A stretch of DNA of 50,515 bases from Vitrella brassicaformis CCMP3155 (taxonomy: Eukaryota > Protista > Chromerida). The position numbers and the translations under genes are program-made. How positions within the stretch are numbered: the first letter of the stretch is position 1; each line of letters starts with the position of its first letter. The stretch is taken from contig CDMY01000568.1 of the NCBI GenBank assembly GCA_001179505.1, forward strand, positions 1-50,515, given 5' to 3'. This document shows positions 1 through 50,515 of this stretch, piece by piece. The notes below the pieces were generated by a model that saw only the letters and a list, made by a program, of their open reading frames with translations, did no database searches and had not been told where the DNA came from.

Positions 1-59
1 TAGTAGCAAACCCTGATCGGACGCTTCTTGCCCACTGGGCGAGCCACAGCAAAAACGTC

Positions 60-395
60 AGGCCCAGTTGCATTGGAGTGCGTGTATATCATGGATGTCT
101 ATGTGCGCATACCTGCGAATACCTGTGCATGCACGTTTGGACTTGGAGTGCGTGTATATCATGAATGTCTGTATGCGCACCACCTGCGTATACACGTGTG
201 GACTTGGAGTGCGTGTATATGATGAATATCCGTGTGCGCGCAGCTCTGCGTGCATATGATTAATGTCTTTGTACGAACAATACCCATACCTGCGCATACC
301 TGCGCATGCACGTGTGGACTTGGAGTGCGTGTACATCATGAATGTCTCTGTGCGCACACCTGCGCATGCACGTGTGGACTTGGAGTGCGTGTGGC
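60..395. repeat. Degenerate minisatellite, five copies of a core TTGGAGTGCGTGT in ~60-70 bp units
   Basis: The core starts at about 73, 143, 204, 320 and 380. The intervening sequence is also similar between units (TGCGCATGCACGTGTGGAC). Confidence 0.85.
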
Positions 396-1069
396 GGGCG
401 TCCAAAAGATGAGTCACCGACTTGAGATGTTCCCTGTGGTCGTCGTATGCACCCTGCCATACAAACGGGAGTCCACACGCAGCTGCTCTTGGTCTGTGCG
501 CACCTCATGCGATGACGCTGCGCCGATGACGTCTTCTTCCGCAGCTTTCAAGTTCCATAGTGCGGGGCTGCCCACTCAGCTGCCTTCTTCTTCATCATTG
601 CTCACAGAGGCGCCAAATCCCCTGCTGCTCCCAGTCTGTGTGACTGGGCGATCTGCACTGGCTGGCCACCTGGGGATGGGCGGTATCTACGTATGGAGTC
701 ATGGTGCAGGACGCACGCACGCACGCCGCCTTCAAGCTGCTGCTGGGGTGGCGTGTGTGCGACGTTGTGTGCCTTCTTGTATGTGGCCGTCGTTCGCAGC
801 GCATTGCATATCCTCCTGTTTGCAGCATCTGCCCTCTGCGTGCTGCGTGTATCGTGTCCGGGTTGCATGTTAGGGTGCGTGTTTTCATGTTGGACAGACC
901 GACAGGGGACTTGGCCGTCAGGCCACCTAGGGTGCTCCCTGAAACCGCTGGTGCTTGCCGGCGAGATTGTCGCGAGAAAGGCGTGAAGTGAGTGCGTTTG
1001 AAGGAAGGGGGACGACCAGACCAGGTGCCTCTCCTCTGTCGGCAAAGGTTTAGAGTGTTGGCGTGAAGG

Positions 1070-1969
1070 ATGTCTGTAGCTCGTAAGAGGCTGACGCAGG
1101 AGCGTGCCGAGTGGCGTAAGGACCACCCGCATGGCTTCGTGGCCAAGTTTGCGCGTGCCGAGGAGGGCGAGAACAAGGGCCAGCAGGACTGCCTCAAGTG
1201 GGAGTGCCGCATCCCCGGCAAGAAGGACACGCTGTGGGGCGACGCCACGTACCCCCTCACCATGGAGTTCACCGACGAGTACCCCGGCAAACCGCCCAAG
1301 TGCAAGTTTCCGCAGGGATTCTTCCACCCCAAGCAAGCCACCAAGAGACCGCACCGCCTCACACAGCACACAGAGAGAGGAGGAGGGAGGGAGGGAGGGA
1401 GGCACAGAGAGGCACGATAAGACGCACGCGCATCACATGGCATGTGTCCGGTTGCTGTGGTGGTGTGTGTGTGCAGCGTGTATCCGTCCGGAACGGTGTG
1501 TTTGTCGATTTTGAATGAGGACGAGGACTGGAAGCCGTCCATCACCATCAAGCAGGTGCTACTCGGTGAGTCAATATATAACACATTCCTGCGCACAGGT
1601 AACGCCACGTCACGCCAGGCAGACAGACAGGCAGACAGAGAGGGAGGGAGGGACTGAGGGCGCATCATCCACACGACTCACCCATGCACTTCGGGCCCAT
1701 GCACAGCTCCCTCTCCCTCGTTCTCTCCCCCACCTCAGCCTCGCCTCAACTGCCCTTTTACTCTTTCTCGCTCCCTCTCACGTGTCTGTGCGTGTCTGTG
1801 CTGTCCTGTGTGCCTTTCTTTGTTTGGTGCAGGTATCCAGGATTTGCTGGACAACCCCAACCCGCAGTCGCCCGCCCAGGGAGAGCCATACATGCTGTAC
1901 CAGCAGAACAAGGAGGAGTACAACAGAAAGGTCAAGGAGCAGGCCGACAGCTACAGAAACCAGTCATAG
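1070..1969 (+). CDS. UBC9: SUMO-conjugating enzyme E2; exons 1070-1332, 1477-1565, 1833-1969
   Basis: Spliced protein [23 protein letters not shown]...[18 protein letters not shown]|[29 protein letters not shown]|[16 protein letters not shown]. It carries the Ubc9 signature and the active-site Cys. Intron 1 is GC-AG and intron 2 is GT-AG. Confidence 0.95.
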
Positions 1970-2894
1970 ATACGCTAGACCACACACACAGACACACGGG
2001 GGGAGGGGCGGGAGTGGGGCGAGCACCCGCAGGGAGCCAGCTGTAGAATTGTTGACGGGCGATGGTGGACGGACTTTGTGTGGGCGGACACACGTGTGTG
2101 TGTGAGGGGGCTCGTTTGGGAGGAGATTTTGGTGTGATTGGTGGTGGTGGTGTCAGTCTGTGCGCTCGTGCGTGAGAGTGATGGTGTCTACTGGATCGTG
2201 TGCAGAGGAAGAGGGTGTCCTGTGGATGCCTGGATGCGATGCCTGGATGTATGGCGTCCTGTGACCCCACTCTCTCTCTCTTCCTGGTGTGAATATGAGT
2301 GAAAGAAAGCGTGCATCTGGCTGACGAGAGGAGAGGATTCCCTCCCCCTCTGTGGTGTGGTGTGGTCGATCGACTCGACTATCCATCGTGCCCTGCATGC
2401 ACTGAGTATGTTTGACTGCACGTGTGCGTGCGTCCATGTCGGTGACTCTCTCCCTCTATGAATGTGGAGTGAAATACATCAAACGACGAGTTCCGTTTCC
2501 CCGCGAGCTTGGGGCCCCAGCCCGCCAAGGAGGGGAGAAGCCGACAGCCAGTTCAGGTGACCGTAGCAGGGCCCAGTGCTTTCTCATGAGTGCAGATCGA
2601 TGAAGCGTGGCTTCCTCTTGCCAAAAGACAAGCAAAGGATTCCGGTTCGGAATCAACACGATGAAGCCTCTCCGTCATCGACGGCTGCCGTCTTTCGAGT
2701 AACAGTGGAATACACGGAAAGCCTCACGGCGCATGACTTCTGCACTACTCTTTGGCGGCATATGGATTTTGTTGAATGACAGGCCATTCGCCTCCAGCAT
2801 TGGGGCGGCATTGCTTTAGTAGGCATCCATCGACAAAAAAAGGTCTCACCAAGCGTAGCAGTGTTCCTTTCGTCTCTGATGATTATGTCTGCAG

Positions 2895-5800
2895 CCTCGA
2901 GAGCTTCACGTCGGCGTCTATGCGTTTGTCACTCCCGTGTGGTGTCTCAAGCCACCGCTGCCCTCCCCACTCAGTGGGGCCGTCCTCCAGCACCACACCG
3001 AGCTCGTCATCGACTCCAGCAACACACGACAACGGAGATTTTGGGGTTCCATGACCCCGCAGACGGCATACGAGCTGGGCAAACAGATGATCAACCTTAA
3101 GTGTCTCATCCACCGCTTCCCCCAGACACCTGATGGGGCAGAAGGGATTGCGGCTGGCCACCATTATGTCGCAAATGGATGGTGCCGTGGGCTCGTCATT
3201 GCACTGGTGGAGGGCCATGTGGCGGGACGGCAGGCAGCGCGCGAGAAGGAGAGGCCGGGGACAACGATGGCCGTGGGATCGCTCAGGTCACTGACCTTCA
3301 AAGCAGTGGTGCTTCCAGGCAGCGGACCGCGGGAGATCGCTCAACTGGCCGACATCAATTCTAACCCTCCTGCTGCCGCCCCATCGCAATCCATCAGCCT
3401 CCCAGCCCTCACAGATGTCAAAGGGGTCAGACGTGGCCACGTCGTGATCGAAGGGCGGGGATGGTCCATGCCGGCTGTCGAGCGGGTGATCGTACGGTAT
3501 CCGGGGGCCGAGCTCCCGGACATCAGGCCGTTCGTCGCCACGACGAGGTCCCTTATCGATCTGTTTGTGGTTCTAGTGCCGCCATCGCAGCTGGCCGAGC
3601 TGCTGGAACTCATCCCAGTGGGGCAGCAGGGTGGTCCGGGGCCTCTCGCGAGGTTTCAGAACATGAACTACATCAAACTCTACGAGATCGAATCGATCGC
3701 CATCTGCCGAGACGGCCTCTCGCGGCTTCAGGCAAGCGAATAAGAAGCAAGGGGCGTAGGACAGGAGAACCCGGAGAAGAGGAAATGGCATTCATGCCTT
3801 TGTTGTGCTCTGCATTCAGAAGTGTTTGGTGGATCGCGGCTGCTTGAAGTCTCTCCGCTTCCTGCGCATAGAGGTGCATCGCAGCGACTGCCATTGGCTC
3901 CTCCTTAACGACTACGCGACGTTCAAGGCCCTCGCCTCGCTCATCGACGCGACCTGCTCCCCGTTGAGCGAGGTCAAGTGTTATGTTTGCCCCTCTGGTG
4001 GAGAGATCCGAGACATCCCACTCACCCATTTGCTGGCGTACACCCGCTTCGGCAAACTGCCTGACTGTGGTCCCCAGCTCCTCAGTGCTTTGCTAACTTG
4101 CTATAACGTGAGGATGAAGCCTCAACGGAGGCCTCCCGGCTCTCCTTCTGTTGAGAGCTGCATTCAGGGGACACCACCTTCGGCATACCACTATGCCTGG
4201 ACCGTCACCCAAGACCAAGTGACCAGGCCATACAACGGGCCTATCGACAAGAGCTTGGTGGGCAACCTGTCGCTTGGAGCTTGTGGCGTTCCGAGTAGTA
4301 GCGGATTTAGCATGTCCATCGAATGCGAGCAGGGGTGGACCCCGCTGGCCGACGCCATTCCGCCCGAGCCTCCCGAGTTCAAAGCGTTCAAGGCCGACGG
4401 CCTTGTGCGAGTGAAAAGTCTGACCGTCAAGAGCCGCATCGGCTTGGGGGTGGCAAAGATGCTGCTGAGGAGAGGCCCGGAACTCGAGGATATGCAGCTG
4501 ATGGATATGGCTCCATCGGATGTACTGAGCCTCCTGAGGTGCGCCTTTGTGTGGAAGACGCCAGAGAAACTGGCACTCGAGCGGCTGCATCAAGAGGGTG
4601 GGTGGCAGACGGAGATTTCACTGGGTATCCAGCAGAGGTTCCAAAAGGTCAAGACGCTGTGCGTCAAGGGAGAGGTTGCTGCATGCTTTGCGGCAGCCAC
4701 AATGCCTCACATGTCAGCCATCCGTGAGTTCACCATATGCGCCAACGAGACAGAGGCGCGCCAGGCTCTCGTCAATGGAAGTGGTGCGACGATCCCCCGG
4801 CTGAGTCTGGGTGGGGCATCTGACGGCCGCCAGGACTTGATCAAGGCTGAGGACGAGAGGGATGGCCTCACACTGGGCGATTGGAAGGACGAACTGCCAC
4901 ACATCAACACCCTAGTCATGCACCTCGACGGTAATTGGCAAAGCTGTCGAGAAGAACAATGCGCCACTTGACGTACCTGTGTGCCGTATCTCGCTGGTCT
5001 CAGTGCCGTCTGCCGATGTGGTCGACCCAGGCGTTTTCATTCTGTCGAGCATCTGGTCGGTTCTCGAGATTGAGTCGATCTCCGTGCTGAGGCTCGTCCT
5101 GCCTCATCGATCCCATCTCGATGCCCTCAACAAAGCCATTGAGCGACGTTTCTCTGAGATAGAAGGGAATGTCTATTCAGTGGAGGAAATGCTCTGTCTC
5201 AAAATTGGCATCCCAGCGGTAATGGAAAGGCCGCAATGATGTTGGTGGTGGTGCTCATGTAGAAGGCACTATCTGCTTTCCTTTATTGTGTCTCCGTTGA
5301 TCAGTTGCGCAAGGCTGCCTTTGCACACTCAGTGCGTCCAAGACTAGCGCACCAGGGACTCGCTTCGATGTTTGAGCGCTACTTGCCTTCCCATCCGCTC
5401 TATGTATCAGCCGAGGCGCTCGCCATCGACTTTGCCGGCCGCGTGCGTGCCGCTCTACCAATGACTGTGATCGACCCCCCATATGCGCCTCAACGTCTGA
5501 AGGCGCCACTCATGGCGGCAATGGAGAGACACGGCCTGGCGATGGAGCCCATCATGCGGCTGCATGGTGATGGGCCGTGCCTCCCCAGCCCCTCTGTGAT
5601 CGCATCCGCCAGTCAGCTTATGGCCGTGCTGCAAAAGACGGGCAAGCAAATCGCAGACATCGAACCGCTCTATGAGTGAGACACTCAACAAATCCTCGTC
5701 CACCTGGGTTATGTTATACTCGTCTTGTTCTCCTCTCCTTTGTACTTCACCACAGGGCCTCTGTGCACGGGTTTGCGTATACGGACATGCACGATTGTGT

Positions 5801-6206
5801 TGGTGATGCGAGCTGCCTGCTCTTCCTCGTCCGTGCCAATGGAGACGCGCACGGCTTCTTCATCGACGCCAGCCTACTTCCGCCCCCACTTGATCACCTC
5901 AAGCAGTATGCTGCGGATGTCCTGATCTTCAAGGCGTCCGGCGCTTCGCAGCCCACCTTCCAGTCACCCTCAGTAACGTCACAGTGTGTTACCGTCTTGA
6001 AAGCCGATGCGACCTCGCCCCTGAGAGCGAAAGTCGTGCTCGGTCAGTGCCATGTGGAGAAATGGGAGGGGTTTTTGGGGCTGTGGGCGCCTAGCCCATC
6101 GGTGTTGGCGGCAGGTGTGGGATGTATGGTCCGGGTGAGATGGGAAGGGGCGGTGAGATCGATTCCTGCCGATGAGATTGAGGTGCTGCGCTTGGTGGTC
6201 TCATGA
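2895..6206 (+). CDS. Lineage-specific large protein with a C-terminal TLDc-like domain (copy A; 5' exon not resolved); exons 2895-3731, 3820-4930, 5004-5218, 5305-5675, 5756-6206
   Basis: The exons join in frame, and the same splice positions occur in the inverted paralog. The last exons give PLYE|ASVHGFAYTDMHDCVGDASCLLFLVRANG...DEIEVLRL*, resembling the TLDc consensus LLYRASRDGF...EIEVF. Confidence 0.7.
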
Positions 6207-6227
6207 ATGAGACGGTCATCGGGTCGT

Positions 6228-6417
6228 GCACGTGATGTGATGTGATGTGATATGATGTGTTGTCAAACATGGCGTGTTGGGCAATTGTGTTGGGGCGTCA
6301 CATTGCATTATCATACCAGTCAAATGCATTAAAGAAACGCTCTCCAAGTAGCAGTGGGTGGATGACTGAGTGAGAGACGCGAAGTGGCTGGACTGACTGA
6401 CTGACTGACAACCGATG

Positions 6418-6449
<32 letters not shown>

Positions 6450-6460
6450 GCGAGACGGAC
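6228..6460. repeat. Microsatellite cluster (GATGT)n, (GACT)n, (GACA)n in the spacer between the convergent paralogs
   Basis: Tandem 4-5 bp units are directly visible. Confidence 0.85.
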
Positions 6461-7005
6461 AGACAGAGGACATTCCATCCACTCATGCCATGCATTGAAG
6501 CTGAGGGTATCGGTCGGCAATTTCCGACTTGGATGGGAGGAATGCAGACAGAAAAAAAGACAGCCGTGTGGGTGTGCATCAATCTGACACACACGCAAGA
6601 GCACAGACACAAACACACAGCCACGCACTTCTTCCAAGAGTCCCGAGGCCATCGGTATGTAAGAGAAGCGATAGGGGAGGAGACTGCAGGCCACCATTCA
6701 CCTGCGTCTGGAGCTCCTCGGAAACGTTCTGAAGCGATAAGGGATTCAACGTTTCAATGCTCACGTGAATGTCTCCACACATCAATCTTACAACCACCGC
6801 AGCCACGGCCCATGTGAGAAAGATATGGTAGTGTATCCATTTGTTGAAGGGCGAACTACGACATTGACGCGCAAGCCCGAAAAAGCAGCAGTTTCGAAAA
6901 AGTCGCCATGCACCAGGCCACGGCCTTCTTGAAATGAATAATGCATCTGACAAAAGAGGATCCAATTGCACTACCACATCACATCACTTCACCCGGCCGC
7001 CCCGC

Positions 7006-10000
7006 TCACAATCCCGCCTGCAACACTAGCAGCACTTCTATCTCATCGGCGACCATGGATTTCACCCTCCCTTCCTCAGCTATGACTTCCACCCGGCATT
7101 GTCCTGCCGCTGACGCTGCCGGGTCGAGTGCCCACAGTCTCAGCCCCCGCCCCTTGAGGCCCACGATCAGCTTCGCGACTTGGTCCACGCCATTGGGCTC
7201 GATGTCCCTTCGCAGCACAGAGACACACTGCGGCGTCGTTAAGGGTGACTGGAAGGTGGGCAGGGAGAGGCCAGCTGTCTTGAAAACGAGGGCAGCCACC
7301 TCATAGTCGTTGGAGACGCGCGCAGTTGGTAGCTGAGGGGGCGGCAGGACGCTGGCGTCGATGAAGCAGCCACTAAGATTTCTATTGGCCCGCACGAGGA
7401 ACAGCAGGCAGCTGGCATCACCCACACGATCGAGCATGTCGGTGTACGCAAACCCGTGCACAGTGGCTCTGCAGTCAATCAAGCACGCCAAGGAGACGAG
7501 AACAAGAGAAGAGCATCATAGGCTGAAGCTATTGACGGTTTATTTGGGGTCTCTTACTTGTGGAGCAGCTCAATGCCTGTGATCTGTATGCCTGTCGTCT
7601 GCAGCACAGCCATCAGCTGAGCGGCGGATGCGGTCACAGAGGGGCTGGGGATGCACGGCCCATCGCCATGCAGCCGCTTCATGGGCTCCATCACCAGGCC
7701 GTGTCTCTGAATCACCGCCATGAGTGGTGCCTTCAGCCGCCGAGGCGCATACGGCGGGTCGACCACAGTCATGGGTGCAGCGGCACGGATGCGGCCGGCG
7801 AAGTCGATGGCGAGCGCATCGGCTGCGATGTTGGCATCGTGTGAGGGAAGATACTGTTTGAGCATTGACGACAGGCGATTCACGGTGTCCCTCAGACTGG
7901 TGATCATTGCAAGCCTCCGGTGGGGGGCTCCTGCTGACAGAAGTACCTCAAGAACGTCGGCGGCCGACGAGTGGACAAAGGCCGCCATGCGCAACTGATC
8001 AGCAGAGACACAATGAAGGAAAGAAGATAGCACTTTCTAAATGAGCACCACAACGAACATCATTGCGGCCTTTCCCTTACTGCTGCGATGTGTTGGCTCG
8101 TCATGAACAGATGCAGTATTCCGTCCACTGAATACACATATATAAATTTCCCCTCTATCTCGGTGCGGCCTCTGAAGCGTCTCTCAATTGCTTTGTTGAG
8201 GGCATCCAGATGGGAGTGTTGGGGCAGGGCGACTGTCAGCTGGGAAATGGACTCAATCTCGAGAAGCGACCAGATGCTCGACAGAATGAAGACGCCTGGA
8301 TCGACCACATCGGCAGACGGCACTGAGACAAGGGAAACACGGAGACAGAGAGCCGTAATCTGATCAGCGAGTGGACATACTCTTCACTCCTTCGGTACTT
8401 ACCGTCTAAGTACATGTCAAGCTTCTTGATGTGGGGCATTTGGTCCTTGTGATCGCCCAGTGTGATGCCCTCCCTCTCATCCTCGGCCTTGATTATCTCA
8501 CGGCTAGTCTCAGACACATAGCCCAGATGCAGCCAGCCGATCGTCCCACCACCTCCGTTGACGAGAGCCTGGCGCGCCTCTCTTTCGCTGCCGCAGATGG
8601 TGAAGTCACAGATGGCTGACATGTGGAGACGTGTGGCTGCCGCAAGCAGTGCAGCAACCTCTCCCCCGAGCAGCATCTTGACTTTCTGCATCCTCTGCTG
8701 GATACCCAGTGAAATCTCCCCCCGCCAGCTATCCCCCTCTTGACTCAGCCGCTCGAGTGTGAGCCTTTCGGGCATTTTCCAAGGACGAATAGACCTCAGA
8801 ATGTCCAACACGTCTGTAACGGCCATGTCCATCAGCTGCAGGCTCTGAAGATTCGGCCCCCTTCTCAACAGCAGTTTGGCGACTCCCAGCCCGATGCGGC
8901 TCTTGACGGTCAGACTCTTCACTCGAACAAGGCCGTCGGCCTTGAACGCTTTGAACTCGGGAGGCTCAGGTGGAATGGCGTCGGCCGGCGGGGTCCAGCC
9001 CTGCTCGCATTCGATGGACATGCTGATTCCCCCAGCCGGACCGCCACAATCTTCGAGCATAAGATTGTCCACCAAGCTCTTGTCGATAGGCCCGTTGTAT
9101 GGCCTGGCCACTTGGTCTTGGGTGACGGTCCAGGCATAGTGGTATGCCGAAGGTGGTGTCCCCTGGATGCAGCTCTCAACAGAAGGAGAGCCGGGAGGCC
9201 TCTGTTGAGGCTTCATCCTCACGTTGTAGCAAGTTAGCAAAGCACTGAGGAGCTGGGGACCACAGCCAGGCACTTTGCCGAAGCGGGTGTACCCCAGCAG
9301 ATGGGTGAGTGGGATGTCTCGGATCTCTCCACCAGAGGGGCAAACATAACAGTTGACCGCGCCCGATGGTGAGCAGGTCGCGTCGATGAGTGAGGCGAGG
9401 GCCTTGAACGTCGCGTAGTTGTTGAGGAGGAGCCAATGGCAATCGCTGCGACGCATCTTTAGGTGCAAGTAGCTGATGGACTTTGAGCAGCCGCGATCCA
9501 GCAAACACTTCTGAAAGCAGATCGCAATCGAGGCAGAAGCATGTCGACGACATAGCCTCCGCCCCGCTTATTTCCGTGCTCTTTCCCTTTCTGTGTGACC
9601 TGCAAGTCCCGGAGGCCGTCTTTGATGTCGGTCGATTCGATCTCGTAGAGCTTGATGGTAGGAATCCTCCGAAGGTTTGCGAGAGGGCCCGGAATTCCCT
9701 GCTGTCGCACAGGAGTGGACTCCAGCAACTCAGCCGCTGCGATGGTATCACTTCCGTAATCGCAGGCAGCTCTAGATGTGCAAGGGACTGCGTCGTGGCG
9801 ATGAAGGGCTTGATGTGCGCTAAGCCGGCGGATATTGAAAGAACACGCTCGACAGCCGGCATGGACCATCCCCGCCCCTCGATCACGCAGTGGACACTTC
9901 TGACCCCTTTGACATCTGTGAGGGCTAGGAGGCTGATGGATTGCGATGGGGCGGCAGCAGGAGGGGTAGGATTGATGGTGGCCAATTGATTGATCTCCGG

Positions 10001-10435
10001 CCGTCCGCTGTCTGGAAGCACCACGGCTTCGAAGGTCAGTAGCCTGAGCGATCCCTCGGCCATCGTGGTCGCCGGCCTCTCCTTCTCGCGCGCCGCCTGC
10101 CGTCCCGCCACATGGCCCTCCACCAGTGCAATGACGAGCCCACGGCACCATCCATTTGCGACAAAACGGCGGCCAGCCGAAACCCCTTCTGCCCCATCAG
10201 GTGTCTGCGGGCAGCGGTGGATGAGACACTTAAGGTTAATCATCTGTTTGCCCAGCTCGTATGCCGTCTGCGGGGTCATGGCAGACCAGAAGATTCTCTC
10301 CCGTGTGTTGGAGGAGTCGATGACGAGCTCGGTGTAGTGCTCGAGCACGGCCCCACTGAGTGGGGAGGGCAGTGGTGGCTTCAGACACCACACGGGAGTG
10401 ACAAACGCATACACGCCAAGATGAAGCTCCCGAGG
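7006..10435 (-). pseudogene. Inverted paralog (copy B) with a 1-nt deletion near 9735; exons 10435-9600, 9510-8403, 8322-8081, 7994-7558, 7468-7006
   Basis: Long near-identical peptides match copy A (e.g. QGTPPSAYHYAWTVTQDQV). Homology to A switches frame at CCATCGCAGC-GGCTGAG, versus CCATCGCAGCTGGCCGAG in A. Confidence 0.7.
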
Positions 10436-10493
10436 CTGCACAGTGCAAGGAAGGGCAGCGGACAGTTTCTGGTGCTGAGCCCTTTGTTTGTCG

Positions 10494-12912
10494 ATGGATG
10501 CCTACCAAAGCAATGCCGGACCAGAATTGGAGGCGAATGGCCTGTCATTCAGCGAATTCATCCGTCAGCCGAGAGACGCACAAAAGAGACGAATGAACGA
10601 TGACCAACGTTCACATATCTTCGCATGCCTCACCTTAAAGACGGCAGCTATCGCTTCATCACTGGCCGCAGAAGCATCGCTGCCACATGCCATGGCATAT
10701 TGCCACATATTATCTCGACCCTCTCCTACGGAAAGCAATTTGGGGGAGGGTGGTCGTCTGCAGGATGCGGTCAGATGTGATTCATTACCGTTGTATGCGG
10801 CCTTTTTGTTTGTTTGTCCCCTTTTTTCTTTTCGCGGGAGCTGCGAGCTCAGAGCGCGATCGGAGGAGGCAGACGCGGCGAAGGCAGAATGCATGCTCTG
10901 CACAGCACCGGCAGCTTCTAGAGGCCGTGCAGAAGAGAAGTCAGCCTGGTTACGTCCAAATGAGCCGCCGCATCGTGTCACTCGGCCCGCACAGGTCGCC
11001 GCATCACGTTGACGATGACCAGTGGGACGAGGACTCATGCAACGATGGCGCCAGCCACATGTCGGAGTCCACCGAGCAGCAGCACGAAACGAAATGTATC
11101 GAAGGGATGCATCTGCTCATTCCGGGGATGAATGGTGGTCCTTGTGGATGGGTTGATGCAGGCGAGTTATCCATAGTGGAGGCCGTTGAGGCCGGAGCCT
11201 TCCGCTCGCCCAACAGCCAGAAACACCGCCCTCTCAACACCACGGAGGCCGACTGCCGCCAATCGTTCATCGCCCGGATGGGTTCGAGGCTGGGGTGGAC
11301 GCGCGCGAGCGAGGCAACGTTTGAGCAGACGGGCCCTCAGCAGGTGATGGTGTGCGTGCCGGCTGGCATCACCCTCATCGTCACACAAGGAGATGATGGG
11401 GGGTGGGGTTGGCCGGTGTCCGATGTGCGCATCCGGGACGAGTGCCACCACTGGGACGGGAGAAGGTCCAAGAAGATGAAGAGTACGACCTTCACTAAGG
11501 CGGGGCTGCGGGAGATGCGGGACAAGCAGATGGAGGTTGAGCTGTGGAAACAGGCCCAGAAGCAAGGTGGCTGGCTGGGTGGCGGATGTATATGCACTGT
11601 GGCACTCATTGCGTGTGCGGATGTGTGGGGCGGGCATGCAGGCGTGCCGTATCGTGGGCGTCGTCGGTCGGCCAGGGTCGCCACGGCTGTGATCCGCAAG
11701 TCGCGTAAGCAAGCCAGAAACGTGCAATGCAGATGTGTCGGGTCGTTCCTTCTGCCGGTCAGTGTCAGACTCGGTGGAAGAGGAGGAGAACATCGTGATG
11801 AGCGACGAACACGACACAGAGTACCCCCCGCCAAGAAAGCGCACCAGCAAGGGTACGGTGACCCACACGCACGGGCGCACCACACACATACATGCACACA
11901 GGTGAATCCCTCCTCTCTCCGCCCACACAGGACGTGGCAGAAGCGTGGCCGCTCATGGCCACAAGCGTGCCCGTGCGGCCGCCCGCTCCCCTAGCAGGTC
12001 TCGCATCAAGGTCACGAAGCCGCCCGCCAGCACAGTGGCGAAGAAGTCTGGGGGCTTCACTGATGGTCAGAATAACACACAGACATCCACACACATGAAA
12101 GAATGGATGGATGGATGGATGTCGTTCAGGTTTGGTTGGTCAGAGTTGGGTTGTCAGCGGCAAGGAGGGGCTGAATCGCTCGCAGATGATGGGCAGAGGT
12201 AACTAAGTGACCTTGTATCTGACAGGCCCGTGGGTGCATTAAGAGAGCTCTATGTGTGATGTCTGTCAGTTGGTGGACTCACATTTGGAGAGGCTGCCGG
12301 TGTATCGACTTCGTCGCACCACCAGCAGCCGCATCCCGGTAGAGAAGGAAGAGTACTGACGCACACACGCACGCCAGAGAGGACAGAGTAGCGTCTGTCG
12401 ATCGGTTGGTCGGGTCGGGTGTGTGTCTGCAGGCATGATGGGCTACGACGGCAAGATCGACCTCACCCACTGCTCGCCATCGGCTGGACGTAACACACGC
12501 CTACATCAAACAGGCACACAGCATTCATTCGCGTGCTCTCTGGCCTGCAGGTGACGGCTTTGGTGTGGCGGCCCCGCCGCCGGTCCCGGTGCCATTCAAC
12601 CTTCCCCAGCTGATCCAGATGCAGCCATCCACAAGCGGTGCGTATCGGCGGCTGACCAACACACAGACACACACACACACGCATTCCATTGCGCGTCTGT
12701 CAGGCGCTCCGCCGCTCATTTCGGCCTCGAGACCTGTGGCTGATGACGACCACCACCCACAGCAGCAGAATGGCGTGTCAAGCTCTAAGAGTGACGGCCA
12801 GGTGTCGACTGATGGCGATGAGCAGCGGTCGGCCACACCGCCCGTGTCGCCATCTGACGACGGCATGGCCAAGGGGCAGGTTGAGGGTGGGGGAGTCGGG
12901 AATGTGCAATAG
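10494..12912 (+). CDS. Hypothetical multi-exon protein; start and 5' exons uncertain
   Basis: Coding-like segments bounded by AG/GT at about 10994-11095, 11163-11560, 11931-12065, 12551-12636 and 12704-12912 (e.g. GELSIVEAVEAGAFRSP..., KRARAAARSPSRSRIKVTKPP). No family recognised. Confidence 0.4.
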
Positions 12913-13267
12913 GTGATCCGTTGTGCGGTGGATAGCATAGCTGACGATAGATGGGCGACTAACTGCGTTCACTCCAATGGACTGTGTTTTGGGGCGCTTG
13001 TGTGTGTGTGAGTGCGTGTGGGTGGGGGGGTGGGGGGGGACGCATCAATCGATTGAATGGCAAATGGCCGACACAGTCCCTCTCTGGTGTCCACACGCGG
13101 ATGCATTAGCTAGCAGCAAAGAGACAAAGTTTTCTGTCTCCGTACGTCCCAAAATTGGAAGCTAACGCTTTGTAACAGACAACAGACATCTGACACAATA
13201 CCACACAAGTCCACGTTCATCTTTCTTAGCCTTTAATTCACACCGGGCACACCCACAAGGATCGACT

Positions 13268-16200
13268 CTATAGATATGTATATAGGGAGGCTGACGCAGC
13301 CGTAAACAGCACCGCCAACGGAACTGCGTGCGTGAACGCCGTTGCGTTCTCAGGGGGAGCCTCTGTACTGCTGCCGTCATAATCCATGAACTCCTGCATA
13401 ATCACAAAACACACGGGCGTCGTTCGTGTGTGTGTGTGTGTGTGAAATAGCCTACACACGGGCCCAACTCGCAGTCCGCCCTTCCGACTCTGCTCCTAAA
13501 ATGACTCCATCTGCATGGGGACACAGAAGGACACGCCCGATACTCTGCCTTCCATGAGTCATGACTCACACGGGCAAACAGTGCAGGTCCTGGAGCCGCT
13601 CGTATTCGTATACGTCCCCATGGGACAAGGCTCACAAAACGTCTGCTGTATTTCGTCTTGATAGGTGCCTGGTTCACACGGAATGCACTTCTCTTGACCT
13701 AAAGCCGCACAAAAAGAGACAAAAAGGCCCAAATACACTGTCGAGAGCACATGGATAAGTCTCACCTTCCTCAGACTGAAAAGACCCTTGTGGACAGGGC
13801 TGGCACGCCCAATCAGCATCCGCGAACTGCCCTGCGGGACACCGCGATGGAAGAGACCTGCAGAGTAAGATGAAATGAATGGGAACAGTCACGCGTTAGG
13901 CGTCCATTGTGCAATTGCATATGGATCACCTGGGCACATCCGTAGTATTACCGGCAAATCGCCAGTTCTCATACCATGTCATCTCTGAAGCCTTCCACGA
14001 ATACGACGCAGCTGCAGTCAGGCAATACAGACTTGCTTGCCTTGCCTGACTAGCCATTGCCCCACGATGTCTGCTGTGACATAGTTGTGTACCTTCTGTT
14101 ATGAAGGGATTACCCCCTTGTGCTGTTATAAAGGGATTCTCTCCTTGTTTCTTGTTATCATTACGATCTTCGTCAATTCGATAGAACAGGGTTATTGAAG
14201 GGGACTCGAGACGGTTGCCAGTGGTCGGATCAAAGCTGACGGTGCCACCGATGCCTGAGACACATCGATATATATACATTCAAGAAAGACACCGAATGGG
14301 CAGAACTGCATCCACACCAGGAACTGGCTCCATGGTCTCGATCTCATGCTTCAAAAGGTCGCCACGGATATCTGCCATGGCCGTGCCATTATTGAGCAGT
14401 CTGTTTGTGGCGACTAAGATCGCCATCATGCCATCGAAGGCACGGCCACCCTGATGAACAACAGAATATATCGACTACACATGCGCCGCAGCCAGTTCTT
14501 GTTTGGGCCTCCATGTCTGAGTGTGCCAATGATGTAATCTGCTACCTCTCCAAAAAGCACCTGTATGACACAGGACACTCAGGGGACCGTAGGGAGGGGG
14601 GAAAGGCATGTATGTGTGTATGTGGATCTAACCGGATCGGGCTCTGGAATCCCGTTTGGAGGCTTGCCGGTGAAGATATCGGTGTCACTGTAGCTGGGGT
14701 TAATCAACCAACGATGTACATAATTCTCCGCAAGACCGCCATGGTAGAAAACACCTGAACAACGCCCACCGCTCTGTCTCGCCGCCACCAACTTTTGCTC
14801 TTTCTGGACCATCCGTGCAGCTGCTCTCGCTCGTGACAGTGCGATCACATGCTCCTCCTTGTTCGCAGCCGCCTGAGCGCAACCAGGGATACCCATAGCA
14901 GCAAGGAAAATAACAAAGACAGAAGTCTGCGATCACCACACGGGCATTCATACGCTTTTTCACATCTAATCTGCTGCCCAACAAAGTCTCATCTTACCAT
15001 AGAGGTAGCAATGCATTTGATCAGGGAAATCCGCTGGGCTCAGAGTGCTCCAGAACTGTACAAACCTGAAAAGCAGGCCATCGGCCAAGACATCGATATA
15101 TGCGCACATACATGTGCAAACTCAATGCCTCACTCTGGGTATTTCTCTCTGTCGCGCACGTCGGGGAATTCCAGCATGCCGCCGGCGAATTGACTGATAA
15201 CGGATTGATCCCAAAACGCAGGGAACTCAGCGGGACCCCAATCGGGATTGGTGGGAATACCAACAAACCTTCAGCTCAGCGCAAAAATCCCATACGTTGA
15301 CATCCATACAGTTTGATGTATTTTCACGCGTTTCCTCGCTGACCGACCCTTCGATGCTATGAAAGATGTCCAGGGCCATGAATCGCCAGAAATAAGCCTC
15401 TCCTACGAGTCCCTTTTCGATGATCAGCGGCAAAAAGACCGAAAAGCCTTTCTGCATACAATGCAAGACAACGTATACTGTGGCACATATACACATGTGT
15501 TTGTGCTTATACGCTCAGATAGAGGACGAAGATTCGACTATTCAATTCTTCGAGGGAGCGGTCGATTTGGCTGCTCCTGATGGCGCAACAAGCGCGTACA
15601 CACAGAGACGGCAGGAGAGAGAGAGAGAGAGATGGCGAGGTAGGGAGGAAGGAGGGAAGGAAGAAAGGAAGAAAGGAAACTGGCATTGTCAACGGAATGC
15701 TGACGTGAGCGGGAGCACGGCTGTGTCGTACCATCGCTCTTTGGTGGCTTGCACAGCTTTCAGAAAAACATTTCTCGAGTCGAACTCTGATTCGCTGGGG
15801 AATACAGACAGGGGCTCACCGCGAAGCTACACAAAGAGCAAATGCACAGACAGCCAAAGCACATGCTGGGCGCTGCCGCTACGCGCAGAGACATCATCTC
15901 CTTCCTTCAACTACCACGCTCACACTGACCGTGGATCCGTCGATGTTCTTAGTGCAGGCTTCAAGACGATTGAACCAAGAGCGCCCTGCCGAGAACAAAG
16001 TCACAGCATGCGCGCTTGCCTGTCTGCCTATATGTCTGCCTCTCCTGCTTACCGAGGGTGTCGTCAGCGTAAAAGAAAGTGATTCGTTTGAAGTCGAATT
16101 TGTCGATAATGCTCACCTCCGGCCCGCATGCCTGACTAGTCTGTAGCGTCCTACATATGCAACCAGATGCGCTCATATTGGTCGACACTCATTCAATTGT

Positions 16201-16983
16201 ACTCATCTGTCTGACTGTCTGCTCATGCTATTGCCACCATTACTCACCTGAAGAGATAGGGGAAGAACTTTCTTTGCTGAAGGTCGGATGAGCCAGAAAG
16301 GTCAGATATTTGGACGGTCTTGTACGCCGCGCCTGACCATATGACCATGCGTGCAGCGAGACGGTATGCTTTGGTTCCTGCCTACCGAGGGACGCGACTG
16401 ATTGAGTAATGAATGAGACGTGATAACATAGAAGCGCATTCAATACACACAACACAACACGGAGGAGACAGATTCACGCGGAGTGCCTGTTATACGCCTG
16501 CACATGGATTCCTTGCTCCTTCGTGTGGCCAAATAAGCTGCGAAGCCCATTTAATCGTCCGAGCCTGAGGCACACAGGAGGAATGTATGAGAATCCGAAA
16601 CACCCAGTGGCATGTCAAGAGTGGGGTAGTCAAGAGTCGTGTACTGGATCTGCAAGCGTGTCGAGTATATCTATGGTTATGTTGAAGTCTCTCTTGTCTG
16701 CTGCTGCTACGGGCATCAAGGTGGGGTATTCCTTGTCCCACACAAGCTTGGCGACCCATGCCTGAATGGGGAATATCCACGCGGCTTGCAAATACCTGCA
16801 TGGCCACCCACGAGCCATCCAACACACAAAGCAGACAACCGCCCGACATGTGTGGGCCGATTCGTGTCCTCACCTAAAGTCTCCGCCATATGCAAGTTCG
16901 AGGGTGCCGTCGACCTGAGCCCCCGAAGGCACGGCACCAAGGGAGAGGAAAAGGACCAACGTCGCCGCCACGTCGATTGACAT
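13268..16983 (-). CDS. Secreted Venus-flytrap (ANF-receptor/class C GPCR-type ligand-binding) protein with Cys-rich GCC2/GCC3-type repeats and a hydrophobic C-terminus
   Basis: Signal peptide MSIDVAATLVLFLSLGAVPSGA. VFT-like motifs FNITIDILDTLADP, VQISDLSGSSDLQQRKFFPYLF and IIDKFDFKRITFFYADDTLG. Cys repeats CPAGQFADADWACQPCPQGSFQ and CIPCEPGTYQDEIQQTFCEPCPMGTYTNTSGSRTC. The last exon ends AVPLAVLFTAASASLYTYL*. Several internal junctions are unresolved. Confidence 0.65.
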
Positions 16984-18008
16984 GAGGGGCCGGCTGTCAG
17001 GGGCTATGGTGGAGCCCCCGGACGCCAAAAAGAGGCCAGACGGCGCGAACGTGTGTGGACGTGCAAGCTTAGCTTGCCACGATCGCAAAAGGGTCTGCCT
17101 GGAGGGGAAGTGAACGGCACGAGTGGTGCATGCAACGACAGCATGAGGCAGTCGCAGTTTCTTTCAATTTCATGTGAAAGACACTGCTTTTTGTTTCTTT
17201 CTGCTGGATGATGGTGTACATTCACCTCACGACGAGAATCACAAGTAGATCGTCCTGCCTGGGATCCAGATCCGGGCCGCCGTTTTTGGCCAGCCGAAGC
17301 AGGAGCCACTGAGAACTTTGACTAGCGAGAGATGACGGATCCGTAAATTTCGTCTTCTCCCATGAGTGAATGTGGCCACTTAGCCATCGGGCGGCGCATC
17401 CATGTGACTTGATGGATGGATGGATGGATGGATGGATGCTTTTTCCCATGCACTGTCCGTTGACGGTTTTCACTTCACGCTCAGTAAGCTGGAAGCGTAC
17501 CAACTCTATCTCCCCCTCTTTGTCTTCATTTAATGTGTGGGTTCATGTGAATAAACCATTCATGTGGGTCTGTCTCGTTCATCGGTCCCTCAAACCCCAA
17601 CCCCAACCCCAACACCAGCAGCGCCACGATGGATGCAAACATACAAAAGGAAATGATGAATATTAAAGGGGCGATCAAAGGCCGCACGCAACGTCGTAAG
17701 GTCGATCAAGACATACACCGTACGGCCGCACACACCATTCATTCATCCTTATCTGTCAGTCGACAGATTCATTTCGCTCAGACAGACCCCCACACTCATC
17801 GCCCGCCACACCGTGTCGATTGTGAGGGACATCGCGGCGGATTACTACGCAGCCAGCGAGCCTCAGAACCAGTGTGCCGCTACCACACTTCGGCAAGAGG
17901 AGGTCCCGCCCCCCGGCTCGGCAAGTCCGCCAAAAAAGGGTTCTCACGCACACTCCCCTCCCTCCCTCCCCTACACGCCTGGTTCTATCGCCCTACGTGG
18001 TCACTTGG

Positions 18009-21000
18009 CTAAGCAGCCGCCTGGCCACCGCCCCCTTGGGCCCCTGCCGGTTGCTGGCCCGAACCCGTCTCGTTATCGCTGTCGTCGTCTATGACTATCG
18101 CTCGTGATGCATCGTCGGCCGGCGGGGGAGCGGCGGGAGCAGCTGCCGGTGGCTGTGGCTGAGCCGCGGCAGCAGCTGCTGGCTGTGGTGCCTGTGGCTG
18201 GCTGGCCGCGTCTGCGTCTTCTGCTTCTAGGTCGATCAAAGGGATGGGGCCGCCGACAGCCGGGGCGCTGGGGGGTCCTTGATTCTGCGCTTGTGCAGCT
18301 GCACCACCACCAGTCGCCCTCGCGCCTCCCTGATGGTTTGCCGATCCATGCCCAGCCGCAGCAGCAGCTGCTCCCGCAGCTGGGCATTGGTCGTCTCCTG
18401 CTTGGAAGGAGTTGCGTGGTCGCATGTGTCCGGTGATGCGGCACTCGCTGTCGCCCTCCTGCGGAGCCCGGATGTAGCGAAGCGTGCCGTCGTAGGCGAT
18501 CACATTGCCGCTCACTGACACGCCCCCCACCAAGTCGATGGCGTCCAGATGGCCCAGCCGACGGTCGTGCGCATCGTTGGCACCTACACACAGGCATGCA
18601 TCACAGACAGACACAGGTACATGGCTGGCTGCCTCTGTCGTCCCTCCCGTCTTGTCCATGAATGGGTGTGTGGTCGCTCACCGAGGTCGCATGAGACCCT
18701 CAGGTCGATCGGGGCAGGCGGCTCCACAGACACCAAACCACCTCCCCGGCCACGTCCCCTTCCTCCCCCCCTGCCCCTGATTCGGGGGCCTCGAACCACC
18801 ACTGATGGCCCCTGCACGCGATATGGCGCCGGGGGGGTGGACGAGGGAGACTCCGGCTCTCCCTGGCCGTTCTGCTGCTGCTGCTGCTGCTGTTGCTGCT
18901 GCTGTGGCATCGGGGTTTGGGGTAGCGGCGGTGGGGCTGGCGCGTTCGGCGCATTGTTGTTGTCGGGCGTCGGAGGTGGCTGTGGAGGCGAGTAGGCCTC
19001 GTCTGTGACTGGGGGTGTGTGAGCTGGCGACTCCTGTCGCCCTTGCTGCCCGTCTGTGTCGACCTGCATCGGTGTTGCCGGCTCAGGTGCCCCTCCATCT
19101 GCACCTTGTCGTGGCTGCATCTCTGCGTCATTGCCACGGGGAGGGGAGTTGCCGTCACCTGACCACACACACCACACCACACCACACACCAAGCGTCACT
19201 CACATCATGACATGACGTTGGCTGTGATTCATGTGTGGGCGTGGCATGGCATTCACGTACCTACCGGGTGGATGTGGCGGCGGGCCAGGGCCCGCAGGAG
19301 GCCCGTGCGGCCCCAGATACCCCGGGTACCCATAGCCGTAGGGATAGCCATAGGGTGGCGGGTAGCCGTATGGTGGAGGGGCGTGCGGGTATCCGTATGG
19401 GCTGTTGCCGGGTGGTGGGGGCGGCATGTATGGAGGTGGGTGGGGGTAGAGGACATACGGTGGGGGAGGGTGGGGGAAGGGGTGGGGGTATGGTGGAGGC
19501 CAAGACGGGGGCATGGCCGCAGCGGCAGCAGCGGCAGCCGGCTCGTCACGCTTTCTCTCCTCCTCCTTCTCGACGTCGCTCATCTCGTCGCCCCCCTCCG
19601 TCTTGCGCCGCTTCTCCCTTTCCTCCCTCTCGTCGTCTTGCTTGGACGGCTGAGACCTCTTCGGTGGTCGGTCGTCAACGTCGACAAGCCCACCTGAGCT
19701 GGGGGGAAGAGACGGCAGCCCCGCTGCAGCAGCAGCCGCGGCTGCCGCGGCAGCTTCTGGTTCGGCAACCCCAGCTGCCGGGGCGAACGTGCGATCGTGG
19801 TGCTCGGTGCCGATGGTGCCGCGACAGTTCTCCTCGCCGCAATCTGATGATGATGGATGGACGAGATGAAGGGAGACACAAGTCATGTGTGTGTGTGGTT
19901 CTGATTGCGTGTGTTTGGTGCAGTGCATTGGGTGTGTGCTGTGCTGTGCTGTGCCCTTACAGCAGGGGATGTCCGAGTACGCCAGGCCATAATCTGATTA
20001 TCGCCATGCACGACGAACAAACACACCAAGCCATGTGATGGCGGAGAAGGCTCTCTCTCTCTGTGTGTGTGTGTGTGTGTGTGTGGCGGGTACCTACCGA
20101 TCGTGATAGGGTCTCCGTGTGCGACCTCACGGATGGTCTGGAGGACGAGCGGCGCGTGGCCCTCGGTGCCGCGCCACAGCACCGACACCTGGCAGTTGGG
20201 CCGGCACGAATGGTTGACGAAACGCGACACGTTGCCGAACCACTGCACACACACACACACACACAGCCACAGTGGCAAGGGACAGAAAGCAATCACGTGA
20301 GCGAGACGATGGACAATGGACAATGCACAATAGCTGGTCGTCTCCCTGACTAACCTCACCGTGGCATCGATGTGTGGGTGGTCATCGGGAGAGTCCTCCT
20401 CTCTCCCACGCCTCAGCGGGCATCCTTGCTGCTGCTGCTGTGCGTTGTCATCGTCGTTGCCACCGTTGGCATGGTCGATGTCGTCATCGTCGTCGTCTCT
20501 CTCCCAGTACTCCATGATGTAGTTGTGCACGTCGCCGTGGCGCTTGGCCACCTCAGACCGCACATTGTTCTCGATGAGATTGATGCGCTCGCCGGCGTAA
20601 CACATCACCACACCGTGGGGCGGGATGGGCGGCACCGACTGATGACACACACACACACACAGAGGGAGAGGAGGAGGGGGAGGTGTGCATGTGACAAGTG
20701 TGTGTGTGTGTCGGGATGTCTGTGTGTGTGTGTGTGTGTGTGTGGTTGGGTGCTTACGAGCGAGTAGCACTCGAAGCCTCGCTCGTCCGTCCACCGCACA
20801 CCCATGGGATACCGCACACCATCCCTTGGAAACGTCCTAATCCGCCCACACACAAAACACACACAAACCGCTCACACAGAGTGACCACCATACCCACACC
20901 CACAGAGCGACTCCCCGTCCTGACCGACCTGTTAGTGCAGGTGCTGGCCAGGCAGCCGCACCGCTCCCCGCAGCAGTCGCCAGGGAAGGCGTGCTCGTCA

Positions 21001-22413
21001 CCGTCATAGCTGCCGAGGCAGTACCGCACCCCGTCCTTCTCCACTGCCCAGCACCGCACCACCTCCTTGTGCTTGATGCAGCCCGCGATCAGACGCCACC
21101 CGTTGTGCACCCTCATGTGGAGGTCAGAGGCGTCGTTGGCCATCCACCCGTCCACCGACGCGTCGATGTCGCTGCTGGCGCGGTGGTTGGCGAAAGCTGC
21201 TGGGGTGGCGAGCAGGGGCGTCTTGCTGCTGTCGAAATCCCGTGGGCGGCCCTGAGAGAGAGACAGGGAGAGACAGACAGAGAGAGAGAGAGAGAGAGGG
21301 CACGTGTGTGTGCCTGTGTTTGGTAGCAGGGTCAGCTTGCCATGGTTTGGATGATGCGGTAGTACTGTGCGATGACTCTGTTGATGTCGCCGCCTGGCGT
21401 GACGCCTCGCGCGTTGGGCGGCGGGTCGTTCTGGTGGTAGGTGTCCCTGATGTACTTGATGCGCAGCTGCAGGAGCGTCCGGGCGGCGTCGCGACCCTCC
21501 TCGGGGGCACACCCGCTGCAGATGCCTCGCAAATGGTCTGATCCGAGGGCGACAGAGAGGAGATGGATGGATCGGCGTGTTGGTGTGGTTTGTGTGTGCT
21601 GCGCACCGTTGTCGGTCATGCTCCAGGCCACCATGTGTTTGACGTAGCAGAAGTTGTAGGGCGAGTGGCGCATCGACCCACCACTGCCAGCAGCACCAGC
21701 CCCCATGTCAACTGACAACAAGAGCACCGACCGACACAAACAAACATGCATTCAGGCGTCTGGCGGCCTTCTCCTGTCGTGTGTGAATGTGCGGACTGAC
21801 CAGGGACGGGGAACGGCTCTTTGCCGCCCGACAGGTCTTTGGACGGATCAAACTCCCCCGCACGGTAAGGCGGGTCCAGCACGATACTCAACGTCACCCT
21901 GCACCACACCACACACCACACACAAACCACGCCACTGACAATCCCGCCACGCCATCGCTCTCTCTGCTTGGCGTACGTCCTCGGCTGCATGTCGCCGTTG
22001 CTGCCACCATTGTCGTTTCTAGCAGCAGCCGCCGCCCGTGGTGAGCTCTTGTTGCGGCCGTTGCCCCGGCGTCCCCTGGGCGGCCTGCCGCGGCCACGAT
22101 GGGTGCCGCTGTGGGGAGAGAAGGGGTCCGTGTGACGCGAGGGGGCGACGAAACGGAAGAACGGCATCGACAGGAAGTTGCGGGGAATCGACAGCAGCTG
22201 AGGGAGGGAGAATGGGACAGAGCAAGTAGGTTGTTGATCAAGGGGGGATGGTACTGCCTGCCTGCTGGTGTAGCTGTGCACACCACACCCACCCACCCAC
22301 CCACCTCTGTGCTTCCCGCGTTGTCGATCCGCAGCTGAAATGGCAGGAACTCGGGCGTGCCCTCATCAGACGACCAGGCCACGTTCTCCGCCACACACAA
22401 CTAAACACATCCA

Positions 22414-22447
<34 letters not shown>

Positions 22448-24561
22448 TCCCCCCGCACCTTCACACACCCCTCGCCCCCATCCCCCGTCCGTCCACACCT
22501 TATCGAGGTTCTCCATCACGTCAGCGAACGTGTCGAGTGGGTCGACCTCCAGCGACAGCCTGCGCGCGTAGCTGCCGGACCATGACGACTCGGTCTCGTC
22601 AAACTCGCCTTGGCTGCGACTGCGACTGCCGCCGGGGCCGCCGCTGCTGTTTTGCCGCTCGAGTGTGAGGGTAAGTGCGCCGGGGAGGTCCAGCGGGATC
22701 TCTCGCGTCATCTTGTTGGGCGAAGGTGGGCCGGGGCCATTGGTGGGGACCCGGGCCTTGCGCAAGTGCTTCAAATACCTGACGGACAGACACAGAGAGG
22801 CGTCACGTCACACACACAGCACAGCCCAGCGGTCTCTCGTGAACATGGGTCGTGTGTTGTGGTGTGGTGTGTTGTGTTGCCTTATCGAATCGACAGGCAA
22901 GGCATACCATACCAGTCTGGAATGTTGCTCTCCTCTATGTAAGAGAGGAAGCTCTCGTCCGGCGGCTCGGCCTCCTCGTTCTCGGGGATGCGGTAGCCGC
23001 CGTTGCTGTAGGGCTCCGACGGCGGCTCGTCCGAGAAGCGCAGGACGAAGTGCCAACACACCTTGCCGTGGCGGCAAGAGTAGTCGCGCCAGGCGTGCTC
23101 CACGAAGTACAAGCCGTCATACCGAAACCCATACGACGAACGATACCTAACACACATCACAAACACACACACAGACATCGAATGCACCGCACCCCTCCGT
23201 GTGGTGTGTTGTGGTGTGGTGTGACTCACTTGGAGTGCAGCGAGTGCTTTCGTATGACGCGGACGGGCTCGTGCTGCTCGTACATGGTCTGCAGGCCCTG
23301 CTCGGCGTCGGCGACGCCGTTGTCGGAGGGGCCGGGGACACACAAGAAGCGGACGCCCCGGTCCACACAATCGTTGGACACAACGATGGCCACGGCATAC
23401 TTGCCTGAATGAACCACACACACGCAGGCAGGCAGACAGGCAAACAGAGAGGCAGGGAGGGTGTCCATGTGGGTGAGTGTGTTGAGAGGATGACGTATTC
23501 ACCTTCATCGCCCCCCAGATAGACGCCATCTCGGTGTATGGTCTCCCAGTAGACCCGCCCCGACGCCTCGTCGACCTCATCCAACACACCGCCAAGCATG
23601 CGAAACGCACTCAACTCACCTGCACAACCACAACATCCAACACACGACACATGGCGGACGCATATACTGTGTTGTGCGCCGCGCCGCGCCGCTTTCCATG
23701 TCTGTCTGTCTCTGTCTGTGTGTGGTGGTCGGGTCGGGTCGCCTACCGACCTACCGTCGCGCAGAAAGTGGAATCCCGGTGTGATGGACTTGAGTGTGGG
23801 CGTGCCGAGCATGTCGTCGGCCGTCTGCCACAGCTCATACCCCGCGTTGTGCATCACCAGGGCACAGTCCTCGTCAGAGTCACGCTTCAGGCTGCCGCTA
23901 CTCAACACCTTGACCGTCTCCAACCTTACAAACACACACACACACACACACGCCATTGCACTGCTCGTGTCGTGTGTGGTTCTTCTCCCTCTCCCCCTCT
24001 CCTCTCCTCTCCTCTGTTCTGCATGTCATGTGTGGTGTGAACTCACCAGACTCGTCCGACGACCTGCAGCAGGTGTCCCGGCTTGCCCTGCCTCCCCGCC
24101 AGCCGCCGCACCTGGCGGAACACCGCCAGTGAGCAGGAGTGGGGCAGATCCTTGATACGCTGACGGGCCTCCCGCTCCTTCCTCTCAGCACGCGATGATG
24201 CCGCCGCCACGTCGCCACGCTGGGCACGAAACGACGCCAGCTGCCGGGCAGTCGGCCCTCCACGGGCCGTACCGCGACTGTCACTCCAAGGTGTTGGTGC
24301 TCTTGGGTTGGAGCTGGCTGACGCCCTCCCTCTTGTCCGGCCTCTCGGCGCTCGGTGCTCCCTGCTTCCGCTGGTGCTGCACTGGGAGGGGGCATCGGAT
24401 GAGGAATTGCTCCTCTGCTGGTCGGGTGGATCCATGTTCATGGAGCCAGACGGCAGATGCGGGGGATTGTGACCCTCCTGGGAACCCATGGCGCCTGTCT
24501 GCGGCTGGAGAATGGGGGATTTGGGTCGCTCCACTTTTTTTTTGAGCTCGCAGACGATCAT
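18009..24561 (-). CDS. SRA(YDG)-preSET-SET-postSET histone methyltransferase-like protein (SUVH-like, paralog E); start could be 24561 or 24490
   Basis: SRA motif GFRYDGLYFV (~23120); preSET start DLSGGKEPFPVP; CGCLASTCTNR; SET motifs IDAT..FGNVSRFVNHSCRPN and ITI|DYG; postSET IPC|YCGEENCRG; Pro/Gln/Ala-rich tail. Confidence 0.85.
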
Positions 24562-24790
24562 AGTGCTCCCTGAAACCGCTGCTGCACAGCGATAGTGGAG
24601 GCGATGTTGCCACAAGGAGGTCCGCACGGCCACGGCCTCGGAGCAGGAGCGAACGGCGGATCTTTCTGCCCGCCGTCCTCCCTTTGATCCACACGACCCT
24701 CACAGCTGCGGGGAGGTGTGACCAACCAAGCACTCATCGGCGGAGCGGCAGTGACTATGCTAGGGCGTCCCTCGTGTTGATAGGACGGCC
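24562..24790. promoter_or_regulatory. Putative ~230 bp bidirectional promoter between the two SRA-SET genes
   Basis: Inferred from divergent ATGs at 24561(-) and 24791(+). No motif was identified. Confidence 0.5.
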
Positions 24791-26034
24791 ATGGCGCTAG
24801 CCATGGCGGAAAGTTTGGACTGGGATGACGACCACGATGCCCATGACTACGATGACGCCAACCAGCCGGCAGCGGCACGTCAAGAGCACGTCCCATCGCC
24901 CTCCGGCTTCAACGGCACCGATGACGCTAGCGATCCCACCCCCTCCCTTGCGGATCAAGGCGACTCACCATCCTCTTTCCTCGGTGGCGGTGCCGCGCGC
25001 TACGGGGTCAGGCAGCGGCGGACAGCGAGGGGGGACAAGATGCTCGCTGCACCGTCTGAGCTCAGCAGCCAGATCGGTGCCAACGATCGGCCGAGGAGGA
25101 ACCCGTGCCGGTCGGGCGAGTTGCCGGCCGTTCCTGCTCCTGAAGTGTGTGACCTGATCACGTACAAGAATAGCTTCGGCCCTGACGGCGACAATGGCAC
25201 CACTGCGCTAGAGATCGTCAATCTGGGCCTCGTGACGCTCATGAACCAGCGCGCAAGCTTGGAGCAGTCGGTTTTGGCGCTCGAGAGGGGCGGACTCGTG
25301 CCGCCTGGGTTGGGCACCTACCCGTGTATCAGGCCTGGCGCTATGTTCTGGAACCGCCACCATCTGCGGCTCTGCGGCGTGCACAAGGACGTAACACACC
25401 CCATCGCAGTGGAGAAAGGTACGTGCAAGGCAAGCACACCGAGAGAGGAAGGTGGGGTGTGTCTTCATCTCGCCGGGCCGGGTCCATGTATTTGTGTGTG
25501 TGTGTGTGTTGTGTGTGTGTGTGTGGTGGCGTGGCCCACCTCAGGGAAGAAGACCACCGTGTGTGTGTCTGTGGTGTTGGAGGGCGACAACGTGACGGAC
25601 GACCGGGGCGACCGGTTCGTGTACGCCCTCCGACTTCCCCAAGTGAAGAAAGCTAACAAAGAGACAAGGCAACGGCTGTTGGTACGTTGATTGATCCATC
25701 CATCCATCCATCCAGGACAGCGCACTCCCTGTCTGTCTGTGTCGTGTAGTCCGTTCAGTCTACTGCGAGGCTGGCCCTCACGGCCGCATTGGACACAGAA
25801 CATCCGGTGGAAGTCTCCCGCAGCGCCATCGCAGAGTCGCCCTTCCGTCCACTGTGGGGCTGCAGATATGACGGTAGGGATGGGTGGATGGATGGCAGTC
25901 AGCGCGTCAGTATGTGTGTGTGTGTGTGTGTGTGGCTGATGGATTCAGGGCGTCACCTGGTGAAGGATGGATGGAGGGAGGAGACAGAAAGGGGGCATGT
26001 GTGGAAGTACGTGACGCTGAAACACACACAAACA

Positions 26035-26066
<32 letters not shown>

Positions 26067-27581
26067 CTCTCTGGATCGCATCGTTTGCCCTTCCCCCTTG
26101 TTCGTTCGTCGGCTCTTTCGTTCAGGTTCATCTTCAAGTCCGAGTCCCTCTTTGAGCCCACCGATCAGTCCCAACCGACGCCTTTCTACATGCCCCCCCG
26201 CCACGAAGCTCGCCGCTCCCGTGAGGTCTCGACAGACATCACCGTCGGGTCTGTGACCTTTCCCAGCCCCTTCAATCACTCGGACGAAATGAGGAAGTCT
26301 GCGACTAAGAAGGACCGCGCCGAGACGGCCGGCAGAGGGTGTGAGGTGGCTGTGGAGAGAGGTGCGTGGGGTGAGACCACCAGCAGCGTCTGGGTGCGGG
26401 ATATGGACACTTGCGAGGATGTGGAGCGGATGGTGGGTGGAAGACACACGAGCAAGGGCGGGAGGGAGGGAAGTGGCTGTGCTCGTTGCGTCCGTCATGT
26501 GTGGTGTGATTGATGTCTGGTGTTAACAGTTGATCCCTCGTGGTTTGCCGGTAGGGAGGGACAAGAACAGCCCCTTCTTCGACTTCCAGCTCAAAATCGC
26601 CACCGACACCGACACCCAAGTAGGTCACTCACTGACATCACACAAGTGACTGAGTGAGGGAAGTGATTGACACCGCCCGACGGACGGACGCTGTGCTGTG
26701 TGTGCGTATCCATCAACCCAACCAAACCAGGTCATCCCCCTGGCCAGAGCTGCTCTCAAGGACAAGCCCATCCAGCACATATTCCGCTCACGACCCGGCA
26801 AGCGCACATCCATCCTACTCCAGCCACCGTCAGTCACCACATGCACCCTCACACACACACACACACACACGCACGCACACAGTGAATGAATGACGTGTGT
26901 CTGTCTGTCTGTCTGTCGTCCTTCACGGCTGCAGGCCCGCCAACTTGTTCCACCTCCATAAGCCCATGGGCGAGCCCATTTGCGCCGACCTCGCTCTCGG
27001 CCGCGACAAGCACAAGATCGCTGTGTACAACTACGTTGATGACACTGGGCGGGACGCCAATGTCATCACCTTCTGCTACACCCGCGGGCAGATCGACACC
27101 GGCTTCCCCTACTCCCACCTCGTCAACTACGACGCCCCCTGCAGCGGCTGCGCCCCCCCATACGTCCGTGCCATCGCCGAGCGGCTGCTGGAGCAACAGG
27201 GCAGGCGCAATGAGATCAAGACCCTGGGCGCTTCCCGCGACAAGGTGCTCGGGCTGGCCGATGAGGCTGGGCAAGAGGGGAACGGGCCGAGTGGGCTTGA
27301 CGGCGAGTGGCAGCTGCTGGAGCCAGGAGGTCGGGCGGGAGTGGACGCGCCCAGGAAGTGCTTGGCCATCCAGAACAAGAAGACACGGCTCATCTACTGC
27401 CTGGGGTACACGCCGCCGGTGGACACCACAGACGTGGACAGCCGGAGTCACCACATGGGCAGCTGCAGTGACCACAATTGCCAATGCAGCCGCGAGTGTG
27501 AAAACAGGTGCGTGTGTCAGGGAGGGGCCGGACTATGGGTCGATGCACCAATGGGGCTGTGGATGACACAAACAAACACGC

Positions 27582-27618
<37 letters not shown>

Positions 27619-30600
27619 TGTGTCTTAGGGTGCGAATCGACGGCATCAGGTTTCCTCTCGCTATCCACAAGACAGAGCAGAAAGGCTGGGAGCTGCGGGC
27701 GGATGCGAGGATCCCAAAGGGCAAGCCGATCTGCGAGTACGGACACACAATACAACACAACACAAAACAGAGAGCCACGCGGCCAGACAGGTGTGACACA
27801 TGCGCGCTGTCTGTCTGTCTGTCTGTCTGTGGGTGTCTGGCTGACACTCAGGTACGCTGGTGTGCGCAAGACCCAGACCGAAGGCAACATCATGGCGGCT
27901 CGGGCGGATGACGACGAGACCAACTACATCTACAGCGTGTTCGACGAGCCCCATGACGACACAGACGTAAAAAAGAACACTTCGGGCACCACGGACGACG
28001 ACAGTCTAGAAGAGGAGAACCTCGACCCGTGCGTCGACTCCAGCATTGTCGGCAATGTTAGTCGCTTCATGGTACGTGATACACACCTGGGTCAGACGGT
28101 CAGGCGGCGCCGTGCCCTTACACACAAAGGGGAGGAGGGGGGCAGGGCAGGGCAGGGACTGACAGGCAGCTTAACCGACTGACTGTTTTGTCTCTCTGCG
28201 TGGGTTGGTTGGTGCAGAGCCACAGCTGTGTCCCTAACTGCCGGGTCGTCGCTAACTTCCCAAACGGCACTTGCTCGAGAGCCACGTGAGTGACGAATGA
28301 CTGAATGGACACACACACGTGCCGATCGATACCTATCACGAGTGGTGGTTGTGTTGTACTCGATATATCGATCACTCAGCGCGTGCGGGGCCTTCTTTCC
28401 GCAGCTGGTGGTCTTCCCCGTTCGTGACATCGAGCCTGGCCAGCCGATCACCATCGACTACACTGAGCGTACGTGAGATAGATAAAGAACCGACAGACAG
28501 ACAGACAGACACCCACACCACTCCCTCACGTCCCTCTCACTGTCTGTCCGTCTGTCTGCCCGTGTGTGTGTGTGTGCGCAGACTACGCGTACATCAAGTG
28601 CCACTGTGGGGAAGAGCTCTGCCGTGGGTACATCGGCGCGAAGCCGAACGACCACACCGACTCACCACAACGACGCCGACGGCAGGAGAAGCCAAGGCCG
28701 CACAATGACGATGACATGGCCCTGGCTCCCCTCCCCCATGCCGCTGCTGCAGCGGCAGCACAGCCGCCCCACTTCGAGCCAAATCCCTCTCCGACTCGGG
28801 AGGTGTCCGAGAGAATGGAGGAGACGGCCGGCAAGGCCACAAAGGACCCGGGCTGGTGGGCTGATGAGGTTAGCGACCCTGGGAGCAGCTCTGGGGAGAG
28901 CCAGGAGGACGGCGAGGGGAAAGATGCGGCAGAGCCGGCACCACCGCCACCACCACGACAGCAGCAGCAGCAGACCGAGCGTGCAGGGAAGGTGGCCGAC
29001 GACATGCAGCAAGAATCGGTCAGTGAGGCAGAAAGGCAGTCAGGCAAGACACTTAGGGCGTCAACCTGTGTCAAGTCAACCTGTGTTGGCTGTTTTCAGG
29101 CCTCACTCCTGCCTCCTGCTGCACCAGCAGCTGCTGCTGCACCTGCATCTGCATCCCTCGATGGCCCTGCTGGGGCTCTCCCGGCAGCAGCAGGAGAGCA
29201 GCTGCCGGCGGCGGTGGGAGATCAGCCGATGGAGGCCGACGGACAGGCCGAGAGGCAGGCCTCAGCAGATGGTGCACTGCCACAGGTATGACCAAGTCAG
29301 CCCAACCCGACAGAAACAACATTGTCACGTCTCTGTCTGATTTGTGCAGGTTTCTGCTGCTGCTGCTGCTGCTGTGTTGCCGACTTGTATGGAGCCATCT
29401 GCGCCCCCTTCGCCGCTCGGCAAGCGCAAGAGGGCCGCCGACGACGACGGCGAGGGAGAGGGAGAAGGGGATGATGCCGACGACGCCCACGCCCAGGTAC
29501 ACATGGACAGACCATGTTCTCACCACACAGCACATGTGCGACAAGCACACACATGCACGTACACGTTCGTCTTCATTCCTTGTCAGGCTGTGGCAGCACC
29601 AGCCGCTGCTGGGAGTGTGGGTGTTGCTGGTGGTGCCTCCATCAGCAGCGCGGCGCCATCAGTGCCCTCTGGGGGTGGGGACAGTCGCAGTTCATCGGTG
29701 CCCCAGCTGATGAGGATACGCAAGGTGGGGAGGAAGCGGCAGAAGACGGCTCAAGACGCCACCCAAGAGGCACCACAAGAGGCCCCCCAGGAGGCACCTG
29801 CTGATGGGGCTGCGGCTTTGGCAACTCAGCCAGCACACCACCCTGTGCTGCCGTGTGCGTCGGCTGCTGGCGGTCCACCTGCCATCGCGGTGACCAGCGA
29901 GGCAGCCGTCGAGCCAGCGGCTGAGGCGACTGCGAGTGCGAGTGCGCCTCCTGCCGAGTCGCAGCCGTCTGAGGCTGTCCCCAGGGAGGCGGACGCGGTC
30001 TTGCAACCGACTGCGGCCCCTGATGATGCCTTAGTCCGGTGGCACACGACTGGTGAGCGCCTGTCGGTCCCTCTCCCACTGCCCGCCTCGCCGCCACACA
30101 GCCGTGCCTCTCGTCGAGGAGGAGTCCGTCGACCCCCACCTACATCACCACTACCACCACCACGACTGCCGCGAGTAGGTGACCCTGTCGGTGTGCCACC
30201 TCACGACACGGCCGGCGGACTGTTCGTCGATGGCCCTCGCCGGGCCTTGATGAGCGATGTGCCCCCTCCCTCACTCTCACCACCATTCCCACCCCGGGAG
30301 GTGATGCCGCTGCTCCCTTTGCTGCCGCCCACGGCCAGGCCTATGTGCATGGAGCCTCGCCCTCGCCCGAATCATCATCCGGCCCCTCGTCCGCAATTCT
30401 ATCGCATCCATCCATCCCCGTGGATGAGCGACAGGTCCATGGCGCTCCCCCCTCTGGAGGCCGGCTTCAGCGCTGAGGAGGGACACCGAGAGAGGCGGAG
30501 CAGCCAGGGCCCCAGGTCAGCTGCAGAGCCTGCTGGTGGTGCTGGTAGCGCTGGTGGTGCCGAGGACCGCATGAGTGGGGACCGGTCGTCAATGGCCGTT

Positions 30601-33600
30601 GCCCACGGTTTCCGCTACAGGGAGGGCATCAAATTGAAAATGGGTCAGATTGGCCGCGCAAGGTTGATGGAGCTGGTGCGCAATTACCGCGGCACCCACA
30701 AGGCCGACACGGACGACATCTTGCGGCAGAATGGCCTTCACCAGCTGGAGCTTCGCAGCGCATCCATTAAGCAGCTGCTCAAGTGCGCACATCTATTCGG
30801 GCTGTGGGATGCGGCGGTGCAGATCCACATCGAATATCAGCAGCAGCAGCAGCAGCAGCGCAGACGGGAGGTGGAGGTGGTCAGGGCAGCTGAGGAGGAC
30901 CGTCTTCTCCGGCTGTCCTCCCAACTGCCCACCTTGCCCACACAGCAGCAGCACCCACGCCCCCTCCAGGACGACGACAACACTGACGGCTCTTCGGCAC
31001 CGCGTCGGAGGGGGCGGAGCCGATTCGACTCGCGCTTCCATCGACCCGGTCCTTCGCCGCAATCGATGTCAGATCAGCTTCGCACCGAAGACATGGATGC
31101 GGAGGAGGGGCTGTGGATGCTTAGGGGGTGGCCCCACCAACCCTACACCACCAACTCGTCTGCTGCGGCCCCAACCAGCGGGGAGGCACGCGTCGAGAAG
31201 TGTGCCGACCAGCTGCAGGACCAGCGCGGCAACGGCAGTGGTGACGCCAGCCACAACACCGACTCACAGGCGGGCGCACTGGTGGTCGACGGCTCGGGAG
31301 GTCAAATCGAAGCCGCACCTGCAGCAGACGGCTCGACCGAGCCAATGCAACAAGATGGCGACACCAGCGAGCACTTCGACACACGTGCATCGGTGCCGGC
31401 CGCTGCTGCTGCTGGTGGTGGAGGTGGTGGGCTGATATTGGGGCTGAAGAGGGCTGATAGGGATGAGGAGGATCGCAGCGTGGCGCCGCGGGCACGGGAG
31501 GGTGTGGGTGGGGCCGGTGGCATGATCCGCTCGGACGGATCGGGATCGCCCATGGAGCTCTGTCGGGGTGCCGAGTCTGATGGTGAGGGGGGGAGGGAGC
31601 GTCCACTGAAGCGGCAGAAGTCCATCAAGGACGAGGGTGGGGAGCACCTGCAGGTGAGTGAGGTGCACACACAACAGTACTGACTGCACTGCACAATGAT
31701 GGCTGGCGCAGATCAGATGGTCACTCACTCCTTGCTTGGTATTCTGTCATTAATTACTCAGGAGCACGCGGTGCACGTTGCACCAGCAGAGGAGCAGCCA
31801 AGCCAGCCTGCCACGGACATGGTCGACAACGCCATGACGTCTGAGCCACCTGCACACCCGGCAGGTGCTGCGGCTCCCCCTGCCGAGCTCTCCACCAGCA
31901 GCCGAATGGAGCCACCACCGGCCGTGGTCGGCGAAGCTGAGGCGCCGGCTTTCGTCACGGAGGCCGACGCAGCAGCACTGCCGCCACCGGCAGAACCAGA
32001 CCAGCATGACGACTTGAGCAACGGCGAGCTGCTCCCGCCTGTGGATGGCCATGGCGATGGGGAGATGGATGTGGATGTGCCCCCACAGGTCGAGTACTAC
32101 TTAAAATTTGCCCACTTGGATCCTCTGGAGTTATGGGACGGGGTGTCTGTGTCGCCTGCTGCTCTCCGCCGACAGGTCCATGCACACATGGCGGATGATG
32201 CTGTAGCTGCTCCGCCAGCGGCTGCAGCTGAGGGCGACGGTCATTTCTCCCTACCCTCTAGACCATCCCCACCACCCCCACCACCCCCCTTGGAGCCACT
32301 CATGGCTCAAGATGCCACTCAAGACGCCATCCAGGAGGCACCTGCTGATGGTGCTGCGGCTTCGGCAAGTCAACCAGCACACCACCCTGTGCTGCCGTGT
32401 GCGTCGGCTGCTGGCGGTCCACCTGCCATGGCGGTGACCAGCGAGGCAGCCGTCGAGCCAGCAGCTGGGGCGACTGCAAGTGCGGGTGCAGACGCGGATC
32501 GCGCCATTGACCTGGATGCGGCTCAGACCGCGGTCTCGTTCGCTGCGCCACGACCATCTGCGCCAGCTGCACCAGCTGCTGCTGCGGCTGCTGCTGCTGC
32601 TGCTGCCCCAGCCTTGCGGTTGGGTGTGAGTCCCAAGCCAAAGCCGCTCATCAGTCCCGGCAGCGATGCCGAGATGGCGCAGCCCCACCAGCAGCAGGGC
32701 CTCCTGGCCGTCCCGTACTCGCCGCAGGCGCACCCACTTGTGCCAGCTGGCGGGCAGCAGGGAGCAGGTTTTGGTGGAGGTGGTATCGGCGGGGCTGGGC
32801 AGGGCGAGCGTGACGTTAGCATGAGCCCGCGAGGCGGCCGTGGTCGCCGTGAGAACGGTGAGGTGTTGATGGCGGACCGCGTTGATGGGCGAGCGTTGGT
32901 GTTAGCGGACAAGACCCCCGTCGCCATGTGAGCAGGGAGGCTGGGTGGGTGGGTGGAGGGGCAAAAGGGACGCGATGCCTCCATCTATCCATCGATACGA
33001 TTGTGTTTGTCTGTGCACTGCAGGCCGGGGCTCGGTGCGGCCCCTGCAGCAGCTGCAGCCATCGTACCCAAGCACCCATCGCACCAGCAGAAGCAGCGTG
33101 GCGAGCCAGCCAACGGCGGGCACTCCGGCGGGCCCCCCCGCGGCGGCGGGCGTGTCAGCCCTCACATCAAGAAGAAGCAGGATCGCCAGCAGCAGCAGCA
33201 GCAGCAGCAACAATTGCGTGAGGAGTTCGGTGACGGGCCCATCTGCATTGACTTGCTGGACGAGTCGGACGAAGACGCATCCCCGCCGGCCGCAGCGGCA
33301 GCTTCACCACCAGCAGCAGCAGCAGCACGGGGTGCAGAGGTGATGGACCTGAGCCATGACGACGACGACCCGCCGGATGCACCACCACCACCACCGCCAC
33401 CACAGCCACCAGCACGACCGATCGTCGCGGAAGATGAGGACGATGACTGTGCGATCACTGGAGTGGCGGCGGCTCCTGACTGTGAGATCACTGGAGTGGC
33501 GACGGCTCCGGGAGCTGCAGCCGCCGCCGCCCAGCAGCCCATGTCGATGCCCCTCCGGAGCAGGGAAGAAATGGCAGAGAGGGCGAAGGAGCTCAAGGAC

Positions 33601-33648
33601 TTTTTGGATTGTGACGAGGGGATGGATGGGGGGGATGGGGGGCTATAA
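24791..33648 (+). CDS. SRA(YDG)-preSET-SET-postSET histone methyltransferase-like protein (SUVH-like, paralog F) with a very long low-complexity C-terminus
   Basis: SRA-like motifs PGAMFWNRHHLRLCGVH, VSVVLEGDNVTDDRGDRFVY and GCRYDG; preSET DLALGRDKHKIAVYN...CQCSRECENR; SET KGWELRA..ICEY|AG, VDSSIVGNVSRFM|SHSCVPN and RDIEPGQPITIDY; postSET KCHCGEELCRGYIG. Exons splice in frame to TAA at 33648. Confidence 0.85.
29749..32484 (+). repeat. Intragenic direct duplication of about 180-195 bp (29749-29943 and 32305-32484) in gene F
   Basis: Both copies encode AQDATQ..QEAPADGAAA..QPAHHPVLPCASAAGGPPA.AVTSEAAVEPAA.ATASA. Confidence 0.9.
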
Positions 33649-34914
33649 GTAAGGGAGTGGACCGGTGCTGTTGCCGAGTGACTGAGTTGAGTGAAACTCA
33701 CTCGAGCCGGTTCGTTCGTCTGTGTCCGTCGGTGGAGGCTGGCGCGAGAGTGAGAGAGTGAGGGAGCGAGAGAGAGGGCCGCCCCTTTTTCTGCCGATCG
33801 GTTGATGTATGGTCGGCGGGCACACATGTGATCTGCGGGCGGAAGGAAACGTGTTTGCGTGGATGGAATTGTTGATGCGTGTTGGTTCATGTGCCTTCCT
33901 TGGAGCTTTATCGGCTGAGTAGCGAACGTGCTATGCGTGTCGTTCGTGCTGTGCGTGTTATGTTATGGTGGTGCTGCGTGTCTGTCTGTCATGGTTTGTC
34001 GTGTGTCAGTCATGATGCCGCTACTCCGATGCCGCTGTGTTGCTGCTGGAGTATCCATCCACTCGCCCGCCCTTTCCCTGTAAGTGTTCTCGACGTGCGG
34101 CTCGTGAGGGCCGCAGACCGACAGACAGATCGACTGACTGACTCGTGCAATGTCACGTGGTGGATGGATGGATGGATGACGGTGTCTTGCATCCATATCA
34201 ATCAATGTCATAACATGCGTGTGATGTGAACCATGGCACCCTCGGCAGTCTTCACACGAGGGAAATCATCTCTTCCTTCACCCCTTGGTCTCGCTCAGTG
34301 ACATCCATCGGTTTGCTATCCTTCTCTCGTCTTGCTCTGGGACGTGTGCAGCGCCCTCAGGCAAGGGCCACCGACTGCCTCTTCACAGCAGGCGATCGGT
34401 GCACATTGCTAGAGCGCGCTGCATTACATCCCAGTTCTAAGATGAGTGGGAACACGGGCAAGCAGTCGAAAGCACTCAGACATGTCCATGAGTGCCGTGT
34501 CAACGAGCCGTGTGGCGGGTTCCGTTCAGTCTGTCCATGAGACCACTGTCAACCAGGCTGTAGCTGTCCAACTTTCCACGGGTGACGGCTCCAACCTGGC
34601 AGGCAGTCGCGAAACGGACAGACCGAGCTCATACCACACCAATCCAGCCCCGATACTCGGCAGCTGATACATCGTCAGGCGCGCAGTGGTTCATTCGCTC
34701 CATCCATCCATCCATCCATTCATCCAACCAGCAGCAGCAGCAGCAAAAGCACCCCTCCCTCCCTCGGTCCCTCTTTCGTGTACCTCTCTGATGCTGCTGG
34801 GCCAGCCAATGGAAAACACCCATGTTTGCACACACAGAAAAACTGGCCGCTGAAGGGGGGAGGGTCATGCAGCTCTTAGCTCTAGGATCCTCCTAGCCCC
34901 GCCCACTCACTCAC

Positions 34915-35573
34915 TCACGCCTTTTGTCTGGTGACGTGAGTGTACCATGGCTCGTCGTGCGGCATGACCCCCAGGTTTATCGCCATGATCTCCTCCTCTG
35001 TCAGCGGCTTGGACTTGTAATTGCTCGGCAAATCGCTCCAGTCACTATACCTGATCCAGTTGACACGCACACGCACACACCACAGAACGGCCGGTTTCCG
35101 TTGTGTCCTCTACCTTCTGTGTGTTCCTTCCTTGCTCACCTTTCCACATCGATCCCCGGCTTGCTGCCCCTCGTCGATGCCGCTGCTGACGATGCCCCGC
35201 TGGCCGCCTCCCTCGGTGAGGGGGCCGGTGTGGGCCTCCCCTCTCCCCTCATCCCACCGGCCTTGCGGTCAGGGAACCGAATCAGCGGCGTATAGCGCCG
35301 TGCTGCATTATGTGTCGTTTGCTCGGGGGTGCTGCTGGTGTTGGTGTTGTGTCGCGGTGGTGCTTGTTGTGCGGATGTAGAGGATGAGGCGGGTGGTTGT
35401 GCCTTGTCTGCTGGTTGGTCGGCGAGTTGGTCGGCGAAGGATGTGTCGATAGTGCACAGATCACCGCCGATGTACACGGTGCCGCCTGCATGCACCACAA
35501 ACAAGGCCACGAAAGAGATGATATGTGTGCTGGCAAAACGGATATTAGAGAGCGTGCGGCCATGTGTGTGGCG

Positions 35574-35608
<35 letters not shown>

Positions 35609-36212
35609 GTCCAACTAACTCACCGACTTCGGCCGCGTGGCCGGTGATCTTGCCCGAGGCCTCGGCGTGAATGTCAACAGACACCTGCACACACACACAC
35701 ATATGAATAGTGAAGGCACGCAATGCACACGACACCACCGCATGAGTCTGCCCTTCCGTAATTACCTTGTCGGTGTCGATGACGCAGATAACTTCATCCT
35801 CCTTGACCAGAGTGCCCACGTCCTTCTTCCACTCGGCCACCGTGCCCTCGGTGATGGAGTCACCCATATTCGGCACCTGACAAACAACACACACACACAG
35901 ACAGAGAACACAGACACAGACACAACCAAACGACACCAATCACATCCATCTCTCCTTGCCCCACCCGACAGCCCAGTCCATAGGCTCGTGCTGGCTCACC
36001 TTCATCAGCACAGATGACTCGGCGGCCTCACTGAAATGCCGGCAAAACACCCGCTGCCCACTCGCCACCTCTGACGCCGCCCTCTGGAGAGCTCCTGAGT
36101 GAGGTGTGTGTGTCCGTCTCGTCAGCAGGGCGGTGCTGAGGCGCAGCATGCTCGATGACACGGGCCACTTTGTGCACACGAGGGCGCCAGAAAGTCGACG
36201 GAAGGCCAGCAT
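34915..36212 (-). CDS. Mitochondrial lipoyl-domain + KGD4/MRPS36-like protein (2-oxoglutarate dehydrogenase adaptor); exons 36212-36000, 35876-35766, 35684-35624, 35485-35140, 35050-~34915
   Basis: Arg/Ser-rich presequence; lipoyl domain [21 protein letters not shown]...IDTDK|VSVDI; then [11 protein letters not shown] and [22 protein letters not shown], which match the two conserved KGD4/MRPS36 motifs. There is no acyltransferase domain. The exact 3' end is uncertain. Confidence 0.8.
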
Positions 36213-36553
36213 GAGCCCAACACGCCGTTTGTTGGTCTTTGACAGATGCGGCACTCAACAGGGGGCGCTCCCAACAGCTGTCTGTTCGCTTCACTCCTCG
36301 CCTTTAAAGCTCGCAGCTTCAGATCGCGCCAAAGGAGCGTCGCCTCGAAAAGGGGCAGGGATTAGTGTGGCTAAGGCTTAGGAAGGTCAGTGAGTCATTC
36401 AGCTCTCGACCGGATTGATGCACTCATCTCCATGTAAGGTTGACATCCATCGTTCCATGCAGTGTCGGACAGACTTCTCTCTCTTCTTTGCGCGGTGACC
36501 TTGGTGGGCAGCACATCGACAGAAAGCTGATGCCGACATACAGGCCATCAAGT

Positions 36554-39500
36554 TCATCCCTGCAGAGCAGAAAGAGACGTCCGAGCGAAAGAAACACGTT
36601 CAAGACACTGTGTGCCGTCCACTGCCCTGCCCTTGGTGCACATCCATCCGATGCACCCTCCCATGCCGCTGCAGGCTGATCTATACACACCACACCACAC
36701 CAACCGTGAGAAACCGTCAACACATACACACATGCACTTGTAGCTAGCTACCCGACAGCAGCACCAGCACCAGCAGCTGCCATCTCCTGTTTCTCCTGCT
36801 TCTTTTGCTTTTTGGCGGCGGCGGCCTTCCCCCGGGTGGTGCCCCTGTTGCCGCTCTTGCCCTCTAGGTAACACGCCACGATCTTCTTGACATACGTGGC
36901 GCACTTGCCCTGACAATGAGCGGACAGACACAAACACAATGCCGGTCTGTCTAGTCATTTTGTGACACCGCACCTGCAGGTCTGTCGGGTCAGTCCACTT
37001 GGACGGCACAGGCGATGCGTCAGCCAGCAACGAGATGGTCGCATCTGTTAAGATACATACAACACATCCATCGGATGGATGGCCCTCCCTCTCTGTGTGA
37101 GCATCCATTGGTACCCGTGCTGGAAGTGCCGCCGCCGCTGTGTCCTGTGGCCATGGTGTCGATGCGGTAGACGTGCAGGTGATGCGTGACGTGGCTGAAC
37201 ACATGAGTCACCTCACCCACCTGAATGCCTCGACAACACGTGGCACACAGCCATGGATCGGGAGAGACACAGAGGTTTGGCTTATCTGCCCGGCTCTCAT
37301 CTCGGTACCTTGGGAGCAGCAGACGAGTCGTCACACGCAACGCCCATCTCCTCTAAGGCCGCCCGGAGCTTCTGCGGCACAACACGCACACACAGACACA
37401 GGGAGAGAGAGAGGGAGAGAGAGGGATATGCGACACACGCCGACACACACCTCCCACACACATGGAACTCCAGTCAGACGGGCAGGCCATGTGTGTGTCG
37501 TGGGTATGGCAGAGAGTCAGAGCGATAAGGGATGAGTGTTTGTGTGTATCCTCACTGGACACTCAGAGAGGTTCTTACAAGACAAAGCGAATCATCACGC
37601 TGCCTGCCATGACCACCCCAACCACACACCACCTCACTGACCTGTACACACTCCTGGTCGCTCACAGCGGCATCCCCACTGCCCTTCTTCCGCTTTTTGT
37701 CACCCTTCTTCCCCTTGCCGCTGCTGCTGTTCTCTATCAGCACGCTGGGCGGCTCCCACTGGTTGGCCAGCAGCCCCTTGCTGGCCCGCTGCCGCACCAG
37801 GATGTGCCCGTCTGACGGCCGCTCGACGATCGCCACGGCGTAGGTCTCCTCCTTGCGGGGAGCCGTGCTCTTCTGAAAGAGGGAGGGATGAGCACATAGT
37901 GTGCACATGGGTCATGGATGGGATGCGCACACGCGTGTTTGTGTTTCTTGTGCTTCTCACTCACCGGCAATGGGTACTCGCCAGCTGAGACAGGGCCGTC
38001 CACACGCTGCGATCCAGACAGACAGACAGACAGACAGGACGAAAAAGATAGATCGACCATACGGGGACGGAGCTCTCCATAGCTCTCTGGCTGAGGTCGT
38101 GCTTACGGCTGGGTCGCACACGTCACATTCGCTGGGGTTGTGTCCCTTCCGGCGCACTGTGCGGTCCCTCACCTCCCGCTGTACTCGACAGTGCGCCGAT
38201 ACTGACACAACACAGACACACAGACACATGCATGTGAGAGCCGTGTTTGGTGAATGAAGGTTTTCTGACTTCCTACTCGGACAGACGGAGCATGCAGGGT
38301 TCTTGGGCGTGCAGACGGTCGCCCCAAGCTCCATCAGAGCCTGCACACACAGGACAGACACACACACATCACAACCAACCGTATCTATACCTCCTGCAAT
38401 CACCCAGAAGCGCACCTGATTGAGATCCCCTGGAGATTGCACTTCGTCCCCCTCTTGGCTTTTGACCAGCTCCCGCGCCACATTGGTGCTCGCCGCCAGC
38501 AGGTTCCTCGCGCTCGCAGGGGCGGCGTAGGCAGCCAGTCGGCTCGCCACGCGCACCACATTGCCGTCAACCGCCGGAGTGGGCACCGAGTAGCTGCACA
38601 AAACGGTTGAAACGTATGTGGCGTGTACTGCATGTGGTTGGTGTCTGTCTGTTGGCTCGTAGGCTTACGCGATGGATAAAATGGCGCCTGCGGTGTATGG
38701 GCCGATGCCGGGAATGGAGCGGAGGGACTTCTCGTCACTCGGGATCACACCACCATAATCCTGTACACCGCGGACACAACAGCACAGCACACCACCACCA
38801 AGTGGACACAGACATGCACACACGTACCCTTCCCTGTGTTATGGATCTCGCTCACCCTCATGACCTTCTTGGCCCCCTCGAGCAGGTTCTTGGCCCTGCT
38901 GTAGTACCCCAGTCCCGCCCACACCTCATTCACTTCCTCCAGCGTGGCACCACTCAGCGCCTCGGCGGTCGGCCAGCGCCCCATCCACTTGAGCCAGTAC
39001 TCAATCACCGTGGCCACCTGCGTCTGCTGCAGCATCACCTCAGACACCCATACGCCGTACGCCGACACGCTCGCAGAGACGTTGGTTGGCGCAGAGGGAG
39101 AGGGAGAGGAGTTCGGGGGAGGGGCAGGGTCAGGGGCGGGTGGTGCCTGCCTCTGCTTGAAGAACTGTTGGATGGTGGGCTGGCTCTTGTCGGACTTCTG
39201 GCGGGTGACGGTGCGATGGCCATAGGGAGGCGGGTCACCCCTGAATGCAGTTAACGACAGCGAGAGGATGCAGCAGCAGCGCACGGCGCTTTCATCTATT
39301 GTCTCTGTCTGTCTTTTATGTGAGCATATACCTACCTCCACGGCAGGTGCCTTCGGTTCGCCCTGAACCAGTCCAGCAAGCCTTTCCGAATGCCCTCCCT
39401 GTCCGCCCTACCCAGGTGGTGGTAGCCACCTCTCGTCGACTGATCTCCATCTTCATCGCCAACGTCTTGATGCTGCTGGTGTCGCTGGTGCTGCTGCTGC

Positions 39501-39661
39501 TGCATGGTGTCCAAGTCTTCTATGTCGATGATCTCCGTCATGCTGCTGGACGAGCGCTCCGGCAAAGGACGGATGAGCCGAAGGCGCGGAGGGGCGAGGG
39601 CAAAACCAAGAGCTAAGGAAGGAGCAATGAATAAGAAGCCATGGAGAGCAACCAGGCGCAT
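36554..39661 (-). CDS. MUTYH: A/G-specific adenine DNA glycosylase; 3' end approximate; alternative start at 39541
   Basis: [47 protein letters not shown], HhH motif [25 protein letters not shown], Fe-S motif [12 protein letters not shown]|ISAHC, and Nudix-like [11 protein letters not shown] and THVFSH. Confidence 0.93.
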
Positions 39662-39693
39662 CAACGTGGCGCGGCGCCTCTGTCGGGTTCGGT

Positions 39694-42560
39694 ATGCAGG
39701 GTTTTGCGAGCTTACTAGCCAACCAGACGCAAGGCTTCCTTGAGGTTGCCCGGGGAAACACGGCGCTTCCCATTGCAAAACGTATTGCAAAGATGCTGTT
39801 TGTCCACCATCCCCCCCAGCGCCCCAACACGAGCACGCCCATCCACACTGTGCTCGACAGGATGGCCTTCTCGCAGTCCCAGCCGCCCACTCCCACCCCA
39901 GCAAGCATCGCCTCACTGAGGCAGCACGCAGGCAGGCGCCTGCGGCCGGTGACAGCGCGGTCCGAACAGCCCTACGACTCTGAGTATGAGGCCCATCTCG
40001 AGACCTTCACAAAGGCGACCGAGAGCATCGTTGAGGAGGCGCACGCCGGCATCCGAAAGGCGGAAAGGGTGCTGTCGGCGAAATCGATGCGGTCGGACAG
40101 GGACAGGGAGTCCCTGGCAGAGAGCGCCCCGGCACACTCGGCCCCACCGACACCCTTCAGAGACGTGATTGGCAAGATAGAGACGCCGGAGTTTCCCTAT
40201 GAAGAGATAGAGGAGCGTATCAAGAGCACCGTCGAGCAGCAGGGGGGCATGGGCCAGTCAAGGGCCATGCGAGAGGCGATCAACTATCTGAGAGAGGAGT
40301 ACCAGACGCAGCTGAGACGGGCGAGAGACGCAATGGTCAGGGAGTTCAGACAGTGGGCCGTCATGGCCAAAAGAGACAGAGAGGTGAGAAAGGGAGGGAG
40401 GGAGGGAGGGAGGGAGAGGGGGACATCAAAAGGCATTTGCAGCATTCACATTGTCTTTTCTCCTTCTCCTTAAGATGTTGCGTGCATCGATGGAGAAGTC
40501 TCTGGAGGACGCCTGGGAGCAGCGGCAGAAATCCATCAGCAAGGAGACGTCCGACACGGCCATCGAGAACGCCCGGCTCAAGGCGCAGAACGACCGGCTG
40601 CGGACTCTGCTGCTGTCACAGGAGATGCTCCTGACCATAGCGAGACACCAGCAAGGGGACAGGGACACACCACGGAGGGTAGGTAGGTACGTAAAACCAC
40701 AAACCGTCCCATACATACGCTGGGTGTTCCCATTCCCCGTCTGTCTGTGTGGCTGCTTTGCTTGTTGGTGTGCAGGAGACGCAGGCCAAGGAGACGTCTC
40801 AGTACAGGAAGAGGATACGTGGGCTGGAGCTGGCCAACAGCCGGCTGCAGCAGGACGTCCATGCGAGGGACGAGATGGTGCTCAACCTGCGGGAAGAGAT
40901 ACGCAAGCTGCAGAGCCAACTGGAGGAGACCGAAGAGTGAGCATGAGCATGTCCACACCTGGCACAGGAGACAGCCTCTGTATATGTGTGTGTGGGTGTT
41001 TGTGCAGGGAGCGTCATAGCCAGGAGGAGATGTACGAGAAACGGATCTTGCAGCTTGAAGAGGAGCTGCAGAGAAGGGAGCTCGAACTCACACAAAAGCT
41101 CGACAGCTACGTCGCCAAGTAAGCACAGAACGCTGGCTGGAGGACAAAAGAGGGGGCGTGTCCTGATGGAATCGGTCGTCATGCCATTGTCTGTCTGTCT
41201 GTCTGTCTGTCAGTTTTGATGAGTACAAGAAGGACACATCGGGGCAGATCAAGTTCCTCAAGGCCATCATACAGAGACAGGTGGGTGTGGACAGATGTAC
41301 ATAACACAATAAGTATCCACACACTCTGCACGGCTTGGCGCAGACGGATGCTCTGAAGCTGTACGAAGCCGAGCGCGCCGAGCTGATCAAGGCCATACAG
41401 GTCAACGACATTCTGTTTTAGCGACTTTCTGTGTGCCAATGTGTGTGTGTGTGTGTGTTCAGAAGCCCAGCACCCGTGTGGGTGAGCCTGAGGAAGAGGT
41501 TGAATTTGAACCTTACGAGTTCATCAGCAAGCTAGAGTGAGATCATTTATTGATCGGCGGACACACCTGCTGGTGTCTCGTCTCATCCCACCTCACGCTG
41601 TCTTGTTCTCTGTCTCCTTTCCTTTGTTGGCATGTTGTGCTGCAGATACCGCAAGGACCTCCTCGGCATGGACTTCGCGTGGAAGGACTACCCACCTTCA
41701 AGTAGACACACAACCGCACACACGTTGATTGAACCGGGCGGCCGTTCCCTGGCTCCGTCTCTACCTGTGTCAGCCCCCTCCCTCCAAGGCACCACGCCCC
41801 GGTTCTTCGTCGTCCGCAGGAAGCCCACCACACAGACAGAGACACAGATGGACACCACCACCAGCCCCAGAAGCCCCAGAAGCCCCAGAACCACCACAGG
41901 CACAGGAGCAGCAGGAGCAGCCAAGCCCTCCCCCCGCCCCCCCAAGACCGAGTGGATCCACATCGACACCTCGCCAATCTCCGTCCAGCAGGCCACCAAG
42001 CGGCTGGATGAGAGTTTGCAGCAGGTCAAGGGGCCCCGGTGGCGGGAGAGGGACCCCCGCTTCTCAGCCTCTGTGCGGGAGAGGGGCGGGCGGATGGAAC
42101 TGGACGAGGATGGCGGGGGTGCTGGTGGTGCTGGTCAAAACAGGGGCAGCTGGACGGACAGGTGGGGGGGTTGTCGGTGGAGGTTGGTTGTGCGGACGAT
42201 CCTGATATCATGGCTGTGTGCGTGTGTGTGTGTGCGTGCGTGTGTGGGCAGGTCGTACTACAAGAGCGGCCACCCGCCAAGACTGCCGGATGGGTAAGTG
42301 GAACACTCGTCATATGGACGAGCGCGTCCATATATTAATGGGCGTTGATCGGTTTTTGTGCAGGCCTGTGCTGTCGTCTCTGCGGCCACTCGTCATCCCC
42401 CCACCTGTGCAGACACGAAAAGAGTGGTGAGCAAAGCACCGCACCCTCGGCATGGACGAATGTGTCTTGTGTCTTGTGCTATGTTGTGTTGGGTGGCAGG
42501 TTGATGCGGCATCAGCCGCCAGAGGCGGTGATCCCACTGCCGGCCCTCACAATCGGATAG
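39694..42560 (+). CDS. Multi-exon coiled-coil protein of unknown function; start could be 39694, 39793 or 39862
   Basis: Consecutive GT-AG exons encode heptad-rich E/K/R/Q helices (RKRIRGLELANSRLQQDV..., LQLEEELQRRELEL), then YRKDLLGMDFAWKDYP, ending VIPLPALTIG* at 42560. Confidence 0.6.
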
Positions 42561-42942
42561 ATGACCGTGTGCACGTGCGTGGGTCGATTCGATTGGTGGA
42601 TGCAATCGTCTTCTCCTGTGTGGTTGTGGTTGCTCTTCCTATGTATGTCTTTGTGTGGGCTGGCTGGGCAAGGGCTATCTTTTCTCTCACGTGTGTTGAC
42701 CTGACCTCACTACTCTTTCAGTGTGTTCACGTGATGTGTTGGTTCGTCCATGTGGTGTCGTGCATCGGTCAATCATCATTCCGTCAATCAATCCATTGGC
42801 TATGCACATAATCCGTGCATTCATTCATGCTGGCAGGCAGGCAGACAAATCACCGGCCATCGCAATGAATACGAATCCACACATCCCACAAATGCCCGCA
42901 ACTGTAAGCTAACTCAGCAAGCAAACCAAACCTTCTGTACAT

Positions 42943-42979
<37 letters not shown>

Positions 42980-43279
42980 NNNNNNNNNNNNNNNNNNNNN
43001 NNNNNNNNNNNNNNNNNNNNNNNNNNNNNNNNNNNNNNNNNNNNNNNNNNNNNNNNNNNNNNNNNNNNNNNNNNNNNNNNNNNNNNNNNNNNNNNNNNNN
43101 NNNNNNNNNNNNNNNNNNNNNNNNNNNNNNNNNNNNNNNNNNNNNNNNNNNNNNNNNNNNNNNNNNNNNNNNNNNNNNNNNNNNNNNNNNNNNNNNNNNN
43201 NNNNNNNNNNNNNNNNNNNNNNNNNNNNNNNNNNNNNNNNNNNNNNNNNNNNNNNNNNNNNNNNNNNNNNNNNNNNNNN
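42980..43279. other. Assembly gap (300 N) flanked by poly-C
   Basis: Directly visible. Confidence 1.
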
Positions 43280-43346
43280 CCCCCCCCCCCCCCGCCGCCC
43301 GCCCCCGCATCTCGCCGGTATGGCTGTCTGGCTGATCAGCTATCTA

Positions 43347-45552
43347 TCAGTCGTCGTCTATCACTATTGACTCGCGCACAACCTTAAGGATCCCCTCTCC
43401 CTCCCCATCCAGCCCAAGCACCCCATTCTGTCCTCCTTTCGTCAGGTCGATCACTTCCAGCGGAGCAGGAACACCCACACCCACACCCACACCACTACCC
43501 GCACCCGCATCGGCCGCACCTCCACGTGGCTCGTCTTGTGGTGGGCCGACACCAGCACCAGCCGCAGCACCACTACTCCCTCCCTGCTGGCTGTCTGACC
43601 ACTCGGCAGCAGCGGCTGCTGCTGCTGCAGCAACGGCCGGCTGTCCCGTGCCCTTGCCCCCCTCCCTCACTGAGTACGGCTCAAATCGATGCTTCGGCCC
43701 TCCTCGAGAGGGGCGGGAGGGTATGTCGTGCGTATGGGACGGGGGATGGAGTGGCGGCGGGGGCGCGGGGGTCTCCGGGTCGGGAGAGGCCGACCGTTCC
43801 CCAACGAGCATCTCGTCCGCCGCCGCCATGTGACCACCACCGTGACTGACACAAGACATCACCCACGCATATGTGCACCATCGACCCTCTCTCCCCTTCC
43901 CATTGTCGTCGTGCTGTACCTGTTGGCCGGCTCAGCCATCGGGTCATCATCGTGGTCGACGTCTAGGTCGATGTCCCGAGCATTGTCGACCTCCATGTCA
44001 GGAGCACTGCCGGCAGGGGACTCTTCCACAGCAACATCGGCAGGTCCGTCGCTGGCCGGGTCGGGAGGCTCTGCGTAGCCATGGGCGGGGAAGGGGTGAG
44101 CGGCGGGGAAGGGGGAGGGGGAGGGGGTGGGGGACTGCTCGCGGTTCCTACCAGACTTGGCTGACACAACTACACACGAACGGCGGAGGGTAGAATGATT
44201 GCGTGGTCCTTCTCTTGCGTACCGGTGGCCAGCTGTAGCTGGAGAGCTGCTATCTCCTCCGTCAGAGATGAGACCACCATGTCGTGCTGCACCTTCAGCT
44301 GACGGACCTGAAACACAGAGGCACGGGTGTGCGTGTGGGTGTGAGTGTGAGTGTAGCTTACCTCCTGTTTGGCCTTCCTCTCCCCGCTGGCGAAGCGCAA
44401 CGCCAAGGTAGCCCAATACTTGTCACCGTAGTCTACAAGCAGCTCCTGCAGAAAGACATACGTCGACAAACGCATTGTGAATGTGTGTGTCTGTCTGTCT
44501 GTCTGTCTGTCTGTGCGTTGCGAGTGTGTACCTCTCCTGGTAATATGTCCCGGATGGCGATGTGGCACATGTAGGGGATGCCCCACAGCGATACCTGGTG
44601 CGCCACCACGTTGACTTCCTTGCCTGTCCACCGTGCATCGTTCATCATGCCTGCACCCATTCCACACCACACCACACACGAAGGGCGCGTATTGGTATGG
44701 TATGCTTGTGCGTGTCGTATCGTCGCGCATCGCTCACCGCTGTGGTTGCGCAGCGGCTTGCCATCGAAGACAAACTGGGCATCCTCCTCGCCGGCATCGT
44801 CACCTCCGCGGCCTTTCCTGCCCGCCGACACCGTGTACGTGTATCGGTCGTCGTCGAGATCGCGGTCAGTGCTCACAAGCAAGTTGCCGTACATGCCTGT
44901 GGCACACACACACACACCACACACAACACACACGCTGATCTTTCCTCCCCTCATCCATCCATCGTCCCTCCCTGCGCACCGGTCACTTCAAACCGACTGA
45001 TCTTCTTCCTGCAGCACACGGCCATGTAGGTCGGCACGTCCTGTGGAGGGCACACAAACACATTGCCGTGAGGGATGCACTTGCAATGCAGTGAGGTGCA
45101 TCCACCATGTGTCTGTATACCTCTGAATACGCCGGATGCTCCAGATCTGTGATCTCCTGCGTCACGATGCAGTCCTCCTCCCTCACTAGCGCCTCTACTA
45201 TGCCCTTCCTCAGGCCCGATAAGGTCATGCCCTCCAGATCATCTGCCAGTTCTTTCCGCTGCGTGGCCATGATGTTGAGGTTCTCCACCAGCTCCTGGCG
45301 GACGGCAGGGGTGTTGTCCAGGGGCAGAGGGATGCCTCTACACTTCAGGTGGCCGAATTGGACCTCAACCAGGAACGGGCAGTTGTTGCTCTTGAACTCC
45401 TTATCGGGCTGCGACCCCTTGAGAAGCCACGTGCCGTCGGCAAAGTGGACCCCTTCGGGCCATGCATGGTTGCCAACGGGGGTGCGATGCATTCCATGCT
45501 GAGCTTCGCAAAACTCTTGCAAACCGTTGGCCGTTTGATTTGAGTGCACCTC
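43347..45552 (-). CDS. Divergent SET-domain protein (gene J); the 5' exon probably lies in or beyond the gap
   Basis: ITDLEHPAYSE|DVPTYMAVCCRKKISRFEVT|GMYG...FVFDGKPLRNHS|GAGMMNDARWTGKEVNV...PYMCHIAIRDILPGE|ELLVDYGDKYW, followed by a short coiled coil and an acidic tail. Confidence 0.75.
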
Positions 45553-45580
45553 CTGCTACTCGCCTCCTGTACCCCCCCCC

Positions 45581-45880
45581 NNNNNNNNNNNNNNNNNNNN
45601 NNNNNNNNNNNNNNNNNNNNNNNNNNNNNNNNNNNNNNNNNNNNNNNNNNNNNNNNNNNNNNNNNNNNNNNNNNNNNNNNNNNNNNNNNNNNNNNNNNNN
45701 NNNNNNNNNNNNNNNNNNNNNNNNNNNNNNNNNNNNNNNNNNNNNNNNNNNNNNNNNNNNNNNNNNNNNNNNNNNNNNNNNNNNNNNNNNNNNNNNNNNN
45801 NNNNNNNNNNNNNNNNNNNNNNNNNNNNNNNNNNNNNNNNNNNNNNNNNNNNNNNNNNNNNNNNNNNNNNNNNNNNNNNN
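45581..45880. other. Assembly gap (300 N) flanked by poly-C
   Basis: Directly visible. Confidence 1.
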
Positions 45881-45899
45881 CCCCCCCCCCCCCCCCCCC

Positions 45900-48207
45900 C
45901 GACGATGTGTACAGTTGCCAACATGCACCCTGACTCCACCCTCTCGACACGCCCTGAAGTGTTCGCGTAAGAAACTGAGAGGGGCACGACGACCGACATC
46001 ATCTCATGTGTTCATGGCGGTGATATGGCGTGTGTGTTCGTGCAGCAAGAGCACCTCCATTGGGAGCGAATGGCTGATGTCGAGCAAGCGCGGCAACAAG
46101 GGGGACTCTGACATCATGTCGGTCCTCTCCATCACTCGGCATGTACACGACGTGTACAAGTTGATGGTCCACGACAAGACCTTCGACTCACGCATCGCCA
46201 TGCCAAAACGACTGGAGGTGCTTGTCAAGCAAGACGTAAGCCGGGCGGCCGTACAACACACCCCACACTCAGAGTGGTGCATGTCGTTTCTGATGTCTCC
46301 CTCTCCCTCTCCCTCTGTCGTCTGCAGGGGCTCATTCCCCTTCTCCAAGCCTGCCTGCGCTACTTCCTTCTCCTCACCACGGTGTCCAAGCAGCCCCCCG
46401 ACCCGTCCAACTCAGCCAGCAAGAAGGCCAGACGGACTTCAAACATGTCCACAATCGACGCTATGGAAATGGAGCGGCGAAGGTTGTCCTACAAGACCTC
46501 GTACGCATCGACGATGTTTCCGATGGGCCGGAAGGGCGAGTGGAGCCCGCGGACGCCGAAGCTGAGCGAGGGGGGGAGTGCGATGGATCCCGAGCTGATC
46601 GGAGAGGTGGAGAGGCTGGGGCTGATCGATGAGATGGAGATACTCAGGGAGGGCCTCATGAAGTGAGCGATAGGGGGAGACGGGAGGGGAGGGGTGTGTA
46701 TCATATTCATTGATCAGCGTGTGTTGATATATCGGCAGGTCGTATGCTCTCATGCTGTATGAGAACCACAAGTGGGGCAGCAGCATGGGCAGCGACCAGA
46801 ACTTCTTTGAGAGCTTTGTCTTCCTCCTCTCGCGCATCCTCGAGCTCTCCTTCGACCAGAAGTACCATCCGCTGATACGAGAAGAGACACAGCGGTAATT
46901 AACCCCGGAGAGACACCAATACTCACTTACTCACCATGTCTCCTGCCGTGCCGACAGCCTCTTCCGCACCGACTTCTTCAACCCCTTCAAGCGATCTGAG
47001 GGCACCGGCGGCCGTGGCGGCTCCGCATCTCGCCGCTCATCCCCTGGTGCAGCCGACGATCGCATGTCCGTCACGTCAACCATGTCGGCCTCTCCTCCGC
47101 GCACCATGGATCGGCAATCGTCGATGCGGAAGCCGTTCTACGTGCCTGAGCTGAAGGAGGGCAACGAGACGATCAAGGCCATCGTGCAGGGGATATGGGA
47201 GAGGGCGGCCATGCGGAGACAGAAGGTGAGGGCAGCGGCGGAAGGGTATCCGTGTGGGGTCATGCAGAGGGACCTGCTCGAGGGAAGGTCGCCCCTGCTC
47301 TCCTCAACGCTGCCCACCATACACGAAAAGATGGCGCAGCTTGGTAAGTGAAATGAAACGCGCGGCGGTGTTTCAGTGCTTTTCATGACCATCTCGGTGG
47401 CCGGCTGTCCGTCTACTTCTTCAGAGGCGCGACGGAACCTTTGGTACCACGACGCACAGGGCGGCTTCACACCTCGGCGACACAGAATCGTGTCGTCCTT
47501 GTCGAGCAGGAGCTCCTCTTGCACCGAGCGTGAAACCGCCGTGACAACACGCAGAAGCCGACATGTGATCCAGACTGGCTTGTAAGTTGCAAGGACCACG
47601 ACAATGGAAAGAAGGCCTCATGCTTCATCCGTGTGTCTCGTTTCCGTTTTTTCTTTCTTTTTGTCTCTGCAGCCACATTCCCGTCAAGGAGACGCCTGAG
47701 GGTATGTCTCCTGCTCCCTCCCCTTCTGGCCCTCTCCCAGCTGACAGCAGCATGGAGCCGTCAGGCCCCTCCCCCGACACATCCAAGCCGGCCCATATTT
47801 CATTCAAGGCAATCGACGCGTTGTTCGATGTCGATGAAGACGACGAGGACAGAGACTTTGATCTCTTTCCCTCTCGGGTGCATCTCCCAGTGGGCCGAGC
47901 AGAGAAAGCTGTCGAGTCAGCCGCCTTATCCAAGCGCCCACGGCCAGCCGTGTCGCTCGCTGACGAGTTTCGCCGAGTGAGGGGGCCCAAACTGAGCACC
48001 ACTAGGGCGAGCAAGGCGGCGGTGCTGCTGCCACTGGAGGCGCGTGAGGGGGAGGGACGGTATTTCGATAGGATGGGCTTGCGACACGTATGGGCGCGGC
48101 CGAAGGGTGAGGAGTTTGCTGAGAGATTGGCTTTGGAAAGGCAGAGGGTCAGGCCTGCGTACAGATGGGCGGTTGGGGAATATGGAGGGGCCATGACAGC
48201 CAGATGA
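45900..48207 (+). CDS. PPP1R36-like protein (PP1 regulatory-subunit family); 5' end uncertain
   Basis: Spliced exons give LLQACLRYF...|SYALMLYENHKWGSSMGSDQNFFESFVFLLSRILELSFDQKYHPLIREETQR|LFRTDFFN. This resembles the PPP1R36 motif D..FFESF...EE..RLFRT..FN, recalled from memory and not searched. Confidence 0.55.
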
Positions 48208-48776
48208 CAGATGAGACCGGTTGGTTAACTGGTGCCTTTGCTTTCATCTGTGTGGCTCGCAAATGAAGGACACTGCCATTGGCTTACAGTTGGCTTACAG
48301 ACTCATCACTCTTGCACGCTTCGGTCTGTTGCTTCTGGTGTGAAAAGCAAAAGCTCTGAAGATTGCAGTGTGTGATGGTCTGCGTGGTGTATTTTAGTCG
48401 TTGATCTGTTGCCACCTGGGTATGTGTGCGGGTGCGGCAGGTGGCCGCTATAGGGGGCCCTGTACAGAAGTCCGCAGACACATCATTAGTGCAAGCATTC
48501 TATGCATGAAGTGACTTGCCGTCCACATCCACGCACACTCACCCACACACACTCGCCCACACACATTGGCTTGCGTCTGCCGACAGAGATGCTCTCTCGC
48601 ACAATGCCAACACAACTGTCACACCTTCGCACGACGCACACTGGAGTGTTGAGTAGATACATGAAACGGGCGACGAACTACTGGATGGACACACACAGAC
48701 GTACACAGACTAGACCGAGAGACGATACACGCACAACCAGCCACAGCCAGCCACCGAGCTGGTTCAGACACAGTCG

Positions 48777-50515
48777 CTATGACAACGCGTCTGAAGGGAT
48801 ATGCCTGGACACTCCCTCGTCCTCCAGCAGCAAATCCAGCACCGTGGACATGCTCCCCGTCACTTCGATGTCGGGTATCTTCTGCCCCGCATGCCACGGT
48901 ATGGGGGCGATGGGATTCTTAGGGGTGCCGTCGGCGTTCTTCGCTCCGAACCAGTCGCCGTCAGGAAAGAGGGTGCCGCTGTGGACCTTGTCGTTTCGCC
49001 ACTCACCGTCAAACCACATTACAGGAGTCCAACCATTCCAGAAGGCCTTCCCCTGGCCGTGCCGCTTGCCCCCTTCCCAGCCCCCCGTGTACATCACATC
49101 GCCACCACAGAATCGGAGCTCCCCCTGGCCGTGTGGTTTGCCATCTAGCGTCGGGCCATGGTATCCTAGGCTGTAATAGAAGGAGGCATCCCACTCCATG
49201 CCCGTCGCTTCGCCAGGTCCCTTCTTTTGGCCGTCGACCCACACGCCCTTGTAAGTCACGTGGCCGTTTCTATCGAACTCCTCACCCCGGCCGTGCCTTT
49301 TGCCATGGCTCCACATCCCTTTGAAAACCCGACCCTGAGTGTCGCACTCTTCGCCCTCGCCGTGTCGTTTGTCGTCCGCAAAGTCGCCAATGTAGACCTC
49401 GCCTTCACCGTAGCGCCGCAATCCATACTCGACGCCCTTGCCGTGGTACTTGCCGTCTCTCCAGTCTCCCTCGTAGACCTTCATCACCTGCTGGTCATAC
49501 CGCCCATATTTGATGCCTTTGCCGTGTAATTTGCCGTCTTTCCACTCGCCCTCGTATCGCTTCCACTGGCCGTCCAGCTACCGCAGCAGTCCCGTGCCGT
49601 GGGGCACCTCGGTGCCGCCCACTCTGCGGATGGAGCCGTGGTAGAGGCCGCCGTCGTCCAATATCGTGCGCGCCGCCAGGCTGTGGGCGCTCTCCTGCTC
49701 GCGGGTCCTCAGTTTGGCCTCGGCCGCCTGATTGCCAGACCGACGAGCGGAATTTGGACAGTCGGCGGACTCTTTGGCTTTTGGTGTGTACCTCACAGCG
49801 TGTCTTCCATTCATCCCGCTCTGTCCTGAATGCGTCCCGGTCTTTCTTGTATTCGTCCCTTTGGTTTTGGAGCTCCTCAATCCGCTTGTTGTGCTGCTCT
49901 CGTTCCCTGTCCATCGAACGGCGTTGGTCTGCACACACACACACACACACACACGGCATCGACCTGTGTGTCGTTCTCCGCGCATGTCTAGCCGCCTCTG
50001 ATGTTATTCATCACAGTCCCTGTACCGTTGATCACGTCCCAGAGCTTCTCCCCCGAGATGGTGTCGCTCAAGGCGCCGGTCAGACGTCGCGGCAGCGACA
50101 GGCAAAGTGACGACGAGTCGCGGCTTGCTCGACAGAGATCGGTGCCTGCGGTGAACAGGGGGACAGCTGGGCGCCACCGACAGGCCGACAGCGACGCGCA
50201 GGAACAGACAGGCCTCCGCACCGGTCACTGCATGCCAGACACACACGGCACATGCACACTCCCGTCTGTTCATCGTGTACACACATGACATCTCCTGGCG
50301 TACTTCTGCGCTGATCTTGATCGTGTGGGCTGGATCCTCTCCTCTCTCCAACCACATGACGCACCGAGGCCACTGCCATCTGGTCCGCCTCGGCACGACG
50401 CATACGACGATGTGCGATTCATCGTGTGAGGCTCCCGGCCTCTCCGGCTGAGCACACGGCAGCCACGGACGTTGCATGGAGAAGCAAAAGCGCCCTTTCG
50501 GGGATTGAATTCGCC
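48777..50515 (-). CDS. Coiled-coil + MORN-repeat protein with an in-frame TAG at 49580-49578 (possible pseudogene); probably extends past the window end
   Basis: Repeated Y.G.W..GK.HG.G units (YEGEWKDGKLHGKG, YEGDWRDGKYHGKG, YTGGWEGGKRHGQG). The upstream coiled-coil exon is joined via an intron at about 49791-49730. Confidence 0.8.

What the first reader, a model, noticed from the sequence alone, without database searches (positions are those of the whole stretch)
18009..33648. Head-to-head pair of plant-SUVH-like SRA-SET genes in a non-plant (alveolate-like) genome
Seen: two large genes with the same order SRA(YDG)-preSET-SET-postSET diverge from a ~230 bp interval. They are highly diverged but share private motifs (F.FQL.I, CSGCAP, YCLG). 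Established: SRA-SET fusion is the hallmark of plant SUVH/KYP proteins that couple 5mC reading to H3K9 methylation, whereas animal and fungal SUV39/Clr4 use a chromodomain. Inference: an old, co-regulated and possibly heterodimeric reader-writer pair, i.e. an undescribed DNA-modification-directed chromatin system. This is the best candidate system in the window.
Basis: partly seen in the sequence, partly recalled or inferred. Interest (0 to 1): 0.85.

Follow-up and report, generated by a model that had tools for sequence, protein, structure and literature searches.

The report
Back-to-back SRA-SET chromatin gene pair
Two neighbouring, oppositely oriented, expressed genes of what is probably the chromerid alga Vitrella each join an SRA domain (a reader of marked DNA bases) to a SET domain (a histone methylase), a design that papers describe only in green plants; which mark they read, and whether both are active enzymes, is untested.

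Summary
Two intron-rich genes diverge from 24489/24791: minus CDS 24489-18009 (about 1497 aa) and plus CDS 24791-33648 (about 2394 aa).

For the plus gene, one spliced RNA contig carries the SRA, SET and postSET exons in a single open frame. The exon lengths fit that contig exactly. For the minus gene, the RNA contig lengths and the 31-mer share (0.53 seen, 0.531 expected) fit my model.

The two are old paralogs: 28% identity over preSET-SET (E 3e-28), 21% over SRA (E 3e-7), and at least four shared intron positions. Their transcript contigs start no more than about 55 bp apart.

Caveats:
- The SRA Pfam hits stay below threshold exon by exon.
- Pfam Pre-SET is not detected, although nine Cys are conserved between the copies.
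- Both copies have G[W/F]E in place of GWG.
- The plus copy has SHSC in place of NHSC, so it may be a weak or dead enzyme.
- Three homolog searches on these genes found nothing.

Reading of 5mC, H3K9 writing and heterodimer formation are untested. The taxon label (Vitrella brassicaformis) comes from earlier scan notes, not from my own tests. The scan has already flagged three more SRA-SET loci in this genome, so this is one family.

I found no paper describing SRA-SET proteins outside green plants. Verdict: real, a new variant of a known kind, moderately interesting.

The parts
24490..24790 (.). Divergent promoter and 5'UTR interval between the two start codons. RNA contigs of the minus gene reach 24514 and those of the plus gene begin at 24569, leaving about 55 bp that includes a T9 tract. 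The plus 5'UTR holds two short upstream ORFs, at 24604 and 24757.
24791..33648 (+). Plus gene CDS, about 2394 aa. Exons confirmed by RNA contig lengths: 24791-25418, 25545-25681, 25750-25873, 25949-26006, 26126-26432, 26530-26619, 26731-26828, 26935-27507, 27629-27736, 27852-28071, 28218-28285, 28380-28468, 28582-29018, 29100-29285. After that, 29350 onward is model only: 29350-31653, 31762-32894, 33024-33648.
25334..26144 (+). Plus SRA (YDG) domain, aa 182-322, spread over five exons. YDG lies at aa 295.
   Evidence: Pfam SAD_SRA E 0.0025, profile 3-68; colinear with the minus SRA at E 3e-7; shared phase-1 intron
26530..26619 (+). Plus 'F.FQL.I' exon, 30 aa, with phase-0 introns on both sides. 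It corresponds to minus exon 22400-22305.
27065..27629 (+). Plus preSET-like Cys region, aa 525-672. It holds CSGCAP, YCLG and C.x4.C.C.x3.C.NR. Nine Cys align with the minus copy. No family recognises the stretch.
27630..28467 (+). Plus SET domain, aa 673-833, in four exons. Motifs: KGWELRA, ICEYAGV, RFM-SHSC (Asn replaced by Ser), ITIDY.
28593..28637 (+). Plus postSET motif CHCGEELCRG.
28638..33648 (+). Plus low-complexity tail of about 1540 aa, rich in Ala, Pro and Gly, with no Pfam family. It holds an internal 182-nt repeat (29764-29945 and 32308-32489) and acidic SIM-like motifs at 33241-33276 and 33337-33369.
18009..24489 (-). Minus gene CDS, about 1497 aa. Model exons: 24489-24047, 23924-23755, 23619-23503, 23404-23230, 23146-22913, 22778-22499, 22400-22305, 22197-21977, 21898-21801, 21711-21607, 21537-21377, 21251-20929, 20836-20758, 20638-20360, 20242-20098, 19993-19961, 19843-19265, 19158-18818, 18721-18682, 18583-18009.
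   Evidence: Gene finder trained on the plus introns. The first intron is confirmed by RNA. The 31-mer share in RNA runs is 0.53 against 0.531 expected.
23029..23782 (-). Minus SRA (YDG) domain, aa 196-341. YDG lies at aa 311.
   Evidence: Pfam SAD_SRA E 0.03 and 3.4e-4; solved UHRF2, UHRF1 and SUVH5 SRA domains at E 2e-5 to 3e-3; Atlas score 0.91
20836..21658 (-). Minus preSET-like Cys region, aa 630-808, with CSGCAP, YCLG and CC.x3.C.C.x4.C.NR.
19986..20835 (-). Minus SET domain, aa 809-978. Motifs: RGFECYS, VMCYAGE, RFVNHSCRPNC (intact), ITIDY. An acidic insert sits in the SET-I region.
   Evidence: Pfam SET 38.4 bits, E 1.7e-9; hits to solved SET domains
19809..19970 (-). Minus postSET motif CYCGEENCRG, split by an intron.
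18009..19808 (-). Minus low-complexity tail, rich in Pro, Ala and Gly, with PY-rich and poly-Q runs. Acidic SIM-like motifs lie at 18242-18210 and 18101-18069.

Best explanation
Shown:
- The locus holds two expressed, divergently transcribed paralogous genes.
- Each encodes, on one polypeptide, an N-terminal SRA/YDG domain, a short conserved F.FQL.I element, a Cys-rich preSET-like region, a SUV39-type SET domain and a postSET motif.
- Each then continues into a long disordered tail of 500 to 1500 residues.
- They arose by an old inverted tandem duplication of a gene that was already fused and already had many exons.
- They now share a very short bidirectional promoter.

Inferred:
- They act as chromatin proteins whose SRA domain docks on DNA, probably by flipping out a modified or otherwise special base.
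- That docking brings a histone-lysine methyltransferase module to the site, as plant SUVH proteins do when they couple 5mC to H3K9 methylation.
- The minus copy keeps NHSC, the catalytic Tyr and postSET, so it is the likelier active enzyme.
- The plus copy has Ser in place of the SAM-binding Asn (SHSC), so it is likelier a weakened or non-catalytic reader or adaptor, like Arabidopsis SUVH2 and SUVH9.
- The acidic SIM-like motifs at both C-termini may tie the proteins to SUMOylated chromatin factors.
For: Single transcript, plus gene:
- A 3765-nt RNA contig (run X4) and a 1351-nt contig from an independent study (run X5) lie on the SRA, preSET, SET and postSET exons.
- Every gap between the listed pieces is filled exactly by GT-AG exons that keep one 1041-aa open frame.

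Minus gene:
- RNA contigs of 3384 and 3882 nt start at the 5' end and are spliced at the first intron.
- The RNA runs hold 0.53 of the 31-mers of 19961-23619. My model predicts 0.531; without the doubtful exon 22197-21977 it predicts 0.478.

Domains:
- Pfam and solved-structure hits, and the Atlas placement, are given under the observation check.

Paralogy and age:
- blastp gives E 3e-28 and 3e-7, colinear.
- Intron position and phase are shared in the SRA Gly codon, on both sides of the F.FQL exon, and at the NR junction.

A possible DNA-methylation partner:
- A published survey lists a DNMT4-like protein (CEM15752) and DNMT2 for Vitrella brassicaformis (PMC10538959 supplement).
- An earlier scan note reports a further orphan C5-methyltransferase gene.
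Against: - No SRA hit reaches Pfam's gathering score (best 20.8 bits against 30.7). I could only test single exons.
- The N-terminal half of the plus SRA has no hit among solved structures.
- Pfam Pre-SET is not detected. The Cys spacing is non-canonical.
- Both copies replace the second Gly of the GWG SAM-binding turn with Glu. The plus copy also has Asn replaced by Ser in NHSC.
- By my own eye alignment to UHRF1, recalled from memory, at least one of the two pocket tyrosines is missing in each copy. 5mC reading is therefore doubtful.
- The published survey found no DNMT1, UHRF1 or HELLS in Vitrella and gives no 5mC status.
- No homolog from any other organism was retrieved, so there is no conservation evidence.
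- Heterodimer formation, substrate and DNA ligand are all untested.
Confidence: 0.55

Rival explanations
1. Both proteins are non-catalytic pseudo-enzymes. They would serve as reader or scaffold proteins that keep a SET fold only as a binding module, as Arabidopsis SUVH2 and SUVH9 do.
For: Both copies carry G[W/F]E in place of the near-universal GWG turn, and the plus copy has SHSC in place of NHSC. The exon-level Pfam SET hits of the plus copy are weak. An earlier scan note reports another SRA-SET gene in this genome with an apparently dead SET.
Against: The minus copy keeps RFVNHSCRPNC, the ITIDY tyrosine and a complete postSET. Its SET scores above Pfam's cut-off. Both copies keep the nine preSET Cys and the postSET Cys, which suggests selection on the zinc sites of an enzyme-like fold.
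Confidence: 0.2
2. The SRA domains do not read 5-methylcytosine. They would recognise another flipped base or DNA feature, for example a hydroxymethylated pyrimidine, a hemi-modified site of another kind, or a lesion. The system would then share the SUVH design but not its signal.
For: By my unverified eye alignment, the SRA pocket and the 'YTG.GG' loop are poorly conserved. Exon-level SRA scores are low, and there are blanks against solved SRA domains for the N-terminal halves. The published survey lists no DNMT1 or UHRF1 for Vitrella, and its 5mC status is unrecorded.
Against: The YDG half is clearly SRA-like, and its closest solved relatives are 5mC and 5hmC readers. A DNMT4-like gene and an orphan C5-methyltransferase gene are reported for this genome.
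Confidence: 0.2
3. They are ordinary members of the plant SUVH family that reached the chromerid lineage by endosymbiotic or horizontal gene transfer from a green or other alga and then diverged quickly. They would not be an independent fusion.
For: The domain order is the same as in SUVH, including postSET. Chlorophytes already have SRA-preSET-SET proteins (PMC5725981; Chlamydomonas SET3p, PMC1807958). Chromerids carry many genes of algal origin; I state this from general knowledge.
Against: The preSET-like exon has no detectable relative among 1.84 billion representative proteins, and Pfam Pre-SET does not hit. I could build no tree, so this is simply untested.
Confidence: 0.3
4. The architecture is an artefact of gene modelling: the SRA and SET parts are separate genes, or one copy is a pseudogene.
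For: The minus gene model downstream of 23753 rests on my own gene finder, not on laid reads. The tails beyond 29400 (plus) and beyond about 19400 (minus) are model only.
Against: The spliced plus contig spans SRA to postSET with an uninterrupted frame. Introns are 68-146 nt, which leaves no room for a promoter or terminator. Minus contig lengths and 31-mer share fit one transcript. Neither model has a stop or a frameshift.
Confidence: 0.03

Closest known systems
Plant SUVH4/KYP, SUVH5 and SUVH6 (SRA-preSET-SET-postSET H3K9 methyltransferases)
   Same: Same order of modules on one polypeptide. The YDG half resembles the solved SUVH5 SRA. SUV39-type junction C.NR, EY.G, (N/S)HSC..PNC, DY and postSET C.CG...C are present.
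   Different: The preSET has non-canonical Cys spacing and escapes Pfam. GWG is replaced by G[W/F]E. The SRA-to-preSET linker is 150-330 aa and holds a private F.FQL.I exon. Disordered tails run to 500-1500 aa. The source is reportedly an alveolate, not a plant. Orthology is untested.
Arabidopsis SUVH2 and SUVH9 (SRA-SET proteins without detectable methyltransferase activity that recruit Pol V; PMC3898904, PMC2582956)
   Same: An SRA reader joined to a SET module whose cofactor pocket is impaired. This is a possible model for the plus copy (SHSC).
   Different: From memory, SUVH9 lacks postSET. Both copies here keep it. No RdDM-type partner is known here.
Chlamydomonas SET3p and chlorophyte SRA-(preSET)-SET proteins (PMC1807958, PMC5725981)
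   Same: Unicellular algal SRA-SET proteins. They show that the fusion predates land plants.
   Different: Those belong to Viridiplantae. This genome is reported to be a chromerid. Sequence similarity was not testable here.
UHRF1, UHRF2 and plant ORTH/VIM (SRA plus RING)
   Same: They give the best solved-structure matches to the minus YDG exon, at E 2e-5.
   Different: The output module is a ubiquitin ligase, not SET. A published survey found no UHRF1 in Vitrella.
SETDB1 (MBD plus preSET-SET-postSET), including the bdelloid 4mC-preferring variants (PMC8885841)
   Same: Same logic of 'read DNA, write histone', joining a methyl-DNA reader to a KMT1-type SET.
   Different: The SET is bifurcated, and the lineage is animal.
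G9a/GLP (EHMT2/EHMT1) paralog heterodimer
   Same: Two diverged KMT1 paralogs that work as a pair; I cite this from knowledge. It is a possible analogy for the head-to-head pair.
   Different: There is no evidence of interaction here. G9a and GLP are not adjacent genes and use ankyrin repeats as reader.

Membership tests
SUVH (plant SRA-SET H3K9 methyltransferases) | SRA domain N-terminal to SET on the same polypeptide | tested here: met
   Plus gene: one spliced RNA contig and one open frame cover both domains. Minus gene: contig lengths and 31-mer share fit one transcript.
SUVH | SAD_SRA (PF02182) recognised above Pfam's gathering score | tested here: inconclusive
   Only single exons could be submitted. 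The best scores are 20.8 bits (minus) and 18.0 bits (plus) against 30.7, in the correct order along the profile. The minus YDG exon hits solved SRA domains at E 2e-5.
SUVH | 5mC pocket: two stacking Tyr, one Asp and the YTG.GG loop | tested here: inconclusive
   I have only an eye alignment against UHRF1 recalled from memory. It suggests that one Tyr is missing in each copy and that the Gly-rich loop is lost. No tool gave an alignment (searches were blank).
SUVH / SUV39 (KMT1) | Pre-SET (PF05033), nine Cys forming a Zn3 cluster | tested here: inconclusive
   No Pfam Pre-SET hit. Nine Cys are conserved between the two copies, but with unusual spacing.
SUVH / SUV39 (KMT1) | SET (PF00856) with GWG, EY.GE, NHSC..PN and catalytic DY | tested here: inconclusive
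   Minus: SET 38.4 bits; NHSC, EY-type and DY motifs are present, but GFE stands for GWG. Plus: only fragment hits; GWE and SHSC (Asn replaced by Ser), DY present.
SUVH / SUV39 (KMT1) | postSET C.C.x4.C | tested here: met
   CHCGEELC (plus) and CYCGEENC (minus), by motif only.
SUVH | Placement inside the Viridiplantae SUVH clade in SET and SRA trees | not tested
   No relatives could be fetched, so no tree was built.
SUVH | H3K9 methyltransferase activity and binding of methylated DNA | not testable with these tools
   This needs biochemistry.
Bidirectionally transcribed paralog pair | Divergent orientation, short shared upstream region, both expressed | tested here: met
   The ATGs lie at 24489 (minus) and 24791 (plus). 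RNA contig ends lie at 24514 and 24569. Both genes appear in runs X4 and X5.

The most novel reading that the evidence does not exclude
Chromerid algae evolved, independently of plants or from a very old common stock, their own family of SRA-SET 'read DNA, write histone' proteins. This head-to-head pair would work as an obligate heterodimer of one catalytic subunit (minus) and one regulatory subunit (plus). Its altered SRA pocket would read a base modification other than canonical 5mC. That would be a second, mechanistically distinct coupling of DNA marks to histone methylation in eukaryotes.
Probability: 0.1. Interest if true: 0.85.

Novelty: new variant of a known kind. Interest (0 to 1): 0.55.

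Why it matters
The fusion of a base-flipping DNA reader (SRA) to an H3K9-type SET enzyme is the textbook device by which plants lock DNA methylation and heterochromatin together. Papers call it plant-specific or trace it to green algae.

An expressed, duplicated and strongly diverged SRA-SET family in a free-living relative of malaria parasites and dinoflagellates bears on two questions. It makes testable whether this coupling is older or more widespread than thought, was transferred from an alga, or was invented twice. It also gives concrete candidates for how a little-studied alveolate with orphan DNA methyltransferases organises silent chromatin.

The natural pairing of a canonical NHSC copy with an SHSC copy under one promoter is a ready-made test case for the evolution of active and inactive enzyme pairs.

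Tried and rejected
Homolog searches
- An exhaustive HMMER search of the plus preSET exon (26936-27538) against 1.84 billion representative proteins gave zero hits, not even the gene's own product. The genome's own proteins therefore seem absent from that library, and the region is an orphan.
- Word-indexed searches with the minus SET piece and the minus YDG piece scored nothing. The length filter also bars full-length relatives.
- I spent the last such search on the neighbouring MutY-type gene, hoping for a taxonomic signal. Its hits are animals, plants and bacteria alike, so it told me nothing.

Solved structures
- Short SRA N-half exons and the plus read-through piece gave no hits.
- One query (20758-21251) wrongly included an intron. 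It produced a spurious summed match to designed Kelch repeats, with every single stretch non-significant. I rejected it.

ESM Atlas
- The plus preSET exon and the plus SRA read-through piece were not recognised.

Other look-ups
- An exact-sequence look-up of ORF 31696-32928 found nothing on record.
- Pfam finds no family in the tails or N-termini.

Steps I left out
No fold test of the SRA was possible.
- No phylogeny was possible.

Literature
- Seven full-text searches found no paper on SRA-SET proteins outside Viridiplantae.
- The chromerid genome paper does not mention chromatin, histones, SET or SRA at all.

Rejected reading
- 'KYVTLK' after the YDG exon is not coding. RNA lengths show that the exon ends at 26006 and resumes at 26126, reading ...WK|FIFK.


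Full report
**What is in the sequence.** The window has about 58% G+C, rising to 60-67% across the finding. It is full of short open frames separated by (CA)n- and (GGAT)n-rich stretches, which is the look of a eukaryotic genome with many short introns. On the minus strand between 24489 and 18009, and on the plus strand between 24791 and 33648, the frames carry the same succession of motifs. The order is YDG, then F.FQL.I, then CSGCAP, then YCLG, then a C.C...C.NR cluster, then (N/S)HSC, then IDY, then C.CG...C.

**Gene model of the plus gene, from RNA.**
- Two of the public runs that hold this DNA (X4, from 2015, and X5, from 2013 and another study) hold only about 0.6 of its 31-mers, as RNA would. 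Runs X1 to X3 hold 0.97-0.99, as DNA would.
- I laid the runs on 23401-29400. X4 gives one 3765-nt contig with pieces at 24569-25416, 26126-26431, 26935-27508, 27852-28070, 28582-29017 and 29099-29287, and 418 nt more beyond that. X5 gives a 1351-nt contig with the same joints.
- The letters missing between the listed pieces number 321, 189, 107 and 158. Each gap is filled exactly by small GT-AG exons that keep the frame open, and the best-consensus solution is unique in every case.
- The result is 14 exons and 1041 codons without a stop, running from the ATG at 24791 through SRA, preSET, SET and postSET to 29285. The frame then continues at 29350.
- Introns are 68-146 nt with GT(A/G)(C/A)G donors.
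- A model to the stop at 33648 gives about 2394 aa. Beyond 29400 this is prediction only.
- The refuting condition 'SRA and SET exons lie on separate transcripts' is therefore not met for this gene.

**Gene model of the minus gene.**
- Read laying allowed one call of 6 kb, so only the 5' end of this gene was laid. Contigs of 3384 nt (X4) and 3882 nt (X5) reach 24476 and 24514 and are spliced across 24046-23925. Their remaining 2.8-3.4 kb lies to the left of the laid stretch.
- I trained a small exon-chain finder on the plus gene's codons and 13 introns. It recovers the RNA-supported first intron and gives 17 exons to the end of postSET, plus three tail exons to the stop at 18009, about 1497 aa in all.
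- As a check on this model, the RNA runs X4 and X5 hold 0.53 of the sampled 31-mers of 19961-23619. The model predicts 0.531. Dropping the least certain exon (22197-21977) would give 0.478.
- For the plus stretch the same calculation gives 0.611, against 0.60 and 0.58 observed.

**Domains.**
- Only contiguous references can be submitted to the tools, so all tests are exon by exon.
- Minus SRA: SAD_SRA hits cover profile positions 78-106 (E 0.03) and 110-143 (E 3.4e-4). Minus SET scores 38.4 bits (E 1.7e-9), above the cut-off.
- The 77-aa minus YDG exon matches the solved SRA domains of UHRF2 (E 2e-5), SUVH5 (2e-3) and UHRF1 (3e-3), with the RYDGLY...W...G...W.F.LR register intact. Its nearest ESM Atlas clusters are SAD/SRA families, at score 0.91 with 211 shared features.
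- Plus gene: SAD_SRA covers profile 3-68 at E 0.0025 (read through an in-frame intron), and SET fragments score E 0.0026-0.036.
- The plus SRA call therefore leans on its homology to the minus copy.
- Pfam Pre-SET hits neither gene. The 190-aa plus preSET exon has no relative among 1.84 billion representative proteins and is not recognised by the Atlas. Even so, nine Cys are aligned between the two copies: FCY, CSGC, one Cys 12 residues before YCLG, YCLG itself, and C.x4.C.C.x3-4.C.NR. A zinc cluster with unusual spacing therefore remains possible.
- No Pfam family is found in the N-termini or in the tails.

**Relationship of the two genes.**
- blastp aligns them colinearly: 28% identity over 402 aa from preSET to postSET (E 3e-28), and 21% over 336 aa across SRA and linker (E 3e-7).
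- In a global alignment, at least four introns share both position and phase. These are the phase-1 intron in a Gly codon of the SRA, the two phase-0 introns around the 30-32-aa F.FQL.I exon, and the phase-2 intron at C.NR.
- The ancestor was thus already a multi-exon SRA-SET gene, and the pair is an old inverted tandem duplicate.
- The start codons are 301 bp apart. The RNA contigs of the two genes end at 24514 and 24569, leaving about 55 bp that includes a T9 tract.
- Both genes are present in both RNA data sets. That shows that both are expressed, not that they are co-regulated.

**Catalytic motifs.**
- The minus copy has RGFECYS, VMCYAGE, RFVNHSCRPNC, ITIDY and CYCGEENCRG.
- The plus copy has KGWELRA, ICEYAGV, RFM|SHSCVPNC, ITIDY and CHCGEELCRG.
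- No run shows any other letter across the laid stretch (table 3), so the Ser codon is not a window-specific error.
- From established knowledge of SET enzymes, the GWG turn and the Asn-His of NHSC line the SAM pocket, and I recall that changes to the Asn abolish activity in DIM-5. This is recollection, not a test made here.
- My reading is that the minus copy is plausibly active and the plus copy impaired.
- This partly agrees with the earlier scan note s1-194575, which says both paralogs have altered SAM-binding motifs. The GWG change is shared, but NHSC is altered only in the plus copy.

**SRA pocket.** I could obtain no tool alignment of the N-terminal SRA halves. By eye, against my memory of UHRF1, the plus copy keeps the G.MF..R......GVH segment well. 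In both copies, however, the 'GGY.DD.D.G....YTG.GG' segment is altered: the first stacking Tyr is absent and the Gly-rich loop is lost. This makes 5mC reading uncertain. I give it only as a lead.

**Tails.**
- Both proteins continue into Ala-, Pro- and Gly-rich tails.
- Near each C-terminus lie hydrophobic-then-acidic motifs of the SUMO-interaction type: ICIDLLDESDED and EVMDLSHDDDD in the plus copy, PLIDLEAEDAD and AIVIDDDSDNE in the minus copy.
- The plus tail holds a 182-nt internal repeat, 91% identical.

**Context and comparison with what is known.**
- Earlier notes of this scan name the genome Vitrella brassicaformis; 182 notes do so. They list three more SRA-SET loci on other pieces: one with a RING tail and frame breaks, one with an apparently dead SET, and one with a Tudor/Agenet-like module. 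They also list an orphan C5-methyltransferase gene.
- I did not test the taxon myself. My one attempt, through a neighbouring MutY-type gene, was uninformative.
- Short introns, G+C content and the 2013-2015 RNA and DNA runs are compatible with that genome project.
- If the label holds, the papers I could search are silent on these genes. The chromerid genome paper does not mention chromatin, histones, SET or SRA.
- A survey of Archaeplastida SET proteins places the first SRA-SET in Chlorophyta (PMC5725981), and plant papers call SUVH plant-specific.
- A 180-species survey lists a DNMT4-like protein (CEM15752) and DNMT2 for Vitrella. It lists no DNMT1, DNMT3, DNMT5, UHRF1 or HELLS, and records no 5mC status (PMC10538959 supplement).

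**Verdict.**
- The interpretation 'SUVH-like reader-writer genes outside plants, old pair under one promoter' is supported as anatomy.
- 'DNA-modification-directed', 'H3K9' and 'heterodimer' remain hypotheses. The altered SAM and SRA pockets are reasons for caution.
- This is one pair in a family that the scan has met several times in this genome.
- I rate it a new variant of a known kind, with moderate interest (0.55).

Noticed in passing
window 29764-29945 and 32308-32489: A 182-nt direct repeat, 91% identical and 2544 nt apart, lies inside the plus gene's tail. It encodes the same segment of about 60 aa twice, so it is either an internal duplication or an assembly effect.
   Followed up: partly
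window 33241-33276, 33337-33369 (+); 18242-18210, 18101-18069 (-); also ORF 43350-43931 (-): SUMO-interaction-like motifs (a hydrophobic core followed by an acidic or Ser run, such as ICIDLLDESDED and AIVIDDDSDNE) lie near the C-termini of both SRA-SET proteins. An unrelated open frame at 43350-43931 ends with similar EVIDLT and IVIDDD motifs.
   Followed up: no
window 24604-24687 and 24757-24780: The 222-nt 5'UTR of the plus gene holds two upstream ORFs, of 27 and 7 codons, ahead of the main ATG.
   Followed up: no
window about 37960-40006 (-): A MutY/MUTYH-type adenine DNA glycosylase gene lies here (HhH-GPD, 57.8 bits, with LPWR and VDGNV motifs). Its nearest database proteins are 62-80% identical fragments from many lineages.
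   Followed up: partly
window 35139-35939 (-): An exon with a lipoyl/biotinyl domain (Biotin_lipoyl, E 2e-9).
   Followed up: no
window 48780-49577 (-): A MORN-repeat protein gene (PF02493, E 1.9e-21), followed by a coiled-coil-like exon.
   Followed up: no
window 2883-4968 (+) and 8239-10501 (-): Two long, similar open frames lie in inverted orientation and share strings such as IQKCL.DRGC.KS and HWLLLN.YATFKALAS. This looks like another inverted paralog pair with no Pfam family. It may belong to the F-box/LRR family noted elsewhere in this genome (s1-197158).
   Followed up: no
window about 43000-43400 and 45500-45950: Runs of N (assembly gaps) show up as X runs in translation and as dips in G+C.
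   Followed up: no
window 20929-21100 (-) and 27280-27400 (+): The stretch before YCLG in both copies resembles a single Kelch blade (W..l......v....g.iY..G.ydg). It gave an inflated summed hit to designed Kelch proteins, which I judged to be chance, or the normal preSET hairpin.
   Followed up: partly

What the first reader, a model, noticed from the sequence alone, without database searches (positions are those of the whole stretch)
20755..28225. Both SRA-SET paralogs have altered SAM-binding motifs
Seen: the SET GxG motif reads RGFECYS in E (about 20770) and KGWELRA in F (27681-27701), a Gly-to-Glu change in both. F also has RFMSHSC (Ser at 28218-28220) in place of RF.NHSC, while E keeps NHSC. 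Both keep the DY tyrosine and the postSET cysteines. Established: GxG and NH contact SAM, and Arabidopsis SUVH2/SUVH9 are catalytically inactive SRA-SET adaptors. Inference: an active/pseudo-enzyme pair, or two non-catalytic adaptors.
Basis: partly seen in the sequence, partly recalled or inferred. Interest (0 to 1): 0.7.

Follow-up and report, generated by a model that had tools for sequence, protein, structure and literature searches.

The report
Two algal SRA-SET genes, one impaired
Two neighbouring histone-methyltransferase-like genes of the alga Vitrella do carry the reported motif changes, but the shared Gly-to-Glu change is normal for this whole parasite/alga lineage (including an active malaria enzyme), so only one gene (F, with Asn-to-Ser in the cofactor site) looks like a weakened or dead enzyme.

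Summary
E reads RGFECYS (20781-20761, minus strand) and F reads KGWELRA (27681-27701). F reads RFM|SHSC, with Ser at 28218-28220. E keeps RFVNHSC. Both keep the motif IV tyrosine (ITIDY) and the post-SET CxCx4C.

The genome is Vitrella brassicaformis. The Glu that replaces the second Gly of GxG is not special to E and F:
- Glu also occurs in a third Vitrella SRA-SET paralog and in the SET/SUV39 proteins of Toxoplasma, Neospora, Besnoitia, Eimeria and Cyclospora.
- Plasmodium, including P. falciparum, has Asp there. Babesia and plant SUVH4 have Ala.
- The recombinant PfSET3 SET domain is reported to methylate H3K9.

So Gly-to-Glu does not indicate inactivity, and E is probably active.

F's Asn-to-Ser is a different matter:
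- All 123 SET proteins that I fetched and that show this motif have Asn there.
- The same exchange (N4848S) inactivates MLL3.
- The AdoMet-non-binding plant proteins SUVH2/9 naturally read SHS at this site.

F is therefore a plausible weak or pseudo-enzyme. It keeps every other catalytic feature, and no transcript of it was seen. This is a new member of a known kind, of moderate interest. Other notes of this scan report further SRA-SET genes in this genome, one with a dead SET domain.

The parts
20758..20836 (-). Gene E, N-SET exon with motif I RGFECYS (20781-20761). Glu at 20772-20770 replaces the second Gly of GxG.
   Evidence: Sequence and splice sites. Family alignment puts GFE in the column of GWE/GWD/GWG.
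20360..20638 (-). Gene E exon with motif II (CYAGE), the NY tyrosine and a long acidic SET-I insertion.
   Evidence: Pfam SET hit on the ORF 19886-20794; alignments.
20098..20242 (-). Gene E exon with the intact motif III GNVSRFVNHSCRPN and the start of motif IV (DPITI).
19961..19993 (-). Gene E inferred 33-nt mini-exon (D)YGLAYSDIPC. It supplies the catalytic Tyr and the first post-SET Cys.
   Evidence: AG/GT flanks. It matches the family pattern YG..Y...C.CG...C.G.IG. No RNA confirmation.
19200..19843 (-). Gene E last exon: (Y)CGEENCRGTIG post-SET, then a low-complexity tail up to the stop of the ORF. The 3' end was not determined.
22954..23838 (-). Gene E SRA exons. They include the junction 23838-23753 | 23617-23550 and the GFRYDGLY motif (23145-22954).
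   Evidence: Weak Pfam SAD_SRA hits. A spliced contig in the RNA-like run X8 removes a GT-AG intron in frame. Alignment.
24791..25875 (+). Gene F 5' part: start codon at 24791 and SRA exons (PGAMFWNRHHLRLCGVH...; HPVEVSRS...WGCRYDG at 25753-25875).
   Evidence: Exon borders were not all resolved.
26897..27507 (+). Gene F pre-SET exon, ending ...CQCSRECEN(R), with a strong donor CAG|GTGCGT at 27508.
27629..27736 (+). Gene F N-SET exon with motif I KGWELRA (27681-27701). Glu at 27690-27692.
   Evidence: aligned to GWG of SETMAR, SUVH6 and G9a, and to GWA of SUVH4.
27852..28071 (+). Gene F exon with motif II (EYAGV), an acidic SET-I insertion and GNVSRFM.
28218..28285 (+). Gene F exon starting with SHSCVPNC. 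Ser at 28218-28220 replaces the Asn of NHxC. The exon ends at 28285 (GT donor) or at 28280 (GC donor).
   Evidence: DNA contigs are identical here.
28380..28468 (+). Gene F motif IV exon ...LVVFPVRDIEPGQPITIDYTE (catalytic Tyr). It starts at 28380 with the GT donor, or at 28405 with the GC donor.
28582..29291 (+). Gene F post-SET exon (H)YAYIKCHCGEELCRGYIG plus a tail up to the ORF stop. The 3' end was not determined.

Best explanation
E and F are two old, head-to-head paralogs of the chromerid/apicomplexan SUV39 (SET3) family. Their architecture is SRA, pre-SET, SET, post-SET. In this family the second glycine of the cofactor motif GxG is normally acidic (Glu or Asp) or Ala, so the Glu in E and F is inherited and compatible with catalysis. 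E has every other catalytic motif and is most likely a working H3K9 methyltransferase. F additionally has Ser in place of the Asn of NHSC. That Asn hydrogen-bonds S-adenosylmethionine. F is therefore most likely a weakened or inactive enzyme that still folds as a complete SET domain, and it may act as a chromatin-binding or regulatory partner.

Shown here: the motif states, their homology, and their distribution across the clade. Inferred: activity of E, impairment of F, and any partnership between them.
For: Identity and context:
- The genome is Vitrella brassicaformis. P0007 carries that name, and its contig length of 470538 equals that of C356.
- Both genes have SRA and SET signals.

Glu is typical of the clade:
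- Vitrella C356 reads KGWELAA.
- Toxoplasma, Neospora, Besnoitia, Eimeria and Cyclospora read AGWELRT.
- Seven Plasmodium species, including P. falciparum, read GWDIV.
- Babesia reads GWAL.
- All of these have an intact NHSC.
- PfSET3 is reported to methylate H3K9 in vitro (PMC8095176).
- Active SUVH4 has GWA.
- Exon by exon, E and F score higher against this clade than against plant SUVH or animal Su(var)3-9.

E and F keep the YxG motif, the NY Tyr, the motif IV Tyr and the post-SET CxCx4C.

F's Ser is unusual and has precedents for loss of function:
- All 123 fetched SET proteins that show the motif have Asn there.
- MLL3 N4848S is inactive because an AdoMet hydrogen bond is lost (PMC4379744).
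- Set1 N1016A is null (PMC3585878).
- SUVH2/9 read SHS at the same place and show no detectable AdoMet crosslinking (PMC2582956).

Gene integrity:
- A spliced contig indicates that E is transcribed.
- F's exons join in frame with canonical GT-AG sites.
Against: No enzyme assay exists for E, F or any Glu-bearing member of the clade. The only activity report is for the Asp-bearing PfSET3 domain, from a paper in which all nine tested PfSET domains were called active.

F keeps every other catalytic and zinc-binding residue. That pattern is not what long-standing loss of catalysis usually leaves: the C508 paralog has lost several motifs. Ser can still hydrogen-bond, so F may retain activity.

No F transcript was seen, so F could be silent. 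E's motif I is more divergent than the family's (GFECYS) and has no independent PDB match. SUVH9, which reads SHS, may still need its catalytic Tyr in vivo (PMC8168562).

I did not build joined proteins, so there is no structure model of either pocket and no tree.
Confidence: 0.55

Rival explanations
1. Both E and F are active H3K9 methyltransferases. The Ser in F is tolerated, for example through a water-mediated contact to AdoMet or compensation elsewhere. The two paralogs differ in targeting or product state, not in being alive or dead.
For: F keeps RF, H, C and PN of motif III, YxG, the motif IV Tyr and the complete post-SET. Its exons stay in frame. SUVH9, which reads SHS, appears to need its catalytic Tyr in vivo (PMC8168562). 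Both genes have Ile at the Phe/Tyr-switch position (ITIDY), which hints at a shared and maintained active-site design.
Against: The identical exchange abolishes MLL3 activity, and loss of this Asn nulls Set1. All 123 fetched SET proteins that show the motif have Asn here.
Confidence: 0.27
2. Both proteins are non-catalytic SRA-SET adaptors of the SUVH2/SUVH9 type.
For: Both deviate from GxG. Set1 G951A, which changes a motif I glycine, loses di- and trimethylation. The genome holds at least one clearly degenerate SRA-SET paralog (C508).
Against: The same acidic residue is fixed across apicomplexan SET3 proteins, and PfSET3 is reported active. E has no other defect. Both keep the post-SET domain that SUVH2/9 lack. 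The SRA domains of both lack the GGYxDD stretch present in the canonical paralogs, so a role in reading methyl-DNA is itself doubtful.
Confidence: 0.06
3. F is a silent or decaying gene copy, and the Ser is simply an early disabling mutation.
For: No transcript contig of F was found in the two RNA-like runs, while E gave a spliced contig. F's SRA looks degenerate: HPVEVSRS for PVRVxRG, and no clear LY after RYDG. Another note of this scan reports a frame-broken SRA-SET locus in this genome.
Against: All modelled SET exons are open, and strong canonical splice sites keep the frame. Zinc-binding and catalytic residues are retained. The RNA runs are small contig sets, and a gap in them proves nothing.
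Confidence: 0.12

Closest known systems
Apicomplexan SET3 / 'SET/SUV39' histone H3K9 methyltransferases (PfSET3, the Toxoplasma gondii SET/SUV39 protein, Babesia SET3)
   Same: They share the SRA (YDG), pre-SET, SET and post-SET order. Motif I has Glu, Asp or Ala in place of the second Gly. The motif IV region ends in xY followed by G..Y...C.CG...C.G.IG. The SRA lacks the GGYxDD stretch. E and F exons score best against this clade.
   Different: E and F carry a long acidic insertion in SET-I, and read YAG rather than YVG and ITIDY rather than LTYAY. F has Ser for the Asn of NHSC, which none of these proteins shows. Vitrella has at least five SRA-SET genes, where the searches returned a single SET3-type protein per apicomplexan species (not counted exhaustively).
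Arabidopsis SUVH2/SUVH9 (SRA-SET proteins without detectable AdoMet binding)
   Same: They have an SRA-SET architecture, and Ser replaces the Asn of motif III: CYxSHSxxPN in SUVH2/9 against RFMSHSCVPN in F.
   Different: SUVH2/9 also lost RF and the Cys of motif III and lack the post-SET domain. F keeps all of these, and E keeps the Asn as well. No link to RNA-directed DNA methylation is known or implied in Vitrella.
Arabidopsis SUVH4/KYP and SUVH6 (active SRA-SET H3K9 methyltransferases)
   Same: The domain order is the same. They are among the top PDB matches of F's N-SET exon (second and third after SETMAR). SUVH4 shows that the second Gly of GxG can be replaced (by Ala) in an active enzyme.
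   Different: The plant enzymes have Gly or Ala, not an acidic residue, and a canonical NHSC. Their SRA domains bind methylated DNA (established knowledge).
Human MLL3 N4848S cancer variant
   Same: It is the same Asn-to-Ser exchange in the NHxC motif. The Asn hydrogen-bonds AdoMet, and the variant is inactive in vitro.
   Different: It belongs to a different SET subfamily (H3K4, dependent on the WRAD complex) and is a somatic mutation, not a fixed natural state.

Membership tests
SUV39-type SET methyltransferases (pre-SET/SET/post-SET) | Motif I GxG | tested here: not met
   E reads GFE and F reads GWE. The same deviation is found in the accepted SUV39 orthologs of Apicomplexa, so it does not exclude membership.
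SUV39-type SET methyltransferases (pre-SET/SET/post-SET) | Motif II YxG | tested here: met
   E reads CYAGE and F reads EYAGV.
SUV39-type SET methyltransferases (pre-SET/SET/post-SET) | Motif III RFxNHxCxPN | tested here: inconclusive
   Met in E (RFVNHSCRPN). Not met in F (RFMSHSCVPN, Asn to Ser).
SUV39-type SET methyltransferases (pre-SET/SET/post-SET) | Motif IV with the catalytic Tyr (ELxFDY) | tested here: met
   Both read ITIDY. In E the DY lies in an inferred mini-exon.
SUV39-type SET methyltransferases (pre-SET/SET/post-SET) | Post-SET CxCx4C | tested here: met
   E reads C-Y-C-GEEN-C and F reads C-H-C-GEEL-C.
SUV39-type SET methyltransferases (pre-SET/SET/post-SET) | Cys-rich pre-SET (Zn3Cys9) | tested here: inconclusive
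   The C-terminal pre-SET part is present (F: SCSDHNCQCSRECENR; E: CCGERCGCLASTCTNR). The Pfam Pre-SET model did not reach significance on single exons. I did not count all nine Cys.
SUV39-type SET methyltransferases (pre-SET/SET/post-SET) | AdoMet binding and H3K9 methyl transfer | not testable with these tools
   This needs recombinant protein assays.
Chromerid/apicomplexan SET3 (SRA-SET) clade | N-terminal SRA/YDG domain followed by pre-SET, SET and post-SET | tested here: met
   Weak Pfam SAD_SRA hits on exons of both genes; GFRYDGLY in E and WGCRYDG in F.
Chromerid/apicomplexan SET3 (SRA-SET) clade | Acidic residue or Ala at the second Gly of motif I | tested here: met
Chromerid/apicomplexan SET3 (SRA-SET) clade | Closer to this clade than to plant or animal SUV39 proteins | tested here: inconclusive
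   Summed exon-wise BLOSUM62 scores favour Vitrella C356 and the apicomplexan proteins. No tree was built, because joined proteins were not made.
SUVH2/SUVH9-type non-catalytic adaptors | Motif III replaced by CYxSHSxxPN | tested here: inconclusive
   F shares only the Asn-to-Ser change and keeps RF and Cys. E has a canonical motif III.
SUVH2/SUVH9-type non-catalytic adaptors | Loss of the post-SET domain | tested here: not met
   Both keep CxCx4C; SUVH2/9 lack it.
SUVH2/SUVH9-type non-catalytic adaptors | SRA that binds methylated DNA | not testable with these tools
   At the sequence level, the GGYxDD stretch present in the canonical paralogs C356 and C897 is missing in E (SNDCVD) and F (EGDNVTDD). 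Binding itself needs an assay.

The most novel reading that the evidence does not exclude
F is a naturally fixed Asn-to-Ser pseudo-methyltransferase that arose independently of plant SUVH2/9 (convergence on SHS). It would work with its head-to-head neighbour E as a regulatory or targeting partner. In addition, the conserved acidic residue in motif I would mark a lineage-specific cofactor pocket shared by chromerids and apicomplexan parasites.
Probability: 0.25. Interest if true: 0.55.

Novelty: new member of a known kind. Interest (0 to 1): 0.35.

Why it matters
This result corrects a tempting misreading. A 'broken' GxG motif is the normal state of the SUV39/SET3 heterochromatin enzymes in malaria parasites, Toxoplasma and their algal relatives, so it cannot be used to call them dead.

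It also singles out one Vitrella paralog (F) that has the same Asn-to-Ser exchange that inactivates MLL3 and that characterises plant SUVH2/9. Together with the other Vitrella SRA-SET genes, which run from canonical (C897) to clearly dead (C508), F offers a small natural series for studying how SET enzymes turn into readers or adaptors. The conserved acidic motif I residue is a testable feature of the parasite H3K9 methyltransferase cofactor site.

Tried and rejected
1. Exhaustive profile search with the E and F SET exons. It gave only 28 hits at E <= 0.001 and did not return the annotated Vitrella proteins for E or F. It did lead me to the GWE-bearing relatives.
2. Word-index searches. They found no Chromera or dinoflagellate orthologs of E or F, so whether F's Ser is conserved in other species remains unknown. 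P. falciparum was missed and recovered through cluster members.
3. RNA support. The two RNA-like runs are small contig sets. They gave one spliced contig for E's SRA region and nothing usable for F; most of the 'joints' were repeat artefacts at CA/TG and GACA tracts. The single read-laying run could not also cover E's SET exons.
4. I first thought that F needed a non-canonical GC donor after the SHSC exon. Enumerating splice sites showed a canonical GT(28286)-AG alternative (exon from 28380) that also keeps the frame, so a frameshifted SET domain is rejected.
5. E's motif I exon and F's SHSC exon are too short for significant PDB matches on their own.
6. I did not build or submit a joined spliced protein. 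Exons were searched by reference only. As a result, there is no AlphaFold model of the E or F pocket, no fold search, no full-length family scan and no phylogenetic tree.
7. I did not predict the structure of P0007, because the tool returns no coordinates from which to judge where the Glu side chain points.


Full report
**What is there**

The window is GC-rich eukaryotic DNA with many short exons and with introns full of CA/TG repeats. The assembly has 72.7 Mb in 1064 contigs. The organism is therefore this chromerid alga, a photosynthetic relative of the Apicomplexa.

Gene E lies on the minus strand at about 19.2-23.9 kb. Gene F lies on the plus strand from 24791 to about 29.3 kb. The two genes are head to head. 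Exon translations of both give Pfam SAD_SRA and SET hits; the hits are weak because each exon is short.

**Check of the observation**

Every stated motif is present at the stated place.
- F: KGWELRA is 27681-27701. GNVSRFM ends an exon at 28071. The next exon begins at 28218, after the acceptor AG at 28216-17, with SHSC. So Ser is at 28218-28220.
- E: RGFECYS is 20781-20761, with the Glu codon at 20772-20770. RFVNHSC is 20224-20204.
- A PDB sequence search places F's Glu on the second Gly of GWG in SETMAR, SUVH6 and G9a, and on the Ala of the active enzyme SUVH4 (KGWAVRS).
- E's motif I exon finds nothing in the PDB alone. In the family alignment, GVRYPMGVRWTDERGFECYSL falls in the same columns as GIQYRVAVRKTTDKGWELAAQ of the C356 paralog.
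- Both genes keep YxG (CYAGE in E, EYAGV in F), the NY tyrosine, the motif IV tyrosine (ITIDY) and the post-SET CxCx4C.
- In E, DY and the first post-SET Cys lie in a 33-nt mini-exon (19993-19961). I inferred it from its AG/GT flanks and its fit to the family pattern.
- Genomic contigs of two DNA runs show no difference across 27846-29343.

**Gene models**

- F's pre-SET exon ends at a strong donor, CAG|GTGCGT at 27508. Spliced, it gives ...CSRECENR|VRIDGIRFPLAIHKTEQKGWELRA.
- After the SHSC exon, two in-frame joins to the motif IV exon are possible. One is GT at 28286 with the next exon starting at 28380. The other is GC at 28281 with the next exon starting at 28405. Both keep LVVFPVRDIEPGQPITIDY. 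The canonical GT-AG pair is the more likely.
- One 154-nt contig of an RNA-like run joins 23838-23753 to 23617-23550. It removes a GT-AG intron in frame within E's SRA region. This is evidence that E is transcribed and spliced.
- No comparable contig covers F. The runs are small, so this absence proves nothing.
- I did not build or submit joined proteins. All searches used single exons by reference.

**The Gly-to-Glu change belongs to the clade**

Relatives found with the SET exons and with P0007 show the following states at the second Gly of motif I:

| Protein or group | Motif I |
|---|---|
| Vitrella C356 | KGWELAA |
| Toxoplasma, Neospora, Besnoitia, Eimeria (2 species), Cyclospora | AGWELRT |
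| Plasmodium knowlesi, coatneyi, vivax, fragile, vinckei (2 subspecies), falciparum (P0127, P0128) | [IV]GWDIV |
| Babesia (3 species) | MGWALH |

- All of these have an intact RFLNHSC or RFINHSC, and those not truncated at the C-terminus also show the post-SET cysteines.
- They are the proteins annotated as SET/SUV39, or SET3.
- Among the fetched proteins, Glu at this position occurs only in Vitrella and coccidia, and Asp occurs only in Plasmodium.
- A JBC paper reports that the recombinant PfSET3 SET domain methylates nucleosomal H3K9 and not H3K64 (PMC8095176).
- So an acidic residue at this position is compatible with H3K9 methyltransferase activity.
- Within Vitrella, another paralog (C897) has the canonical KLGWGLVAQ, and C441 has GWSVRT.
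- Exon by exon, E and F score higher against C356 and the apicomplexan proteins than against plant SUVH or insect Su(var)3-9.

**The Asn-to-Ser change in F is unusual and has precedents**

- All 123 fetched SET proteins with a recognisable xHxCxPN motif have Asn there. The sample is biased towards the SUV39, SETD2 and NSD families.
- In MLL3, the cancer variant N4848S hits the Asn of NHxC. The paper locates this Asn in the AdoMet pocket, where it makes a hydrogen bond to the cofactor, and the variant is inactive in vitro (PMC4379744).
- Yeast Set1 N1016A is a null allele (PMC3585878).
- Arabidopsis SUVH2/9 have CYxSHSxxPN in place of RFxNHxCxPN, lack the post-SET domain, and give no detectable AdoMet crosslink (PMC2582956).
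- F (RFMSHSCVPN) thus shares exactly the Asn-to-Ser change with SUVH2/9. Unlike them, it keeps RF, the Cys and the post-SET domain.
- A later paper argues that SUVH9's catalytic tyrosine is needed in embryos (PMC8168562). An SHS motif is therefore not proof of inactivity.

**Interpretation**

- E has no catalytic defect beyond the clade-typical Glu. Its motif I also has a conservative Trp-to-Phe change and an unusual Cys-Tyr following the Glu. I regard E as a probable active H3K9 methyltransferase.
- F is a probable hypomorph or pseudo-enzyme because of the Ser.
- F's otherwise complete active site argues in two directions. Either the change is recent, or the fold and perhaps residual activity are still under selection.
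- By contrast, the C508 paralog has lost several motifs at once: GKWELIA, LEVAGE, RFVRHSEQTN and LTSCFG.
- E and F are not recent duplicates. Their exon-level similarity to each other is about the same as to C356, and their intron positions in the SET region all differ. They do share an acidic SET-I insertion, YAG and ITIDY.

**Side observation on the SRA domains**

C356 and C897 have the stretch NGGYDDD...Y[YA][VA]GEGG. E has SNDCVDRGVRFLCVPG, and F has EGDNVTDDRGDRFVYA. These resemble the apicomplexan SET3 proteins, for example LLNDSRFEDKG. From my own knowledge of the UHRF1 and SUVH5 structures, the Tyr and Asp of GGYxD line the 5-methylcytosine pocket. Methyl-DNA reading by E and F is therefore doubtful. 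This weakens the analogy with SUVH2/9 adaptors. The genome does contain C5 DNA methyltransferase-like sequences.

**Verdict**

The shared Gly-to-Glu change is inherited and not informative about activity. The Asn-to-Ser in F is the only real candidate lesion. This is a new member of a known kind (apicomplexan-type SUV39/SET3 genes), with a possible pseudo-enzyme paralog. Interest is moderate to low until F's expression, AdoMet binding and activity are measured.

Other notes of this scan report further SRA-SET genes in this genome, including one with a dead SET domain. That agrees with what I saw at C508.

Noticed in passing
L004:1320-1933 (G000:C508 about 17.3-17.9 kb, minus strand); SRA at L004:2950-3420: A further Vitrella SRA-SET paralog has a clearly degenerate SET domain. 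Motif I reads GKWELIA, motif II LEVAGE (Tyr lost), motif III RFVRHSEQTN (Asn to Arg, Cys to Glu) and motif IV LTSCFG. It is a much stronger pseudo-enzyme candidate than F.
   Followed up: partly
L002 about 2950-3021 and 2277-2872 (G000:C897, minus strand): Another SRA-SET paralog has the canonical motif I KLGWGLVAQ, together with RYANHSCEPN, LTYDY and C.CGSSKC, and a canonical SRA (NGGY|DDWDRG...YAGEG). The genome therefore holds GWG, GWE, GFE and degenerate versions side by side.
   Followed up: partly
window 23229-23468 (-) and 25562-25687 (+): The SRA domains of E (IVVSNDCVDRGVRFLCVPG) and F (VVLEGDNVTDDRGDRFVYA) lack the GGYxDD stretch found in the canonical paralogs. They resemble the apicomplexan SET3 SRA domains in this, so 5-methylcytosine binding is doubtful.
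   Followed up: partly
window 20098-19961 and 28450-28461: E and F both read ITIDY in motif IV, so Ile occupies the Phe/Tyr-switch position two residues before the catalytic Tyr. Relatives have Tyr or Phe there (LTYAY, LTFSY, LKYHY). The effect on product state (mono-, di- or trimethylation) is unknown.
   Followed up: no
window 20360-20638 (-) and 27852-28071 (+): Both genes carry a long, strongly acidic insertion in the SET-I region (E: DDDDDDIDHANGGNDDDNAQQQQQ...; F: DEPHDDTDVKKNTSGTTDDDSLEEENLD). The apicomplexan orthologs lack it.
   Followed up: no
G000:C929:163784-165060 and C954:156253-156405: There are C5 DNA methyltransferase (PF00145) matches in the Vitrella genome. This bears on whether the canonical SRA paralogs could read 5mC.
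   Followed up: no
window 29344-31683 (+): A 779-aa open frame rich in Ala, Pro and Gln lies directly downstream of F's post-SET exon. I did not determine whether it is F's tail or a separate gene.
   Followed up: no
L003 about 2130-2853 (G000:C441, minus strand): This is a pre-SET/SET gene in which no SRA was found, with motif I GWSVRT (Ser at the second Gly) and RFINHSCRPN.
   Followed up: no

What the first reader, a model, noticed from the sequence alone, without database searches (positions are those of the whole stretch)
34915..36212. Lipoyl domain fused to a KGD4/MRPS36 adaptor, with no E2 catalytic core
Seen: presequence, an E2o-type lipoyl domain with intact DTDK lysine, an Ala/Pro linker, [10 protein letters not shown], a second linker, [21 protein letters not shown] and then a stop. 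Established: human MRPS36 and yeast Kgd4 are short, lipoyl-less adaptors with these two motifs ([11 protein letters not shown]; LPQKYRRK...EE..I..GG) that tether E3 to the 2-oxoglutarate dehydrogenase core. Inference: an E3BP/protein-X-like OGDH subunit with its own swinging arm, possibly the ancestral state of KGD4 derived from a duplicated E2. It is easily mis-annotated as a truncated DLST. Similar fusions may already be reported in other eukaryotes; I could not check.
Basis: partly seen in the sequence, partly recalled or inferred. Interest (0 to 1): 0.75.

Follow-up and report, generated by a model that had tools for sequence, protein, structure and literature searches.

The report
Lipoyl-bearing KGD4/MRPS36 adaptor gene
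This expressed gene of the alga Vitrella joins a lipoic-acid-carrying domain to the small adaptor (KGD4/MRPS36) that ties the E3 enzyme to the 2-oxoglutarate dehydrogenase complex, and the same undescribed design occurs in many protists and algae, hinting that the short animal and fungal adaptor may be a cut-down version.

Summary
A five-exon minus-strand gene (36212-34915, all introns GT..AG) encodes 288 aa, identical to a Vitrella brassicaformis CCMP3155 protein. Spliced contigs in three public runs show every intron removed. The mRNA runs unspliced for at least 570 nt past the stop, so there is no acyltransferase domain.

The protein has four parts:
- a presequence-like N-terminus;
- an E2o-type lipoyl domain (Pfam 2.8e-15; best NCBIfam model sucB; lysine K108);
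- the E3-binding motif [10 protein letters not shown];

The tail belongs to the KGD4/MRPS36 family. It scores 23.1 bits against a Pfam cut-off of 22. A profile of 31 such tails matches named animal and fungal MRPS36 with hhalign probability 99.5%.

The fusion is widespread. I found 99 distinct full-length members, all keeping the lipoyl lysine. Named hosts are Vitrella, diatoms, Tribonema, Heterosigma, Cymbomonas, Spongospora, Paulinella, Leptophrys, Naegleria and Willaertia. Named unfused forms were animal or fungal.

No held paper that mentions KGD4 or MRPS36 together with lipoyl describes the fusion. The most likely role is an E3BP-like fourth OGDH subunit with its own swinging arm.

Not shown here: lipoylation, binding, a single origin of the fusion, or a separate DLST gene in Vitrella. 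The scan had not noted this fusion on other DNA.

The parts
36213..36293 (-). 5' UTR (minimum extent)
   Evidence: A spliced contig of run X6 reaches 36293. There is no ATG between 36293 and 36213, and an in-frame TGA lies 15 codons upstream of the start (read).
36000..36212 (-). Exon 1: start codon and presequence-like N-terminus (aa 1-71); the first residues of the lipoyl domain (aa 70-71) lie at its end
   Evidence: Gene model. A joint at 35873>35997 appears in three runs. The segment has 9 basic residues and its first acidic residue is at position 48 (sequence).
35766..35876 (-). Exon 2: first half of the lipoyl domain (aa 72-108). Its last codon, 35766-35768, is the lipoyl-lysine K108 of the DTDK motif.
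   Evidence: Pfam Biotin_lipoyl. T106, D107, K108 and V109 are invariant in 31 of 31 family members. The [TS]DK motif is present in 99 of 99 distinct full-length members.
35624..35684 (-). Exon 3: middle of the lipoyl domain (aa 109-129)
   Evidence: Gene model. The joint 35486>35764 carries 58 letters between its two sides in contigs of X1 and X6.
35140..35485 (-). Exon 4: end of the lipoyl domain (to aa 142, at 35445), first linker, E3-binding motif, second linker
   Evidence: Gene model. In the AlphaFold model pLDDT exceeds 93 for aa 71-140 (blocks of ten) and is low after aa 150.
35262..35291 (-). KGD4 N-terminal (E3-binding) motif [10 protein letters not shown], aa 194-203
   Evidence: F199 is invariant and I197 nearly invariant in the family. 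The motif aligns to VPLIKFPTRK of cuttlefish MRPS36. Its role in E3 binding is taken from PMC4214781 and PMC9974300.
34915..35050 (-). Exon 5: KGD4 C-terminal motif, a 17-residue extension, and the TGA stop at 34915-34917
   Evidence: The joint 35048>35138 appears in three runs. The contig continues unspliced below the stop.
34969..35031 (-). KGD4 C-terminal (E1o-E2o core-binding) motif [21 protein letters not shown], aa 251-271
   Evidence: Pfam Kgd4-YMR31 profile positions 85-114 of 116. G271 is invariant and E264 nearly invariant. The model predicts a helix at aa 262-270 with pLDDT 78-86.
34345..34914 (-). 3' UTR (minimum extent)
   Evidence: Record 3 of run X1 is continuous from 35048 down to 34345, with a repeat-masked gap of matching length.

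Best explanation

Shown here:
- the gene model, its expression and its stop codon;
- an intact lipoyl domain of E2o type;
- homology of the tail, including both of its motifs, to KGD4/MRPS36;
- absence of any acyltransferase or PSBD domain;
- conservation of the whole design, lipoyl lysine included, across distant eukaryotes.

Inferred from published work on yeast Kgd4 and bovine MRPS36:
- The motif [10 protein letters not shown] binds the E3 dimer.
- The C-terminal LP..Y....L.EEE.......G helix binds the E1o-E2o core.
- The protein therefore tethers E3 to a core whose E2o lacks a peripheral-subunit-binding domain.

Inferred by analogy with E3BP (protein X) of the pyruvate dehydrogenase complex:
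- K108 is lipoylated.
- The domain sits on a linker of about 50 residues next to the tethered E3 and works as an extra swinging arm. It would be reductively succinylated by E1o, discharged at E2o and reoxidised by E3, or would relay reducing equivalents from E2o lipoyl domains to E3.
For: Gene and transcript:
- Canonical splice sites.
- Identity to P0001.
- Spliced contigs in runs X1, X2 and X6, with the stop retained and a 3' UTR of at least 570 nt.

Lipoyl domain:
- Pfam E 2.8e-15.
- The best single-domain match among solved structures is the Dictyostelium E2o lipoyl domain, 9njt, at 69.7 bits.
- The best NCBIfam model is sucB (TIGR01347), N-terminal part only, for the Vitrella, Naegleria and Fragilariopsis members alike.
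- AlphaFold pLDDT exceeds 93 for aa 71-140 (blocks of ten), and the fold matches lipoyl domains.

Tail:
- PF10937 scores 23.1 bits against a cut-off of 22, over profile positions 23-114 of 116.
- 12 of 31 relatives hit PF10937 at E <= 0.01.
- A profile of 31 tails finds 1010 proteins at E <= 1e-3 among 1.84 billion representatives. These include cuttlefish, Globodera and Basidiobolus MRPS36, which score 46-51 bits on PF10937.
- hhalign between the tails and ten named opisthokont MRPS36/Kgd4 gives 99.5% probability, E 5.9e-23, over 83 columns.

Selection on the whole design:
- 99 of 99 distinct full-length members keep [TS]DK.
- The motifs are conserved from Naegleria to diatoms.

Need for an adaptor:
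- The eukaryote-type E2o hits lack Pfam E3_binding, while the bacterial-type hits have it. This matches PMC9974300.

Roles of the motifs: PMC4214781 and PMC9974300.
Against: - No biochemical evidence exists for lipoylation, for mitochondrial location or for binding to E3 and E2o.
- On the whole protein PF10937 scores 21.1 bits, just under its cut-off.
- Vitrella has GV where 90% of relatives have GG, plus a 17-residue extension, so its core binding could differ.
- I could not confirm that Vitrella has a separate full-length E2o, or that it lacks a stand-alone KGD4.
- In yeast PDC the lipoyl domain of protein X is dispensable (from my own knowledge of that literature). An extra arm therefore need not be catalytically important.
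Confidence: 0.75

Rival explanations
1. The KGD4 tail tethers E3 to OGDHc, but the lipoyl domain is not a catalytic swinging arm. It could be a structural or regulatory module that docks on E1o or E3 or senses redox state. It could also be a lipoyl carrier or relay used in cofactor assembly, as the H-protein is in lipoyl-relay pathways.
For: Animals and fungi run OGDHc with a lipoyl-less adaptor (PMC4214781, PMC9974300), so the domain is not mechanistically required. Truly stand-alone forms also exist in compact-genome microbial eukaryotes.
Against: The lipoyl lysine and the E2o-like surface motif (MGDSITEGT ... TDKV) are invariant or nearly so in all members. This points to continued recognition by the lipoylation enzymes and by E1o rather than a purely structural role.
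Confidence: 0.17
2. The protein serves a different lipoate-dependent complex. Candidates are the branched-chain 2-oxoacid dehydrogenase that replaces mitochondrial PDH in myzozoans, 2-oxoadipate dehydrogenase, or a plastid complex.
For: UniProt's automatic name for the Tribonema relative, and the Atlas name for the diatom cluster, is 'lipoamide acyltransferase component of BCKDH'. Myzozoans lost mitochondrial PDH (PMC7789003).
Against: The lipoyl domain matches E2o (sucB) models best in three distant members. The tail is KGD4, whose C-terminal part binds the Kgd1-Kgd2 core in yeast. E2b and E2p keep their own PSBD and need no such adaptor (PMC9974300). The N-terminus does not look like a signal peptide for a complex plastid; this is a reading of the sequence and was not tested.
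Confidence: 0.06
3. It is a truncated, mis-modelled or decaying DLST (E2o) gene without a function of its own.
For: Only the lipoyl part matches E2 proteins, and several sources name relatives as E2 components.
Against: The mRNA is expressed and correctly spliced, with a closed reading frame. The tail is conserved and homologous to KGD4. There are 99 distinct full-length relatives with the same design in distant lineages. No catalytic-domain remnant occurs anywhere in the 50.5-kb window.
Confidence: 0.02

Closest known systems
KGD4 / MRPS36 (Pfam PF10937, Kgd4-YMR31), the fourth subunit ('E4') of fungal and animal OGDHc
   Same: Both short linear motifs are present in the same order and at similar spacing: an N-terminal P-L-I-[KR]-F motif and a C-terminal LP..Y.R..L..EE.E.I..GG motif. 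Homology is supported by Pfam, a profile search and hhalign. The tail is predicted to be disordered apart from one short helix.
   Different: The described proteins are about 85-125 aa and have no domain in front of the motifs. This protein has an E2o-type lipoyl domain of about 75 residues and a linker of about 50 residues before them. Vitrella ends GV plus 17 residues instead of GG plus a few.
E3-binding protein (E3BP, protein X, PDHX) of the eukaryotic pyruvate dehydrogenase complex
   Same: The logic is the same: a non-catalytic subunit with a lipoyl domain on a flexible linker, an E3-binding element and a core-binding element, serving a complex whose E2 does not hold E3 itself.
   Different: E3BP binds E3 through a folded PSBD (PF02817) and joins the core through a degenerate acyltransferase domain (PF00198). 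Neither is present here. Here both contacts are short linear motifs. It is an analogue, not a member.
Dihydrolipoyllysine-residue succinyltransferase (E2o, DLST, SucB)
   Same: The lipoyl domain is of E2o type. The best NCBIfam model is sucB, and the best single-domain match among solved structures is Dictyostelium E2o.
   Different: There is no catalytic 2-oxoacid_dh domain and no DHRxxDG motif. The protein scores 77.7 bits against a sucB cut-off of 378.65. The transcript ends without such a domain.

Membership tests
KGD4/MRPS36 (PF10937) | Sequence match to the family profile at or above the curated cut-off | tested here: met
   aa 150-288 alone scores 23.1 bits against a cut-off of 22, E 2.4e-4, over profile positions 23-114 of 116. 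The whole protein scores 21.1 bits, just under the cut-off. hhalign of 31 fused tails against 10 named MRPS36/Kgd4 gives 99.5% probability and E 5.9e-23.
KGD4/MRPS36 (PF10937) | Conserved N-terminal motif that binds E3 in yeast and cattle | tested here: met
   [10 protein letters not shown] aligns with VPLIKFPTRK (cuttlefish MRPS36) and VPLIKFLGPR (Basidiobolus). F199 is invariant. Binding itself was not tested.
KGD4/MRPS36 (PF10937) | Conserved C-terminal motif ending in GG that binds the E1o-E2o core | tested here: met
   [21 protein letters not shown] aligns with LPAKYHRKPLSQEEIEFIERGG. The first G is invariant. The second is V in Vitrella but G in 90% of relatives.
KGD4/MRPS36 (PF10937) | A small protein of about 85-125 aa made only of presequence, the two motifs and a linker | tested here: not met
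   The protein is 288 aa and has a full lipoyl domain before the motifs.
KGD4/MRPS36 (PF10937) | Physical recruitment of E3 to the OGDH core | not testable with these tools
   Only single-chain structure prediction is offered. No solved structure holds a chain matching the tail.
E2o / DLST | E2o-type lipoyl domain with a lipoyl-lysine | tested here: met
   K108 lies in DTDK.
E2o / DLST | C-terminal acyltransferase catalytic domain (PF00198) | tested here: not met
   No Pfam hit. tblastn of 10 E2 proteins finds nothing beyond the lipoyl exons in the window. The mRNA keeps its stop codon.
E3BP / protein X (PDHX) | Peripheral-subunit-binding domain (PF02817) | tested here: not met
   No hit in P0001 or in any of the 31 relatives.
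E3BP / protein X (PDHX) | Core-forming, catalytically inactive acyltransferase-like domain | tested here: not met
   No PF00198 hit.

The most novel reading that the evidence does not exclude
The lipoyl-KGD4 fusion is the ancestral eukaryotic state. On this view early eukaryotic OGDHc, like PDC, had an E3BP-like fourth subunit that arose from a duplicate of E2o. It kept the lipoyl arm and reduced the rest to two linear binding motifs. The short MRPS36/Kgd4 of animals and fungi is what remains after the lipoyl domain was lost. It would follow that most eukaryotic lineages have a sixth class of lipoylated protein that has been overlooked.
Probability: 0.45. Interest if true: 0.8.

Novelty: new variant of a known kind. 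Interest (0 to 1): 0.7.

Why it matters
KGD4/MRPS36 was recognised as an OGDHc subunit only in 2014. It is described as a small adaptor, reported first from fungi and animals (PMC4214781) and later as confined to eukaryotes (PMC9974300), and no ancestry has been proposed for it. PMC9974300 explicitly contrasts the OGDHc solution, a small adaptor, with the PDC solution, an inactive E2 paralogue with a lipoyl domain.

The family described here sits between the two. It points to an origin for KGD4 and makes that origin testable. It also predicts an extra lipoylated protein in diatoms, green algae, Rhizaria, chromerids and heteroloboseans (and perhaps haptophytes, on a weak lead). That prediction bears on how anti-lipoate blots, lipoate-scavenging studies and models of the TCA cycle are read in these organisms.

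On the practical side, public annotation names these proteins as E2 components, BCKDH acyltransferases or biotin carriers. Those names are wrong.

Tried and rejected
- **Word search with the tail alone** (aa 185-288). It found only the protein itself, so relatives had to be reached through the lipoyl domain and then by a profile.
- **Apparent E2o linker match.** tblastn matched the Aureococcus E2o linker to the TPLIRF region at E 0.027. Inspection showed low-complexity Arg/Pro sequence, not a shared motif.
- **Tree of 94 lipoyl domains**. Fused and E2o domains interleave without support. A single origin is neither shown nor excluded.
- **Tree of 132 tails**. It is unresolved. A clade of the named opisthokont forms is not rejected (p-AU 0.85), which proves nothing.
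- **Solved structures.** Searches with the tail, as a sequence and as a profile, gave no KGD4/MRPS36 chain.
- **Protein Atlas search with a tail alone**. No usable hit.
- **A separate Vitrella E2o.** Earlier scan notes and the literature gave nothing, and one paper was not held.
- **Taxonomic origin of the unnamed metagenomic short forms.** Contig look-ups showed that some are truly stand-alone genes but gave no organism. Many other 'short' hits are gene-call fragments that still carry the end of a lipoyl domain.
- **Two poorly aimed literature searches**. Neither returned anything relevant.

Full report
**What is in the sequence.**
Reading the minus strand of 34700-36500 gives a five-exon gene. 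The exons are 36212-36000, 35876-35766, 35684-35624, 35485-35140 and 35050-34915. Every intron begins GT and ends AG, and the joined CDS is 867 nt, or 288 codons before the stop. An in-frame TGA lies 15 codons upstream of the ATG, and no other ATG occurs in the known 5' UTR. The translation is identical, residue for residue, to a public protein of Vitrella brassicaformis CCMP3155. That protein is named only 'unnamed protein product / lipoyl-binding domain-containing protein', and its longest contig has the length of this window.

**Expression and the end of the reading frame.**
Logan contigs of three public runs (X1, X2, X6) carry the spliced form. Their joints at 35048>35138, at 35486>35764 (with 58 letters of exon 3 between the two sides) and at 35873>35997 match my introns. 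A fourth run (X4) is continuous across intron 4 and so looks like DNA. One X6 contig spans 36293 to 34778.

One X1 contig runs from exon 2 through exon 5 and on, unspliced, to 34345. The TGA at 34915-34917 is therefore kept in the mRNA and is followed by at least 570 nt of 3' UTR. A GTGAGT that overlaps the stop codon, and could in principle have been a splice donor, is not used.

tblastn of ten E2 acyltransferases against the whole 50.5-kb window finds only the lipoyl exons (E about 1e-10). Nothing resembling a catalytic domain appears. The next gene downstream is on the other strand and ends near 33648.

**The lipoyl domain.**
- Pfam Biotin_lipoyl matches aa 70-141 at E 2.8e-15.
- Among solved structures, the best single-domain match is the lipoyl domain of the E2o of Dictyostelium (9njt, 69.7 bits).
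- Among NCBIfam models, the best is sucB (TIGR01347). Only its first 119 of 404 positions match, giving 77.7 bits against a cut-off of 378.65. The same holds for the Naegleria and Fragilariopsis relatives.
- An AlphaFold model built on 31 relatives gives pLDDT above 93 for aa 71-140 (means of ten-residue blocks) and a lipoyl/biotinyl barrel-sandwich fold.
- The lysine of DTDK (K108) is the last codon of exon 2.

**The tail.**
Residues 150-288 alone score 23.1 bits on Pfam Kgd4-YMR31 (cut-off 22), covering profile positions 23-114 of 116. The whole protein scores 21.1 bits. Because this is marginal, I tested it in a second way, described below under homology.

**Relatives with the same design.**
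A search with a metagenomic relative of the same design (P0003, found) returned dozens of proteins of 190-330 aa. Each has:
- a lipoyl domain;
- an R-x-P-x-I-x-F-x-x-G-K-R motif;
- a C-terminal motif resembling P..YGRP.LS..E.EAIESGGA.

In an alignment of 31 of them, the lipoyl TDKV, F199 and G271 are invariant. Twelve of the 31 hit PF10937 at E <= 0.01, the best at 1.4e-6.

**Homology of the tails to KGD4/MRPS36.**
A profile of the 31 tails alone, searched against 1.84 billion representative proteins, found 1010 proteins at E <= 1e-3 and 132 at E <= 1e-10. Among the best 150 are short proteins that their sources name MRPS36 or ribosomal protein S36 (cuttlefish, Globodera, Basidiobolus), plus zygomycete proteins. 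Eight of ten short forms tested, the four named ones among them, pass the PF10937 cut-off at 26-51 bits.

A profile-profile comparison of the 31 fused tails with ten named opisthokont proteins gives 99.5% probability and E 5.9e-23 over 83 columns. The alignment includes both motifs. The second refuting condition is therefore not met either. The tail is a KGD4/MRPS36 module.

**Distribution.**
Named carriers of the fused form:
- Alveolata: Vitrella.
- Stramenopiles: Fragilariopsis, Tribonema, and Heterosigma (a partial sequence).
- Rhizaria: Spongospora, Paulinella, Leptophrys.
- Green algae: Cymbomonas.
- Heterolobosea (Discoba): Naegleria lovaniensis, Willaertia magna.

The protein Atlas holds a 154-member cluster, mostly diatoms, in which Biotin_lipoyl is in 100% and Kgd4-YMR31 in 20% of members. 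It also holds a 60-member cluster that is mostly Chlorophyta. A haptophyte cluster scored lower and is only a lead.

I counted 99 distinct full-length fused proteins, and all of them keep [TS]DK. Of the best 150 profile hits:
- 43 have a complete lipoyl domain.
- 20 have an N-terminally cut one.
- At least 26 more begin with the last strand of one. Those in the last two groups are gene-call fragments of fused genes.
- Up to 61 show no scripted trace of one, but by eye about ten of these still begin with a last-strand remnant, leaving roughly 35-40 that look truly stand-alone.

All named stand-alone forms were animal or fungal. Two unnamed ones lie in compact genomes with no room for an upstream lipoyl exon, so unfused forms are real outside annotated genomes too.

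**How it most likely works.**
Published experiments give the roles of the two motifs. In yeast, the N-terminal part of Kgd4 pulls down E3 (Lpd1) and the C-terminal part pulls down the Kgd1-Kgd2 core (PMC4214781). For cattle, cross-linking and modelling place the MRPS36 N-terminus on the E3 dimer, at the site used by a PSBD, and its C-terminus on the E2o trimer. Eukaryotic E2o lacks a PSBD (PMC9974300). In line with this, the eukaryote-type E2o proteins in my hit list lack Pfam E3_binding, while the bacterial-type ones have it.

The Vitrella protein therefore has, in order:
- a presequence-like N-terminus;
- an E2o-type lipoyl domain;
- a disordered linker of about 50 residues;
- the E3-binding motif;
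- a second linker;
- the core-binding helix.

This is the logic of E3BP in PDC, built from different parts. I infer that it tethers E3 to OGDHc. I also infer that its lipoyl domain, held next to E3, acts as an additional swinging arm or as a relay of reducing equivalents. The strict conservation of the lipoyl lysine and of the E2o-like surface motif argues that the domain is still recognised by the lipoylation machinery and by E1o. None of this was tested biochemically.

**Origin.**
The fused form occurs in Discoba, in all three branches of SAR and in Chloroplastida, while the named unfused forms are opisthokont. This makes an ancient fusion followed by loss of the domain attractive. PMC9974300 treats the small adaptor of OGDHc and the E2-derived E3BP of PDC as different strategies, and this family would link them.

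My trees of the lipoyl domains (77 columns) and of the tails (85 columns) are unresolved. Repeated fusion is not excluded, and unfused forms of unknown affiliation exist. I put the ancestral-fusion reading at about 0.45.

**Is it known?**
In the held library, 13 papers contain both Kgd4 and lipoyl and 10 contain both MRPS36 and lipoyl. All concern animals, fungi or general reviews, and none describes a fusion. Searches for the automatic protein name, and for KGD4/MRPS36 together with words for protists or algae, found nothing relevant. PMC4214781 reports homologues 'in fungi and animals'. Subscription journals are largely missing from the library, so I cannot prove the fusion is unreported. 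Automatic Pfam annotation does tag some members with both domains. No solved structure contains a chain matching the tail.

**Limits.**
- Mitochondrial targeting is judged only from composition.
- The transcript evidence comes from assembled contigs of runs whose RNA label is a guess. The exact, canonical intron removal in three runs, set against an unspliced fourth run, is what makes them informative.

Noticed in passing
window 35136-35939 (-): Introns 2 and 3 contain no stop codon and are in frame with exons 2-4. A mechanical ORF of 267 aa therefore reads straight through them. A prokaryote-style gene caller would report a false protein with CA-repeat-encoded inserts inside the lipoyl domain.
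   Followed up: yes
window 34908-34918 (-): A consensus-like donor, GTGAGT, overlaps the stop codon (GC|GTGAGTGAGT). If it were used, the reading frame would stay open. The spliced contigs show that it is not used.
   Followed up: yes
window 34161-34178, 34699-34726, 35579-35611, 35884-35907, 36685-36705: Microsatellites, (TGGA)n and its complement plus (CA)n and (GA)n, lie in the 3' flank and in the introns. They cause depth spikes, loose ends and false long-range joints when contigs are laid on the region.
   Followed up: partly
window 36398-37000: A neighbouring transcribed unit has its own 64-nt intron (joint 36908>36973, CT..AC on the + strand, so it is a minus-strand gene). It lies about 100 nt upstream of the 5' end of this gene. 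I did not identify it.
   Followed up: no
Atlas cluster, (structure row 7): A bacterial family of about 200 aa carries Biotin_lipoyl and E3_binding (PSBD) in all members and no acyltransferase domain. It may be a prokaryotic counterpart of a lipoyl-plus-E3-binding protein without a catalytic core. The structural match is weak (TM 0.32/0.45), so this is only a lead.
   Followed up: no
P0184 (cuttlefish 'MRPS36', 152 aa), alignment A3: This annotated protein carries the C-terminal KGD4 motif twice, separated by about 60 residues. A 92-aa protein of the same 90%-identity cluster and the same species has the motif once. This is probably a gene-model artefact or a local duplication.
   Followed up: no
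L010:897-1211 and L012:1537-1815: Stand-alone KGD4 genes occur in compact-genome microbial eukaryotes from metagenomes. In L010 the upstream neighbour ends 56 nt away. Lipoyl-less forms therefore exist outside annotated animals and fungi, but the organisms are unknown.
   Followed up: partly
family members P0003, P0031, P0089, P0173, P0201: Source annotations for this family are inconsistent and misleading. They include '2-oxoglutarate dehydrogenase E2 component', 'pyruvate/2-oxoglutarate dehydrogenase complex E2', 'biotin carboxyl carrier protein', 'lipoamide acyltransferase component of BCKDH' and 'single hybrid motif-containing protein'.
   Followed up: yes
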